A stretch of DNA of 63,740 nt, counting the filler, from Craspedostauros australis (lineage: Eukaryota): NCBI GenBank assembly GCA_030167865.1. It is 4 parts of 4 records of this genome, joined end to end, with 100 filler letters (N's around TTAATTAATTAA, not from the genome) between each part and the next. Parts side by side here need not be neighbours in the genome. Positions count along the whole stretch, not along the records: positions 30,546 to 58,979 come from JALAGF010006418.1; 3 more parts are not named here. The stretch is one strand, 5' to 3'. This document shows, piece by piece, positions 1-63,740 of the stretch. The notes beneath the pieces are model-generated. The model ran no database searches and had not been told where the DNA came from. It saw only the letters and a program-made list of their open reading frames with translations. Positions within the stretch are counted from its first letter, which is position 1. Each line of letters begins with the position of its first letter. A program made the translations under genes and the position numbers.

Positions 1-1606
1 GGAAAAGGAAAATTCACAACACGACCAACGTGACGTGTTGGACAAACCCTTCGGAAGCCCGATGGCGTCATCAGTCAACCATAAATATGGCATTGCATGA
101 ACCGACCATCATGATTGGCTGGATGGTTAGTGGCGTTATGTCAAAACTCTTATTTGGTGGGAACGCAATGATGTCTGCGACAGGTCACGAAGATACCGAT
201 GTCCACAACACGAGGGGAGTTCTCACCTTTCCTTTCAAACAAATATCGATTGCGTACTTGTGAACACAAATAAAATGTCAAATAGAAAATCGATGTTTCG
301 TGATTTTGTCATTGCGTCGTTCTTCGCGTGTTGTACCATGTTGTATTTCGTCTGTGGAACTGGAGGACGGTTTGGACTTAAGGAGCAGAGCGTGACGTCA
401 CATTAAGAATTAACCTTCCGACCATTCGGACAAGTGAAAGCACACGAACCAACTCTTGCACAGTGTTTCAGTGACAGAAACGTGGAGGCATGGCGCCAGA
501 CAAGCAGTCTAAATGTGGAGATGCTGTTCTCTGTTTTATGGTATGGTTTAATTGGTATCTGCATACATTGGTACATCAACTATTGATGATACTGCGATGG
601 GTACCGAAGGTCAACAAGGATGCGTCAGACCAGGGTGGGAGGCGACTGGGAACAGGGTCTCCCGCAGCTCCCAAAGTTGGGCACTACGACACGGCGTCGA
701 ACCGATGACAAAAACGATAAGTTGCAATCATTTCGGAACGGAGGAATATAACATAGAATAATAATATTTTATATTATTATGGTGGCCTCCAATGGAGAAA
801 ACAACATGACGAGAGCGAGTTGTAGAGTCAAGCGAGTCCTGTAGCTCGTATTGATCGAAGATCCTGTGACGTAGGTAGAGATACAATGTAACCGAGGCGG
901 AGTGCTTGTGGCTGGAACAAGACAAGGGTGGGAAAACAGAGCGTGCGTTTTCGTTGGATTCGTGGCGCGCGATCATACGTAATCCGGTTCAAAACGAGGA
1001 GTATATCATCAATACAACACTTAAGGCTAATCAATAGAGACTGTCATCTGTGTGCTTGGGAGCATTTTCACTTCACATCCTGCGCACGCCAGTCAGAATC
1101 ATTCGTGGGGGGCGAGATGCGAGCATCGAAAACGAAATCGTGATCGCATCGCAGTGCAGGAGACTCCGCACACGAGAAGAGGCCAACCAAATATTTGGTT
1201 ATCGAAGCGGGAGTAGAGCGTTGGAGTCTATTCTGCCTACTCTATTCCTATGACTCACCAATACTCTCACAACGGATGGAACGGAGGAGACGGAGTTGTC
1301 TGCGATGGGATCCTGTTCTCGCACATATCATCGCAGCGGTGGTTCACTTCGGCGGAAGGCAAGTGGAGTCCGAAGGACACTCGAGGAAGGTTATTCGTAG
1401 ACCAATCACTGGGACCGTCGCAATGCCTTGTCATACTATGCACAGTAGCACTAAAACATTACGGAAAAGATGTATCAACTGACAGCCCTCAAACTCCCAT
1501 GGTCATAATGCAAAAACATCCTGGCGAAATAGTACAATCATCCGCCGGAATTGCATGACCCCTCATACGAATTCTACACATACACAAGCAGCCTCGCTCA
1601 CGCAAT

Positions 1607-2116
1607 ATGATTTTCATTGTTGCCATGCCCCCGTCCATCGCTGGATTCGCAACTACTATTGCACGGGTCTCTATTACTGCATGCAGCGCTGTTGCGACTC
1701 CAGAGGTGGCGGCCGTGGTTGTGGTGATAGCTGGAGTTGCTGTCGTAGCCTACGCTCTCGGCCGAAATTCGAACAGAGCGTCCCACCAAGAACACGATGG
1801 AAATGAACAAGTCGCTAAACGCGAGGCCAACATCCTCCATTCAAACGACCAATCCACCTCGGGCCCGACAGAACGTGAAATCTCCCAAGAGCGCATGCCA
1901 GACCACAGAGACTACGTGCTTGCGCTGGAGAAGGAAAACAATGAGCTGCATGAGAAAGTTGCAGCCCTAACTCTAGAGAAGGAGAGAATGGGTGACCGGT
2001 TGGACCGGTTGGAAAGGATGATGGATCGTCTTATGTCCCCTGACGACGACACTGAGGACGACACTGACGACGACACTGACGACGACAATAAGGACGACGC
2101 GAACAACGATCACTGA
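1607..2116 (+). CDS. Hypothetical protein: N-terminal hydrophobic/TM segment, coiled coil, acidic Asp/Thr tail
   Basis: 169-aa ATG-initiated ORF; hydrophobic VAAVVVVIAGVAVVAYAL; heptad-like LEKENNELHEKVAALTLEKERMGDRLDRLERMM; DDDT-type repeat tail. No family recognised. Confidence 0.5.
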   Translation: MIFIVAMPPSIAGFATTIARVSITACSAVATPEVAAVVVVIAGVAVVAYALGRNSNRASHQEHDGNEQVAKREANILHSNDQSTSGPTEREISQERMPDHRDYVLALEKENNELHEKVAALTLEKERMGDRLDRLERMMDRLMSPDDDTEDDTDDDTDDDNKDDANNDH

Positions 2117-2825
2117 ATCAAGTCCATGCGAAAGGAGGCCTCCCAGTTGTGCAACCGCGAAACCCAATGTGGGCGTCAGCACAGATGGGTCCATCGCGAG
2201 ATCTCCCATGGAATAGCTCAAGCAGAAAAGTACCGCGGCGTGTAGCACACAAACAACCAAGAGGAATGGCAGCCTCTACGAATACAGGTTCTATTCCACA
2301 TGCATGAAAGCAACTGACACCGTCATTGATTTCGCAATACCATCGAGCATGCAGCAAGGCATGGCCATTAATAAGAGAGCATTCATAGCACAGCAAGGAT
2401 GATAAAAATAGAGTCCATTTGACTGGCAGTGTTGCTCCCGATGCGCTTCAGCGGCGTGGAAAGAGCTCTGTCGTTTCCATCGTGCAACTCGAGATGATAC
2501 AAGCATGACGGCGTTCATCCTCAAATGCCATGTCGACAGGATCGCAACCACTCGAGCCAGCTCTCATGAAGTCAACGGGTCAATCACCCAGGATTTCGAT
2601 TCGAATCTCCCACAACACGCGAAGTGCTTACTCGGGATGATTGATGACATCTCCGCAAGTTTGCACATGTAGTAGTCGTACTGATGAACTCCGCATGCTT
2701 CCCTCAATCATGTTTGTTCACTGTCTGTGGGGCGAAGTACCGTGCAAATTTTCGGTCGATGATGCCGTGTGCTGTCTGCCACCAGCCATCAAAACGCAGC
2801 AGTCCCATTTGTACTCCGTGGATCC

Positions 2826-3599
2826 ATGAGTATCGAACACGCACCACAGATCACGGGTTGGTCCAAAAACTTGAAAACGAGCCTGTGGATGGGCTTGAGG
2901 GGTACGACTTTGTGTCACAAATCCGCACAATCGATGAAGGAGAGAGCACGCTTCCAAATGGAAAAGAGTTGGCAAATGGGGCTGATCTTCCTCAGTCTGG
3001 CGACGGCTGGAGCTGCGTGTTTTGGAAGGTGCGTTTATCAATATCGGCATGAGATGAGCGCAAGAGAACGAGCGTGGGTAAAGAAAATCCAAGAAGAGGA
3101 CCGATTGATGGAAAAGGATATGGATGAGATCGAGGACGACACCGTTGCCATCGAGCAAGCGCAAGCAGCCGTGGCCCAATCAATCGAAAGTCTGTCCAGG
3201 GAAATGGACATCAGCAACGCTCGAATCGAGCGGGCAGAAAAACTCATCGTGGGGATGTCAACCTCCGCCAAGGCAGGGAGAATGAGCGCATCCGAACGTC
3301 TCAAGGAGAAGGGCGCTGCGATGAAACGCACGACGGCGGAGCTTGCGGCATCTCGGAAGAGTGCTCGTGCTGATTGCAGTTCCCCAGTCTCTGCGATCGT
3401 TCCAGACGATCCAGATTCCACCACCCCAAGCCACGTGGTGAAATACGAGAGAGAATCTTTCGGCGAAGAGCCACGGTCGGTTCAATCCACTCCGACGAAG
3501 AAGTCGATGGAGGATGCTGTCATGGCCAACGAGTGGACGAGTGAATGGAACGATACTTGCGAGTGGGGATACCACAACAGCACCGGCCCAACCAAGTGA
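2826..3599 (+). CDS. Hypothetical protein with single TM segment followed by a coiled coil
   Basis: ORF with first in-frame ATG at 2826; GLIFLSLATAGAACFG followed by a charged helical region (KKIQEEDRLMEKDMDEIEDD...). Confidence 0.45.
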   Translation: MSIEHAPQITGWSKNLKTSLWMGLRGTTLCHKSAQSMKERARFQMEKSWQMGLIFLSLATAGAACFGRCVYQYRHEMSARERAWVKKIQEEDRLMEKDMDEIEDDTVAIEQAQAAVAQSIESLSREMDISNARIERAEKLIVGMSTSAKAGRMSASERLKEKGAAMKRTTAELAASRKSARADCSSPVSAIVPDDPDSTTPSHVVKYERESFGEEPRSVQSTPTKKSMEDAVMANEWTSEWNDTCEWGYHNSTGPTK

Positions 3600-4478
3600 A
3601 TAGACCGAACGTCAATCATAACCCATCAAAGATCAACTGTTTCGCACACTTCAAGCCGTTGTTGATGGTCTGCAGTTGTTTGTGTCGGTTCGGGTTTCGA
3701 TGCGTTTCTCCTCCGTTTGTGCTCGTCGCACGTTTGCAACCCAACGTCCGCGTTTGTATTTTACTGTCCGCATCATGCCTTTCGACCAAACGGACCAACT
3801 CTGACGAACAACATCGTTCGTCAACAGCTGACTTCTGATTGGTGGAGGAAGGCGTTCGCAATCGTGTTCACTCTTGCTTCACCATCACGTAATTCCGAAG
3901 ACGCTTCGCATCGCATTCATCTCGTCATCACATTCATCTCGTCATCACAACACGCGGCGCGAAGAATACACGGAGATCGCACAGAAAAGAAGCGAAAATG
4001 AAACCTGACACACAAGGGAGGACGACAGCAACAACAAGATTGCATGGTGTGGTGACCTCCCTCTTGATGTGCACATGCAGGTTGCACACGATTGGTGATG
4101 TGGAATGCCATTTGACCACCTGTTTTGGATTTGAATTGGATTGGTGTCAATCATGAGACACAGTGCGTCAGCTGATCACAAGGCAACAATCATCACACCG
4201 TACTCATAGTCGCACGAGCCACACCTCCAAGGACTTCAATCACAACGAGTCGCAAGGGCGATAGCCAAAGACGCAAGCAGAGGGCGCAACGATACTTGCA
4301 TAGCTCATGGACGAGGAATAGAATCCTATACTGTTACACTCAAAACAATAAATAGAATACGACGGAGGAAGCTGGAGCAACCAACGCAGAGCAGCAGGCA
4401 CCAACACAACCAAGCAAACACAAGAGGAACATACAAGTACTCGTACAAGAGCTGAGCCAGATCAAGTTGAGCTTCATC

Positions 4479-7400
4479 ATGGAGGAATCCCCACCGCAAG
4501 GCATCGGAGCCGTCATTGCAGCCGCGGACGCGGAAGCGGCACGAACAGAAGGCGGGCAGCCTGAGCATGAAAACGATCACTTTCCGATGCTGGGAACTCC
4601 ACTCGTGCACCGGCGTTCCATTCTACCGACGGAGCCACTGCAGAGTCACGTCACCTTCGATGGGTCCATTCTGGATCCTCCCAGTTCCGCCCACTCGGCA
4701 TCGTTGCGTGGAGCGGCGCGTGAAATGTTGGGTTTGGCCACGCGACGAAGTCGTCGATCCATCGTTGACATCCGACGTGCATCCACTCTTGGGATCACCG
4801 AGCAATCCTCATTCTTTGAGAACGTGAACAACGATAGGGAGGAAAATGATGACGGTGAACACAGCAACGACAACGATGAGATGGACGGATCGCTTATTTG
4901 CGAAAGCGTCCACACCGGTTCGTACGGGTCCGTTTCCGCGAAAGCGCACCACGGTGGATCCGTCACGAACAACATCCACAACCTCAAGGAAATCGATCCC
5001 GAATCGATGGCGTTGTTAGGTTCAAGCAAACACATGCTTGGGCAGACCAGTTGGAATGGCAAGGCCAACGGAGCACGACCATCGCCGTCATCGTCGCCGC
5101 GACCATCTTCCCATGACACGGTCCAGTACATCATCCAGCAGGTTTCGGCGGTCGCAGTCGTCTCGCTTCTCAATATGATGGTCGCCATTCCATTCGGCGC
5201 CTCGTACTTTCCTGTTGGGTGGAAGGCCACGGATGGTACAGAAGCAAACGGGGACCATGGCGAAGATGACGGGGTGGATGGCGCATTTCCATTGTCAGGC
5301 AAGGTCGCTCTGGGAATCCGCATGTTCCTGTTTGCAACGGCGGTTGGGCAATTGGTGGGGAGCTTCGCCAGCAAGTTCACGAATCCGGTCTACGTGAGTT
5401 ACCACACAAGTGCTCTACATTATTTGAGAATGGAACGGGCATGGTGTCTGTTTGCATTTGTTACAAATTCTGCCCAGTCCTGGCCTGTCCATCAAGCGCT
5501 CAACTGATCAACCAACCGGTCGATCCGCACATCACCGATTCCTTGTTTTTCGTGCTTTCTCGATCTTTCGCATCAGCTCCAAATGGTGGAGAACATCCCT
5601 TTCCTCCATGCCTTGGCGTACATCGTCATTCGCGAGCAAGGATACGGCATGGACGCCTTGTCCACCCTTTTCTTCATCTTCGGCATGTCGAGCGTCGTCG
5701 TTGGAATCACATTTTACACGCTCGGAAAGATGCAGCTAGGACGCATTGTGTACTTCTTCCCCAGCCACGTCCTGGTGGGTTGCATCGGTGGGATCGGCGC
5801 ATTCATCATGACCACAGCGATTGAAGTCACCAACAACGTCTCCTTCACATTCGACAAGGCTGGCATCCAAGGGTTCGCGGACAACTTCCACCTCTTCGCC
5901 GTCGTCCTCTTCTTCGAAATCACGCTGCGCATCCTCATCGTCGTGACCCAAGATAAAGATGGACGTCCACGATTCCAGCTCTTGACGCCGATCTTCTACT
6001 GCCTCATCACACCAATGTTCTACCTTGGTATGATCATTGTTGGCATGGATATGGACACGGCACGGTCGAAGGGGTACTTCTTCCCAGCCATGGGGGAGAC
6101 GGCCGAAGCCACAGCCGATCAAGCAGCAGGAGCTGCCATATCGGATTCGATACTGTGGACAGCTCTTTCTGACGAGCACATGTTCGACATCTTCAAGATC
6201 ATTGACATCCGTACGGTGTCATGGACGGCGATCTACCACTGCACTGGCACCATCGTCGCCCTTGCCGCATTCTCATTGATCCACGTCCCCATCAACATCC
6301 CCGCCTTCGCCATTTCGACCGATGTCGACACCGACATGAACGCGGAACTGATTTCGCACGGGTATTCCAACTTCGCTTCGGGCATCTTCGGAGGATTGCA
6401 GAACTACATGTGCTACTCCAACTCGGTGCTGTATGCCAAGTCGGGAGGCGAGGGCAGGATATCATCGTTGGGCGCGACGTTTGCTTCCGTTTTCCTTTTC
6501 GTAGTCGGTCCGGCCATTACTTCGTACCTCCCACGATGCATGGCCGGCACGCTGCTCCTTCACATCGGGATCGATCTCGTCCTGGAGGGCGTATACGATT
6601 CGCTGGGCGACTATGATAACTGGGAGTACGCTGCCATTTGGGTGATTGCGCTCGTGATGACGTTCTGGGGGATGACGGCAGCATTGCTGGCTGGTGTCAT
6701 CGCGGCCATGTCCACCTACGCCGTCCAGTCCATGACGTTCCAAAATCCCATCCGGCAAGTCATGAAAGCAACCACACTTCGGAGCAGCGCATGGAATCGA
6801 TGCGCCACGTCGCGACGGATTCTGCGCGATCATCACACGGGACGATCGCGCATCCTCATCTTCCAACTCAACGGTCACCTGTTCTTCGGCAATGTGGCGC
6901 AGATGACGGACACTATCAAGGAAACGCTGACGGAGCAAAAGAAGACGGATGAAATACCGTTGATCGTGATCATCGATTTCACTCTAGTGGTCGGCATGGA
7001 TTCGAGCGCGGCGCATGCCGTGCACAAGCTGAAGAAGATCATCCACAGACTCTTCCTTGTGGAGGTGTGCATCTTCGTGACTGGCACGGATCGCGGTGGG
7101 TTCCCATGCGAATACGCCCTCACGCAGGCACTGAACATGGAATCGGGCATCGCGCCACCCGCTCCAGAATTGGATGATGGCGTCGACTGGAACGACATTG
7201 GCGGTCACCAACAACACGATCAACCGCAGCCGCAAAATCATCATTCGAACTCGGATGCGAATGCAAATGACGACGTGAGCACCAGCGGTTTCGGTGGACG
7301 AGTGAGACGCGGTTCAATCTCTGTCGCGCCGGACACTGCATCGATGCTGGCAACTCGCAAGTTGATGCGCCACTGCACTGGCTGCGTGTGCGAATCATTG

Positions 7401-8000
7401 GACGAAGCGTTGATCTTTGCGGAGGACGTGCTCGTGCTGCGAGTAGACGATAACATCGAGAACGGCGGAAGCGTCTATGGTCCGAAGGGAAGCCGCCAGC
7501 CGCCAGAAGATCCCATCTCCTTCTCTCTGTCTCCGGATGATGAATTGGATTTGGCCAGGTGGGCATTGTCCGATCTGTTCGTGAACATCGACAAGCACCA
7601 TGCCTCCGTTGCTGTTGAGACCATGCTGTCCATCTTCGAGCGCAAGGAGTACAGGAAGGATGAAATGCTGTGGGAGGAGGACGACAGCAGCTCCAACGCC
7701 TTGTTCTTGGTCACTGGAACGCTCCTCGCCTACCTGAAGGGCACCACGACATCTGAGATTGTCTACCGCGGCAACTTCGTGGGTGAGCTCGGTCTCGTGA
7801 ACGGCACGAACCGTCTCGCGAGCTTGCGCTGTCTATCGGAGAAGGCCGTGGTGTACGTGATCGACAAGGCCGCGTGGGAGCGCTTGAAGCGCGACAACGT
7901 CAAGGTGGCGGCCATGTTCAACGACATCGTGATTCTGTACATGGCTCACCGCGTACAGCACGTCAGCAATCGCTACTTCGGTGCGATGATGCCAATTTGA
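4479..8000 (+). CDS. SulP/SLC26-family transporter with STAS and C-terminal cyclic-nucleotide-binding domain (yeast Vsb1/Ygr125w-like); exons 4479-5393 and 5577-8000
   Basis: Phase-0 intron 5394-5576 (GTGAGT...CATCAG) joins NPVY|LQMVENIPF. Motifs FPSHVLVGCIGGIG, HVPINIPAF, ELISHGYSN, LQNYMCYSNS; STAS QLNGHLFFGN...IIDFTLVVGMDSSA; cNMP-like GNFVGELGL...RLASL. Confidence 0.9.
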
Positions 8001-8370
8001 AGTGGTGTGGACATCGGTCTGGAGACACGTAGAAAAGGAGGGAGCGGGACATTGGTGTAGAGTAGAGCAGAGAGTGCAGGAGAGAGGATAGCATGTTGTA
8101 TCATATTCTATAATATCATAGATGCGAGAAGCAGCAGTTCCGCACAGGTACGAACCCAGTACTCGTGGTCCTACTATACACAGCAAAGGGCATACAGCGC
8201 GGTGCTGAAACCACGAAGAGGCTAACGTTGCGGAATCCAGTTCATTAGATGGGGGGTTACGGTATAATATGTATATATCTACTATATTCGGTTGTCGAAA
8301 CAGAATTGGGCAATTTTTTGCGAAAATCAGTGTTTTCCTTCCTCGTGCTATGTCTCCGCGTTGTTATGAA

Positions 8371-8838
8371 TTATGGTGGTGATCCACCTTCTCCACTTGG
8401 CATCTTCGGCGTGCTCCGTATTCTGGCCAATAACTGCACTGAATACGAGTTGGATCGGGATCGGGATGGAGATCCAGAGTTAGATTCTGTCATGCGAGTA
8501 GCCGTGGATCCCTCAGCCACATGGTCGGCGAAGTCTTCGAGCAGCATCGTCTTGGCGGCATGGAGCTCGGCCAAGGTCATGATTTCTGTTTCCGTGGAGG
8601 AATCCGATGCAAACGATGATGCTCGCGAGATGACCGCGGAACACGAGTTTCCGGTTGGTTTGAAGATACCGTCGAGCTGCTGCTGACGATACTGTTGCTG
8701 ACGAAGGTAGTGAGGACTCTGATGCTGAGGATGTGGAGCAGCGTTGAGCTTGTTCAGCGCATTGTGGGGAGGCGACTTGGTCAAGGTTTCGATCCATTCG
8801 AATTCAGAATCGCTACAGCTGATCGGAGAGGAATTCAT
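8371..8838 (-). CDS. Small hypothetical Ser/Gln-rich protein
   Basis: ORF 8371-9144 with a plausible ATG at 8838 (MNSSPISCSDSEFEWIETL); low complexity, no family recognised. Confidence 0.35.
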   Translation of the reverse strand: MNSSPISCSDSEFEWIETLTKSPPHNALNKLNAAPHPQHQSPHYLRQQQYRQQQLDGIFKPTGNSCSAVISRASSFASDSSTETEIMTLAELHAAKTMLLEDFADHVAEGSTATRMTESNSGSPSRSRSNSYSVQLLARIRSTPKMPSGEGGSPP

Positions 8839-10272
8839 CGTAATTGGCGTTGCGAAAGAGATTGCTGGTGATAGTGATGATGACGACGACGTTGTTGTTG
8901 TTGTGGCTCCAGCAAACGCTGTTGTATGTGCTGCTGTTGGCTGTTCAGTTGCTGTTGCTGCTGCTGCTGTTACCGTCGAAGCGTCTTGGAATGGTTGCAA
9001 AGGGAGCATCAAATAGCAGGGATGTTCGTCGCCGTGGTCGCTTGGATTATGAGATCGAAAGCGGCCTGTCCTGACTTGACGTGGAATGTTGGCATCGTGT
9101 GCGCACATCTCTGTTTGAGGTTTGTGGATGGGACGAGGATTCACGGGAGATTAAACTCGAATTTCAAATTTTAAATTCCAAACCCTCGAACGTGACAGTT
9201 GGATGTTGATGTCGGTTTTGGATTGCGGGAGTTGATGAGATGAAACGAGATGGGATGTGATGGCTTCTGCGTGTTGCTCTATCGATCTGCCTCTGTTTTG
9301 TGACCCCCAATACCATGTGATGAGATGGTTCTCTTCCCTCTCCTTGGCTTGGCGCATCTTTGCTTCACACACTCGCAGCTGCGCCTTGTGGGGGAGAGGG
9401 AGAGTGGCCGATAACATTCTCACATTGATGTCGTCTCCATCCATGATGCTCACATTGACGGAAGCAACCATGTCCGAGTAGTCTCATCCATTTTTGCAAA
9501 CATCGGCAAGGTTTCGCTGTTGGTGAGAGCCATCTTCGCCATCTTCGTCACCGTGTTCCGTTCGATTGCTTGTGCGTCTGTTGCATCGGATGTTTCCCAA
9601 GTCGTACTTGGGCGCCGTTTGCGGTTTTGGTCGGAATGGGATCGGAACCTTGCAACTGTCACGATTGAGAGTATTGGGACGGTTGGGACTTGTCTCCGAC
9701 AACCATTCACAAGATGGCATTGTTGTTCGTGTTCGTGGCATGGTGTTGCGTGGTGTTTCGTGTTGTGAAGGGTTGGATGGAGAGTTGCGCCGTGTTGATG
9801 TCCTGTGTGTGATTTTGGATCGTGTTTTGGTTCGAATGATGTGGAGGGAGATGGTCGACGCGCTTGAAGCGGTAATATAAATACTCATGATGGAGTATTT
9901 CGAAATGATAGATTTCGGCAAGTTGACGTTTCTAGCTTGTGGTCTGTGTCACATGTGAGGACAAACCAATCACGTTTTGACTCGTCCGACCAACACCCTC
10001 ACAATTTCGCGCTTCCGTTTTCTCATCTCGTTGTGGCCACATTTACCCAAGTGCGGAACATCACTGGATGGGACCAAACGGCCTGTCATTGGAGCGCAAC
10101 TAATACTGCTAACAGCACCTCGCACTCACGCCTGTACTGCTCATACCACAATCATTACTGCTGCCGCTACCGCTACCGCCACCGCTAACGCTAATGCGAC
10201 CACCGCATGCGCTCCCCTGCCGTTCTCTGTTCTACGATTCAGCCTTGACTCAACCTCGATTCAAGTTTCTGT

Positions 10273-13194
10273 TCATTTTACGATGCCCCATTTCTCCAGC
10301 TGCGCCGCATCCACCACATCTTCTGGTCCGTCGGTTCGTTGCTGTTCAATTCGTTCCTTCAGTTCGCGAGGAATATTCTGAATCACGCTGCCATCCTCAC
10401 GCACATGAACTACCTCCCGAATAACCTTGACAACCGTCTCCGATCCAGTGTGCGGATGATACATGGTCGGTGGATTGGCACGAAGGAAGACGACGTAGAC
10501 TCCGTACAGTCCGAAGCACGTCCACAACAGCACCAAGTTTACCACGATGCAAAGCGTAGCTCCAATTTTGAGCCTGTGATTTGCCACGAAGTCGACAAGC
10601 GCATCGCCCTTGATTGGTGGTTTCGATGCCGTCGCATTCAAGCCGAATGGCATGGAACGTGCACCATGCGCGCCATCGTTGCTGTTGCGAATCCTTCTGC
10701 TCGTCCTTTTGTTCTTGTCGCTGGTGATCTCGGATTCATCATTTCCGGTGTCTTGGTCCATAGTCTTTGATGACATATGCCCATGCGCGGTTGGTCGACT
10801 TCGCAGCTGCTGTCGGTGTTGCTGTTCCAGCGCTTCATTCAACACTCGATGGAAATGTTCCGTCGGACTCTCTCCGGCGCGTGGAGCGGGATCTTCCCAT
10901 TGCGGCATCTGTTTCGAGAACCATTCAAAGCTGTTGTTTTTGTACGTGGCGCTGACTCGATTTCGGGAGCTAGCGAACTTGATGGGGTCGGACAGCTTCT
11001 CCAAAATGCCTTCCAAGTCGCTTGGTCCAGCTGCGGTTGCTTGTGGTTTGCTGTCGTCGTCACCGCCGTCGTTACGACGATTCATGGTCGTTTGTGGATG
11101 CTGTTGCTGTCGCCTACCCCTTGACGAATTCTTGGATTTTGAGTATCCCGAATCTTCCTTGGTGCGGGAGAATTTCGCCTTGCTCTGCTGTCTCTCGTGT
11201 TGCTGAAGCTGTATCTGACTGGCGCGTTCGCCGATTTGGTTCTGCAGCATCGCAACATCCAAATCCACCTTGCCATCCATGTCCCAGTCCAGGACTCTAG
11301 ATTTCGGTTTCTTAGCCGCCGCTTGCTTTGTTGGATTGTCGCTGCCGCCGTCGGCATCGTTGTTGGTGTCATTGGCCACGGGAATTTCCTGAATGGTCTC
11401 GGTCATCATGCTGACGTTGCAATTGTCAATTTGGATGGTCTGCTTGGGCACAGTGTTGGCGGAGGCTCCGCTCTGCGTCTGTGATGCAAACTGATCCCAG
11501 CTAACATTGGATGGAACGCTTTGGGCGACGTTCGTTTCCTCATCCATCTCGATATCTACCTTCAACGCAGCATCTGCGCTCTTTGCTTGCGCTGCAGGAC
11601 CACCATCCTCAGTTTCAAAACCCGACCTTGCGAGATCCTCGGCATCCACGTTCCCCAAACTGCTGAGAATGATCTCTTCAATTGTAGCAAGTGGATCATG
11701 GTGCGTGGAGAGATGGTTCCCGTGGGTTCGTTGCTGTGCTCGGAAATGCGCTTCATCCCGTCGCATGGTTCGATTCTTGCTCATCGGTTTGGTCGATGCG
11801 CCATTGTCAGCGTCACCAGCTGCCTCTTGCTCCTGCTCATTGCGCTGCTCGCGTTGACGTTTGCGATATGCTTTCTGATCCAATTCCTCTTGTTCCAAAG
11901 CGTAGCACAGATACGCCGTGACTTCTGCCAACGCCAACGTGGCGGATGGATCGGAAAGGACCTGGATGCCCGTCCAGCACAACTTGGATGCATCATGGAA
12001 CATGGCCTTGGTGGATCCATTCGACGCGACATCCACCAATCGGCAGCCCAGCACGGACATTTGCTCCAGCCATGCCAACATCTCCGGCGTGCTGCACCAA
12101 TCAATTCGTGAATGAGATATGGTTGGAGAGATGAAGTGAGGAGATGAATGGTGAGAACAGCAGTATGGCGGGGCATTGCATCGCATTGCATTTCACTGCA
12201 GTTGCGAATATCTAATCGCGTGCACCATGCTATCATCGCACATGCAAACAATTCCATACAGCGCACAATGCTCGTCCGCACATGGTACTCACTGCAACGC
12301 CTCCGTGAACTTGACGGTCCCCACCATGGCATCCACGATGGCTTGACGCGTCGCCGCGTTGCACAGAATCGATCGCAACGTCGCCAAGCACTGCAACAGC
12401 TGCGTCTGGAATTCCTGCCCATTCTCAGTGGCCGACAGTACGGACATGATATGATCAATGCTCGACGTGATGATGACGAACCACGTCTTGAGTCGGACGG
12501 GCGCATGCGTGCTCCACAGATGCTTGGTGTACGACAGCAGCGCGGGGATGAGAACGGCCTGCGTGACATGCAACGGTGGTTCCACGAGACGGCCCGTTGT
12601 GGCCATCGTGACGCCGCCGGCGATTTTGAATATTTCCAAGACGGTGGCCGTGATCCAATCCACCTTCGTGCCGTCGTCGTCATCGACCGTTGGCGACAGT
12701 CGTTGGTTGCGACGATAGTTACGTCCCTGCGTTGGATGGAACTGTCCTGATTCCGATCCGGCGGTGGTGGAGGATGCAGCGTTGCGAGCTCTGCGACGGA
12801 TCCTCACGCGTCCAGGCGATGTTGCGTTGGATCGCGATCTGTTGGCCGATGGCGTCTTGTCTCCACTGCTGCTGCCAGATGCACCGCCGTACCTCATCTC
12901 ATCATCGGAATCATTGCTGGAGATGCGATCGCGCGAATGTTCGTTGCCCATATGATCACCGCGACCATCATCCGCATCAGAGCTCACGTGGACCATGCGT
13001 TCGGAATCCTCCATGGCCCAACTCGAGACGTCCGCTTGCGTCGTGTTCGTTCGTGCGACGCTCGATGATGCTGCGGGGACACGTGAATCGAGCGGCATCG
13101 TGCGTTGGATATCGCCGTCGCCGACGCTGCCATTGCCAACATCCAAGTCGTCGTCGCTGCTCTGCGTGTGTCCGTCCATTGACATCGATCCCAT
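10273..13194 (-). CDS. Hypothetical protein, ~900 aa, with helical middle region and C-terminal TM; exons 13194-12293 and 12091-10273
   Basis: Intron 12292-12092 (GTGAGT...TGCAG) joins the 301-aa and 637-aa ORFs in frame (EALH-TPEM); hydrophobic IGATLCIVVNLVLLWTCFGLYGVYVVFL near the C-terminus. Confidence 0.75.
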
Positions 13195-13693
13195 CCACGT
13201 TGAAGCACAACGATGCGCAAATCGAATTGGTCTTCAACGATTGGCTTCTCTCTTCGATCTTTGTGGCTGCCGTCGTCTTCTTCATTCAACGCAATGCTGT
13301 GCTTGCGCCTCCGTATCTCTACTGTCTTGATGTTGGCCCTCTTGGATTGTGTGTCGTTGTTCTGTGCAGCAAAGACGATGCACTCATACGCCTTCTGTAC
13401 CAGCACGACTAATGTCTTGATGCGTCAACTCTGATGACAAATGATGTCGCCATCACGCGATGAATCCAACGTCAGATCTCCGTGATTGAAGTTGGTTGTT
13501 TTGGTCTTGGAACGGTTGAGTCGTGGGTATTATCTAGCCTTATCCATATAGTGTGTGGTCGCGAAATTGCACGGACGCAACCAACCATCGGTATGAATTG
13601 AGGATGTAAATCTAAGGAGAGTATTCGTTTAATGTGTACTCGTTATCGTACGTAATATTCTATGACAGTCGGTTGTTCGCACACTCCAAATGT

Positions 13694-15401
13694 TCAAAAA
13701 TACGGTCGCAGCTGATTGGACACGGCTTCGTACGTCATGAAGGTGATTGCCTGACCTGGGACGATGCGCATCAGGCGCGGTGTGATGCCCTTCCACAGAG
13801 CGAAGGCGCCTTCGTGCTGCGCGATTGCTACGCAACCCTGAATCAGGCCCGTGTAACGTGGTGCCTTGCCGGGGATCACCACCTGTTTTTGCAATCTGGT
13901 CTTGACGACGTCTGTGGGTGGGGTGAACGACGCAGTCAATATTGGTGGAGGAGATTGTCAGAATCGCGCAGTGTGAGTCAGTGCAGTGCACAAGATCTTT
14001 CCAACCGCATGCTTCATCCTCAGACACCCATGAAAGCGAAGTTCAACAACTCGGCCGATAGCATCATACATACGTACCCAACGGATTGTTGCACATCGGC
14101 CCGACCGCACCCGACAATCCACCCAGCATCAACGACTGCCAATGCTCCAACTTGCGCTGCCCCTTCGCATCTACCGAGCCGGGACTGCTCCAATGCTCCA
14201 GCACGTATTGCTTCGCCGCATGGTACGCCGTGAAGTTGGCGGCCTGGTTGATGCCCTGCCGCAGCATGGTGGGGACGATTCCCTTGTACAGCGCCGACGG
14301 GCCTTCTTCGCGCACGATGGTTTGAGCCGTCTGAAGGACGTTGCGGTATTTGGGACGCGCCGTGGCATCCATCAGGCTGTGGCGTTGTGATTGCATGCGG
14401 ATTTTGCACACTTCGACAGGCGTGACGACGAGAACGGCTTCCGTCAATCCGGATGCCAGACCGGCGAGGAGATTGATGGTCATCGGGGACCACGTTCCCA
14501 TGCGCAAGAGTTGCGGCACCGAGATGACCCCATTGGCGATATTTTGCTGTTGCGTTGCATCGATGGCCATCTGCTGTTGTTTGGCCGTGCTGAGCAGCGT
14601 GCGCACCTGTTCGAAGGCGAGGAATCGGATGGAGAATTTCAAGATGGCGCCAGTGTAGACTGCGGATAATCCCTTGTACAGTGCCAGGAATCCTTCATTT
14701 TGGATGATGCGTCGCGCGGTGCTGATGGGGCCAGGCGGTTTGGCACCGCTGGCTGCCGCAGCGTCTGCCACGGATGCGCCGATGGAGCTGTTCTTGACGA
14801 CGATGTTGTGTGGCGATCCTCTCGTTGAGGTGGCCTTGGTGAAGGTTGGGGGTGAGTGCAGAGACACGGCCGCTGCCGCCGCAGGATCCGACGCGGAGGA
14901 CCAGGTCTGCCGTTGCAGCACCGACCTACCCGCCGGGTCCTGAAGGGAGTGGCGCAGACGTTCCATGGTGGGATCAACAAGAGAATGGCGAATTTGCACG
15001 ACCACTTGCTCCACCTTCGTGTTGGAACGTTGACGACGCAGTTGCATCCTCGTTTTGATCGTGTCTGTGTGCGTGCGCGTGTGGCGTTAGAGTGACATGG
15101 AATTCGAAATGGAATGGGGATGTGCATGTGATTGGAACATGGTGAGTTTCGTGGGGTGAAATGAAAAAGGCGTCGACAGACAGTATTCGTATTCTCACTA
15201 TTGGCGCATCGGTGCGAGCATGATGGACTTACCCAACGGATGGCAGATGGAGCTTTCGGTTAGACCGGCAACGCCACCCGCCAAGAATTGGATCATCGGA
15301 TGATCCTTCTTTCGATCGGCCTTGGCGGATGTCGCCATGATCACGTTGGTGGCAGAGCTTGCACCATTTTTGCGGTCGGTGGATGCCGTTGGGACGGCCA
15401 T
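13694..15401 (-). CDS. SFC1: Mitochondrial carrier, succinate/fumarate (SFC1-like) subfamily; exons 15401-15233, 15064-14078, 13911-13694
   Basis: Three PxD/ExxKxR signatures (HPLDTIKTRMQ, TPVEVCKIRMQ, NPLDVVKTRLQ), two of them assembled across phase-1 GT-AG introns; ALYKGIVPTMLRQGINQAANFTAY and WKGITPRLMRIVPGQAITF resemble SFC1. Confidence 0.88.
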
Positions 15402-16386
15402 GATGCTTCAAGATGGATTACGATGCGATTGATTCGCGAGAGAATGGATGGTGTCGAATGTGCAAATCGAGCAGAGCGAATGGATCCCGCGATTTGTTCC
15501 TTTTCGTTGGTGTCGTCGCCGTCGTCGTCGCTACTGCTGTCGTTGGTATCGCCGTCCTGCGGTCAAAATTGTGAGATCGGCAACTTCGAGGTTGAAGAAA
15601 CAACAGAAGCAGAAAGGCAACGATGTGGATGGTGATGTGTTCAGATCTTTTGTGCGAGCACGCGTCCAAAGGAAAAAACATCACCACCATCGTCATCGTC
15701 GTCGCCAATCCTCCTGTGCCAATCCTCACCCCGGTGTCATGTCAACATCATGACGCATCTTCGTGGATCGTGACAACATCCTTCCGCTTCCAATCCAACG
15801 GCGTCGTCATCCACAATGGCGTTCTCTGATGCACAGCAGAGATTCACGTCCACCTCTCTCTCTTGTCATCAACCGTCCGATCACTTTCTCGCACCTGTGG
15901 GTGTCAACAAAGGGTGCGCATCACCGTCCTTGCCATCACCGCATCCTTCATTTTGTGAACGTTTCGATGTCGCACCCTTCTGATCGATCGTGAATGATGT
16001 CAACGCTGTGAGTCATGAGTTTTCAGACTCATCCGATTCAATGGACAAGCTTCGCCATTGAGATGACGTGGCAACGACTCGATGGAGCAATTCAAAAACA
16101 CGATCTTGCGAACTCTTCCGCACAAATTCGGCGCCAAACGACCAAAATCGTCGCGATGCTTCGCCGCACAACAGACAACACGGCAACGAGCGCTTCCAGA
16201 CGACATCGCGTCAACTGACCTTCCCCTCTCATCGCAGCGACGGCGAAGGAACGGCAGAGGCACAACACTCTCACAACACTCTGCTCGGCTGGTATTCTCC
16301 ATCCACATCACTTTGTTGTTGGTTGCCATTGTTCCTTTTGGTCTGTGGAAGAAGAACAGAAAGAGAAGGAACGCACCGTTCGCACC

Positions 16387-18476
16387 ATGGCGGATTACAA
16401 CTCAAGCACAACGGGATCATCCGCCGGCGATGGCAGCAACGGAGGTCTGCTGCCTGCCTTCGTGGCAGACCTGCCCTTGGCTGCACAGCTGGTGTTGGTC
16501 TACCTCTCTGCCTTTGTCTTTGTCGGAGTGATCGGTCAGGTGAGTCAACAGCATTTGCATGCGTTCGGAGTGTGCTTTGGTGTGTCTCACAACATGGATT
16601 GTCACAATGAAAGGATGGAAGAATGGAGTGAATGAGAGGAATGGGTGTTTGCCGATTGTGGTCCGTTGGTTCGTCAGTCATCAGGACGTTGTTGGTCATT
16701 CATCACATCCTGTTGTCATACGAATACTATTTATATATCCACTCACACATTCATGCATCCACTCAACAACCACACTCACTCAACCACACTCACTCACTCA
16801 ACAAACAGGACTCTGGACCTGGCCTCAGCAAGGACTTCCCATGGCAGTTCCGCCTGCTGGCATCGATGCGCACGCCGATGCTGGTGTTCATCGTGGTGCC
16901 GCTCAGCTTTGCCAAGTGGGCCTACAACACCTACGTCGTGGAGCTCATCCGCGCATTCCAGCGCAGCAGCAGCGGCAAATCGGCCATGGAGGGTCACCAG
17001 GACCGCTGCCAGGTCGTCGTGGATCAGGTGCTGGAATGGAACAAGGCTGGTCGCAAGCAACCCATGCGCACTGCGCGTCCCAACTGGGCCAGCATGTCCA
17101 CCAAGCTGTCGTCCAACAAGGAATCGTGCCACCGCGTTTCCGTGGCGCATCTCAATCACATCCTCGACGTCGATGAGGAGAACCTCACCATCACGTGCGA
17201 ACCCGGCGTCACGATGGGCATGATCACGCACAAGCTGCTGCCCAACAACCTCGCCTTGAAGTGCCAGATCGAGATGGAGTCGATCACCATCGGCGGGGTC
17301 GCGTCCGGATTCGGTCTCGAGACCAACTCGCACAAATTCGGTTTCTTCCAGGAGACCGTCGTCGAGTACAAGCTCGTCACATCGAGCGGGGAGATCGTCA
17401 CCTGCACGGCCGAGTCCAACCCCGATCTGTTCTACGCACTGCCGTGGTCGCACGGATCGCTGGGATTCCTGCTGAGCCTCAAGGTGCAATTGCTGCGCAT
17501 CAAGCCGTTCGTCAAGATCACCTACATCCCAACCTACACGGCCAAGGAATTGCAGACCAAGCTGCAGCGCTACGCCGAGTCGGAGGACGATGATGCGGAC
17601 GCACCCGATTTCGTGGAAGCAACCGCGTACACGAAGGAGAAGGCCGTGATTCAGCTCGGCAAGTTCGTGGATGCACCCAGCACGGCAGATGAACGCAGTC
17701 GCGTCAACGGCATCAACTACTTCTGGAAGCCATTCTACTACAAGTGGGTGGAGACCTTCCTCACGAAGGGACAGGACTGGGAGATCGCACCCACCAAGCA
17801 CTTCTACCACCGCTTCACGCGCAGCATCTTCTGGGAGCTGGAGGACATGATCCCATTCTCCAACCACCCCATCTACCGCTGCCTGTGGGGATGGATGGGC
17901 GCACCCGAGGTGTCTCTCCTGAAGTTGTTCCAGGGCCCCGTCATTCGCCAGAACGCCGTGAACGCCCACGTCGTGCAAGAATCCATCGTCCCCATCGCCA
18001 AGGTGGCGGAGGGCATGGAGAAGTTCGACGAATGGTTCGGCGTGTACCCCCTCCTCCTGTTCTGCATCCGCATCCACCACCGCGGCAAGCACTCCGGCTT
18101 CCTGTCGCCCGAAAAGCAGCATCTGAAGAAGGGCAAGAGCTGGGGCATCTGGGTCGATTTGGGTGCCTACGGCGTGCCGCGCCCCGTGAAGCAGGGCAAA
18201 TCGAGCTGGAGCCCCAAGGACAACATCCGCGACATGGAGCACTGGACGCGTGAGCACAACGGATGGCAGGCCACCTACACGGATCTGTTCTGCACGAAGC
18301 GCGAGTTCCGCCAGATGTTCAACCACACGTTGTACGATGCGCAGCGCATCAAATACAACGCCGTCGACGCCTTTCCGGAAGTCTACGACAAGGTCAAGCC
18401 CGAGAAGGGCATCGTGGATCTGTCCGATGTTGTGGCCGCCGAGCAGGCCGCCGATGAGAGTCGCAAGAATCAGTAA
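16387..18476 (+). CDS. DWF1: Delta24-sterol reductase (DHCR24/DWF1 family FAD oxidoreductase); exons 16387-16539 and 16809-18476
   Basis: Phase-0 intron 16540-16808; N-terminal TM; motifs MRTARPNWASMS, CEPGVTMG, ITIGGVASGFGLETNSHKFG, DLFYALPWSHGSLGFL, HRFTRSIFWE, AFPEVYDKV typical of DHCR24/DWF1. Confidence 0.92.
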
Positions 18477-18812
18477 ATGCGATGCACTACGATGCTACAG
18501 GAGTATTGACACATGAGGGTAGTCTACAGCTTACACGTCGTATGTGTGTACTGTTCTGCACAACACCGAAAGCGAAGGAGAGCTGTTGACGTGCATAGTT
18601 GTAACGATCGTAGTTTTCTGTTGGTCGCGATGATCACGATCGAGCCTTGTGGTGTCATTGCGTTAATTAAGTAGGTACTTAGTGTTCGTGATTCATCACA
18701 GAATTGTCCTCAACCAAGACCTTTCTCCTTCGAACGCATCAACTGCCTTTGTACGAGAGACGGGGGCAGTCACGATGGCGCATCGACGCAGAGTAGAACA
18801 GACCACTTCAGC

Positions 18813-18884
18813 CCATACTCATACTCATACTCATACTCATACTCATCAACTCATAGTAGGACTCACATACACACACACACACAC
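18813..18884. repeat. (CATACT)n and (CA)n microsatellites just upstream of the 18906 ORF
   Basis: Directly visible tandem repeats. Confidence 0.85.
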
Positions 18885-18905
18885 AATGCAAAGACGGTGA
18901 CAACG

Positions 18906-21900
18906 ATGACAACAATCACAGAACTGGAGATGAACACGATATCGCAGCCACGCCCTTCGCTGGACGTCTACGTGAAGAGACCTGCGCAATCGAAGGACGG
19001 CGCGGAGACCGCCACGTCGGACGCCTCTTCCTTGGACATCATCCAGCTGCTGCACAGTGAGCGGCGGTGTGGCAAGCGCATGCAGGATTCCTCCGCGTCC
19101 ACGTTGCCCACCGTCTGCAGCAGCAGCAAGGGATCGTCGTCATCGTTGCCGCTCATCGTCGATATGAACAGTCGCACGCAGTGTGATGGCGTTGCATCGC
19201 ATGCCAACGTACAGCGCGGCATGCATGGTCTGCTGGAACCCATCTTATCGGAGCGCTTGTTGAAGATCCATCGCGGTGCAACGCAAGAGGATGCGAAGCC
19301 ACGCACGCAAGGCCACAAAGAGCAACAACGATCGCGGTCCTCGCAGACAGATTCGACGTCCCACATCTTTCGGCGATCGCGCACGATCAGTCTCGATGAC
19401 GAGGCGAGTTGGAATCAGCCGGATAGTCTCTGGAACCCGCAGACGCCCACGTCCGTGCAATCCACCTTCGTTCCTGCCAGCGCCTATTCGTATGATCCGA
19501 CGGAACGCATCAAGCACAAGTACAACATGTCGGGGCCGTCGTCCTACTCCATGTCCGACTTGGATCAGTTCTTTCGTCAGGTTGAGATGCAGGGTGACGA
19601 TTCGTCGTCGTCTTCTTCATCATCATCATGTTCTTCATCATGTTCTTCATCATGTTCTTCATCGTCTCCGCAATCTGACGACGAACACTCGGAGATTGAT
19701 GATTCCGAACATTTCAGCAAACATATCAACAAACATGCCAAACGCAACAGGCACAACAAACATGCCGCATCCGCACAATCGCCTGTCTTGGAAGACGAAT
19801 CACCTCGATCCAGTATCTTGGATCAACTGGACTTGAAGGTCTTCAGCAACAAGCCGAAACTCGCCAGCATTCCAAAACGCGCAGAAAGGCGATCGAATCT
19901 GTCCCATTTCCTTGCGGGTGGCGAGCTGGCCTCCTGTACCAGCTCCGTAGCGAGCCGATCGTCCACCAGAGGCCGTCTTCGCGATTGCAGCAGCGTCGGT
20001 TCGAGACGTGATGTGGACAGCGTCGTGTCTCCCAACAATCGAAGGCGCAACATTCGTATCTCCATGTTGCAACAGTACATCGATGAAGAACGTAAGGAGG
20101 AGCAACGGCGTATCGCGGCGCAGCGCAAACAGAAAGAAGCGAAACGAAAGGCAGTCAAAATCAAGGCTGGATCGCGAGAACCGCATGACAACAACACGCC
20201 GGCAGCAGACAGCAAGAAGGAGGTGGAACCAATCGATATCAACGCCAAGACCGTTCACACGAGCAACCGTGCCGATCCCGCCTCCAAGAAGAAGAAACGA
20301 AAAGGTCATCGCAAGCAACGTCGTTCCCACACCCTTTCACCCGTGCGTCGAGCCCCCGACACCATTCGCAATTCGATATCGTTGAGTTTGCTCATGGCAG
20401 AGCTCTCCACGGCCAGATCGGAAACATTCCGCTGCATCGCAGAGGGCTTGCCGATGGTGCCCTCCCTCGCTTCGCCGATCGTCCACAATGCACCGACTCC
20501 GATTCTGAAAAAGTCATCCTATGGCAAAGCGCCGCACCAATCCAAGCCCAATCGCAAGCGAGACAAGAAATCGAAACGATCCGCGTCGTTGTCGCCCAAG
20601 CAAAGCGCGGCTTCCAAGAACAATCGCAAACCGACTGCCCGCACAAAGCCAATCATCGTGACCGCGAGTCTCCCCACGGCACCGCCGCTTGCCAACACAT
20701 CGAATCCAGATTTGGAGTACAGCAGCGCAAGTTCCAGCTACTCACTCGAAGCGCATCCGCAGTGGACGCTCGACTCCATGCCATCCTTGGTCGACTCCAA
20801 CTTTGATTCGCAGGGCACGAGTTTCACGCGATCCTTTCAGTCCAGTTTTGGCAGCAAGGTCATGGATAGCGAACAATCGCAGGTAAAACAAGAGCAGCAC
20901 ACGACACGTGGTCGATCGGCAGCGCAGCACGATGCCCGCAAGCCAAATTCATTCACGGTGATCGTCTCCCCGAATCCACGCAAGCGGGCGCGCAGCGTCG
21001 AGGTCCTGTTGCGAGGGCATGACTCGGCTGGAAGTTTGGAACTCAGCGTCATCGATGACAATCCCTCATTCGTCAAGTCGACAGTCGAAGGAGGTGCGTG
21101 GAATGCAGATCATCACAAGGCGACCACGAAGGAGGTTCTGGAACCCAAGCTGATTCCGAAGCACGCCACGGTGCATCCATGCTACGATACGTTGCCCGCG
21201 CACACGAATCATTCCGTGGCGTCGTCCGATGTCACGCCGCAACCGCCGCTGCGGTCGGCATCGGTGGTATTTCGTTACAACGACGACGACAGCAGCGAAT
21301 CCACCTTGGATCTGGCTCCGTGGATGCCATCGATTCCGGATCGAACACCCAGCGACACCTCCAAGCTGCGTCCGCATAATCGCGATGCCAACAAGAAGAA
21401 AGGGAAATCGTCGTCGAGCAGCAAGTCCAAGAAGAGCAACGACAAGAAGAAGGATAGAGCGCATCTTCCAATCTCGCCCCATTCCAAGAAGGCGACTCGT
21501 GCATCTTCGAATAATAACGCGGCGGTATCGACAGACAAGAATCGACGGCATCGGTCGTTGTCGCAAGGACGCGCGTCTTCCAAAATCGGTGCGACCAGTT
21601 CTATCAGCACAACGTCGACAGCTTGCAAACCAACATCGCAAAAACGGTCATCGTCGTTGTCACCGAAACCGCAATCACGAAGCCGATCGGACGGGCATGC
21701 CAAACCCTCCAAGAGCACCAAATCAGTTGCGCCCCATACGAAAGTCCCACGTGATTCGAAGACTATGTCGGAAACAAAGGGGCAACCAAAGCGGACCATG
21801 TCATCGCAACAGCAGACCAAACGGAATGGAAGATCGGAATCGTTGCCTCCCAAACGCAATGCATCCATGTCCGCGAAGCAGCAGCAGACTGCGGAAAGCG

Positions 21901-22001
21901 CAAGATCCACAAATCGTACGACGAACAAGCACGGGAAGCACAGTGATGACGATCGCAAAAGGAAACCATCTCGCTCGAGCTCGTTGCGTCCACGCAAGTA
22001 G
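18906..22001 (+). CDS. Large intrinsically disordered Ser/Lys/Arg-rich hypothetical protein
   Basis: Uninterrupted ~1030-codon ORF; poly-Ser, basic clusters, recurring RSxSLSP-like motifs; no folded domain recognised. Confidence 0.75.
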   Translation: MTTITELEMNTISQPRPSLDVYVKRPAQSKDGAETATSDASSLDIIQLLHSERRCGKRMQDSSASTLPTVCSSSKGSSSSLPLIVDMNSRTQCDGVASHANVQRGMHGLLEPILSERLLKIHRGATQEDAKPRTQGHKEQQRSRSSQTDSTSHIFRRSRTISLDDEASWNQPDSLWNPQTPTSVQSTFVPASAYSYDPTERIKHKYNMSGPSSYSMSDLDQFFRQVEMQGDDSSSSSSSSSCSSSCSSSCSSSSPQSDDEHSEIDDSEHFSKHINKHAKRNRHNKHAASAQSPVLEDESPRSSILDQLDLKVFSNKPKLASIPKRAERRSNLSHFLAGGELASCTSSVASRSSTRGRLRDCSSVGSRRDVDSVVSPNNRRRNIRISMLQQYIDEERKEEQRRIAAQRKQKEAKRKAVKIKAGSREPHDNNTPAADSKKEVEPIDINAKTVHTSNRADPASKKKKRKGHRKQRRSHTLSPVRRAPDTIRNSISLSLLMAELSTARSETFRCIAEGLPMVPSLASPIVHNAPTPILKKSSYGKAPHQSKPNRKRDKKSKRSASLSPKQSAASKNNRKPTARTKPIIVTASLPTAPPLANTSNPDLEYSSASSSYSLEAHPQWTLDSMPSLVDSNFDSQGTSFTRSFQSSFGSKVMDSEQSQVKQEQHTTRGRSAAQHDARKPNSFTVIVSPNPRKRARSVEVLLRGHDSAGSLELSVIDDNPSFVKSTVEGGAWNADHHKATTKEVLEPKLIPKHATVHPCYDTLPAHTNHSVASSDVTPQPPLRSASVVFRYNDDDSSESTLDLAPWMPSIPDRTPSDTSKLRPHNRDANKKKGKSSSSSKSKKSNDKKKDRAHLPISPHSKKATRASSNNNAAVSTDKNRRHRSLSQGRASSKIGATSSISTTSTACKPTSQKRSSSLSPKPQSRSRSDGHAKPSKSTKSVAPHTKVPRDSKTMSETKGQPKRTMSSQQQTKRNGRSESLPPKRNASMSAKQQQTAESARSTNRTTNKHGKHSDDDRKRKPSRSSSLRPRK

Positions 22002-22212
22002 AAGAGTTCGGGCTGTGCATAGCCATCCCCATGGACCATACAACGTAGAATACAAATGTAGGACTTCACGATTTTACGTTTACGTTGGCGGGCATGTTTA
22101 CAATGTATTCCATTATGTTGAGATTGATTGCTTGTTGTTCCAACTAGCACACTCCCAATTCATTCATGAGCTGCTGCGGACGACTTCGCACTGCAAGTGC
22201 CGATTCGCTTAC

Positions 22213-24497
22213 TCACTCCTCTTTCTGTTGCTGTTGCGGCGGCGGTGGTGATCCATTCGTTCCGGCCATATCTGCACCATCGCCGGACACCTTATCACGC
22301 AATACATCTTCCAACACCCAACACTCCGGCTGGGCACCTCGGATTTCATGCGCCAACAACCGAAAGTCCGGTTCCGGATAGAACCGATGCTGCGGGCTGT
22401 AATTGATCAAGGCGCCGATATGGCTCATGTACATGTCGCAATACCGCCGCAACGAGTGCGCAAACAAGGACGGCTGATACCGGGCGCGGAACACGCTGCC
22501 GAAGGGGTTGCCCAGCAAGGCCGTTTCCTGATCGCGCCACCGCGACACGAGCTTCTCCAACGAATCCAGCACCGCGTTGTCCTCCTGCGTCCGCAACGTG
22601 GGGCCCAGCTCAGTTTGCAGCAACCGCAGGGAGTTGAGCAAGAATTCGATGGTGCGTTCCACGAGCACGAAATTGGACTGCTCCTGGATGTCCAATTCGA
22701 AACCCACCTCGGGCGTCACCGCAGCAGTGATCCAGCCGAATTCGCGCTTGGCATCGACGAGGTCCGCAAACAAGGAATCGCCGATGTACAGGACGTTGGA
22801 AGTCGCCAGACTGAGGGCGCCTGGCACAATGTACTTATTTTGGACTCGATCCCTACCGGTGGCATCGCTCCAATCCATCAACCGCGTGAGCTCCCGCAGG
22901 CAGCCTCCCGTGTAGACGCAGCCCTTTTCGAAGCAATCCACTCGTTTGAACTGCACGCGGCTGTTCTCCTTGTTGACTTCTCGGAACGGGCGCTTCGTCT
23001 CCGTGTAAAAGATTGGTTTGCCGGCGCTTACAATGACTGCAAAATGGGTGTGCGAGTGATTGGGTGAGTGAGGAAGACGCGTAGCTGAGTGAAACGACAG
23101 AACACCAGCCTACCGCAATATGATTGCACCATGACGTGTCTCCATACGAGCATGATACTTACCAGCGTCCCACATCTTCATCCAATCGTCGCCGATGACG
23201 TACTTCATGCCCGCATCGACGTACCAATACGGCGAATTGCTGACGAACATGAGCCGCTTGTCGGCCAGCTTGAGATGTTCCAGAACCATCTTGAGATTGG
23301 GCGACGGATCGAAGTACCTTTCCGGATTGGACGCGACGAGACGATGGAAATCCCCCGAGATATGCGTGTCACCGATGGCACCCAGCACATCCGTGACCGC
23401 GTTGCTGGGACAAAAGTCAATGTTCTCATTCTTGAAGTACTGGATGGTGTCGGCGATGAGGCAGCACTCGGCCATGCTGAAGAGGTCGTTGAGCGGCTTG
23501 AGACGCTTGCGACGTTCGGTGGGTGTCAGGGCACGCTTGCCACGGTACTCGTCGTAGATGCGCGACGTCTTGACCTTTTCGCGTCCCTCCCACGCCACGG
23601 CGACCTTGTGGGTGTAGGAGAGATGGCAGATCCATCCGGTTTCCCTGTCGACGGCGAGTCCTGTGAGGAGATGGTGCAGGGAGAAGCCAATTGGCGTTGT
23701 GAGGTTGTTGAGTGGGGAGGCGGTGCATGGATTCGTCCAAAAATAGATGCGAATGTGCAGACCAGTCAATGGCAGACCAGGGCAGTAGGTTGGTGCAGAC
23801 CTGCCGAAAATGCGCGCAGCAAAATAGATTCTCGACCATCGCGCGAGCAGCATCAACATCAACAACCATGCTATCACCATCACCAATTCCAACACCACTC
23901 ACCGCGGATACTGAAAAATGGATCGAACTTCATGGAATCATCCTCCAACATCTCCATGGGATACAAGCGATCGTTGACCAACCGTTTCAGTGCCATGTCG
24001 TAGATAAGATCCAGAAGATCCACCGTGTAGGACATGAGGGTGTAATCATAATCAAATCCGATCGTATCGACCTTGCCGAGATCGACGTACGTGTTGGCAA
24101 AGATGAGATCATGACGTTCGCTCTTGGGCGCGCCGGGCACATTGTTGGCGACGGTCTGGATGGGTTGCTGCTGCGTCGCACCATCCATGTGATGGTGCAT
24201 CTTGCGGATGATGTCTTCCGTCTCCATCAGGATCTTGTTGACACCGGCGTGATGCGAATGTCGTGGCAAGGACAGCAGGGTCTCCGTGATTTCGAACTTG
24301 ACGGACGGCGTCGATGCAACGATGTTCGATTCGGTGGCCGCGTTGCATCGCGGGGAGCGGCGTTGCTGGTTTGTGGCGATGATGGCAGCAGAATGATGAT
24401 GTGCGACGGGTGCTGGCAAGAATGCGTCACAAGATCTGTTGGCCACTGTCATCAGCATCAACATCAGCATCATGGCGGTCATGAGATGACCCATCAT
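22213..24497 (-). CDS. HAD-superfamily 5'-nucleotidase (cN-II/NT5DC family), plastid-targeted; exons 24497-23903, 23660-23163, 23036-22213
   Basis: IFAN...GFDYDYTLMSY (motif I), FSIR|GLAVD across intron 1, FVSNSPYWY, WDA|VIVSAGKPIFY...RPFR across intron 2, VYTGG, VLYIGDSLFADL; signal peptide ending RSCDA-FLP. Confidence 0.9.
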
Positions 24498-25639
24498 TGA
24501 TCGTGAAGAAGGTCTGAAGAGCGAAATGTGGCACCTCATCATCCAACTTGAACTTCGGACTTTGCGATCGCGTGTGTGATTGTTGTGCAAGTATTTTATG
24601 GTGCTCTTGTGGAATGCGAGTATGGGAGGGAGCTGTGATGATGGCACGGATGGCGACTACAGGGAATCTCACGGATGCAACGATAGAAGATTCAGCGATC
24701 TTTCCTCTGATCTCTCTGCTCTGTTCTGCGGCTTTGTTGACAGCGATCTTCGCGAGGTCAAGCAACAGCCCTTGATTGGTTCGATGATGGATGGAGAGGT
24801 GTGTGGCTCTATGATCGTACAGTAGTTGTTGGACAGGATAGTTGTTGGATAGTCGTTGGATGGTCGCAGGATAGTTGTGGGATACACTCATCCTCTGTCT
24901 CCTGCGAATCTCCGGATGCGGAACAGAGAGAGGGAGGGTGACTGTCATCAACATCACACTTTCGTTGGTGACATGTGTGACGTCGGTCAACCACAACAAC
25001 TCAAAACAATCAAGACATGAAATCATCGTGATGATTGGAGATTGACAGACCTCGCGACCTCGTGGATGTAAATCCCGCAAGACTCAGTTGATCGCATGCC
25101 GACAACACAAACAGAACAACAGAAACGGAATTGCTCACACAATCCTCTTCGTCCTCGCGAAAATGCAATTCTCCTTGCACGCGGTGCGATCAAGAGAGAG
25201 ATCAGGAGCAGGAGCAGTAGCAGCAGAAGCAACGATGGCATTGAGAAGGAAGAACGAGAAACTTTCGTGTTTTTGATTATCGAGTTCTTTCTTATGTATG
25301 GGAGGTTTATCTAAGACCTTCGTTGTTGAAACGAGACCGCAGTCCGTTTCTCTTTCATTCATGTTTTCCGTTCATCTCTTCCGTTCATGTCTTCGTTGTG
25401 TTCTTGTCTTCCTTGCTTCAGATGGATCGTCCGAATTGAGATGGAGCACGCATCTGGATGGAGAGGCCCGTTGCAGTTGGGTTGGGTGGGTAAGTTTGGT
25501 TGTGACCAAATGCATCTTGGTCTTCACCATTGACAATACTCCACCCTCTGTCAGATGCATGAGTGGCACCACTGTTGCCACCGTGGAAGGATGGTGGGAT
25601 AGTGGGAAGTGAAGCTGATGGTGGCACACTCACATCACC

Positions 25640-26500
25640 CTACGTCTTGGGAGCTCTGGGCTTGAAACGGTTGGCTTCGGTTGCCTTGTTTTTCATCCAC
25701 TTGATAAAATCGATGTCTGATTTCTTCGCACTGGATTTGACAACGCCACCACGATCTTGAGCACTGGAAGATTCGCGCTCTGCCACGGTTGCTTTCGTTT
25801 CGGAAGCTCTGGGCTTGAAACGGTTGGCTTCGGTTGCCTTGTACACCGCCATCTCGGCGTCACGGATGGCTGATTCCTTCGCACTGGACGTGACAACGCC
25901 ACCACGATCTTGAGCACTGGAAGATTCGCGCTCTGCCACGGTTGCCTTCTTCTTGGCATTCTTATCCCTCGCACTATTGCGAGCTGTCTCACCGGATTGC
26001 TCTGTGGGACCACCACTGCTTGCTGGCTTCTTGGCGCCAACAAATGATTTGTTGAATGAATGTGAGGAGTCAGAGGATTGCAAGGACTTCCGAGCCATCT
26101 CGGCACGCTGGATTTTGGCATTCTGTTGTTCAAGAAAGTCCGACGCATCGACCTCCTCTCCCTCCATAGCGGTGAATTCTGCCATCAGCATTTTTGCTTC
26201 TGCCATCTCCTTTTTTAGGTCTTCTACTTCCCTTGCGACAGCATCGGATTCTCGCCTTGCATAGGCCTGCTCTTCCTGGGCAGCCACAGTATTATCTTCC
26301 AATTCGTCTACCCCCTTGTCGATGAAATACATGGTTTCTTTGTGCTCCTGCTTCTTGCGCCTGCGGCGTTGCTCGTCAGCTTTCAACTTAATTGAAACGT
26401 CATCAAAAGCGGGCACCAAGTGTTTCCACGACAAACACTTAGGTAACATGTTTCTGGACTTGCTCTTTGCATCTACGCTGGTATTGCCCGCTTGACTCAT
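25640..26500 (-). CDS. Hypothetical coiled-coil protein with a 51-aa C-terminal tandem duplication
   Basis: ATG at 26500 (MSQAGNTS); charged helical core; KATVAERESSSAQDRGGVV and KATEANRFKPRA each occur twice, 153 nt apart. Confidence 0.55.
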   Translation of the reverse strand: MSQAGNTSVDAKSKSRNMLPKCLSWKHLVPAFDDVSIKLKADEQRRRRKKQEHKETMYFIDKGVDELEDNTVAAQEEQAYARRESDAVAREVEDLKKEMAEAKMLMAEFTAMEGEEVDASDFLEQQNAKIQRAEMARKSLQSSDSSHSFNKSFVGAKKPASSGGPTEQSGETARNSARDKNAKKKATVAERESSSAQDRGGVVTSSAKESAIRDAEMAVYKATEANRFKPRASETKATVAERESSSAQDRGGVVKSSAKKSDIDFIKWMKNKATEANRFKPRAPKT

Positions 26501-26979
26501 TTTTCGCTCGGTTCTATTGTGATGATGTGATGATGTGATGCGATGCACTTTCTGTGAGACAGTGACAATGGTTTGCAGGTTGAATTGTGAGGACCGCAGG
26601 ATGCCAGTCACTTTCAGCGCAAGTGTTGTCCTCGAGGTGCTGACGTTGCCTGGGTGCACCTTCTTCTGAGCCTTGGTCGCACACAAACACGCAAGCTTCG
26701 TTCTGAACACGGCCACGTCGAAAACGGCATCTTCCCGAACATAGTCTGCGTGTTTGAAAGGATCAGAACTTCAACTGTCGTGGTAGAACAGGGCTCGTGT
26801 CGGTTCTGGCCACGTATCAATCTATGCGATCAACAATCGTTGCACATGCTTGCTGTCGAACCCAAGGTGAAACGATTCATACTGACAGGCAAAGATTCAA
26901 GTTCTGGAAGATGAAGTTCTTCTGACGTGTTGTGTTGCATGCGACCAAGGATGCAGAGAATTCATCGGCAGCCTTCTAA

Positions 26980-27040
26980 CCGAAGATCCCTTCTGACCGA
27001 AGATCCCTTCTGACCGAAGATCCCTTCTGACCGAAGATCC
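26980..27040. repeat. 17-nt minisatellite (CCGAAGATCCCTTCTGA) x ~3.6
   Basis: Perfect tandem copies read directly. Confidence 0.9.
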
Positions 27041-27720
27041 ACTCAGTGTATGACTGCATGAGCTTATGGCTGTTTACGCACCTCGACCGTACCTGTTGCC
27101 CATGAAAGCGTACCACGGAAGGGACATGGAGTCGAGTGACACGCTCGTCAAGCAGATCGACAGAAGTCCGTTCGACCCAGATCGCGCCATTGCATACATG
27201 CAAGAGTCTCTGCATCTACGAGCTACATGGACCCATAGCCAAGTCCTCGTGATCAGAATGCAGCTGAAGTATGGTGAACCCTGCATTGAGGCGATTGCAT
27301 TTTGCGACCTTGACACTTCCACTTCAGAATGGCATCACAAGGAGGCTACTACTTTTGATGTTCATAGTGCTAAATAGAGTGTTATCCGCGTGGGATCTAC
27401 CTCATGCTTGTGTTGATGCATGATGCAATGGTCCACTGGGTATGTGTATGTATGTCTTTGATGTTCACTGGAAAATCCTTCTTGATGATCTTCCTCTCGC
27501 AATATTTGGAGGTGATCTCGTACTCATATGATGCCATAGGAGTACCTTGAGAGAGTGTGCCGAGTCTCTGCTTGATTTCACACAGGCGATCGGCATGGAT
27601 CTGTCCCAACAAACTATGGGGCTGTCGACTTCGATGTGCGCGACGTCTTCGCAGTTGTCGATGCACGCGAGGTATGGCGTGGTAGGTTGGGGAGGGTCGA
27701 TTGGGATCTCTGCCGACTGG

Positions 27721-28062
27721 TTACCTGCGCCTCAGCACCTTCATGAACCCCCGTTTTTTCTTGGACTTCATTTTTTCCAGCCCGCCAGCCAATTCGCATT
27801 TCAATTGGGCCAGCTCTGTTTTCAAATCCTCGGTTTGCTCGATGATCTCACTGTTGTCCTCTCGCAACTCTCTATTCTCATCTTGACTGGCTTCGAAGCG
27901 CTCTCGCAGTTCTTCAATCTGCTCGTCGTCCTCTGATGGCCACTCATTATCACTGTTCACGTTGCTCAATGCGATGTCCAAGCCTTCCAATGCGATAACG
28001 ATCATGAAACCGAGCGCCAGCACGAAAATGAGAATTAAAATGAGCGTCAGTGCGTCAAGCAT
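27721..28062 (-). CDS. Small TM + coiled-coil hypothetical protein
   Basis: MLDALTLILILIFVLALGFMIVIAL, then EQIEELRERFEASQDENRELREDNSEIIEQTEDLKTELAQLKCEL and a basic tail. The stop overlaps a possible donor (AG|GTAACC), so the 3' end is uncertain. Confidence 0.5.
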   Translation of the reverse strand: MLDALTLILILIFVLALGFMIVIALEGLDIALSNVNSDNEWPSEDDEQIEELRERFEASQDENRELREDNSEIIEQTEDLKTELAQLKCELAGGLEKMKSKKKRGFMKVLRRR

Positions 28063-29441
28063 CGTGAAAATGAGCGTCAGCGCGTCAACCGAGGTTGCTA
28101 TATACGCTTGCTTCGCTGTCTCTCGTGTGTGAGGCTGAGTGCTGTATTCTATTTGTTGTCGCGTTGAATCGTCTGTGCAACTGATTAGAGGGAAGAGAAG
28201 AGGGGACGATAGTTTAGATTCTGAAATTATGAGTGCTAGCAATGGCATGAACAACATGTGGCACCTCGCGAGGTAGTTTGAAAGAGCAACGAGAAACATA
28301 TAGCAGTAGGTACAATACATACGGTGAAGACAGTTCCGAAAGGATGCTCGCACCCTCGGGCCCAGTCGACGTCATCAGAACTCACGTGTTCTGACGGATG
28401 CAGGTTCCTTGATTCCTTCCTTCTCCCCCTTGGTCGCACGCCCCAGATGCCTGTCCACGCCACAACTGCACTTGCACTTGCGTTGGGATTTGGATCCTTG
28501 GCTCGCGTTAACGTTGGAACAGGGTTGCGCGCGTCGAGAACTGAGGCACAGATCTCCATTTGGTCGCTGTTGGGCGATGAAAGCACCCATGGAAGTCTCA
28601 CGCACACATCCACAGACCATCAGAACCGTGCCCACCAGAGGATGTGAGTACAGACCTACTGGCCGAAACTCCAGTGGGCACTTGCCTGTGTACAGATGTG
28701 TGCTCGATGCTGATCATGCCGTAGCAGGAAGGAATCAAGCGAAACACCTTTCGAGAAGGTCAAGCGTATGCTGACCTACACATGCCATACCATCCATCCA
28801 GAGCAGTTGTTGCGCCAGTATGTACTTTCACGAACCATTGTGGTTGGAGATACTATGGAGTCTCCACAAGTATGATATGACCCGTGTGAGGCAATAGCGG
28901 TGCGGTCCCTCCAGGATTCTTTGATTTTGGACCTTCAATTCAGATGAAACTTGACTAATATACACTTCAACATACTTAGATTCATAATCCGAGATTGAAG
29001 CTCTATGGAAGCCTTATTTATAAAGTTATGAGATGATGAAGTTGGGCAGGCTACCTCTACGACCTGCGCCAAACCGTAAACTGGGTCACGATAACGCTAG
29101 TTGTAGTGCCTATCCGCTTTTTGTGTCGCCCCCATTTGGGGCCACAAGGGGCCACAAGGGGCTACAGGGTCGAAGTAGTTGAATCCTGGTACAACTCTAC
29201 GGAGCCGCTACAAGAGAAACAGCACCAACTTGCAAAAAACACCAACATCCGCACTCTTTTGCTTCGGATTAACATTCACTCAATCCTACCAACACCAAAC
29301 TTTACCAGCTATCTGTCCTGCATCTGNTGCATCCCTCCCCGAAGTTTGGTGTTCACATCTCTTCTCCTCGTTGAGTTCTGCCACATCCAATATCGTCGGG
29401 TCCAGTCACTGAAAACTGGTGGCATCGCTTCTTCCTGCCAA

Positions 29442-30445
29442 TCATCCCCCCTGCGGCGTTTCACTTCCTTTCCTGCATTGCATTGGCTNNNNNNNNNNNN
29501 NNNNNNNNNNNNNNNNNNNNNNNNNNNNNNNNNNNNNNNNNNNNNNNNNNNNNNNCATGGTGTCTGGGTGTGTGGAACTACGCGGCCTTGAACCTGCGTG
29601 TTTCTCTGCATGGATTTCGAAACATCGTCGAAATATTCCATCGTACTCCTTCATTTCGCAGCACCAAACAGTTTGGCCTGGAGATCCCATTCGACAGTTC
29701 AGGCAATGGTGCCTTGACGAGTTCATGCATACACAGCATCTGCCCCGTTTCCCTCTCGTCATGAACCTGGCGATCCCCTGCTTCGTATGGTCAATCTTCC
29801 CGTTCCGGACTCTACCTTGGTGCTTTACCAAGTGATGGCCATTGATCAAGTCTGCTTGGGGCCACTCGGTCACCTGTGTCGTCGCACGGGCCACCTGTGT
29901 TGTCACATGGGCCGGACTGTTGGTTGTCAACGAAGACAAGGAGCCACCATTGCCACCACATTGCACTTCCGATGGCTGGTCGCTTCTCATCCTGGCAAAT
30001 GAGCTTGGTGGATCAGGGGCTTCGTTGTTGTGGAGCATGTCNNNNNNNNNNNNNNNNNNNNNNNNNNNNNNNNNNNNNNNNNNNNNNNNNNNNNNNNNNN
30101 NNNNNNNNNNNNNNNNNNNNNNNNNNNNNNNNNNNNNNNNNNNNNNNNNNNNNNNNNNNNNNNNNNNNNNNNNNNNNNNNNNNNNNNNNNNNNNNNNNNN
30201 NNNNNNNAGGATGTCCTGTCGAGCCTGGTTGTGGACGTCGACCTTGTTGCAGCTTTCAAAGTACTTCGAAGCGACACTCGGCCGATCCACTTTCTTTGTC
30301 ATGGGGGACCCATCGTCCGAGATCCACTTCGACAAATACGGCGCCCCGCAGCCTGCATGCACAGCTCCCGCGGAAAAGACGAAGCAGAGTACCTTAGCCT
30401 TGCAGTACTTGTACCCCAGTGCGTAGTACTTGTGGCCGCCGCACT
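29442..30445 (-). mobile_element. piggyBac-superfamily transposase, C-terminal part (gapped, 5' end lost at scaffold spacer)
   Basis: YALGYKYCKAKVLCFVF...GAPY, RPSVASKYFESCNKVDVHNQARQ (third-Asp region of the piggyBac DDD core) and a C-terminal Cys-rich domain RGRCCVC...HHCLNC...WCC...RRCFEIH. Confidence 0.8.
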
Positions 30446-30545
30446 NNNNNNNNNNNNNNNNNNNNNNNNNNNNNNNNNNNNNNNNNNNNTTAATTAATTA
30501 ANNNNNNNNNNNNNNNNNNNNNNNNNNNNNNNNNNNNNNNNNNNN
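30446..30545. other. Artificial scaffold spacer N44-TTAATTAATTAA-N44
   Basis: Exactly 100 nt, all-frame-stop palindromic linker at 30490-30501. Confidence 0.95.
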
Positions 30546-32858
30546 GAGAAGAATCCACCTTGATGCTCCTCCCAATCCATCGCGATGGTGTACACAGAGC
30601 TGCTCACGGCTACCACCATGAACACAACAGCAAACGCCAACAGGCTGTAAGATTGCATCGTGGCCCATGTCGGTGACCAGATGGGAACTCGGAGGATCTT
30701 GCGATGGAAAATGGCTGGCAGCAGCAAAGCCAGTGGCACGCTTGTCAGGGCACCCGTGAATGAGACGAGATCCTTGAAGAAAGGGATGGCGTTGGCAACG
30801 AGGAAAGTGGAGGCGACCATTCCGCTGGTGAGGATGAGCCACCTTCGTCTGTCTGTTGCAGACTCGAACAACTTCATCTTGGACAGGAAGAGTCTGTCCA
30901 TGGAGGCGCAGATGGCTTGCGAGTTGATTGCGTAGGAGACGACGACGTGGATCCAGAGAAGGAATCCCGCCACTTTGCGGTTGAGACCTCGCGGGATGAC
31001 ATCGAAGAGAAATCCAGGTGGATCTGTTGTTATCGTCGTCGTCAAAGCATGGAATGATTTCAGTTTCGTTTGATCCAATTTCATTCGATTTGAGACAGTG
31101 TGAGATGTTCAACATCGGATGGGATTTGCAAGTTGACGAAGGCTGGTGAGGTCGATGCCGAGGATTGGTGAGTTTGCATCAGCATGCATCATCAACATGC
31201 ATGGCATCAGGTGATTCATCTCACCAGATCCAAGATCGAATACCCTGATCACGACTTCTGCCGCGCATATCAACCACATAGGGATATTGTCGCTGTTGCA
31301 ATCATGGAAAACCTCTGATGCAACCCACTCTTCAGCAATAACAAAACAAAAATCAGGTCCTCAAGGACCATCGCACCTCCCAAAGCCGGCCATGCTCTAG
31401 TACTTTCTGCGGTATGATCGTCTTGTGCCACTTACTGTCGCCTGCAGCCAGGACTGCTCCAATGTACGTGATGCACATCGACCCCAGCGCAAGCGCCAGC
31501 GATCTGGGAGCCTCCTTGCGATCCCTCATCTCGTGGCGAACGTTCAGAAACAGCTTCTGCGAGCCTACTGCAAACCCGACGCCGCCAAGTGCGGATGACT
31601 TTCGAAAGAATGCCTCTGTGATAGATGTGGCGGTATCTGACTCATCATTTTGATCTCTCATGTTCTGAGAGTCGAGCTCACCTGCTTGATACCTCAGAGC
31701 ATACACGCATTGCCCCACAACCACGAATAGTGCGGCCAGTGATAAGAGTGATACCGAACGGCCCAGTGACGCCATGGTTTTGAGCTGGGATGCTCCGAGC
31801 ATGAGGGTGGAAGCGACGAGACCGGCCGTCGGGATGCAAATGCGATCTTCGCCGATCATGGCAGCGACAGCGTGGCTCATGACGAGGATGTAGTCGCCCA
31901 TCACCAGAAATACGTTGACGTAGAACAGCAGCATGACCCATTGGGTGGCGCTGTTGTTGTGGAACAGAGCTGATGACATCCCGATGAAATCGAAGGTTGC
32001 TGTGTCATGGTGCAGCGGGTTGTTAGTTGCGGCATGTTGGTTTGGCTCCGAATCAGTTCCACCGACGTCATTCCCATCGTTGTCAGGGCTGCATGGCTGA
32101 ACGGAGCTGAGGTTTGCCTCCCGGATGTCATCAAGATTCAAGCTGCCTGCAATTTCTACCGATGTTTCTGGCTCATCTTCGAAAGCATCGGCTCCCTTGG
32201 CATTCTTCGGTGCCACTGGGTTGGCTGTACCAGTATCATTCAAACTGCCAACGTCGCCATTTTCGTTTTCAGGATCCATGTCAATGCCCAACCTGGTAAT
32301 GCTGTCAACATCGATGTGAGCAGTGTTGCAAGTGCTTGGCTGCTTTCCATTTTGATTGAGCCTTTCATGATTGTGATTGGCGTGGTCGTTGTCACTTTGA
32401 TCGCAATCGCAATCGCAATCGCAATCACCATCGACATCGATTTCGATTGCCCCAGCAGAAGTGAGATTCTCAACCCTCTGCCTTGCTTCTACTATGGTGG
32501 CAGTCTGTGCCAGAATGACCCCAGCGTAGTAATTGATCGGGAGGTTCAGAACCATGAAAGCCAAGCCAGGAAAGGTTCCCATCGAGTGAATTGTGGCGGG
32601 CAATGCCAGTATCCCCGTTCCCATGAATTCGGCGACCAACAGCGCTGCGCCCTGTACGCAAGTGAGGTCATTAGTTGATGCCTCGTGGTAGTTGCTTCTC
32701 ACTGAATAGTCGTCGTCATGGTTCTCAGCATTTGGGACGATCGAGAACTTCGTGCTGGCGGAAAGCGTTGCCATCCCCTCAGACGGAGCAAGCTGACGGG
32801 TTCCGGTGACGCCGCTGCCAACGCCAGAATCGCCCAAGTTGGTCGCCGTCATCTCCAT
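30546..32858 (-). CDS. Amino acid/auxin permease (AAAP, Aa_trans) paralog 1; exons 32858-31436 and 31023-30546 (last codons lost in gap)
   Basis: GAALLVAEFMGTGILALP; multiple TMs; intron 31435-31024 (GTAAGT...ACAG) joins AGD-NPPGFLFD; ANAIPFFKDLVSFTGALTSVPLALLLPAIF. Confidence 0.87.
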
Positions 32859-33868
32859 GCTTCTGCGTCTGCTTGTGATGCTGATGACGATGACAATGCC
32901 ATTGATCCCACTTCCATGCTTGCCCCTCCTTGACGATCGAACAACTGGCGCTTGGATACCGAATGACAGGACGAATAAAGTAATTGTAGGCGCACCGCAG
33001 TCTTCTCTCTCGTGTTGCAGATGTCGCCATGCCGGTTCGCTGCCTACACACCATCAGTGTTTGTCGGTTGTCGGTAGGTGGTTGTTGGTGGTTGAATTAC
33101 TCCTTGTGTTCGCACGACAACACGACCACTGTTCGTTTGGATTCGGAACTTTTGTGAACTTTGTTGACATTTATTGGAACCGTGGTCGAAGTGGTCAAAC
33201 GCATCAAGTCACCAGTCACCAGTCACAGAGGCGAAAGATACGCAAGCCACAATGGCAAAACAAGAACACACAAAACAGGCACACACAAACACAGAAGCAC
33301 AGTGAAATGGCGGAAGCTGAACTGCAAACATCAGCAGCCACCCCACAATCCCCGTCCATCTCGGGAAATCAGCACCAAACTCATCACATCCATCTCGCAC
33401 ACAACAGTCCAGATTCCATTGGCATTGTCCAATGAGTCGCACAGTTATTTATCGTTTCTCGCCCACGTGCGAAAGTTGGCTTTTGTGCGGTTCTCTGGTG
33501 ACCTCCCAATCTACACGAGTACTATCCCTATCTTACTTGGGTATAGCATGCAAAGCTAGAATCTAGCTTCAATTGCAAAGCATGACGCTACGAGAAAAGC
33601 GTAATGAGCGCATGTGTCACCACACGTGACGCATTCTTTCTTTGACCCCAAGGAAATGCTCTGCTCGCCATGGCATACTTGATGTGTCCGCGTTGTCAAA
33701 GCACAGACATCATGCGAATATGATCTGCATTCGTTGCTTCATGCTGTACCAACTTCTCTACAACACCGGCGCAGAAGGCGCGGGGACGCAAGGGCAAGTA
33801 CATTTGGAATCCCGGCGAGGTACGAATAGGGAGAGTGGATCGGGGTGAACGACAAGCCTCCATCAGCA

Positions 33869-35789
33869 TTAGCTATGGCACGAGAAGAATCCACCTTGAT
33901 GCTCCTCCCAATCCATCGCGATGGTGTACACAGAGCTGCTCACGGCTACCACCATGAACACAACAGCAAACGCCAACAGGCTGTAAGATTGCATCGTGGC
34001 CCATGTCGGTGACCAGATGGGAACTCGGAGGATCTTGCGATGGAAAATGGCTGGCAGCAGCAAAGCCAGTGGCACGCTTGTCAGGGCACCCGTGAATGAG
34101 ACGAGATCCTTGAAGAAAGGGATGGCGTTGGCAACGAGGAAAGTGGAGGCGACCATTCCGCTGGTGAGGATGAGCCACCTTCGTCTGTCTGTTGCAGACT
34201 CGAACAACTTCATCTTGGACAGGAAGAGTCTGTCCATGGAGGCGCAGATGGCTTGCGAGTTGATTGCGTAGGAGACGACGACGTGGATCCAGAGAAGGAG
34301 TCCAGCCACTTTGCGGTTGAGACCTCGAGGGATGACATCGAAGAGAAATCCAGGTGGATCTGTTGTTATCGTCGTCATCGTCAACGTCGTGATCATGGTC
34401 GTCGCCATTGTTCGTTTGTGTAAGTTTGCGCGGGAGGCGCACATGGAGTTGAGGAAGCGGAGACATTTGAGATTGGTGAGTTTTGCGTCAATGCATTGCA
34501 CGTCCCTTGAGTGAATCGTATCCCAGAGCGCTTCATTCGTCTCTGGCACTCTCACTGCTATGTTGAATCAAGGATCACTTACTGTCACCGGCAACTAGGA
34601 CTGCTCCAATGTATGCAGCAGCCATCAGTACAAGCGAGAGGGCCAACGACAAGGGGGCTTCTTTGCGATCCTTCATTTCATGGCGGACGTTGAGGAACAG
34701 CTTCTGCGGAGTCACCGCAAAGCCGACTCCACCAAGCGCCGCTGACTTTCGGAAGAGCCTCGTGACGGCGGACTGCATGATTTCTGACTCGCCGTTTTCG
34801 TCCGACGGGTTCTGCGAATCGAGGTCATCGGCCTGGTATTGCAGCGCGTACACGCATTGCAGCACAACAATAAAAAGCGCGGCCAGCGAGACCACCGACA
34901 CGACGCGGCCCAGCGATGCCATGGTTCGGAGCTGGGACACTCCGAACATGAGGGTGGAAGCGATGAGACCGGCCGTCGGGATGCAAATGCGATCTTCGCC
35001 GATCATGGCAGCGACAGAGTGGCTCATGACGAGAATGTAGTCGCCCATCACCAGAAATATGTTGCCGTAGAACAGCAGCATGACCCATTGGGTGGCGCTG
35101 TTGTCGTGGAACAGAGCTGATGTCATCCCGATGAAATCAAAGGTTGCGGTGTCATGGTGCAGCAGCTGCTGCTGCAAGGCATTGCCATCTCCCTCATCCG
35201 TGCCAACGGGGGGACCCGATTGCAGCAACGAGCCGTAGCTTTCCTTGTGTGCTTCAGCAGCCAACATAGTGCTTGAGTGCTCCTCAGACAATTCAACTTC
35301 ATCCTCGAATGATTCGCCGCTCTTTTCTGCAGATGACATGGCTGTGATAGCCCTGTCTGGACCACGCGGACTGGTGCTGACATCAATCTTGATTGCCCCG
35401 GCAGACGCGAGGTTCTCAAGCTGCTGCCTTGCTTCCACGAAAACTGCAGCCTGCGACAGAAGCACCGCAGCGTAGTAGCTGACGAAGACGACGAAAACGA
35501 GGAATGCCATGCCGAATCCATCTCCCAAGGCGTAGACGGTGGCAGGCAATGCCAGTATGCCCGTTCCCATGCAGTCCGCGACCATCAGCACCGCACCTTG
35601 CACGTAGGTGAGATCGTTCGGCGATGCCTCGTGGTAGTTGCTACCCACAGAGTAGTCGTCATCATGTTTCTCGACATTTCGGAGGATGGAATACTTGGTA
35701 CTTTTGGAGAGCATCGTCATGCCGGCAGGCAGGGTGAGCACGCCTGAGGCAGGATGGCCGATAGCCGCTGGTGGTGTCTCCATGGTCAT
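33869..35789 (-). CDS. Amino acid/auxin permease (AAAP, Aa_trans) paralog 2; exons 35789-34583 and 34359-33869
   Basis: GAVLMVADCMGTGILALP; intron 34582-34360 at the same position and phase as in paralog 1; complete C-terminus (GGFFSCHS*). Confidence 0.88.
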
Positions 35790-36839
35790 TCTTCTGGTGA
35801 TGTTCCTTTTGTATGACTGATTGCAGGTGTTGGTCCCGGAAGTTGTTGTTCCAGTTGCTCTATTGGTAGAAAATGACGTTGTTATGCTTGTTGCTGTTGC
35901 TGCAGATACTTTTGTCAGTGCAGTGATTGTGATTCCGATGCTGATGCTAATGTCGATGATGATGACGACGACGACGATGCTGCTTTTGTGTTGACACCAA
36001 TCACGCGATTGCCTTGCGTTGGTGATTGAACTGCACAAGTACGTTATGTGTCTTGGCGATCGTCCCGTGTTGGCAACTGCGCGGATGACTGTACTGATCA
36101 TTCGTTGACACGAGACAAAAGATCGGCGAGGCAGCGATTCACGGCGTGTTCTGCTGTTGTCGCCGATCCATCTCCAGATGCCAGACACCTGTTGTGATGT
36201 CCATCAAAGATCAACGAAGACCACTGGAATGATTGGTGGAGGGAGCGAAGCAGCTTGTCCCTCATCTCTCTTCTCGGTGACCTCCCTGCGCAGCACAGCC
36301 ACACATCAGACCGCTGTCACGAAGAACAAATGAAATTCTCGGAACGCAACAGATGCCGACAACCATCGACAACTTCGACCCAAAGTCCGGAGTTTGCGCT
36401 GCCTCCCTCCGAATCGTGGATGCGAAAGTGAACCAACCCATCATCATCTGACTCACCACACGTCATCACAAAACCAGAACACCACCACATCGTCATCGAA
36501 CGAGCAACCGAAACCGAATCAATCGCGACAACGAACGATGAGCAAAAACATGGCAGACCGAAGAGGCAAAATGCGGCATCTGCGTGGCCAACGAGAACAA
36601 ACCAGCACAAGAATAGTGAAACGTGGCGAATCCGATTCGTTGCTCGTCTCTGATCCTTCACCTTTCGCCTTTCGTCTCTGCTCTCACGGCCATCGCAATC
36701 GCACTAATCGGTACCACACAGTTCCACACGACTGCTCATAGAATCGACCATTGCACCGAAGCAAAGCAAGCCGAGGAACTCGACGGCTTCAGCAAGGACG
36801 CTACTCAACAAACACGCTATTCTACACAAGCTTTTGACG

Positions 36840-39800
36840 ATGGTATCGCGGAAGAACCTCGCGCTGTTGGCCGTGTGCCTGCAGGCAACTCTCTCACCCT
36901 TCGCGGACGCATTCGTGCCGCCAATGCGACAGGCAGCATCGAGTACAACTACGAGTACGACCACGACCGCCACCAAAGCAATCCCGTCGCACGTATCCCT
37001 GGACGTCCAACTGCCATCATGGATCGTCGACGGAGGCAACTCGCTGCTCGATCAGGCGAAAACAGCCTCGTCGGCGATCGCGGCCGCATCTACCTCACCG
37101 GATGCCGCCGCGGGTCCCAATGCCGTGCAGACCCTCGTCACTAGCCTGCTATCCAACATCAACCTGCCGGACGGCGTGGATGCCAGCATCTTCAATGAGA
37201 AACTGGTCACAGCACTCTCCACCCCCTGGCATCTGGAGGCTGTCGCCGCGTTTACACTGGGCAGTTCGTTCCTCTGGTTCATCACGTCGCCGGACAACCA
37301 GAAGGACGCGCCTTACAAGCCGGGAACGACCACGTACGATCCCGAAGCCGCGGCCGAATTCTACTCAAAACGCCCGCTCTTGGTCGCCAAGCGCATCCTG
37401 CGACTTGCGTTCCTGACCGGCAAATTCAACACTGGCCTCATCTTCGACTGGCTGGTCCTGGGCAAGCTCTTCAAGGATGAAGAATACACCGCACTCAAAA
37501 AGGCCGAGCCACGTCGCGCGAAGGAGGCCTTGCGACTGTGCGAGCAACTGGGGCCCACCTTCATCAAGCTGGGACAGGCGCTCAGCATCCGTACGGATTT
37601 GATCCCGGAGGCGTACGCCTTGGAGCTCAGACAGCTGCAGGATGCCGTGCCGCCGTTCGACAGCGACGAAGCCTACGACGTTCTGAGAAGGGAGCTTGGT
37701 GTCAATGACCTCAACGAGGTCTTTACGTACCTTTCCGCCGAACCCGTGGCATCCGCATCCATTGGCCAGGTGTACCGTGGAACGCTGCGGGCCAACGGCA
37801 AGGACGTCGCCGTCAAGGTGCAACGTCCAGGCATCTTGGCAGAAATTGCGCTCGATCTGCATGTGCTGCGCGTCCTCACACCAATCCAAACCATCCTGCA
37901 GAATGCCGCAAACGGGGTCAAGACGTCGCAGGATGATATCGACACCGCCATTTCTCTCGTCGACGAATGGGGACGTGGATTCGTCGCCGAAACCGACTAC
38001 CGCCTCGAGGCGAAGAACACGAGGGACTTCGAGGCCGCCATGCGCAAGCGCGGTTTGGAGGCCGTCTGCGCGCCGCCGGTGGTCGACGAATACGTGAGAG
38101 ACGTCGTCCTGGTCACGGAATGGATCGAAGGAACGCGGTTGGATCGTGATGCGTCGCCGGATATTCCACGCCTTTGTGGTGTCGCCATCAATGCCTACCT
38201 CACCATGCTTCTGGACACAGGTGTTTTGCACTGCGATCCACACCCAGGTGCGTTCATTCATTTATCGCAGTACAACTCATGTTGATGTGCCAAACAGACG
38301 GCGTTGCACGACCATTGTTTGCTTTGACTTCAGCTTCTGTTCATCACTTGGCAGACACAAGCTCTGACACATGCACCAATGTGCTCATGATTTCGAATCA
38401 TCGACATTCCAACTCACACTTCATCCCTGTTGCACACATGCTCATCCGGATCAATCAACCAATCAATCAACACACATACTCCACGCAACAACACTGGTCA
38501 TTTCAGGCAACTTGTTGCGAACGACCGATGGCAAGCTCTGCATTTTGGACTGGGGCATGACGCTGGATGTCCCACCCAATCTTCAGTACGCCCTCCTGGA
38601 GCTGATTGCGCACATCAACTCCGAGAACTACGATGCTGTGCCACAGGACTTTATCAACCTGGGATTCTCCCCAGAGGGCGTCACAGCTGAGAAGTTGAAG
38701 GACAGCGGAATCACAGAGGGCCTCAGTTTCACCTTCCGCCAGCTCAGCGCAGGTGGTGGACCAAAGAAGATCCAGGAACGTGTCAAGGCGGAATTCCAGG
38801 AACGCTACGGATCTGACTTGTCCGACAAGGAACTGCAGGAGGCAGCCAGAGCGGAGATGATGCAACGCATGGAGCAGCAGCTGGAGTCCGAGGGCGTTGA
38901 CGTCAAGGGCGTCACAAATGTGATGGAGGAAATCTCTAGACGCAACAGAGAGCTCTTCCAGCTGCCACCGTACGTGCTGTACGTCGCAAGAGCATTCTCG
39001 ACCTTGGAGGGCATCGGCCTCAGCATCGACGAGAACTACGCCATCGTTCAGGAATGCTACCCGTATCTTTCACGCCGACTCTTCACGGATCGCAGCCCAC
39101 GTGCCAAGAGGGCTCTGCGCGCCATGCTTGGTCTGGCGGAGGATCCTGAGGAAGAGGACATGCAGGTGCACGCAGCATCCACGCCAAGCTCCCTCGCCAT
39201 CGTCCAAGCCGGTGCAAATGGAGAAGATGCACCCAAGAGCAACGCCATCCGGCCAAAGAAGCTGCTGGAGATGTCGGAGGGCTTTGCTTCATACACTGCC
39301 GCCACGGCCACCGTGGACCGTGACGGTGTCGGGCAAACAGCAGCCGCACAAGAGTTCGCCAAGCTGCTCCTGGATCCAAAGGGATCTACATTGCAGGACA
39401 TTCTTGTCGAGGAGACTGCCAGGCTCGGTGACGCGGCCACACGCGCCGCCCTCAAGGCATCCCTGGTCGAAAGCCCAGCTGCCAAGGTGGCGGCAAATGC
39501 TCTGCGCGTGCGCAAGGAATTGTTCGACCAATCGCCACTGTCCGGAATCCTGCCAAAATCCCTCAAGGCTGCGCTTGTGGACCGTCCCGCCGAGTTGCCT
39601 CAGCTTATTGAATCCGCGCTGGCCACAAGCGCCAACGATGAACGCATCCTCGACACAGCCACGGAGCTCAGGGAGGTTGTCACATCGCGTCTCTCATCCA
39701 CATCTTCATCTGACGGAGACGACAGCCATGACGCGACACCCGGCCTCACAAGTCAACCAAATATCGATCTAACATCTCTGTCATCAGCGTTGTCGGATGA

Positions 39801-40020
39801 CGAGACTCGCCAGCTTCTGGCCGAGCAGCTTCCTGGCGTTGCTACCCTCGGTCGTCGTGTCGGTGCTGGATTGCTGCGACGGGCAGCGTACCGGGCGGAG
39901 CAGACCTCGGAGCTTCCAGAGGACGCAAGAAAGGCGATCGCAGATGCAAACAAGTCTCTTGCCGATGTTTTGGATGTCAAAGAGGGATCTGAAAAGGCTG
40001 CCACGAAGGTGGAAACGTAG
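36840..40020 (+). CDS. ABC1/UbiB/ADCK atypical kinase, plastid-targeted; exons 36840-38247 and 38507-40020
   Basis: LGPTFIKLGQALSIRTDL, LQDAVPPF, VASASIGQVY, VAVKVQRP, LHCDPHP|GNLL across a phase-1 intron, LDWGM, FQLPPY; signal peptide ending ADA-FVP. Confidence 0.93.
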
Positions 40021-40330
40021 ACCAAACAGCCCATGGCACATCTCGTACCCCTGTGCAGCACTCAAAGCATACTCCATGCCTACACGCACGTACCAGGAGG
40101 AACAAGTTTTAATTCTAATCAAAGTGCTTCTACGCTACCATACGGTACAAAGCGGCCACCTGCATCCTTGTCGACCGATGCCCACGTTTGGCTTACGCGT
40201 TGGCGCGCCTGATCTTCTGTGAACAACGGCAACCCTAAACAGGATCGGTAATCAATGACACCAAGTAACTCAAGAGCACAATACTAGTATGATTCTATGC
40301 GCCGCATGCTCAATTATACTGGCATACTAC

Positions 40331-42376
40331 TCAAAACATGGCATCATTGAGCTTCTTGACCGTTGCAGGTATGTCATCTGATCCCGTGATTGCCCCGATC
40401 ACTGCCACGGAGTCGGCACCGGCTTGTCGATTCTTCAGGGCGGCATCGTCATCCCCAATGCCGCCAATCGTCATGAAGGGGATGCTGTCTGGGATGAGTT
40501 CGCGCCATTTGGCTACCGTGCGCAAACCCTGCGGGTCGAACTTGAGCTTCTTGCTGGACGTGGCGAAGATAGGTCCCATGCTGATGTACGATGGCTTAAT
40601 CCCGAGCGCTGCAGCCAATTCACCGTAGGAATGGGTGGAGACGCCAAGAGCGATGCCCTGCAACTTGAGCATCTCCAGTCCGCCATTGTCGTGCAGGCCG
40701 ACCAGATCTTCCTGTCCGACGTGGACACCGAACGAACCAGCCTCGATTGCCAGCTTCCAATAATCATTGACCCATAACCGGATGCCAGCTTCGCTGCATA
40801 TCTTTTGGCTGGCTTTCACCATCTCGAGCAATTTGGCTGGGTCCTTCTCGCCTTTTATTCTCAGCTGGATGTCCTCGATACCCTCGACCACGGACAGCTT
40901 CTCGATCCATTCGACGCTGTTCACGATCGGGAATATCCGTCCAAGTGTTGGCAATGGCAATAGCATTGGCTCGACATCTGTATCAACCGTATGAGTTGCG
41001 GCGCTGCCAATATCATCCGCAACAGCCTCCGCAACAGCCTCCGCAACCGCATCAGCAGTCTCATCATTCGAAGACTCAGAGTCACGGTTGCGCTGCTGGT
41101 CGAACGATGTCATGGGAATGAAACCGCTGACATCGTCACGAGGGTCGCTGACAATGGATGGGAAGTCTTCGCTCGATGCAGGGAAAACCGTTTGGACGAC
41201 TGGGCCAGGGCCCTGACCAAGCTGAACGCCGCGTTGGATTCCGGCAGAGACGTACGCCTTGGCGAGGCAGCATGCATCGATCATCTCGATGGCGCTCGTG
41301 GCACCTTGCGGTTCTCCAAGCTCGTCCCGCCGTTTGTGCTCGCCCAGCGCGAGCGCGGCTGCCATGGCGGAAGATAGCGTGCAGCCCGTGCCGTGCGTGT
41401 CCTCCGAATCCCACCGCGGGCAGCGAAGCCAAACGCCCCTTTCGCCATCGCACAGTCGCTCATCAGCCTTGGCGATCGGTGCTTCGCCGTCCCCCAAAGT
41501 AGACATGAAGTAATCCTGTGCAAATCGCAACGTACTCTCCACGTTGCTGATGGTGTCGGCGTCCACATCGCTGTCGGAGGGATCTTTGTCATTGCGCTCG
41601 ATGAGGGTGTGGCCACCCTTGATGAGCACAGCCTTGCATCCCATCGCAATGATATCACGGGCGGCCTGTTCGATGTCTTCCGGCGTCGACAGCCGCCTTC
41701 CCAGTAGAGCTTCAGCTTCGAATTTGTTCGGCGTGACCACATCCACATGGGGGAAGACTTCCTTGATCATGGTTTGCACCGTCTCATCACCGATGAGATT
41801 GTGCCCTGACGTGGATATCATGACGGGGTCCAGAACCACCCAGACCTTGCGATCCGCTCGGATTCGCTTCAGGAAGTTGGATACCGTCATGGCAACATCC
41901 TTGCTGCCCAGCATTCCAATCTTGACTGCCATTGGCGGCAGATCGTCGGTCAGCGCATCGAGCTGCTGCTGCAGAAAGTCAGTTGGCGGTGTGTGCACAC
42001 CGGACACACCCTGTGAGTTTTGCGCCGTCAAGGACGTGATGGCGGAGCATCCGTGACACCCGAAGGCGTGGATCGCATGCAGGTCGGCCTGTATGCCAGC
42101 ACCGCCGCCCGAATCCGAGCCCGCGATGGTGTAGACGATGGGGACCGGCGTCAAGGTGGTGGCCTCACCATCATCGTTGGCGGTTGCCGCAGATCGCACC
42201 CAAGGTTGGGAGGTTGCACGGCTTTGGCGGCCAAAGATGCGCTGAGCGCCGCCAGACCCCACGGATAGAGAGCACGAAGATCTGGCGATGAAGATCGATG
42301 CGCACAACGCAAGGAAGCACCTTTTTGTCGGGACCCTCATCAGTGCGCTCGAATTCAGTCTATTCATCAACGACAT
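40331..42376 (-). CDS. thiDE: Bifunctional HMP/HMP-P kinase - thiamine-phosphate synthase (ThiD-ThiE fusion), intronless, with N-terminal targeting extension
   Basis: TIAGSDSGGGAGIQADL, VKIGML, VLDPVM, TPNKFEA, THGTGCTLSSA (ThiD); IQLRIK, VNDYW, GVHVGQEDL, GVSTHS, YISMGPIFATSSK (ThiE). Confidence 0.93.
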   Translation of the reverse strand: MSLMNRLNSSALMRVPTKRCFLALCASIFIARSSCSLSVGSGGAQRIFGRQSRATSQPWVRSAATANDDGEATTLTPVPIVYTIAGSDSGGGAGIQADLHAIHAFGCHGCSAITSLTAQNSQGVSGVHTPPTDFLQQQLDALTDDLPPMAVKIGMLGSKDVAMTVSNFLKRIRADRKVWVVLDPVMISTSGHNLIGDETVQTMIKEVFPHVDVVTPNKFEAEALLGRRLSTPEDIEQAARDIIAMGCKAVLIKGGHTLIERNDKDPSDSDVDADTISNVESTLRFAQDYFMSTLGDGEAPIAKADERLCDGERGVWLRCPRWDSEDTHGTGCTLSSAMAAALALGEHKRRDELGEPQGATSAIEMIDACCLAKAYVSAGIQRGVQLGQGPGPVVQTVFPASSEDFPSIVSDPRDDVSGFIPMTSFDQQRNRDSESSNDETADAVAEAVAEAVADDIGSAATHTVDTDVEPMLLPLPTLGRIFPIVNSVEWIEKLSVVEGIEDIQLRIKGEKDPAKLLEMVKASQKICSEAGIRLWVNDYWKLAIEAGSFGVHVGQEDLVGLHDNGGLEMLKLQGIALGVSTHSYGELAAALGIKPSYISMGPIFATSSKKLKFDPQGLRTVAKWRELIPDSIPFMTIGGIGDDDAALKNRQAGADSVAVIGAITGSDDIPATVKKLNDAMF

Positions 42377-42943
42377 GGTGCGTGGTCACTGCCGCGCGCT
42401 TCCAACGTTGATATCGATTTCGGTGACTTTGTTGCAAGTGTTGCCAATGTTGTCGTTCGCTTGCTGAATTGAGAGAAGAAGTCGAAAATCATGGGCACTG
42501 GCGATGGACGTGAACGCCAGAGGTGGTTGGGATGCCGATGGCGTTTGTTGGCCAGGATCGCTGTTTGATGGATTGCCAAGTGCGTGTTCATTTCTTTGCA
42601 GATCTTTTGTCTTGTTGTCGTTGGAGTCGATTGATTGACGGATCTTTTTGTTGTTGTTGTCGGCATCATTTCCACTCATGACTGGACGTATCAAACAGGA
42701 CTGCCACAAGGATGACGAATCCACACATCACATCGTGTCTCCTGACCCGTCTTGATGTTGGTCACAAGACCAACAACACAATCCACCGATACGCGTACAT
42801 GCGACCTGGCTCGTACCATACATACTACCTATAGTCGTACTCCACATCCAACAATCCTACTCTGCTCCATTACAGCACACCCATACGACTACTCGCACCT
42901 ACTCCATCCATTTCATCGTCAGTGATTAGCCGAGATCGACGAA

Positions 42944-43798
42944 ATGAGGCTCCTAATTCTGCATGCAACATTAGCAACGCTGATATCGTTGCTGTGCCTG
43001 TCAGGACAGTGGGTCTCCGCAATGGCCGCACCCAACGTCATTGTCGTCGGAGGAAGCTCGGGAATGGGAAAGGCGGCTGCGTTGGCGACAGTGCAGAAGG
43101 GTGGCAAGGTCATGCTCGTGAGCCGTTCGTCTGACAAGCTGGAGAAGGCAAGGGAAGAGCTGCTGTCGAAGATCCCCGACGCATCCATCGCGACGCAAGT
43201 CTTGGACGCGTCCGATGAAGCGGCGGTCGCAGAGTTTGCAGACTCGCTGGAGGAGAGCAGTTGGGATGGACTGGTGATCTCCGCGGCCGGGAAAGCACCG
43301 CATGGTCCCATGACGAGCCTCGCCACATCCGACGCGCGCGACATGATGGAGACGAAGGTGTGGACGGCATACCACTGCGCGAAGCACATCTCTGTCAAGC
43401 TCAATGAGGGCGGCTCCGTCACGTTCGTCGCCGGCATCCTCAACAGGAGACCTGGAATGAACTGCTCCCCTCTCGCCATGGCCAACGGCGCCCTGGAGGG
43501 TCTGACGCGGTCGTTGGCATTGGAATGGGGCCCTCGACTTCGTGTCAACTGCCTCTCGCCCGGATTCTGCGACACCGAGAGGTTTGATCACCTCAGCGAA
43601 GAACGGAAGGCAAGCATGTTCGCAAACACTGCAGGGTCTTTGCCTCTGCAAAAGGTCGGCCAGCCAAGCGACATGGGTGACGCGATCTACTACCTTGCAA
43701 CCGCCCCCTTCACTACGGGCGTCATCCTTGATGTTGATGGTGGACATGGCATTAGACAGTACGCAAATCCGCAGAATGATCCCATGCGAAAGCAATAG
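42944..43798 (+). CDS. Short-chain dehydrogenase/reductase, atypical; possible signal peptide (alternative start at 43022)
   Basis: VVGGSSGMGKA Rossmann motif, LDASDE, ANGALEGLTRSLALE, RVNCLSPG, TTGVILDVDGG. Confidence 0.88.
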   Translation: MRLLILHATLATLISLLCLSGQWVSAMAAPNVIVVGGSSGMGKAAALATVQKGGKVMLVSRSSDKLEKAREELLSKIPDASIATQVLDASDEAAVAEFADSLEESSWDGLVISAAGKAPHGPMTSLATSDARDMMETKVWTAYHCAKHISVKLNEGGSVTFVAGILNRRPGMNCSPLAMANGALEGLTRSLALEWGPRLRVNCLSPGFCDTERFDHLSEERKASMFANTAGSLPLQKVGQPSDMGDAIYYLATAPFTTGVILDVDGGHGIRQYANPQNDPMRKQ

Positions 43799-44235
43799 AG
43801 CCGCGTCACTTTCTTCTGAAGGGAGCACCGATTGACGAGGAGATAGAGGCAAAGGTGCTCGTGCGCAAGTGCGACTGTCGAGTGGAGCAGCCAGTTGCCG
43901 GTGAACTGTACGACTACGCATGCTCCTCTCCTCTATTCCACTCTGGAGGTTTGTGTTCGCAATAGTCGAAGTGGTCGAATAAGCCAAGAACGACTGACAG
44001 AGATTTTCTCTGATGGATGATTGGGAGTTACGGTAATAGCACATATGTCGACAAATATTGCACGGCACCTGGTAGACTTGGAAGCAATGCAGACAGGTTC
44101 AACACAAATCATTTCTGGATCATCAGGGCAGTCTCAATCTCGATCTCAATGTCTCCGCTCCATTCTTCTCGATTAGTACTCCTCGGAAAGTTTGCAGGTG
44201 GCACTTGTTTGTTTGTTTGTCTGTTTTGTTACTCT

Positions 44236-47200
44236 CTAGTTGCTGGCATTGTCGTACTTGGCCAACTGACTCCGGGCATGCATCAGGCGGCTGGATTCGG
44301 TGCGGACGCTGTCGGGCACGGCCAAAGGCGCAGGCTGGTTCGCGTTGTGCGATGCGGTTGCCTCATCCGTCTTGTCTGTGTCTTCGTCGGATGTTGTTGC
44401 TGTTGGTGGTGTTGCTGGGGCAAGCCGTCTTCTAATCGGCGGTGCGGACTCCAGCTTGTCGGCCGTGAGCTTGAGCAGCTTCGTGGCGAATCGACTTCCA
44501 GTCATAACCAGACCGAGCCGTCTGTCCCAGAACTTCTGCGCCAAGATCGTGGACAACTGTAGCAGATCGTTGGGTTGGAGTTCGGACAGATCCACGGTCT
44601 GCCCATTGGCTGCGGCCTGCTTTTGCAGCAGATCGACCAACCGTCTCGTCGTTTCGACGGTCTTGTGGTCAAGTTCGCTCATCTCCACCAACGACGACTG
44701 TCGGAAGAGACCGAGCGGATCCACGATGGTTCCCAACACTGTGCGACCTCCTGGCAACGTTCCAGAATTCTGACGCACGCCCGACCACACGGACCGCGAT
44801 GCGGATGTGGCGATCTTAGCAAGCTGCTCCAGCAGGATGTCCTGTACCGGCGACTCCTCCTCAGTGAACACAATATCCAGCAGGTAATCAGCGGCGGTTT
44901 CAAGGGTCTGCACGGCAGTGACATTCTGTTGTCCCAGCATGGCACCGGACGCCGAAGTCGTGTAGTTGCCAAAGCCGGTGACGAGCTGTTCGACTCGGTC
45001 GATATCGACAATGCGTGTGTCGACATTGGATTTGTCTGGGCCGAAAATGAAGGTCGACAGGGCTGGTCCCATCTGCGACTTGTCCGTCAACAAACGCTTG
45101 GACACGTATGGCAAGCATTCGTTAATGATGCTGTACTTGTCGTCGTTGGACAGTCCGATGCCCTCCAACACGGAGAATGACTTGGCAATGTACGCACTGT
45201 GCGGGCGACAAATAATAAGTCGTAGAGTCGCCATTGAGATCAATGATTGGCAAAATATGGAGCAAATAGCACAGGTGGTGAGAAAAGAGAAGGAATCGAG
45301 GCTGAACAGAACAGAGCAGAGCGACGAGCGCAGCGATCGTGACATGCGACGCAAGCGACGTGCCGCATGGATTTGCGATTGTACTTACACTGGAGGAATG
45401 AGGAAGATTGGATGCAGTTGGCGAAAGTGGAATGAAAGGAAGGAGAAAGTATGCATGTTGATGGGTGAGCGAGTCGAATCAGAAGGAATCAATCAATCAA
45501 TCAATCAAACAAACAAACAAACAAACAAACAAACAAACAAACAAACAAACAAACAAACAAACGCGAGCGATGGTACCAAAAAGAAAACGAACATGGGCAC
45601 CATGCAAGCATGCATGCACACTTACAGTAGGGTGGGATTTGGAACAGATTTCCTTTCTCAGCCGTCAGATCCTGCAGCTGGGAGATGACCTTGTTGACGT
45701 TGATGGCGGCAACGCCACCACCCGTGCTCCAGGCACCGTAAATGTCGGCCAAGAGCTCGACGACGCCGCTGTCCTCGATCAGGTCCGCCTTGTCCTTCGG
45801 GATGAAGCCGAGCAGCAGAAGATCCCTGGGAATCTCGGCGTAATCGGCGGATGTGAGATGTGCCATATGCTCAATGAGGGTGAGCTGCAGATTGGAGTCG
45901 AGACGCGTGACCATGCCCCAATCCAAGACGCACAGTTTGCCCTCCGTAGTGCGCAGCAGGTTGCCGGGGTGAGGATCGCAATGCAGCAATCCAATTTCGA
46001 GCATCATCGTGAGGTAGGTGTTCATGGCGATGCTGCAGAGGACGGTGATGTCTTCGTTGCTGCTCTTATCGAGACGCTCACCGTCGACCCATTCCGTGAC
46101 GAGTACCTTGCCGGTCGACAGCTCCTCGACGACATCGGGTGCCAGCACGACATCCTTCAACGGTGTCTCCTGGATCTTCTCCATGAAATCCTGCGCGTTC
46201 TTGGCTTCCTGCAAATAGTCCAATTCATCCACGAATCCTGATCCCCACGCATCGACCGTTCCGGTGGTGTCGGTGTTGAGATTGAAGGTGTTCTTGGCGA
46301 TGGGTGCAAATTCCCGCAGCAGGTGCATGTCGAGGGCGACCTGGTTCATGATGTTGGGACGCTGCACCTTGATGGCGATCTCGCGCCCGTCCATCATGGT
46401 GGCCTTGTAGACCTGTCCCAAGGAGGCAGCGGCGACTGGTTCGTCGGAGATGGTCTTGAGGACCGAATCCACGGAGCGACCGCCCCATTCCTTCTGCAGG
46501 ATTTCACGTCCGATGTCGGAATCGAACGCCTTGACCTGATCCTGCAAGCTGGACAGTCCGCGCACGTAAGCTGGGCTGAGCAGGTCTGTTCGGATCGAAA
46601 GCGATTGGCCGACTGTGATGTACAAGTGTGATTCAGATGGACAGTGATGAGAATGAAGTCGAGAAAGTGGGTGATGTTCGATGAATGGATGTATGGCATT
46701 GTGGGACGACAAAATGTGAGGGACATGTCTCTTGGAAACGTCTTTGTGTCATGCAAGGGGGGTTGAAACTGAACATCAGGAAACATCAGTGGTATGTGCT
46801 TGCACAACATTACTGAACCGCAATCTCGCAACATGATCAACAAGGCAGAAACACTCGAATTGCATTGCATCGTATCACGACGTACTCTTGATAAAGGTTG
46901 GCCCCAACTTCGTGAGTAGCTCCGCCAACTGGAATGCACGCTTCTCCTCGTTGACCGCAATTTCATCCTTGAGCTTGTCCTGCAGCAGCGACAGACCGAA
47001 CCTGGCCGATTGCAGGGCAATGCCGATGCTGCGTGCCAGCACTTCCCCCACCCTCGGCTTGAAGTACAGACGCGCCGATTCCGGATCGTAGCGATTGGTG
47101 GGATACGGTCGCAGAGGTGTTTCCTCATTGTCACCGCCCGATGCCACCACGACGATCGAAAAGGCGACAACGGAAGAGGTGAGCAGCAGCACGGCCGGAT

Positions 47201-47687
47201 CGATGCCCGCCGAAGTGATCGCCGCCGAGATGGATTCCACGAGATTGGCATACTGCACTTCGAAGCCCGGATAGTTGGCCTTGAGGTACTGATCGAACTG
47301 AGACGAAACAGCCGTTACCAGTTCATTGGCCACGTCCACAAGTTCGGCTGTCTCCAGCAGCGATTGCACGAGCTGCAGCATCATCGCAAGTTTGGTCTGA
47401 AGGAACGTGGAGACGATGTCGTTGATGGCATGCACGACGTTGGACAGCTGCATCACGGCCACATCCTTCGATGCGATGGCATCTGCGACGGAAAGTCCCA
47501 ATGCGGATGCGCTGTTTTGTGATTGTGAGGGTGATGTGGTCAAGACCGAAGGCCCGACATTCCTTGCCGGGATGCTATTGGTGCCATGTCTTGGAACCAC
47601 GAAGGCGCTGCACGATGTCGACGATGGCGCAGCCGACTGCTGGAAGGCCAGCAGCAGGAATGCCGCTTGCGGAATCGATAGCTTCAT
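44236..47687 (-). CDS. ABC1/UbiB atypical kinase, plastid-targeted; exons 47687-46886, 46612-45626, 45389 (1 nt), 45196-44236
   Basis: LGPTFIK|IGQSLSIRTDL, VAAASLGQVY, IAIKVQRP, ELDY, LHCDPHPGNLL, LDWGM, FQIPPY-F-AYIAKSFSVLEGIG; CSA-FVV plastid motif. All introns are GT-AG. Confidence 0.9.
45487..45562. repeat. Compound (AATC)n(AAAC)n microsatellite inside the ABC1 kinase intron
   Basis: Directly visible; reads (GTTT)n(GATT)n on the transcribed strand. Confidence 0.9.
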
Positions 47688-48794
47688 TTTTGTTGCGTGT
47701 GTGTGTGCACGTGCCTATGTGTGCGTATGTGTGTGTGTGTTTGTCAACGTGTTGTGCGAGAAAGGTAGAGCAGGGTACTCCCCCAAGATCGTGTATGAAT
47801 TATGTGACTATTACTCTATCCTCTGAGGTCCTCGGGATGTTGCTTGTGGCGATCGTCACGCAGTTGGGATTGTGTGGCCGTGTTGAACAAGTGCAATGTT
47901 CGACGGGCTGCGATGAGTATTGCCAATCGTATCATGGGCATTCCTCCTCGCGCCCCCACACAAACCAGTTCAACAACGAGAACAGCAACAACGCAGAAAC
48001 GAGAATGGATGAAGAATCCACGCTCCCACGTTACACCATCATCCACCATCGTCACTGATGAGCTGAGGTGTTTTGTTCTTTTTGCGTTTTGCGTCGGCGA
48101 AGTGGTCGGATGATTCAGACATGGTGGCAATACGGGATTCATGGACTCGTGATTGTTCGCCGCCAACACGGACAGACAAGACGCTGTTTTGATAGGCCGA
48201 TACGAGAAACACGATTGGGTTGAGAATCGGATGCATTCTGGTTGGTCTTGATCCGACCAACAATCTTGTGGGAAAAAACGAACGACTGCCTATGTCGCAG
48301 TTGAGTCATCATCCATAATTGTTGGTTGTCACAGGACATGCACGAGTGCGGTCATTCTGGCTGTGTGGGAACGGAGAATCCATTCGATTGATTTTCGCTG
48401 CGTTTGCCGCACAGGAAGCGAGAAGGCGTTCCTCTCTCGATCTCTCTCTCGATCTCTCCTCGATGATGCCGTTGTGCACAAACAGAGAGCGAAAGAGAGA
48501 GGATCGCCTCTTCATCTCCGACGATACTCTTCACATCCATCGCTTGCGCCATAGATCATATAATAGATCATACCTACCACGTATACCATTGGTGCTCATA
48601 CTGTACATACTCCAAGAGAGATCGTTCGTTGAAGGGAGCACCGTTGACTGCTGAGGTTCGTTTGCGGGACAGGAAGCAAGGCAAAGCAAGATACAACAGA
48701 TTGGGAGAGTCGCAGAGTGGCAGAGCGGCGAAGGATTGGAATAGCTCTGCACCATACCAACCATACAAACCATACAAACCATACACGAAACAAG

Positions 48795-51356
48795 ATGAAG
48801 ACGAGTTGGAGAAGGCAGAGGCGTTCCTCGATGATGACCATGACGATGACGTCGCTGCTGGTCATGCTGGGTGTTGGCATGATGGCAATGAGCAAGATCC
48901 CTGCCGCCAGCGCCCAGACACCCAGCGACCCTCCTGTGTCAATCGCCAAGTTCGTGGAAGACACGGAGCAGCTCTCCACGCTCCGCACGATGCTGCAGGG
49001 ATTGGGCATCTCGCCCAGCGATGCGCAGACCCTGCTCGCGCTCAACAACGCCGCCTTCGACAGGTGGAAGACCAGCGATCCGATTATGTACCATCGCTAC
49101 AGCAAGGACGCCTTCTTCATCCACAGGCGCCTTCTCATGCTGTGGCACTTCGTGGACGAGGACGTCCTCACGCAGGATCAGATCTTCGACGGCGCCAGGA
49201 CCAAGCTGCAGAACATGGTGGGCGAAATCAACGTGCGCCCGGTGCAGCAGACGCTGGACGGCGTGCCGAGAGCGGCCATGGTTGCCACCAACAGGGCCAT
49301 GACGGACGGCATGGTGCACGTCCTGAACCAGATCATCATCCCTCCCATGCTGCATCTGCCCATGCTCGACCGCATGTTCCGCGACTTCTCGGACAAGTTC
49401 TCCTTCAACGTCATGGCTAACATCGCCCTCTTTGCCGGCCTCAAGGAGGAGCTCAACAAGATCTACGAGGACGGCCTCACCTTCCTCGTGCCACCCAATC
49501 GCCGTTTCAATCGTGCCGAAATCGATGTGCCCACCTTGCTGCACGAGGACTCCAAGGACTACACCCGCGCCTTCGTCCTGTGTCACATGCTGCCTGGCAA
49601 TCAATTCTTCGACACCGTCAAGGCGCGTCACGCGGCCAAGAACACGGAGCAGGACTTCATTGTCACCATGCTCGGCACCCACATATGGATCACCACGACG
49701 GATGAGAAGTTCCGATTCCAATCCAGCGAAGTGCTGCTGCAGGATCAGGTGACTAAGAATGGGTGAGTCGTTGGGAATGCACTCATCTTGTGTGTGGATG
49801 CACCCATATGAATTATATTGCGCTGCTGGGTCTCATGCAACCGCTACCTTTCCTGTGTGCGTGATATGGTCGGTGCTAACGGCATTACCTTGGAGTGCTG
49901 TTGCTCACGCAATGCGTGGTAAATGCTTTGGGCCTCCTACAGACGTTCGTTTTTGGAGAGCGTTCCTACTGATCATCGTTTTCATGCTATTGACAATCAT
50001 CCTTCGTCATCTCACCTTCGCACAAATCTCCGTCCTCAAATGCCATCTTCGCGCATCTGCGATCATAACACACATGTCATTTCGTACGCAGAGTGTTCCA
50101 TGGATTGGACATGCCGCTGGCACCGCCCAAAGCATCCGACTTTGCTAACTTCATGCGTGTCTCCACGTCGTGGGATACCGAACCCTGCAACAGAATGTTC
50201 GTCGCCTCCGCGTGGACCTCTGAAACCTTCGCGCAGTTGGCCAACGACACCGTCAGCGTGTTCTGCCCGGATGACGCTGCATTTGCCGCCTTCGACCGCG
50301 CCGTGTACGACCGTCTCATCGAGCCAGAGTGGCAGCGTCACTTGAGAGATTTCCTGTCCCACCACATCAGCTCCCCAGCCATGACCATCGCCGACTACTA
50401 CGCCGAGGCTCCAGGCAACATCACCATGTTGAGCGGTGAGACGTACCAGCTCAAACGCAAGGGCACATCCCCCAGGATTGACAAATCGGTGATCCAATTT
50501 GGTGACATGATCTCCACGGACGGGTAAGTTTGGTCTCAGACGAATCAGACGCAATCTCCGGAGTGTGGCGCCTGCTCTGTTCTGCTGGTGCCATCTATGG
50601 TATGCTGCGACCTGTCGTGCGCAACGACTGGCTGACACCAAAGGCAGCAACCAGCGATGTCTGAACTCGCGAGTGTCCTGATCATGCACACACACACATC
50701 AACGGCAAACAAACAAGCAAGCAAGCAAACAAACAGTAGCTCACAATTCCTTTGCTTTCTTCGCTCCCATCACACACCCTACCACTACTCGCACCACGCA
50801 TGCATCCGATTGGATCTGAACCGACCTGATCAACACCAACAGGTACTTCCACATCATCGACAAGGTCCTGGAACCTCCGTCAGTTTCACGAACGCTCTAC
50901 GACCACTGCAAAGAATCAAACCGCACCTACAGCGGCCTCACGCTATTCGCGACGACCGTGGATTACGTGCGCTTGACAGATCTCATCGACCGCGATCTTC
51001 CACTCACGGGCTTCATCCCGTACAACCGAGCATTCCGTCGAATCTCCTACCCAGCACCGAAGGCAAGAGGCATCGTCGAGCAGCACGTCATTCGTGGACT
51101 CTACTACATCGATGTTGTGGCGAAGAGCACAATACTCACGCCGCTGGAAGGTTTCGACATGGGCGTTGAAGTCAAGTACGACAACGTCACAATGGAGGAG
51201 AGCGTCTGGGTTGGAGGGGCGAAGATCATCCAGGAGGAAGTCTACACACGAAACGGCGTGATGCATGTCATCGATAGGGTGATTGGGTTTGACTACGAGA
51301 CCTCCCCACCCACCGTATCCCCGGCGCCAACAATGACGGCCCAGCCAACCGCGTAG
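48795..51356 (+). CDS. Secreted multi-fasciclin (FAS1) domain protein; exons 48795-49762, 50092-50523, 50843-51356
   Basis: Signal peptide; repeated FAS1 H1/H2 motifs (TLLALNNAAF / DGMVHVLNQII; TFLVPPNRRF / NG|VFHGLD; SVFCPDDAAF / DG|YFHIIDKVL; TGFIPYNRAF / NGVMHVIDRVI); two phase-2 GT-AG introns; Pro/Thr-rich tail. Confidence 0.87.
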
Positions 51357-51734
51357 GGACCACCAACGGAGAAACCGGTCTTTCAACCAACACGGGCAGC
51401 AGCGGAGATCGTGCTCGCGGAAGGGCTGATAGCAGCGCCGGATGCATCGAGAACCTGAGAGCGCAGCGACGCTTATGGGCTGCTGTCCACTCAAGCGTGT
51501 TCGTCATGGTTGGTTTGGTCGTCACGAGCAATCGGCTCCGCAAAAACATAAGTCACTGTGACTGTCTCTCTAGAGTTTTCATTTTCATTTCTTTCACTCT
51601 ACTAATACGAGTGCCCGACTTCTATGCTGAACACAACGCCAGCCTCTGAGAGCATGTTGCTTCGCCATTGATGATGCTCGTACTATAGCTCGTACGGTTG
51701 TACTACGTACGGATAGCAGAGTTGTCTCATTTAG

Positions 51735-54700
51735 TTATTGCGATTTCATGAACTCCTGGAGGCTCGACGGGGCCGAGGCTGCCTCCTCCATGGCGATTCC
51801 TCCACCGACGATGGCGGCCATGGCGCCAGCCTCCTGCAATGCATCCAAGTACGCGACCGTGGTTGGCCGTTCGATGATTCCCACTCGGCCTTCCACCAAG
51901 ACGGGCATATCGTCGCCGTACTTGTTCTTGAACTCCGCGAGCTCGTCGCTCCGCAGGATGTCAAGAGCCTGCTGTCCTGTCATATCGAATGAGAAATCCT
52001 CGAGTTGACGGTTGGACACGATCAAGCCAGTTGGGCCACCGTCCTTGGACAGGACGGAGAGATCCTTGATCTGCTGCTTGGATGTCACGGTCACGTACGA
52101 TTGCATGTTCATGGTGGAAGCAATCTTGGTGAGATACAGCAAGTCCTTGGCCTGGAGCGCGCCGACGACCAGGCTGACCGCGTCGGCACCGGCCAACCGG
52201 AGCTTGTACAGCTGGTACGGGTACAGCAGCAAATCAGACGCCAATATAGGTGGCGCGAACGAGTCATCAATTGCCTCATTTTCGCTCTCATTGCCTTCGG
52301 AGGTCATGCCTAGCTTCTTCAACGCTGCGCTGGTCGATGCCGCGCGTGCCTTCGTCACATCTTCCAACGATCCACCGAATAGAACAGCGTCGCAATTCAC
52401 GCTGAAGGCCGGGGTGCCAGATAAGGTGTACTGCTTGATGAGCTTGGAAAGGTTGTATCGTTTCCGCAAGCTCCCCGTCGAGGGTTCCATACGCTTGCAT
52501 TCAGGAATGATGACGAGCTTTCCATCGTTCGCGGCAGCTTCCTCGCGGATAGGACCGAACCAATCGCGCGGCTTGGGCTTCGTCGGATCCATGGTAAAGA
52601 GCTTGCATTGCGACAGAAGGTTTGCCAGAGGGACACGTTCCCGCAACCGGTCCACCTCCGTCTCCTTGTCCCACATGAACCCTTCCAACGCGCTGGTGGG
52701 CTTGGCAGTCTTCTCGGCTACGCTCCATTCGACAGTCGACACAGTGAGCGCGCGTCCCGAATGCACTTCGCGGCGCTTGATGATCAACTCGCCATTCTCA
52801 TCCCTTGGTGCGTTCTTGATTGTATCCACATCCAGCTTCTTCGTCGTTGCCTCATCGCTTGATGGGGAATCGGCTTCATCGTCAGTGCCGTTGTCATTTT
52901 CATCATTTTCCGATGACGACAGCTCTGCATCTGCCTTGCGTTCGGCATCCGCTGCGGCCTTGGCAGGCGAGTACACAGGCCTGCCGGACTTGCTGCCGAT
53001 CAGGACGTACCCGGTCGAGCTGCCTTGGACGCTGACTGGTTCCTTCCCGTTGTCACCCTGGAGGCCGAGCGCACCTATCACGCCATTGGAAAAGAAGCCA
53101 TTGATGCATGGGACATTTGGAACGAATTCAGAGACTGCTTTGCTTTCGAAACCACCCTTGCCCAGGAAGAATTTGCTGCCACGATCCAAGGTGGGAAACA
53201 TCAAGCATGCGGAGGGCACAAATGGTGCGCCATTGCTGCTATCATCTTCCGATTCATCGTTACCAATGGATTGCATGCTCTCTTCGAGAAGGCGTCTCTT
53301 GTATCCCATCCACAGGGCTTCGACCTCCCTCTTGGCGAAATCACCTTCGCGCACGTAGAAGCGCAGGCGTGTGCCGGGTTCCACCTCCACGCTGCCGAGG
53401 GGGAACGTGACGGAACCGTCCTTCATTCCGGCGCTGGCAACTTGGCGAACCTGGAATCTATGTCCCTTGCCTTCGGACAGACGAATTAGATCGGATGGGC
53501 TGCGACCGACGGACCCCGCACGTTCGAGTCCGATCAGCAACGCCTTGCGCATAAATGCTTGATCATCATCACTGAGGACGTTCATAAGAAAGTTCGCTTC
53601 GGCCAGCACGGGCTTTGGAATGCGCGCCTTGGCATACGCGTTGCGCATCTTGGTTCTGGCATCCATTTCACCCGCATCCTGCTCATCCTCGTCGTCGTCG
53701 TCGTCGTCTGTCACGGCGCCATCCGCTTCATCCGTCAACTCGGCCTCGGCTTGCTGCACCAGCTCCGTGGCAGTTTCGTCCAAGACGATGGATTGAATGG
53801 TGGATGCACCGCCCTTGACGATCTGGTAGACACCGCCAACGGGCTTGGCGCCCTGCGCCAGCATGGATTGGATCTCGATGTCGCCTGTCATAGCAATGCC
53901 GACGCAACCATCCGCCAATGTTTGGATGATCGGTTCCGCGCCGTCCACCTGCTGATACCGGAACAAACGCGCACGGCTGAGAGAGCTAACGGTGGAGGCA
54001 ATGGCACCGAAGACCCTCGAGTTGGGAAAGTTGATTCCGAGGCCGCCCAGCAAATCATCCACATCGTTCTGGAAGGCCGGCGATGGCAGAAGCATGAATG
54101 CGGAGTTGCTATCCTCCTTTTCCTGAAAGGACGAGAGTCCCACGGCCGCCTTCCAATCGTCCTTGGGGACGCGGCCGTAATCATCCGGCACGTCGGTGTC
54201 GATGACGTGGAAAGTCTGAGAATAGTAACGAATGTGCGCACGGGTAGGGATGCAGCGGGATGTTGGGATGTTGGGAAAGGAGAAGCGTGAGATATTGTAT
54301 TGTTCACATGTCGGTGTCTGGTCAACCCCGACTGCTTGAGTATGGCTTGTTCGACGAAGAGGGGCAAGCCATCTCTGTTTTTGCGATGACTGACAATTGG
54401 ACGCACCTGAATATCCACATCCGGGAGCATGGACAGCACGACGGAAACGCCTGGCACACCTTCCTCTTCGATAGGTCGGCAGGCACGCAGCAATTCCAGA
54501 TCCTCCGCATCGTTTCTCGAAGCCCCACCATCGCTGCTGGACGTTGCAGAGGCGGCAGATGACCCCGTCGATGGGCGCGAGTATTCCAGATTGGCGCTAC
54601 TGCTGATGAATCCACCGTTGGTGCAGCCGATAAGGTTCTTGATGTTGAAAGGTTTGGCAACTTCCGTGACGGTCGGGATGACGGTGGAAGGCGATGAACT

Positions 54701-55060
54701 GTAGAGGCTGCTGATGGAGACGATGGCCAAATCCACGTCGAGGAGGGATGAATCGCTGGGCAATGCCTGCTTCGCCATCTCTGTCGCCTCCTGCAGGGCT
54801 TGCACGAGGTCGATGTTCTGGGAGTGTCCGCTTGCAACGGCTTGTGGCGTCAACTTTGTAGCAGTGTCATCGGATGCTGCGGCAAACAGAGGAGTCTGCG
54901 GCTGCTGACGGAAGGTGCTGGCAGAGGGAACCACAAATGCCGATGCCGTTGGCAATGGCAACCGCACCGATGATTGGCAGCACATGCCGATCGCAGCAAC
55001 CGCGGTCAAGCCGAGATGAAGCCATCTTTGGCTGGCAGCAACACTCGTTGCACGGCCCAT
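51735..55060 (-). CDS. Plastid-targeted fusion of a FIST (FIST_N + FIST_C) domain and a degenerate indole-3-glycerol-phosphate synthase-like barrel; exons 55060-54407 and 54215-51735
   Basis: ASA-FVV motif; FIST motifs LIGCTNGGFI, AQGAKPVGGVYQI, GTRLRFYVRE, CLMFPTLDRG, GFFSNGVIG; IGPS-like motifs IIPECKRMEPSTG, FGGSLEDV, PYQLYKLRLAGADAV, SNRQL; phase-0 intron 54406-54216. Confidence 0.85.
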
Positions 55061-55920
55061 CTTCGTTCTTCTTCGCTTGGCACTGGACTTGCGTCTGAGT
55101 CTGAGTTTCAATTCGGATACGAATTTGGATACGAATACGGATACGGATGCGATTTGGGACGAGGATACCATGCACTCGTCAGCAAGAGACAGTGAGCCCG
55201 TCAACAGATGATTGATCGATCGGCAACACCGATTTTGAGTGGAGTGCGTGGAGGCATTCCTCAGCAGCATTTCCAATGAGAGTGATGACACGAGAACTGT
55301 GCGAGAATCTTGTTTGATGGCAAAATCTCACGAAACGCAAACGTCAGTCCATCGTTCGCCAGCAACCGTCAACCGCAAACACATGATGAACGAATGACAC
55401 CAGCTTCAACTTGACCAATCTGTTCATCCCTGACGGCACCAAAATTTGTGAAATCCGACTCTGCTTTGTGTGGACTCCAGCAGTTCATGACAACAGCTAC
55501 GGGTACATCATAAATAATATATTGAATGAAAGACGAGTGCTTCAGACTGTCGGATCGATGCAAACCATAATACAATTTATTTGTGCTTGAGGCATGCATG
55601 ATCTGAAGTTGCGTGGAGCATTCGGCACGATCAGAACGATGGCAGAATCAATGGCAAGCCATCCATCTGTATCGAATGGCTCTGTTTAACTCTTCCGTGG
55701 TCGCCATCAGGCCCACAATCTCATTGAACTGTGTCATATTCCTCCGGACAACATGTTGATAGCCATAGATCAGATTGCATCACTCATTGACTTCCGTGCA
55801 ATCTTTCCATCATGCCTCTAATCATTTGTGGCCCTGAGTAGGTTTGTGCAGGTGTGCCAACGAGACGCTCCGGTATATAGCACCACCTCAATCCAATCCA
55901 ATCCACTTCAGTGCGATTGT

Positions 55921-56763
55921 CTAAGAGTCTTCACGGTACGTGGATCCGGCGGATGCCAACTGGGCGGCGGCGAAGGCTCCCAAACTGATGGAGAATCCCA
56001 ACAGCACCAGAAGGCCGTAAGTGAAGTTCGGCTCGACAATACCGACGATGAAGCTGTCAATGTTCTCCGGCAACGGGCTATCCGTGGCCTTGCTCCAGGC
56101 CTCGACGGTGATGGCACCACCGGCCGACACAAATAGGACGGTGCAAATGGCCAATCCGATCTTGAGGAACCGATCGATGAAGATGAGCAACTGCGGGGGC
56201 ACGGTGGTCATGATGTCAAAGTCCTCGCCCTTATCCGCCATCCTCTTCCATTGTGCGAGCTTCTTGCGCTCCTCCTTGGCCTTCTCGGCCCGTCGCTTCT
56301 CCTCTTGCTGCTCCTCCATCGTTCGCAGTCCGTATCCTTTTCGCAGGATCTGTTTCGTTCGCTCTTCGACGGGCAGGCTGGGGTCGATGGTGGGCTTCTC
56401 TGCCGATCCGCCTTGGACGGACGTCAGGAAGTCTGTGCCCTGTGACGACATTGCGGACGTTGGCTGCTGCTGCTGCTGCATTCCAGAAGCAGGGGTCGTG
56501 GTGGTGGTCGCGGCGGGAGAAGCAGCATCCGACTTGGTCTTCTGTGGCGCCGGCGCCTCCTGGCTGAATCCTTTGGAGGCACGTCGCTTCTTTCCCTTCT
56601 TCTTCGCATACAGAGCGATGGACCCCGCCATTGGCGATGATGAAGTCGACACTCTTCCACTGAATGCGAGCGAAGTCGTTTGGAAAGCAGAGGTCATGGC
56701 AGAAGCCATCAGCACGATGGCCGCAATTCCCATCATGCTGGTGGAACGCAGTTGCGAGTTCAT
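55921..56763 (-). CDS. Plastid-targeted hypothetical membrane protein (two C-terminal TM helices)
   Basis: ATG at 56763; signal peptide ending TSA-FQT, transit-like region, coiled coil, hydrophobic GLAICTVLFVSAGGAIT and YGLLVLLGFSISLGAFAA. Confidence 0.8.
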   Translation of the reverse strand: MNSQLRSTSMMGIAAIVLMASAMTSAFQTTSLAFSGRVSTSSSPMAGSIALYAKKKGKKRRASKGFSQEAPAPQKTKSDAASPAATTTTTPASGMQQQQQPTSAMSSQGTDFLTSVQGGSAEKPTIDPSLPVEERTKQILRKGYGLRTMEEQQEEKRRAEKAKEERKKLAQWKRMADKGEDFDIMTTVPPQLLIFIDRFLKIGLAICTVLFVSAGGAITVEAWSKATDSPLPENIDSFIVGIVEPNFTYGLLVLLGFSISLGAFAAAQLASAGSTYREDS

Positions 56764-58979
56764 GGTTAACCGAGTGGGTTGGGATGATGTGAATCGACGT
56801 GGGTTTCTGAGTATGATGATCGAACAACTGATCGTTCCACCAGTGTTTGCTATTATATGACTGTTGCAAAGTATAATAGAGTGCCTTCTCCAGGTATTTG
56901 CCAAGAAAGCAACGCCAGATGATCCTGAGCTGGTGATTGATTGCGGGCAGAGCGAAGTGCTTGAAGGGAGATGTGGGCGGCGATCTTTGTCGCAACAGCT
57001 GAGCGATGCGTTCGCCAACTGGAATGACACAGAAAGATCACTGTTGTCGTCATCATCGCGAGTTCTCGTCACGATTCTTGTGACGTGCTTCAACCCAATC
57101 ATCAGTCTGTCCTTCGACAGGTCGTGCGGTGGCTGACTGACCTGACTAAATCGCTAGCTGTTGACATCGGAAGATAGAACCGGAAACATAAACCGATCCT
57201 CTCACGACAAAGACGACAAGACACCCGTCGTGATAGCGCTTCCACAGAAGGATGACAACTGTATGCACTTGGCTTCCATGTCCAAACTCACCTTTCTGGA
57301 GATCTGCACCTGTCTGTTCTGCTTCGCTGCATGCGCAGAGAAAGCGTTGCTAAAGGACATTTGGAACCTGACGCAGACCCGGACATGATCCTTCTGCGCT
57401 TACCTTGCCATTGATCGTGAAGGAGAAGGCAACATCGGCATGTAGACTATTGCAGAGTACAGGGTGAATGGAACTCATGTTGATACCAATACAAGCAGCA
57501 CCAGAGGGGAAGATTGGGAGCATTTTCATACATTAGAGAGCACCAATAGGCGTCCCTCTGTTGGTAGGTATCAACCATGGCTCGGTTCACAGTGTCACGG
57601 AGAGCCAAGAAGAGATGCAAAAGAGCCCATCAGCGATCGCCACGTCGCTCTCTCCAGCACAGACAGATCGTCAACGACCGTGGCCAGAGCACAGTCCAGA
57701 AGGAGGCACCAATCGTGCAATCCACATGACTGTGTGAAGAGATGCATAGGAGGGGGGAGAGTGAGCACGATGGATGGAGAAACGAAGGGACTTGTTGGCG
57801 GCGACGCAAACACAGAGGCGAACAACCAAGATATCTCCACGTCTACAACTATGCAGCTTCGGGATGGAAAGTTCGATCTACTCTCCCGAGAGAAGCTGCC
57901 ACACATGCCTCTCTCATTATCATAGTTCTCTGGAGTAGGTCGTATGGTACACTATTCATCCCAACAGGTATCGCACTCGCTCATTCGAACTGAGCTGGCC
58001 TGGAAAGATTTGTGATCGCATCGCATGCCAACGCCATGGGTATGCAACATCCATGCCCTGTGTGAATCAACATTTCAGCCATGCGCAACCAACCTGCGAG
58101 CATTGCTCCCCTTGTCCGCCGCTTGTTACTCACGATCACGAGGAGGCATGATCGTGGATCAGTCAGAGACCACGTGCGGAGGGTGATGCGACCATGGCCA
58201 CCTCCGCCTTCGTTCTTCTTCAAGCGCTGCCGCTCCCCTTTGCTCGCCTGCTTTCTGTCTGTCCCTTAGTTGGTGTTGCCTACGACTTACACCTTCGTAT
58301 GGTGCCCTGTCTCTTGTTGAACACCTTTCTATCATGGCTGCCCATGCCTCTCCTGCGCTTCTTCTTGTCCTTCTTCTTGTCCTTCCCGCTTTCCCTTCCT
58401 TCTCGTCTCCTTCGCGGAATTCTGTGCTCACAAAGCGGCTCACACGTGTCTTGATGTTTGCGGTCGTTCTGGTCGTTGTCTTTGTTCTTGATCCTTCCTT
58501 CTCTCTGCAGTTGCGTGATGACACCAACGAAATTGCCTCGCCCATCACTTCCATCACCACCATCGGCACCACGGACCAAACCTCAACCAGAATCTCAACG
58601 ACATCTTCTATGTCCATGTCGCCCGTGCTTCCTTGAAACGACAGCCTACTCCATCACGTACTGACACCTACCACCAAGACATGTTGACATCTTGCTGCAG
58701 CGATCAACACAGCCTGGATTCATGATGCGTGGATGGATTTCACGAACAGACATGTCTGGAATGTGATCGGCTCGGAAAGATGTGCTTGCCACTCCATCAC
58801 CACACACAGCACACTCGTCCATACACCGGGTGCACTGCTTCGAATGGATGTGGATACACGAAGAAGGCACCTGAATGTGAGCACGCACGTGAATGAATGC
58901 AAAAGTTGCTCGATCTGAAACATCGCAGCCCAACCAACGTACTACTCCACACGCACACACATGATGAACTCAACTCAAC

Positions 58980-59079
58980 NNNNNNNNNNNNNNNNNNNNN
59001 NNNNNNNNNNNNNNNNNNNNNNNTTAATTAATTAANNNNNNNNNNNNNNNNNNNNNNNNNNNNNNNNNNNNNNNNNNNN
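58980..59079. other. Artificial scaffold spacer N44-TTAATTAATTAA-N44
   Basis: Linker at 59024-59035; 100 nt in total. Confidence 0.95.
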
Positions 59080-62052
59080 CAAAAAATGAAACAATTCGTC
59101 AAGATCGTCTTGGAAAAACTAATACATATTTTGACTTAATAACTATAAACGTCTCTAACGAAAAACTACATAATCAATAAAAACACTCACATACGACCTA
59201 TCAATATAAAATATAACCATACTTATATTAAATATAACATATATTATCACCCAAATCACCCTCATTANCATTAAAAAAAANATTAATTCCCTTAAAACAG
59301 TCGATTGAATAAAATGCTCTCATGTCTAATTTAGATAATTATATAGATACATTAAAGCAATTTTATGCTACTATATCCTTTTATGAATTCGTCAAATTTG
59401 AGTACTAAATACATTATTTGAACCTTGAAGACTTTGAATCCGTCGATTTTACTTGTTTGTAACCTTAGTTCGTAACACGAGTCTTCCGCCTAAAAAATCT
59501 CTAAAGTTCTTTAAATTTACAGAATGCCATCAACTCAAATTTATTTTAAAATCGGACCAAATGATTAAAATCAACTAACGATTCTTCTAATTTAATAACA
59601 AATTAACCCTAAAAAATTTTATCGCTGTCATTCCAATAATCACATCTATCCTTCATGCATTATTTCAACTACAATCTCATACGAAACTTAATAGTAACAC
59701 CTTTTTTATCAAAATTCACACAAAATCGAATAAAAAGACATATCAAAGACCTTTACCTAAAATATAACATTTTTAGTCATATTTGCCCGCGTACGATCTT
59801 AAGTTTTAAATCATTCTTAAATAATAAAAAAAAATTAAATTTCTATTTCACAAAGAATGAAACAATTCGTCAAGATCATTTTAGAAAAGCTAATACATAT
59901 TTTAACTTAATAACTATAAACGTCTCTAACTAAAACCTACATAATCGATAAAAACACTCACATACAACCTATCAATATAAAATATAACTATACTTATATT
60001 GAATATAACATGTATTATCACCTAAATCATCCTCATTAACATTTTCACTAATTCCCTTAAAATAGTCGATTGAATAGAATGCTCCCATATCTAATTTGTA
60101 TGTTTATATAAACCCATTAGAGCGATTTTATACTGCAATATCGTTTTATAAATTCATCAAATTTAAGTGCTAAGTACATTGTTTAAACCTTGAAGACTTT
60201 TAATCCGCCCATTTTACTTGTTTGTAACCCTCGTCCGCGCCATAAGTCTCCCGTCCAAAAAATCCTTAAACTTTTTTAGACTTGCAAAATGCCATCAACC
60301 CGAATTTATTCTAAAATCGGACTAAATGATTAAAATCAACTAGCAATTCTTCTAATTTAATAATAAATTAACTCTAGAAAATTTTATCGCCGCCATTCCA
60401 ATAATCACATCTATCCTTTATGCTTGATTTCAACTACAATTTCATACAAAACTTGATAGTGACACCTTTTTTTATCAAAATTCATACAAAATCTAATAAG
60501 AAGACATATCAAAAATCCTTAACTAAAATAGAATATTTTTAATCACATTTGCCTGCGTATGATCTTGAGTTTTAAATCATTTCTAAACAATACAAAAAAA
60601 GTTAAACTTTTGTTTCACAAAAAATGAAACAATTCTGTATACATTAAAAAAAACATTAAATCTTAAAAATCACTCATAAATGTATTAAATTTACTAAAAT
60701 CTATATGGTACACTTACGTGAATCAAANNNNNNNNNNNNNNNNNNNNNNNNNNNNNNNNNNNNNNNNNNNNNNNNNNAGATCTATATGATACACTTATGT
60801 AAATCAAATACGTGCATAATAACTCAAAACACGGCATAATACTTTTAGTTACATTTGCCCGTGTGCGATCTTAAGTTTTAAACCATTGCTAAATAATAAA
60901 AAAGATTAAATTTCTATTTCACAAAAAATGAAACAATTCGTCAAGATCGTCTTGGAAAAACTAATACATATTTCAACTTAATAACTATAAACGTCTCTAA
61001 CTAAAACCTACATAATCAATAAAAACACTAACATACAACCTATTAATATAAAATATAACTATACCTATATTAAATATAACATGTATTATCACCCAAATCA
61101 TCCCCATTAACATTTTCACTAATTCCCTTAAAATAGTCGATTGAATAAAATGCTCTCATGTCTAATTTGTATGTTTATATAAACCCATTAAAGCGATTTT
61201 ATACTGCAATATCGTTTTATAAACTCATCAAATTTAAGTGATAAGTACATTGTTTAAACCTTGAAGACTTTGGATCAGCCCATTTTACTTGTTTGTAACC
61301 CTCGTCCGCGCCACAAGTCTCCCGTCTAAAAAATCCTTAAACTTTTTTAAACTTGCAAAATGCCATCAACCCGAATTTATTCTAAAATCGGACTAAATGA
61401 TTAAAATCAACTAGCAATTCTTCTAATTTAATAATAAATTAACTCTAGAAAATTTTATCGCCGCCATTCCAATAATCACGTCTATCCTTCATGCTTGATT
61501 TCAACTACAATTTCATACAAGACTTGATAGTGACACCTTTTTTATCAAAATTCATACAAAATCTAATAAGAAGACATATCAAAAATCCTTAACTAAGATA
61601 GAATACTTTTAATCACATTTGCCTGCGTGTGATCTTGAGTTTTAAATCATTTCTAAACAATACGAAAAAGGTTAAATTTTTGTTTCACAAAAAATGAAAC
61701 AATTCGTCAAGATCATCTTGGAAAAACTAATACGTATTTTAACTTAATAACAATAAACGTCTCTAACGAAAAATCACATAATCAATAAAAACACTCACAT
61801 ACGGCCTAGCAATATAAAGTATAACTATACTTATATTAAATATAACATATATTATCACCCAAATCACCCTCATTAACATTAAAATTTTCACTAATTCCTT
61901 TAAAACAATCGATTGAATAGAATGCTCCCATTTCTAATTTGTATGTTTATATAGATACATTAAAGCAATTCTATACCACTATATCCTTTTATGAATTCGT
62001 CAAATTTGAGTGCTAAGTACATTATTTAAACCTTGAAGGCTTTGAATCCGTC
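59080..62052. repeat. AT-rich tandem satellite, monomer ~766-771 bp, two variant types
   Basis: Landmark ATGAAACAATTC at 59086, 59857, 60624, 60928 and 61694; monomers align over their length; far lower GC than the genic DNA. Confidence 0.92.
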
Positions 62053-62152
62053 NNNNNNNNNNNNNNNNNNNNNNNNNNNNNNNNNNNNNNNNNNNNTTAA
62101 TTAATTAANNNNNNNNNNNNNNNNNNNNNNNNNNNNNNNNNNNNNNNNNNNN
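62053..62152. other. Artificial scaffold spacer N44-TTAATTAATTAA-N44
   Basis: Linker at 62097-62108; 100 nt in total. Confidence 0.95.
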
Positions 62153-63740
62153 TGGAACCAGTATCCCGGCGCCGACGGCCTCACGGACTCGATGGAATGA
62201 GATGGCCACATGCTTCTTTTGCAGCAGGCTGTCTGCAATGGTCGTGTTCGAGATTACCGCATTGTTGTCACAGAATGTGACCGTGGGTGATTTGATGCGT
62301 ACTCCCAGCGATCGGAGCGCGTATCGTAGTGCAATGATTTCCTCCGTCACTGATCGCATAGCGTTGAATTCCGCGCCGTACGTTGACGTGGTAACCGATG
62401 TTTGCCTCTTGCTNGTGAAGTACACAGGGGTCCTGCCAAGGAATAGTATGATCCCAGTGTTGGATCGCCGTGTGACGAGATTGTGTGCGTGGTCCGCATC
62501 GACGAATGCATACATAGGCAGTTCTGGGTAAATCGGCTTGGGCGATCGGTCGTCGATGTCCTCCGCTGCCTCAGGATACTCTTCTTTCATTTGCGCCACC
62601 AACTCTGGGTTGGAAGGCGTCGAGTTGAAGTTGTCGAGTATCATGGGCCTGGAGTCGACTTGTGTTGTGAGTGTGGACTTTCCTTTGAGGTAGCCCCAGA
62701 TCTTGAGCGCTCGCACAAGATGTCCTTTTCGTGGTGATGCAGTGAATCAAGAAAGTGAAGAAGTTGCAAAGGCGACGTCGAAACGTCCAAGTTGAACAAC
62801 CCAGTTCAGCATGCCGATCAGCTGCTGGAACTGNNNNNNNNNNNNNNNNNNNNNNNNNNNNNNNNNNNNNNNNNNNNNNNNNNNNNNNNNNNNNNNNNNN
62901 NNNNNNNNNNNNNNNNAGCTTGCCATGTTGTCGCTCGACTTTGTCCAGCGCGTTGGCGATGTACTTGTTGCATCCGACGCTCCATTTGCCCTTGGCATTC
63001 TTGGAGTAGTCGTTGCCCAGATAGTATTTGGGTGGTCCAATGTCTTTGATCGTGTAGACTTGTTGGATGGACTTCATGTATTGATCGGGATCCTTGGCCA
63101 CGATCTTGAAGTCGTTGACATGCGTGCAGATGTAATCGTAGCCAGTGTCGTCTCTGATCTTGATCCATACATCTTGGTTGTGACGTGATGGGGAGAACCC
63201 CATGGATGAGAGTGTGTTCGCGAAGTGAGCGTGGAATCGTTGTGCACTCGATCTGAGTCCATACAGCGCCTTCTTGAGTACGATTGTTTGGCCCTCACGG
63301 TGGTCGAATTCCTTTCCGGCTCTCGCGTAGATTTTCTCGTTGGTGTATGCGTTGACGAATGCATTGCCCACATCGCCACATAATTGCTTCAGCTTGTTGG
63401 CGTCCGCGATGACGTCGAGTATCCAAACACTGGTGGACTTCACTGTGGACAAGTATACTCTGATGTTGTCAGCGAGTTCGATGAGATGACCTCCGGCGAC
63501 CAGACGCCCCTTGCGTCGCAGATCTTGTTTGACTGCGAAGATTAGCCGTAGCTTTGTGCTCTGGTAGTCCGAGGAAGGTTGATGAGTGGATGGGTGAAAT
63601 TCGAAGCAGTCGAGCTCGATGAGAGCATCGATCTCCTTCTTGGCTGCGTCGTGCCAAAGTGTATCTCCATTCGCTTCGTCGAGTTGGAGTGCGTGCTTCA
63701 TGTTGCATGGCACTTCCACTCCGTACTGGAACATGGTGGC
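62153..63740 (-). mobile_element. Ty1/copia (CoDi-like) LTR retrotransposon pol remnant: RT + RNase H, inactivated
   Basis: FQYGVEVP, KGRLVAGGH, GDVGNAFVNA, LKKALYGLRSS, HVND (in place of Y/HVDD), YYLGND; RNase H FVDADHA...TRRSNTG, SKRQ...STYGAEF, FCDN, KKHVAISFHRVRE; in-frame TGA at 62749-62747. Confidence 0.93.

Follow-up and report, generated by a model that had tools for sequence, protein, structure and literature searches.

The DNA analyzed here (63,740 nucleotides of Craspedostauros australis, filler included; hereafter the window) carries on its minus strand a whole gene for an ABC1/UbiB-type kinase (44236-47687), the product of which has 916 residues if a one-base exon is accepted near its middle. 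Exon 1 (46886..47687) runs from the first ATG at 47687 to ...LGPTFIK plus a spare A, ending in phase 1, and is separated from exon 2 by intron 1 (46613..46885; 273 nt; A/GTACGT ... CACAG/TC, where the slash marks a boundary). By tblastn the orthologue alignment reaches 46887 in exon 1, orthologues read LGPTFIK-[IV]-GQSLSIR across the position of intron 1, and one genomic relative (P0005, 81% identical) has an intron at this position that is in frame and read through. Exon 2 (45626..46612) contains the ABC1 atypical kinase domain (Pfam PF03109; E 7.8e-58; 195.9 bits, above the gathering score of 22.9), shares 74-83% identity with the 12 best-scoring orthologues (83% being the maximum among the longer-protein matches), and ends ...FQIPPY plus a spare T, again in phase 1. 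The last exon (44236..45196) continues after its first T with AYIAKSFSVLEGIG... for 319 codons up to the stop at 44236-44238; relatives in the set of near-length proteins are up to 72% identical to it. Neither protein set gave a match from the same species, and a 72%-identical match (P0097) in the longer-protein set is named by its source 'OF BC1 COMPLEX KINASE 3, chloroplastic'. The N-terminus, read from the sequence as MKLSIPQAAFLLLAFQQSAAPSSTSCSAF/VVP, resembles by eye a diatom signal peptide with its SAF/V junction. The gene is read as encoding an atypical kinase of the ABC1/UbiB type, with a putative presequence of the diatom plastid kind. Its paralog at 36708-40020, ~5 kb distant, reads FQLPPYVLYVARAFSTLEGIG without interruption at the corresponding motif, in keeping with the colinearity described in the initial annotation; its identity to the query orthologues is only ~30-44%, so that it is not a redundant copy.

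The two large exons around the motif do not fit each other in frame. The upstream ORF, ending ...CCA CCC TAC T/GTAAGT on the minus strand, leaves one spare base (T, 45626; phase 1), while the downstream ORF, starting CACAG/T GCG TAC ATT GCC (T, 45196; phase 2), needs two bases ahead of GCG. Joining 45626 directly to 45196 shifts the frame and truncates the product, as had been predicted, with a stop after 632 aa. The tblastn alignments place Y on TAC at 45629-45627 and A on GCG at 45195-45193, and one orthologue residue is left unaligned between them. Within the intervening sequence lies CTTCCTCATTCCTCCAG/T/GTAAGTAC, in which a single T (45389..45389) separates a putative intron A (45390..45625; 236 nt), which begins with GTAAGT, contains a (GTTT)n(GATT)n stretch and ends in a pyrimidine tract (14/15) and CAG, from a putative intron B (45197..45388; 192 nt), which begins with GTAAGT, has one interior AG and ends in CACAG. 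This anatomy is exact to the base as first described, from the T at 45626 through that at 45389 to that at 45196. The base at 45389 would form a putative single-nucleotide exon and provide the middle base of a codon whose third base is the first T of the last exon, and T+T+T gives TTT, which restores the Phe that is invariant in orthologues.

With the one-base exon included, the CDS is 2751 nt and the 916-aa product is colinear with orthologues of 895-942 aa, with the top alignment scores among the four models compared. The GTAAGT donor at 45625 has 374 open codons upstream of it in phase 1, and the next 560 nt offer no YAG acceptor that would keep the frame. None of the 11 canonical single-intron joins that are in frame leaves one residue between PPY and AYIAK, and among 52 canonical in-frame models with two introns the one-base exon alone restores the orthologue sequence PPY-F-AYIAK. 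Non-canonical boundaries (GT..CA or TA..AG) were rejected, as they yield TGT (Cys), not Phe.

The residue at issue lies in the most conserved motif of the region. PPYF is exact in 120/120 orthologues among the longer matches listed (118 by pattern, the other two sequences ending just after PPYFA), and the motif there reads PPY-F-AYIAK; it is likewise found in 113/120 ORF-type proteins of near length among the matches listed, with no break at the codon in any of the 113. Of the metagenome loci extending as far as the site, 48/48 run through it without interruption, 47 of them PPYF-type and one (L053) PPSF; the three sets may have contigs in common and are not independent. In 48 relatives the Phe codon is TTT (29) or TTC (19), and six relatives carry an identical TACTTTGCG. 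PDB sequence matches to one orthologue (P0003) stop at residue 536, ~50 residues before the junction, and do not cover the Phe. The initial annotation had proposed aligning the diatom orthologues for both the motif and the intron positions, and these give different answers: the motif is conserved, but introns A and B are absent from all sampled relatives (the 48 loci and the 113 continuous proteins), including P0005, which keeps intron 1 and has no intron at the Phe codon. Since the structure occurs in no sampled relative, conservation cannot support the one-base exon as it does in the plant and Fusarium cases discussed below, and the two-intron structure was probably gained recently and in this lineage alone. 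As to how it arose, tandem duplication of one intron was rejected, as introns A and B share 76/237 aligned columns and have common blocks only at their ends, of 6 bases at the start and 3 at the finish; blastn of both introns against the 64-kb window and 54 loci, a comparison beyond the reach of which a genome-wide intron family would lie, returned microsatellite matches only and thus no sign of an introner or repeat origin. Separately, Thalassiosirales-type orthologues have a phase-0 intron 4 nt upstream of the position of the split Phe codon, which would mark the motif as a recurrent site of intron gain.

The internal site itself stands out from its surroundings. YYYYYNCAGNGTAAGT has a single occurrence in the window, where 0.01 would be expected, and a match in 1 of 100 shuffles; the lenient pattern YAG-N-GTRNGT has 4 matches over 127,480 strand positions, the site at 45389 included, or ~0.01 expected per 429 nt; both chance estimates are post hoc, the site having been picked after the pattern was seen. 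Local splicing habits were taken from control introns kept only if anchored by homology or Pfam, because heuristic calling from adjacent ORFs was too noisy. These controls measure 78, 223, 259, 273, and 412 nt, and the lengths of 236 and 192 nt fall within this range, which bears out the earlier statement that they are normal for the window. All of the control acceptors are CAG and 5/5 control donors are GTRNGT; the pyrimidine tract of the internal acceptor (14/15) exceeds those of all five control acceptors (5 to 12 of 15). GTAAGT is scarce, with 12 copies on both strands versus 25.3 expected, and 3 of the 10 copies other than the two discussed here are donors anchored by continuity with the paralog or Pfam (34582, 31435, and 23162). 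Intron A has no interior AG versus 5.5 expected (P 0.0036), so that no other AG stands between the donor and the CAG at 45390; in the control introns the AG-free zone before the acceptor is 80-146 nt, except for the 78-nt intron (25 nt). Against the one-base exon counts position -1, which is T in both putative donors versus A or G in the five control donors. Rfam has no match in 45100-45720, and folding of the 429-nt interval is not unusual (z -0.23).

The extreme rarity of one-base exons weighs a priori against such a reading at 45389. Nevertheless, the one-base exon is the best explanation of all of the tests taken together, namely colinearity, the enumeration of splice models, the internal site and local splicing habits, and we consider it likely that the gene is a new diatom member of this very rare kind, with a Phe codon TTT split over three exons. 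The claim that a one-base exon completes the codon thus agrees with orthologues, splice models and the internal site; that the spliceosome uses this exon is what we infer from the sequence anatomy.

The alternative that survives best is a single intron of 425 nt, with the internal CAG/T/GTAAGT as coincidence, that would run from a donor GTGTGC (45616..45621), 4 nt downstream of GTAAGT, to the acceptor at 45197. The product (917 aa; PPY-CN-AYIAK) is in frame and full length, the join is the sole canonical single-intron one near orthologue length, its score lies only ~19 points under that of the one-base exon in global alignments, no micro-exon is needed, and it would be the choice of a gene finder. 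It would, however, replace the Phe that is invariant in 120/120, 113/120, and 48/48 sequences, add a residue where none of the sampled sequences has an indel, skip the perfect GTAAGT 4 nt upstream in favor of a donor off the GTRNGT pattern of 5/5 anchored donors, and leave the unique internal site to chance (~0.01 or less). We regard this model as very unlikely.

Equally little weight can be given to an error of assembly or sequencing by which a T next to an exon boundary was lost, so that the sequence should read TAC TT/GTAAGT or CAG/TT GCG with one intron of 429 nt. A single-base indel would indeed account for the phase mismatch, and the window does contain gaps. But the N-runs vary in length (1-166 nt), which suggests scaffolding from paired short reads, and the nearest of them lies >13 kb from the locus; both large exons give single unbroken alignments to orthologues; 13 long ORFs sum to 23.4 kb, a figure for those summed that leaves breaks between ORFs elsewhere not systematically excluded; and the supposed deletion site is outside any homopolymer run. 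An assembly error would, moreover, leave to chance (~0.01 or less) that the intron contains a top-quality acceptor followed by one T and a perfect donor.

That the gene has recently become a disabled allele or a pseudogene, spliced directly from 45626 to 45196 with frameshift and a 632-aa product while the paralog or other ABC1 kinases cover its function, is likewise improbable to a high degree. No splice is simpler than the direct join, the paralog 5 kb away could back up a disabled allele, and a two-intron structure that has no counterpart in relatives would fit one. Yet the three large exons are open, 72-83% identical to orthologues and free of further lesions, the paralog is too divergent to be a redundant copy, and the internal site would again be a coincidence. 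The suggestion in the initial annotation of an on/off switch, in which inclusion of T 45389 is regulated and the skipped form is frameshifted and then degraded or truncated, fares no better. Skipping would bring a premature stop (632 versus 916 aa), and plant VPS55 is reported to have some isoforms that include its 1-nt exon and others that lack it (PMC8831610); against this, the strong consensus sites look made for efficient constitutive use, of the sort reported for APC11 (PMC4674806). Least probable of all is that the one-base exon is used but intron B ends, as its main form or in alternation, at an in-frame CAG at 45302..45304, for while this acceptor has a good pyrimidine tract (CTGTTCTGTT before it), adds 35 residues after the Phe with no stop and makes an intron of 87 nt where a 78-nt intron exists at 23162, the insertion would break the most conserved motif of the region, at which no orthologue has an insertion, and AG-free zones of at least 80 nt before acceptors fit 45197 (105 nt) as well as 45302.

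Returning to the one-base exon, we propose a mechanism in which the T at 45626 closes exon 2, the T at 45389 is an exon of its own and the T at 45196 opens the last exon, with the single base flanked on either side by an ordinary GT-AG intron of the U2 type (236 and 192 nt), each of which begins with GTAAGT and ends with CAG. The U1 site of intron B would overlap the AG and the end of the pyrimidine tract of intron A, so that the two introns could not be recognized simultaneously. They would instead be removed successively by intron definition, in a manner like that at recursive splice sites but with one base left behind, and the final product would be TAC TTT GCG whichever intron goes first. 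Sequential splicing of this kind is a reasonable reading of the site architecture, and inclusion of T 45389 would be constitutive. For the fuller proposal, that of a constitutive one-base diatom exon, the first outside plants and fungi, which arose recently through two lineage-specific introns and requires obligatorily ordered, recursive-like splicing by intron definition, we see slightly better than even prospects.

Recursive splice sites are zero-length exons in very long animal introns at which no base is left. The site at 45389 is like them in having a pyrimidine tract and CAG beside a GTAAGT donor, which implies stepwise removal, and is unlike them in that the segments are 236 and 192 nt and one base is kept; it was not classed as a recursive site, as the T between AG and GT must stay for the frame. 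Nor is it a stwintron, in which one intron breaks up a splice signal of another that works only once the first is removed, given that introns A and B both carry a complete GTAAGT and CAG before splicing.

The spliceosomal 1-nt exons that our searches found in print are those of plant APC11 and VPS55 and of Fusarium CYP621A. The initial annotation was right in naming Arabidopsis thaliana APC11 as a reported case: its 1-nt exon, for which sequenced cDNA, resequencing and minigenes carrying mutations gave the proof (Guo and Liu, 2015; PMC4674806), is conserved across land plants (PMC8831610). As in the structure proposed for the diatom gene, one base lies between two GT-AG introns that were annotated as a single intron of ~420 nt, keeps the frame and was missed by gene models (PMC4674806); unlike that of APC11, the putative diatom exon is T and not A and is absent from sampled relatives. 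In plant VPS55, the donor after the 1-nt microexon is a strongly conserved GTRAGT (Yu et al., 2022; PMC8831610), a type to which both diatom donors (GTAAGT) belong, but that microexon is ancient and conserved and its isoforms differ by intron retention. The same study had to compare reads with explicit junction sequences, as 1-nt exons are misplaced by standard aligners. Closest in logic is Fusarium CYP621A, where a one-nucleotide exon was deduced from phases and then confirmed by SRA reads (Nelson and Syed, 2026; PMC12940212): phase 1 cannot join phase 2, comparison with a homologue that has no intron there reveals exactly one missing base, and the second position of a codon belonging to an invariant motif is filled from an internal AG-N-GT, all by the reasoning used for the diatom gene. 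The CYP621A exon, in contrast, is conserved in 20-24 orthologues and its base is G, whereas the diatom T is found in one genome. Placozoan mitochondrial cox1 is also reported to have a single-base-pair exon (PMC5436844), but it is organellar, with non-spliceosomal introns, trans-splicing and different machinery. A literature search, with subscription journals and supplements outside its scope, found no diatom one-base exon among the papers listed.

The locus is a trap for annotation, in that automatic models would either truncate the kinase or place PPY-CN-AY in an invariant motif, and the phase-1/phase-2 signature by which it was recognized could be sought across diatom genomes. If true, the diatom exon would add stramenopiles to the groups in which one-base exons occur, and it would mean that a short-intron spliceosome working by intron definition can splice in a single base that has an intron on either side. 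As the exons of APC11, VPS55, and CYP621A are all conserved, little can be learned from them about the origin of exons of this kind; the diatom gene, if our reading is correct, would offer a young instance for studying the birth of an exon, since relatives ~80% identical are without the structure.

In the ABC1/UbiB-type kinase gene (44236–47687, minus strand), a minus-strand reading of 44000–46800 shows that exon 2 ends in ...CAA ATC CCA CCC TAC T, with the final T at 45626 followed by GTAAGT, and that the last exon, preceded by CGCCCGCACAG, starts with T at 45196 and continues GCG TAC ATT GCC. Between them lie CTTCCTCATTCCTCCAG, a T at 45389, and GTAAGTAC, and the two putative introns flanking this T, intron A (45625–45390) and intron B (45388–45197), are 236 and 192 nt long. 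The stop-to-stop frames leave one spare base upstream and need two downstream, so that joining exon 2 directly to the last exon shifts the frame. The initial annotation had described this anatomy together with a truncated product on direct joining and colinearity with a second ABC1 kinase gene. Its coordinates are correct to the base, a scripted model of the direct join stops after 632 residues instead of the 916 obtained when the T is used as an exon, and the paralog (36708–40020) is indeed uninterrupted at this point (FQLPPYVLYVARAFSTLEGIG). The junction observation itself is confirmed, and a 1-nt exon at 45389 is its best-supported reading, one that we consider probable on the sequence evidence.

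Comparison of exon 2 with longer proteins (8000 candidates scored, 3207 with E ≤1e-30) gave, among the best 120 of the 3207, a closest match of only 83% identity, which indicates that the source organism's own protein is absent from the collection. A PPY-F-AYIAK-type pattern with Phe was found in 118 of these 120, and the remaining two, P0052 and P0086, are sequences that stop right after PPYFA and PPYFAYIAKSFSV; since they reflect the end of the sequence only, a single residue, Phe, stands at the junction in all 120 listed proteins. Among the best 120 of 311 matches to the last exon (closest, 72% identical), 113 run through the site with Phe in place, one begins only beyond it, and six diverge just ahead of YFAYIAK. 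A metagenome scan seeded from exon 2 peptides only yielded 54 loci (≤78% identical), with DNA that is continuous and PPYF-type in 47, continuous with PPSF in one (L053), and ends before the site in the other six, and the origins of these three orthologue sets may overlap. By tblastn, four orthologues place Tyr on TAC 45629–45627 and Ala on GCG 45195–45193 with one residue between them, and the Phe codon in relatives is TTT in 29 of 48 and TTC in 19.

Single-intron models were enumerated from all GT/GC donors in 45560–45660 and all AG acceptors in 45150–45260, and in none of the 11 in-frame joins are PPY and AYIAK separated by just one residue. The closest, from an alternative donor GTGTGC at 45621, keeps the frame and gives PPY-CN-AYIAK, but it would place Cys-Asn where Phe is invariant and pass over a perfect donor 4 nt away, and we regard it as improbable. 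Within 560 nt of the donor GTAAGT at 45625, no frame-compatible YAG acceptor is followed by 60 or more open codons. When one internal exon of 1–60 nt was allowed, with canonical sites, 52 two-intron models were in frame and stop-free, and the orthologue sequence was restored only by the model that combines the acceptor at 45197 with a 1-nt exon at 45389. The CDS of this model (2751 nt, 916 aa) gives the top alignment scores against three orthologues, and its predicted junction, TACTTTGCG, is present as identical sequence in six relatives.

An assembly indel at an exon edge is quite unlikely, since the site lies outside any homopolymer, both large exons align unbroken to orthologues, and the N-runs, which vary in length (1–166 nt), are >13 kb distant. 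All 14 N-runs are at 29327–30545 and 58980–62916, none near the junction, and a copia-type reverse transcriptase fragment (RVT_2, E 1.5e-14) lies among N-runs at the window end (62574–63740, minus strand); the assembly gaps are in repeat-rich parts, away from the junction. There is similarly little to recommend a dead allele, in that the 2.75 kb of coding sequence contain no other lesion. A regulated switch between inclusion and skipping, which would extend the 1-nt-exon reading and is not an alternative to it, is just as doubtful. Exon 2 encodes the ABC1 atypical kinase domain (PF03109, E 7.8e-58), and exon 1 begins with what reads as a hydrophobic signal-like peptide and an SAF/V junction, a start that appears typical of diatom plastid presequences; for one orthologue, P0097, the source gives the name chloroplastic ABC1K3.

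By post hoc estimates, because the site was noticed before testing, the strict internal-site motif occurs once in the window versus 0.01 expected, and criteria relaxed to a level that even the weakest control intron passes (YAG, any base, GTRNGT, ≥5 pyrimidines in 15) give four sites in 127,480 strand positions including 45389, or ~0.01 expected in 429 nt, and half as many when completion of a Phe codon is also required. Three further YAG-N-GTRNGT sites lie at 13969 (+), 42013 (−), and 50781 (−), the first (CGCGCAG T GTGAGT) within an ORF without a Pfam match. The control introns are intron 1 of the kinase gene (46885–46613, donor GTACGT, 273 nt, from orthologue alignment), an intron of the paralog (38248–38506, GTGCGT, 259 nt, with a conserved motif read across it), one in each of two amino-acid transporter paralogs that break at the same AGDSK (34582–34360, minus strand, GTAAGT, 223 nt; 31435–31024, minus strand, GTAAGT, 412 nt, its acceptor inferred from that of the other paralog), and a 5′-nucleotidase intron (23162–23085, GTAAGT, 78 nt), at whose donor the Pfam profile stops at position 241 to resume in the next exon. 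The two transporter (Aa_trans) genes are in tandem and share the intron in the same AGDSK codon at different lengths; both donors read A/GTAAGT, and the acceptors sit in almost identical sequence (…CGACGATAACAACAG). All five controls have GTRNGT donors and CAG acceptors, and their pyrimidine tracts (5 to 12 of 15) are all lower than the 14 of 15 before 45389. In a small but uniform sample, these introns and intron A (46885, 45625, 38248, 34582, 31435, and 23162) are all in phase 1, a single base of the split codon standing ahead of the GT. GTAAGT is rarer than expected in the window (12 copies on both strands versus 25.3 from base composition), and two of the 12 are on the coding strand within the 429-nt interval. 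Interior AGs are absent from intron A versus 5.5 expected (P 0.0036, 5000 shuffles), which makes CAG 45390 the first AG to follow the donor, and intron B has one versus 6.2 expected (P 0.011); the AG-free zone before control acceptors spans 80–146 nt, except for 25 nt in the 78-nt intron. This depletion fits both proposed acceptors, and alone is compatible with a single long intron too. Use of the sole interior AG of intron B, CAG 45302–45304 (minus strand), would give an 87-nt intron B and a 35-residue insertion isoform and, although in frame, stop-free, and preceded by a good pyrimidine tract, is very unlikely. Intron A also contains a (GTTT)n(GATT)n microsatellite (about 45489–45563, minus strand), and related tetranucleotide repeats occur in the 3′ flank of the gene (44205–44226), at 50706–50735, and in the paralog intron (38450–38470).

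None of the sampled relatives has an intron in the junction Phe codon. P0005 (81% identical) has an in-frame 55-residue read-through exactly between LGPTFIK and VGQSLSIR, the site of intron 1, and so must be derived from genomic DNA; intron 1 is evidently common to the kinase gene and this close relative, and P0005 is uninterrupted at PPYF despite its genomic origin. P0001, an 895-residue ORF on a 31.6-kb contig, is continuous at PPYF and lacks intron 1. With no sampled relative interrupted in the Phe codon, introns A and B would most simply have been gained in this lineage. Six ORF-type proteins (P0201, P0202, P0221, P0230, P0234, and P0236) begin or diverge directly before YFAYIAK, which follows Q in five of them and K in the sixth; in P0201, FQIPP is followed by 31 unrelated codons (V first, Q last) and then YFAYIAK, and P0236 corresponds to the NCBI model P0089 of Discostella pseudostelligera, identical over 301 residues. 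Together these sequences indicate that Thalassiosirales-type diatoms carry a phase-0 intron between PP and Y, at a point 4 nt upstream of the intron A donor, and with two introns so close the PPY-F motif may have gained introns repeatedly. Introns A and B are not related copies of each other (76 of 237 aligned columns identical, with the terminal splice signals as sole common blocks), and no further copies of either were found in the window or the 54 metagenome loci except microsatellite matches. Introners are reported in the diatom Thalassiosira oceanica (PMC12130899), and such a route to introns A and B is possible. A Fusarium paper (PMC12940212) proposes that a cryptic AG-N-GT rescued a 1-base deletion, an origin that is unlikely here because a near-perfect site would have to pre-exist.

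We propose that the U1 site at donor B overlaps the AG of acceptor A, so that introns A and B would not be committed simultaneously. If intron A were removed first, exon 2 with its added T would meet GTAAGT and an ordinary second step would follow; if intron B were removed first, CAG/TT GCG would serve as an ordinary acceptor for intron A; and both orders would give TAC TTT GCG. The site would behave like a recursive splice site, with the difference that one base is retained. A stwintron is ruled out because all four splice signals are already complete in the unspliced sequence. The region around the 429-nt interval (45100–45720) matches no Rfam family, and the interval shows no unusual folding (z −0.23).

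For the 1-nt exon of Arabidopsis APC11, the precedent cited in the initial annotation, proof came from cDNA sequencing together with minigenes (PMC4674806), and GTRAGT donors are described for the plant VPS55 and conserved APC11 microexons (PMC8831610). The 1-nt exon of Fusarium CYP621A was inferred in 2009 by the phase argument used here for the kinase gene, and SRA reads have since confirmed it; the paper counts it as the second such case to be reported for a gene (PMC12940212). Among the papers listed in a literature search of main texts outside subscription journals, none describes a diatom case, as judged for the diatom microexon matches from the title and opening of the abstract. The putative exon of the kinase gene would join a known, very rare class of 1-nt exons, in which its taxon and apparent youth would set it apart.

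What the first reader, a model, noticed from the sequence alone, without database searches (positions are those of the whole stretch)
51735..55060. Plastid FIST domain fused to a catalytically degenerate IGPS barrel: candidate sensor pseudo-enzyme
Seen: one spliced ORF with an ASA-FVV plastid signal, FIST_N/FIST_C (~54850-52990), an acidic linker and an IGPS-like barrel (~52720-51735). The FIST_C-IGPS junction lies inside a single exon, so it is not a gene-merging artefact. Manual alignment to TrpC (Sulfolobus numbering): E51/K53 kept (IIPECKR); general acid K110 lost (PILMKDF -> PILASDL); E159 lost (LIE -> YVT); N180 replaced (GINSR -> IVSNR); ESG altered to EGR. Known: FIST domains are small-ligand sensors, and bacterial NosP members bind heme/NO. 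Inference: a non-catalytic barrel binding an indole/anthranilate sugar-phosphate, coupled to a FIST sensor, could regulate plastid tryptophan/indole metabolism or link it to heme/NO signalling.
Basis: partly seen in the sequence, partly recalled or inferred. Interest (0 to 1): 0.75.

Follow-up and report, generated by a model that had tools for sequence, protein, structure and literature searches.

The report
Plastid FIST–dead TrpC fusion protein
This diatom gene joins a FIST module to a disabled copy of a tryptophan-making enzyme; the fusion is real, old and widespread in brown-lineage algae, its counterpart in the alga Vitrella is already published as a non-working copy, and what it does in the plastid is still open.

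Summary
Observation confirmed: one two-exon gene (1,044 aa) with a plastid-type presequence, FIST_N/FIST_C, an acidic linker and a TrpC/IGPS barrel lacking K110, E159 and N180. It is not new. All 120 listed relatives (diatoms where named) are fused and lack these three residues; the fusion also occurs in Tribonema, Chrysoparadoxa, Pinguiococcus and Vitrella. The Vitrella orthologue is Vbra_5810, an 'IGPS-like' protein that failed trpC complementation in Tang et al. 2019 (matched here by primer ends). The Phaeodactylum fusion was, from recall, noted in 2007. Added here: both halves group with cyanobacterial genes; red-algal, cryptophyte and green-algal FIST stand alone; a separate TrpC–TrpF keeps the catalytic residues; E51 and K53 are also lost in some non-diatoms; no His or Cys is conserved across fused FISTs, against heme/NO sensing; and a non-photosynthetic diatom keeps the gene. 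Best reading: a stromal pseudo-enzyme/adaptor whose barrel may still hold a phosphorylated metabolite (0.45). A link to tryptophan control is unproven. No structure prediction was available. Interest 0.4.

The parts
54407..55060 (-). Exon 1 (aa 1-218): presequence and first part of FIST_N
   Evidence: aligns to the N-terminal FIST region of relatives
54851..55060 (-). Bipartite plastid-type presequence (aa 1-70); ASA-F motif at 54946-54935
   Evidence: read from the sequence; unconserved region; 73 of 98 full-length relatives pass a loose hydrophobic-plus-F rule; no predictor run
54216..54406 (-). Single 191-nt GT-AG intron, phase 0
51735..54215 (-). Exon 2 (aa 219-1044 plus stop)
53874..54850 (-). 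FIST_N domain (aa about 71-332, interrupted by the intron)
   Evidence: orthologues pass PF08495; alignment to cyanobacterial FIST
52980..53873 (-). FIST_C domain (aa about 333-630) with an acidic insertion; the Glu of the GE motif and the downstream His of stand-alone FIST are replaced (V597, Q615)
52812..52979 (-). Acidic, poorly conserved linker (aa about 631-686)
   Evidence: 2% of scored columns at least 90% conserved
52689..52781 (-). N-terminal extension of cyanobacterial-type TrpC (aa about 697-727), among the best-conserved stretches of the fusion
51780..52688 (-). Degenerate IGPS/TrpC barrel (aa about 728-1030)
   Evidence: PF00218 E=1.5e-21; solved IGPS hits
52494..52502 (-). E790-C-K792, the retained E51/K53 pair
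52236..52238 (-). S878 at the catalytic K110 site
52089..52091 (-). T927 at the E159 site
52014..52016 (-). S952 at the N180 site

Best explanation
A nuclear-encoded stromal pseudo-enzyme/adaptor built from two genes of cyanobacterial origin. Shown: the plastid-type TrpC lost its catalytic residues and is fused behind the algal FIST protein, while a TrpC-TrpF of other origin keeps the catalytic set. Inferred: the dead barrel keeps a basic pocket at the old phosphate site (K53, R182, G233; in diatoms also a new Arg at G212) and binds a phosphorylated plastid metabolite such as a tryptophan-pathway intermediate or another sugar phosphate. The FIST half acts as a protein-binding surface rather than a heme/NO sensor, and the pair tunes a partner in non-photosynthetic plastid housekeeping such as amino-acid synthesis or organelle maintenance. 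Ligand and partner are not identified.
For: K110 absent in 120 of 120 listed close relatives and 9 of 9 non-diatom fusions; E159 likewise, with no Lys or Glu within two residues in the 120. E51 kept in only 6 of 9 and K53 in 7 of 9 non-diatom fusions, so no catalytic side chain is family-wide. The Vitrella orthologue did not rescue E. coli trpC whereas Vitrella TrpC-TrpF did. The own genome has a TrpC-TrpF with E51, K53, K110, E159, N180 and R182. In the 120 close relatives, 12 of 17 pocket positions are at least 90% conserved, including replaced ones; mean 0.89 against 0.75 for the barrel, P about 0.004 by resampling. The gene is kept full-length in Nitzschia Nitz4, which has lost photosynthesis and plastid isoprenoid synthesis (abstract). 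The only solved relative of the FIST half by sequence is FBXO22 (E=4e-4), recalled as a protein-binding FIST; NosP also acts by binding a kinase.
Against: No ligand, partner, localisation or phenotype data exist for any member. Pocket conservation may be structural, because the set includes Gly, Pro and buried strand ends, and it is weaker outside diatoms (R182 7 of 9, K53 7 of 9). Gly212 to Arg in 101 of 107 could block the phosphate site rather than help it. The trpC test carried the authors' caveat that no tagged protein was detected, and the construct seems to include the presequence. The own TrpC-TrpF has Leu at the E210 position and was not tested for activity.
Confidence: 0.45

Rival explanations
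1. Ligand-free scaffold needed for plastid maintenance or biogenesis, working like the apicoplast factor AMR1: both pockets are relics and the function lies in conserved surfaces such as the N-terminal TrpC extension.
For: Across the 127-row and 9-row alignments the invariant columns lie mainly in the extension, first helix and FIST core, not at catalytic sites. The FIST signature is eroded too. AMR1 is required for apicoplast biogenesis in a tryptophan auxotroph. Leucomyxa keeps a dead TrpC-TrpF without the rest of the pathway. Retained in a non-photosynthetic diatom.
Against: The pocket is more conserved than the barrel average in diatoms. AMR1 looks, from three primer-encoded fragments compared by eye, closer to another paralogue (L002) than to this fusion, so its phenotype cannot be transferred.
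Confidence: 0.25
2. Neofunctionalised enzyme: the barrel catalyses a new reaction on a phosphorylated substrate using K53, E51, R182 and E210, as Tang et al. proposed for AMR1.
For: K53 and R182 are invariant in 120 of 120 close relatives, E/D51 in 120 of 120, E210 in 103 of 107. The IGPS scaffold accepts new chemistry, as the designed retro-aldolases and Kemp eliminases among the hits show.
Against: K53 is Met in Vitrella and Phe in P0178; E51 is S, V or I in three fusions; R182 is lost in two. A shared reaction would need shared residues.
Confidence: 0.17
3. Heme/NO sensor of the NosP type coupled to the barrel.
For: NosP proteins bind heme and sense NO through a FIST domain (passages). Diatom fusions have their own conserved His and Cys positions, one His in 113 of 120 and one Cys in 120 of 120.
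Against: Those positions are not shared by the 9 non-diatom fusions (0 of 9 for both). The His near the FIST_C end, present in 43 of 43 cyanobacterial and 16 of 16 other bacterial FISTs, is in 61 of 120 diatom-type and 2 of 9 other fusions and is Gln in this gene. No kinase was among the commonest neighbours of cyanobacterial FIST genes. The true NosP heme ligand could not be looked up, so the test is indirect.
Confidence: 0.06
4. A still-active IGPS, as databases label it, with substitute catalytic residues.
For: UniRef and JGI name the relatives indole-3-glycerol-phosphate synthase. E51 and K53 are kept in diatoms. No structure could be predicted to exclude substitutes elsewhere in the fold.
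Against: K110, E159 and N180 are gone in 120 of 120 with no nearby Lys or Glu; the orthologue fails complementation; a TrpC-TrpF is present.
Confidence: 0.03

Closest known systems
'IGPS-like proteins' of Tang et al. 2019 (PMC6380595): Vitrella Vbra_5810 and Vbra_14040, Plasmodium AMR1
   Same: Vbra_5810 is the direct orthologue: its cloning primers encode the first and last residues of P0199/CEM12188.1, which carries FIST, FIST_C and IGPS and falls in the fusion clade. Same loss of active-site residues; no trpC rescue.
   Different: The paper does not mention FIST (0 occurrences) or diatom members. AMR1 itself appears, by eye from short primer fragments only, closer to the diatom paralogue L002; the full AMR1 sequence could not be fetched.
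Phaeodactylum InGPS fused to COG4398 (Jiroutova et al. 2007, J Mol Evol 65:496; not held, content recalled; COG4398 = FIST also recalled)
   Same: Same gene family: Phaeodactylum XP_002182536.1 is 56% identical over exon 2. The cyanobacterial origin recalled for both halves agrees with the trees here.
   Different: As recalled, it was treated as the pathway enzyme and as a Phaeodactylum feature; here it is catalytically dead and present in pennate and centric diatoms, other ochrophytes and Vitrella.
Cyanobacterial TrpC (IGPS, PF00218)
   Same: 33% identity over 283 columns including the N-terminal extension; joint branch with SH-aLRT 99; diatom barrel profile scores 98-136 bits on six cyanobacterial rows against at most 73 on other bacteria and 51 on the own TrpC-TrpF.
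   Different: K110, E159, H161 and S211 replaced in all 15 fusions in the tree, N180 in 13 of 15.
Stand-alone cyanobacterial and algal FIST proteins; bacterial NosP; FBXO22
   Same: FIST_N plus FIST_C; the fused FIST nests among red, green and cryptophyte algal FISTs (SH-aLRT 97), sister to cyanobacteria (94).
   Different: Glu of the GE motif 0 of 129 fusions (43 of 43 cyanobacteria; already lost in 6 of 10 stand-alone algal FISTs); H317 0 of 129; terminal His 63 of 129. No F-box.

Membership tests
IGPS/TrpC enzyme (EC 4.1.1.48) | PF00218 barrel homology | tested here: met
   E=1.5e-21; solved IGPS best hits
IGPS/TrpC enzyme (EC 4.1.1.48) | E51 and K53 on strand 1 (Sulfolobus numbering and roles recalled) | tested here: met
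   E790, K792; not family-wide: 6 of 9 and 7 of 9 in non-diatom fusions
IGPS/TrpC enzyme (EC 4.1.1.48) | K110, E159 and N180 | tested here: not met
   S878, T927, S952; 0 of 120 relatives keep any of the three
IGPS/TrpC enzyme (EC 4.1.1.48) | CdRP to IGP activity or trpC rescue | not testable with these tools
   published negative for the Vitrella orthologue, with an expression caveat
IGPS-like proteins (Tang et al. 2019) | IGPS barrel with unconserved active site and long extensions | tested here: met
   the family contains Vbra_5810 itself
IGPS-like proteins (Tang et al. 2019) | Coexists with a canonical IGPS in phototrophs | tested here: met
   L001 TrpC-TrpF
AMR1 orthologue | Same clade as Plasmodium PF3D7_1363700 | tested here: inconclusive
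   AMR1 not retrieved; primer fragments resemble L002 more, by eye
AMR1 orthologue | Required for plastid biogenesis | not testable with these tools
   needs a knockout
FIST domain family | FIST_N and FIST_C homology | tested here: met
   FIST_C E=1e-4 below cut-off in this gene; orthologues pass one or both cut-offs; FIST tree
FIST domain family | Signature GE motif and terminal His of stand-alone bacterial FIST | tested here: not met
   V597 and Q615; counts
NosP heme/NO sensors | Conserved His or Cys able to ligate heme | tested here: inconclusive
   none conserved across all fusions; NosP's own ligand not found in the library
NosP heme/NO sensors | Heme binding and NO response | not testable with these tools
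   needs spectroscopy
Diatom plastid-stroma proteins | Signal peptide, ASAFAP-type Phe and transit peptide | tested here: inconclusive
   motif visible here and in many relatives; no predictor or localisation data

The most novel reading that the evidence does not exclude
The fusion is one of a set of dead TrpC barrels (this one, L002 and L004 in this genome; AMR1 in apicomplexans) that serve a tryptophan-independent housekeeping function of complex red plastids, possibly in one complex. Because it is fused in ochrophytes and Vitrella but stand-alone in the red-algal and cryptophyte FISTs seen here, it would also be a rare shared character tying the chromerid plastid to ochrophytes, and would make diatoms a tractable system for the unsolved function of IGPS-like plastid proteins.
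Probability: 0.25. Interest if true: 0.7.

Novelty: new member of a known kind. Interest (0 to 1): 0.4.

Why it matters
The gene is mis-annotated as a tryptophan enzyme in UniRef and JGI records, which distorts algal metabolic models. It links two separate lines of work, the diatom fusion recalled from 2007 and the IGPS-like apicoplast proteins of 2019. The function of those dead barrels is open, one of them is essential for the malaria apicoplast, and Phaeodactylum offers a free-living, editable host. The fusion is also a candidate marker for how complex red plastids spread between lineages. None of this makes the present gene itself new.

Tried and rejected
RNA: none was listed for this gene, which is no evidence either way. 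Two separate mRNAs: rejected, because the joint lies in one exon and five transcriptome entries marked complete carry the fused protein (P0005, P0014, P0022, P0048, P0094). Calvin-cycle link through CP12: the cyanobacterial FIST gene is head-to-head with CP12 in 66 of 74 closest loci with room upstream and 23 of 30 further loci, but in only 2 of 16 more distant ones; no CP12 was found in the own genome and a non-photosynthetic diatom keeps the fusion, so this was set aside as local synteny. FIST-trpC linkage in cyanobacteria: 0 of 80 loci. The idea that the fused FIST is a dead duplicate of the genome's stand-alone FIST L090: not supported, L090 and L093 fall on another branch. Retrieval of AMR1 and Vbra_14040 sequences failed. 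A metagenome scan with the non-diatom alignment could not run for lack of a conserved stretch. Literature: searches for FIST domain with diatom, IGPS with diatom and Phaeodactylum, FIST with chloroplast and cyanobacteria, COG4398 and CP12 with FIST returned no paper on the fusion; most subscription papers are not held, and the supplements of Dorrell 2017 and the Leucomyxa paper could not be read and may list this gene. The careful barrel tree did not finish; quick trees are reported.

Full report
Observation. The gene lies on the minus strand: exon 1 at 55060-54407, a 191-nt GT-AG intron, exon 2 at 54215-51735, giving 1,044 aa. Exon 2 alone holds most of FIST, the acidic linker and the barrel, so the fusion is no gene-merging artefact. 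Pfam finds IGPS at E=1.5e-21 and FIST_C at E=1e-4, the latter below its cut-off; orthologues pass the FIST cut-offs. Alignment to solved IGPS sequences and to cyanobacterial TrpC confirms every residue claim. The Sulfolobus numbering and the catalytic roles are recalled; the mutational paper on E. coli IGPS was not held.

Distribution. A search with exon 2 gave 243 proteins, of which the best 120 were listed, at 51-63% identity; named ones are pennate and centric diatoms, and five transcriptome entries are marked complete. All 120 carry FIST, junction and barrel. A full-library search with the FIST part (233 hits, 150 listed) and a profile search (52 hits) added fusions from Vitrella, Chrysoparadoxa, Pinguiococcus, Tribonema and five unnamed sources. 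FIST proteins from the red alga Hildenbrandia, the cryptophyte Guillardia and the green algae Pleodorina and Mesostigma have no barrel. Haptophytes, brown algae, eustigmatophytes and apicomplexans did not appear among named hits; the word-indexed searches are weak for divergent queries (one search returned only itself), so this is no evidence of absence. A full-length, fast-evolving copy is present in Nitzschia Nitz4, a diatom without photosynthesis or plastid isoprenoid synthesis (PMC9292941, abstract and passages).

The barrel is dead as IGPS. K110, E159 and N180 are absent in 120 of 120 close relatives, with no Lys or Glu within two residues of the first two sites. In the 9 non-diatom fusions K110 and E159 are absent in all, while E51 survives in 6, K53 in 7, R182 in 7, N180 in 2, G212 in 9 and G233 in 8. 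The own genome holds four IGPS matches: this gene; a TrpC-TrpF that keeps E51, K53, K110, E159, N180 and R182 but has Leu at E210; and two further degenerate barrels with signal-like N-termini, L002 and L004. Within the 120, old pocket positions remain conserved (12 of 17 at 90% or more; mean 0.89 against 0.75; P about 0.004), although Gly, Pro and buried residues inflate this.

Origin. The conserved stretch before the barrel is the N-terminal extension of cyanobacterial TrpC. In a quick 32-row tree the 15 fusion barrels form one branch (SH-aLRT 100) and join six cyanobacterial rows (99); the own TrpC-TrpF, L002 and L004 fall outside, the last two on long, unreliable branches (only 8 other bacterial rows). 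In a quick 35-row FIST tree the 10 fusions form one branch (96) among algal FISTs (97), next to a pair that includes the Guillardia cluster (94), sister to cyanobacteria (94). The simplest reading is one fusion of two plastid-derived genes in a lineage whose plastid is shared by ochrophytes and Vitrella.

The FIST half. Against 43 cyanobacterial and 16 other bacterial FISTs, the 129 fusions examined have lost the Glu of the GE motif (0 of 129) and H317 (0 of 129), and keep the terminal His in 63 of 129; this gene has Gln there. Part of the erosion predates the fusion: 6 of 10 stand-alone algal FISTs lack the Glu, though all 10 keep the His. His and Cys columns conserved in diatoms are shared by at most 3 of 9 other fusions. 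NosP senses NO through heme on a FIST domain and acts by binding a kinase (PMC12570481, passages); its heme ligand was not found in the library. The only solved relative of this half by sequence is FBXO22. The CP12 neighbourhood of cyanobacterial FIST genes (66 of 74, 23 of 30, 2 of 16) is limited to closer lineages and was set aside.

What is known. Tang et al. 2019 (PMC6380595; passages, supplement rows and the whole primer table read; Fig 6A and S6 Fig not held) defined IGPS-like proteins with unconserved active sites: Plasmodium AMR1, essential for apicoplast biogenesis, and two Vitrella proteins, none of which rescued E. coli trpC, with the caveat that tagged protein was not detected. The Vbra_5810 primers encode the first and last residues of P0199, the Vitrella FIST-barrel fusion. 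The paper never mentions FIST. Cobbold et al. 2021 (PMC8022201, passages) found raised DOXP and MEP on AMR1 loss. The Leucomyxa paper (PMC11528492, passages) reports a dead TrpC-TrpF kept without the pathway. A chromerid table lists Vbra_4894 as trpCF and does not list Vbra_5810 (PMC6668581, supplement rows). Jiroutova et al. 2007 is cited in two papers read but is not held; that it reported a cyanobacterial InGPS fused to COG4398 in Phaeodactylum is my recall. Passages of PMC11843938, PMC3499364, PMC9425035, PMC5462543, PMC3942023 and PMC6142219 gave nothing on the fusion. An earlier agent report on another genome reached a similar verdict; it is not independent evidence. Three AMR1 fragments read by eye from primers resemble L002 more than this gene; this is a lead only.

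Mechanism. Shown: fused architecture, loss of catalytic residues, cyanobacterial affinity of both halves, a coexisting TrpC-TrpF, retention without photosynthesis. Inferred: stromal location, a phosphate-type ligand in the barrel, a protein partner on FIST. I put 0.45 on a ligand-binding pseudo-enzyme adaptor, 0.25 on a ligand-free scaffold in plastid upkeep, 0.17 on a new enzyme, 0.06 on heme/NO sensing and 0.03 on active IGPS. No structure or complex prediction was available, which leaves pocket shape and domain contact untested.

Verdict. A real, well-conserved pseudo-enzyme fusion and a new member of a known kind. Its function is a fair open question and testable in Phaeodactylum. Interest 0.4; the bolder reading, a tryptophan-independent housekeeping set of dead TrpC barrels that also marks plastid ancestry, has probability 0.25 and would merit 0.7.

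Noticed in passing
L002 (G000:C3060), locus 1363-2655, minus strand: Second degenerate IGPS barrel with a signal-like N-terminus; keeps K53, K110 and E159 but has D51, S180, Y182 and G210. Short AMR1 fragments read from primers resemble it by eye; the Atlas lists a similar cluster commonest in red algae.
   Followed up: partly
L004 (G000:C1205), locus 1198-2307, plus strand: Third degenerate IGPS barrel with an SF-APP presequence motif; K110 to N, E159 to S.
   Followed up: partly
L001 (G000:C6661), locus 1456-3111, plus strand: The TrpC-TrpF fusion has Leu at the E210 position while keeping the other catalytic residues.
   Followed up: no
L090 (G000:C415) and L093 (G000:C3405): Two stand-alone FIST genes with signal-like N-termini that keep the GE motif and terminal His; they form their own branch apart from the fused FIST.
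   Followed up: partly
L092 (G000:C6031) and L094 (G000:C713): Two related FIST proteins with an F-box-like N-terminus by eye, FBXO22-like.
   Followed up: no
cyanobacterial loci L005-L084 and L103-L148: The cyanobacterial FIST gene sits head-to-head with CP12, in a cluster with DUF3177 (61 of 80), a metallophosphoesterase (46 of 80) and DUF7734 (45 of 80); CP12 linkage fades in more distant genomes.
   Followed up: partly
window 48720-51356, plus strand: Fasciclin-domain coding stretches in three open frames, probably one spliced gene, converging on the fusion gene.
   Followed up: no
window 55921-56760, minus strand: Upstream gene with a signal-like N-terminus and two hydrophobic C-terminal segments; no Pfam hit above cut-off.
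   Followed up: no
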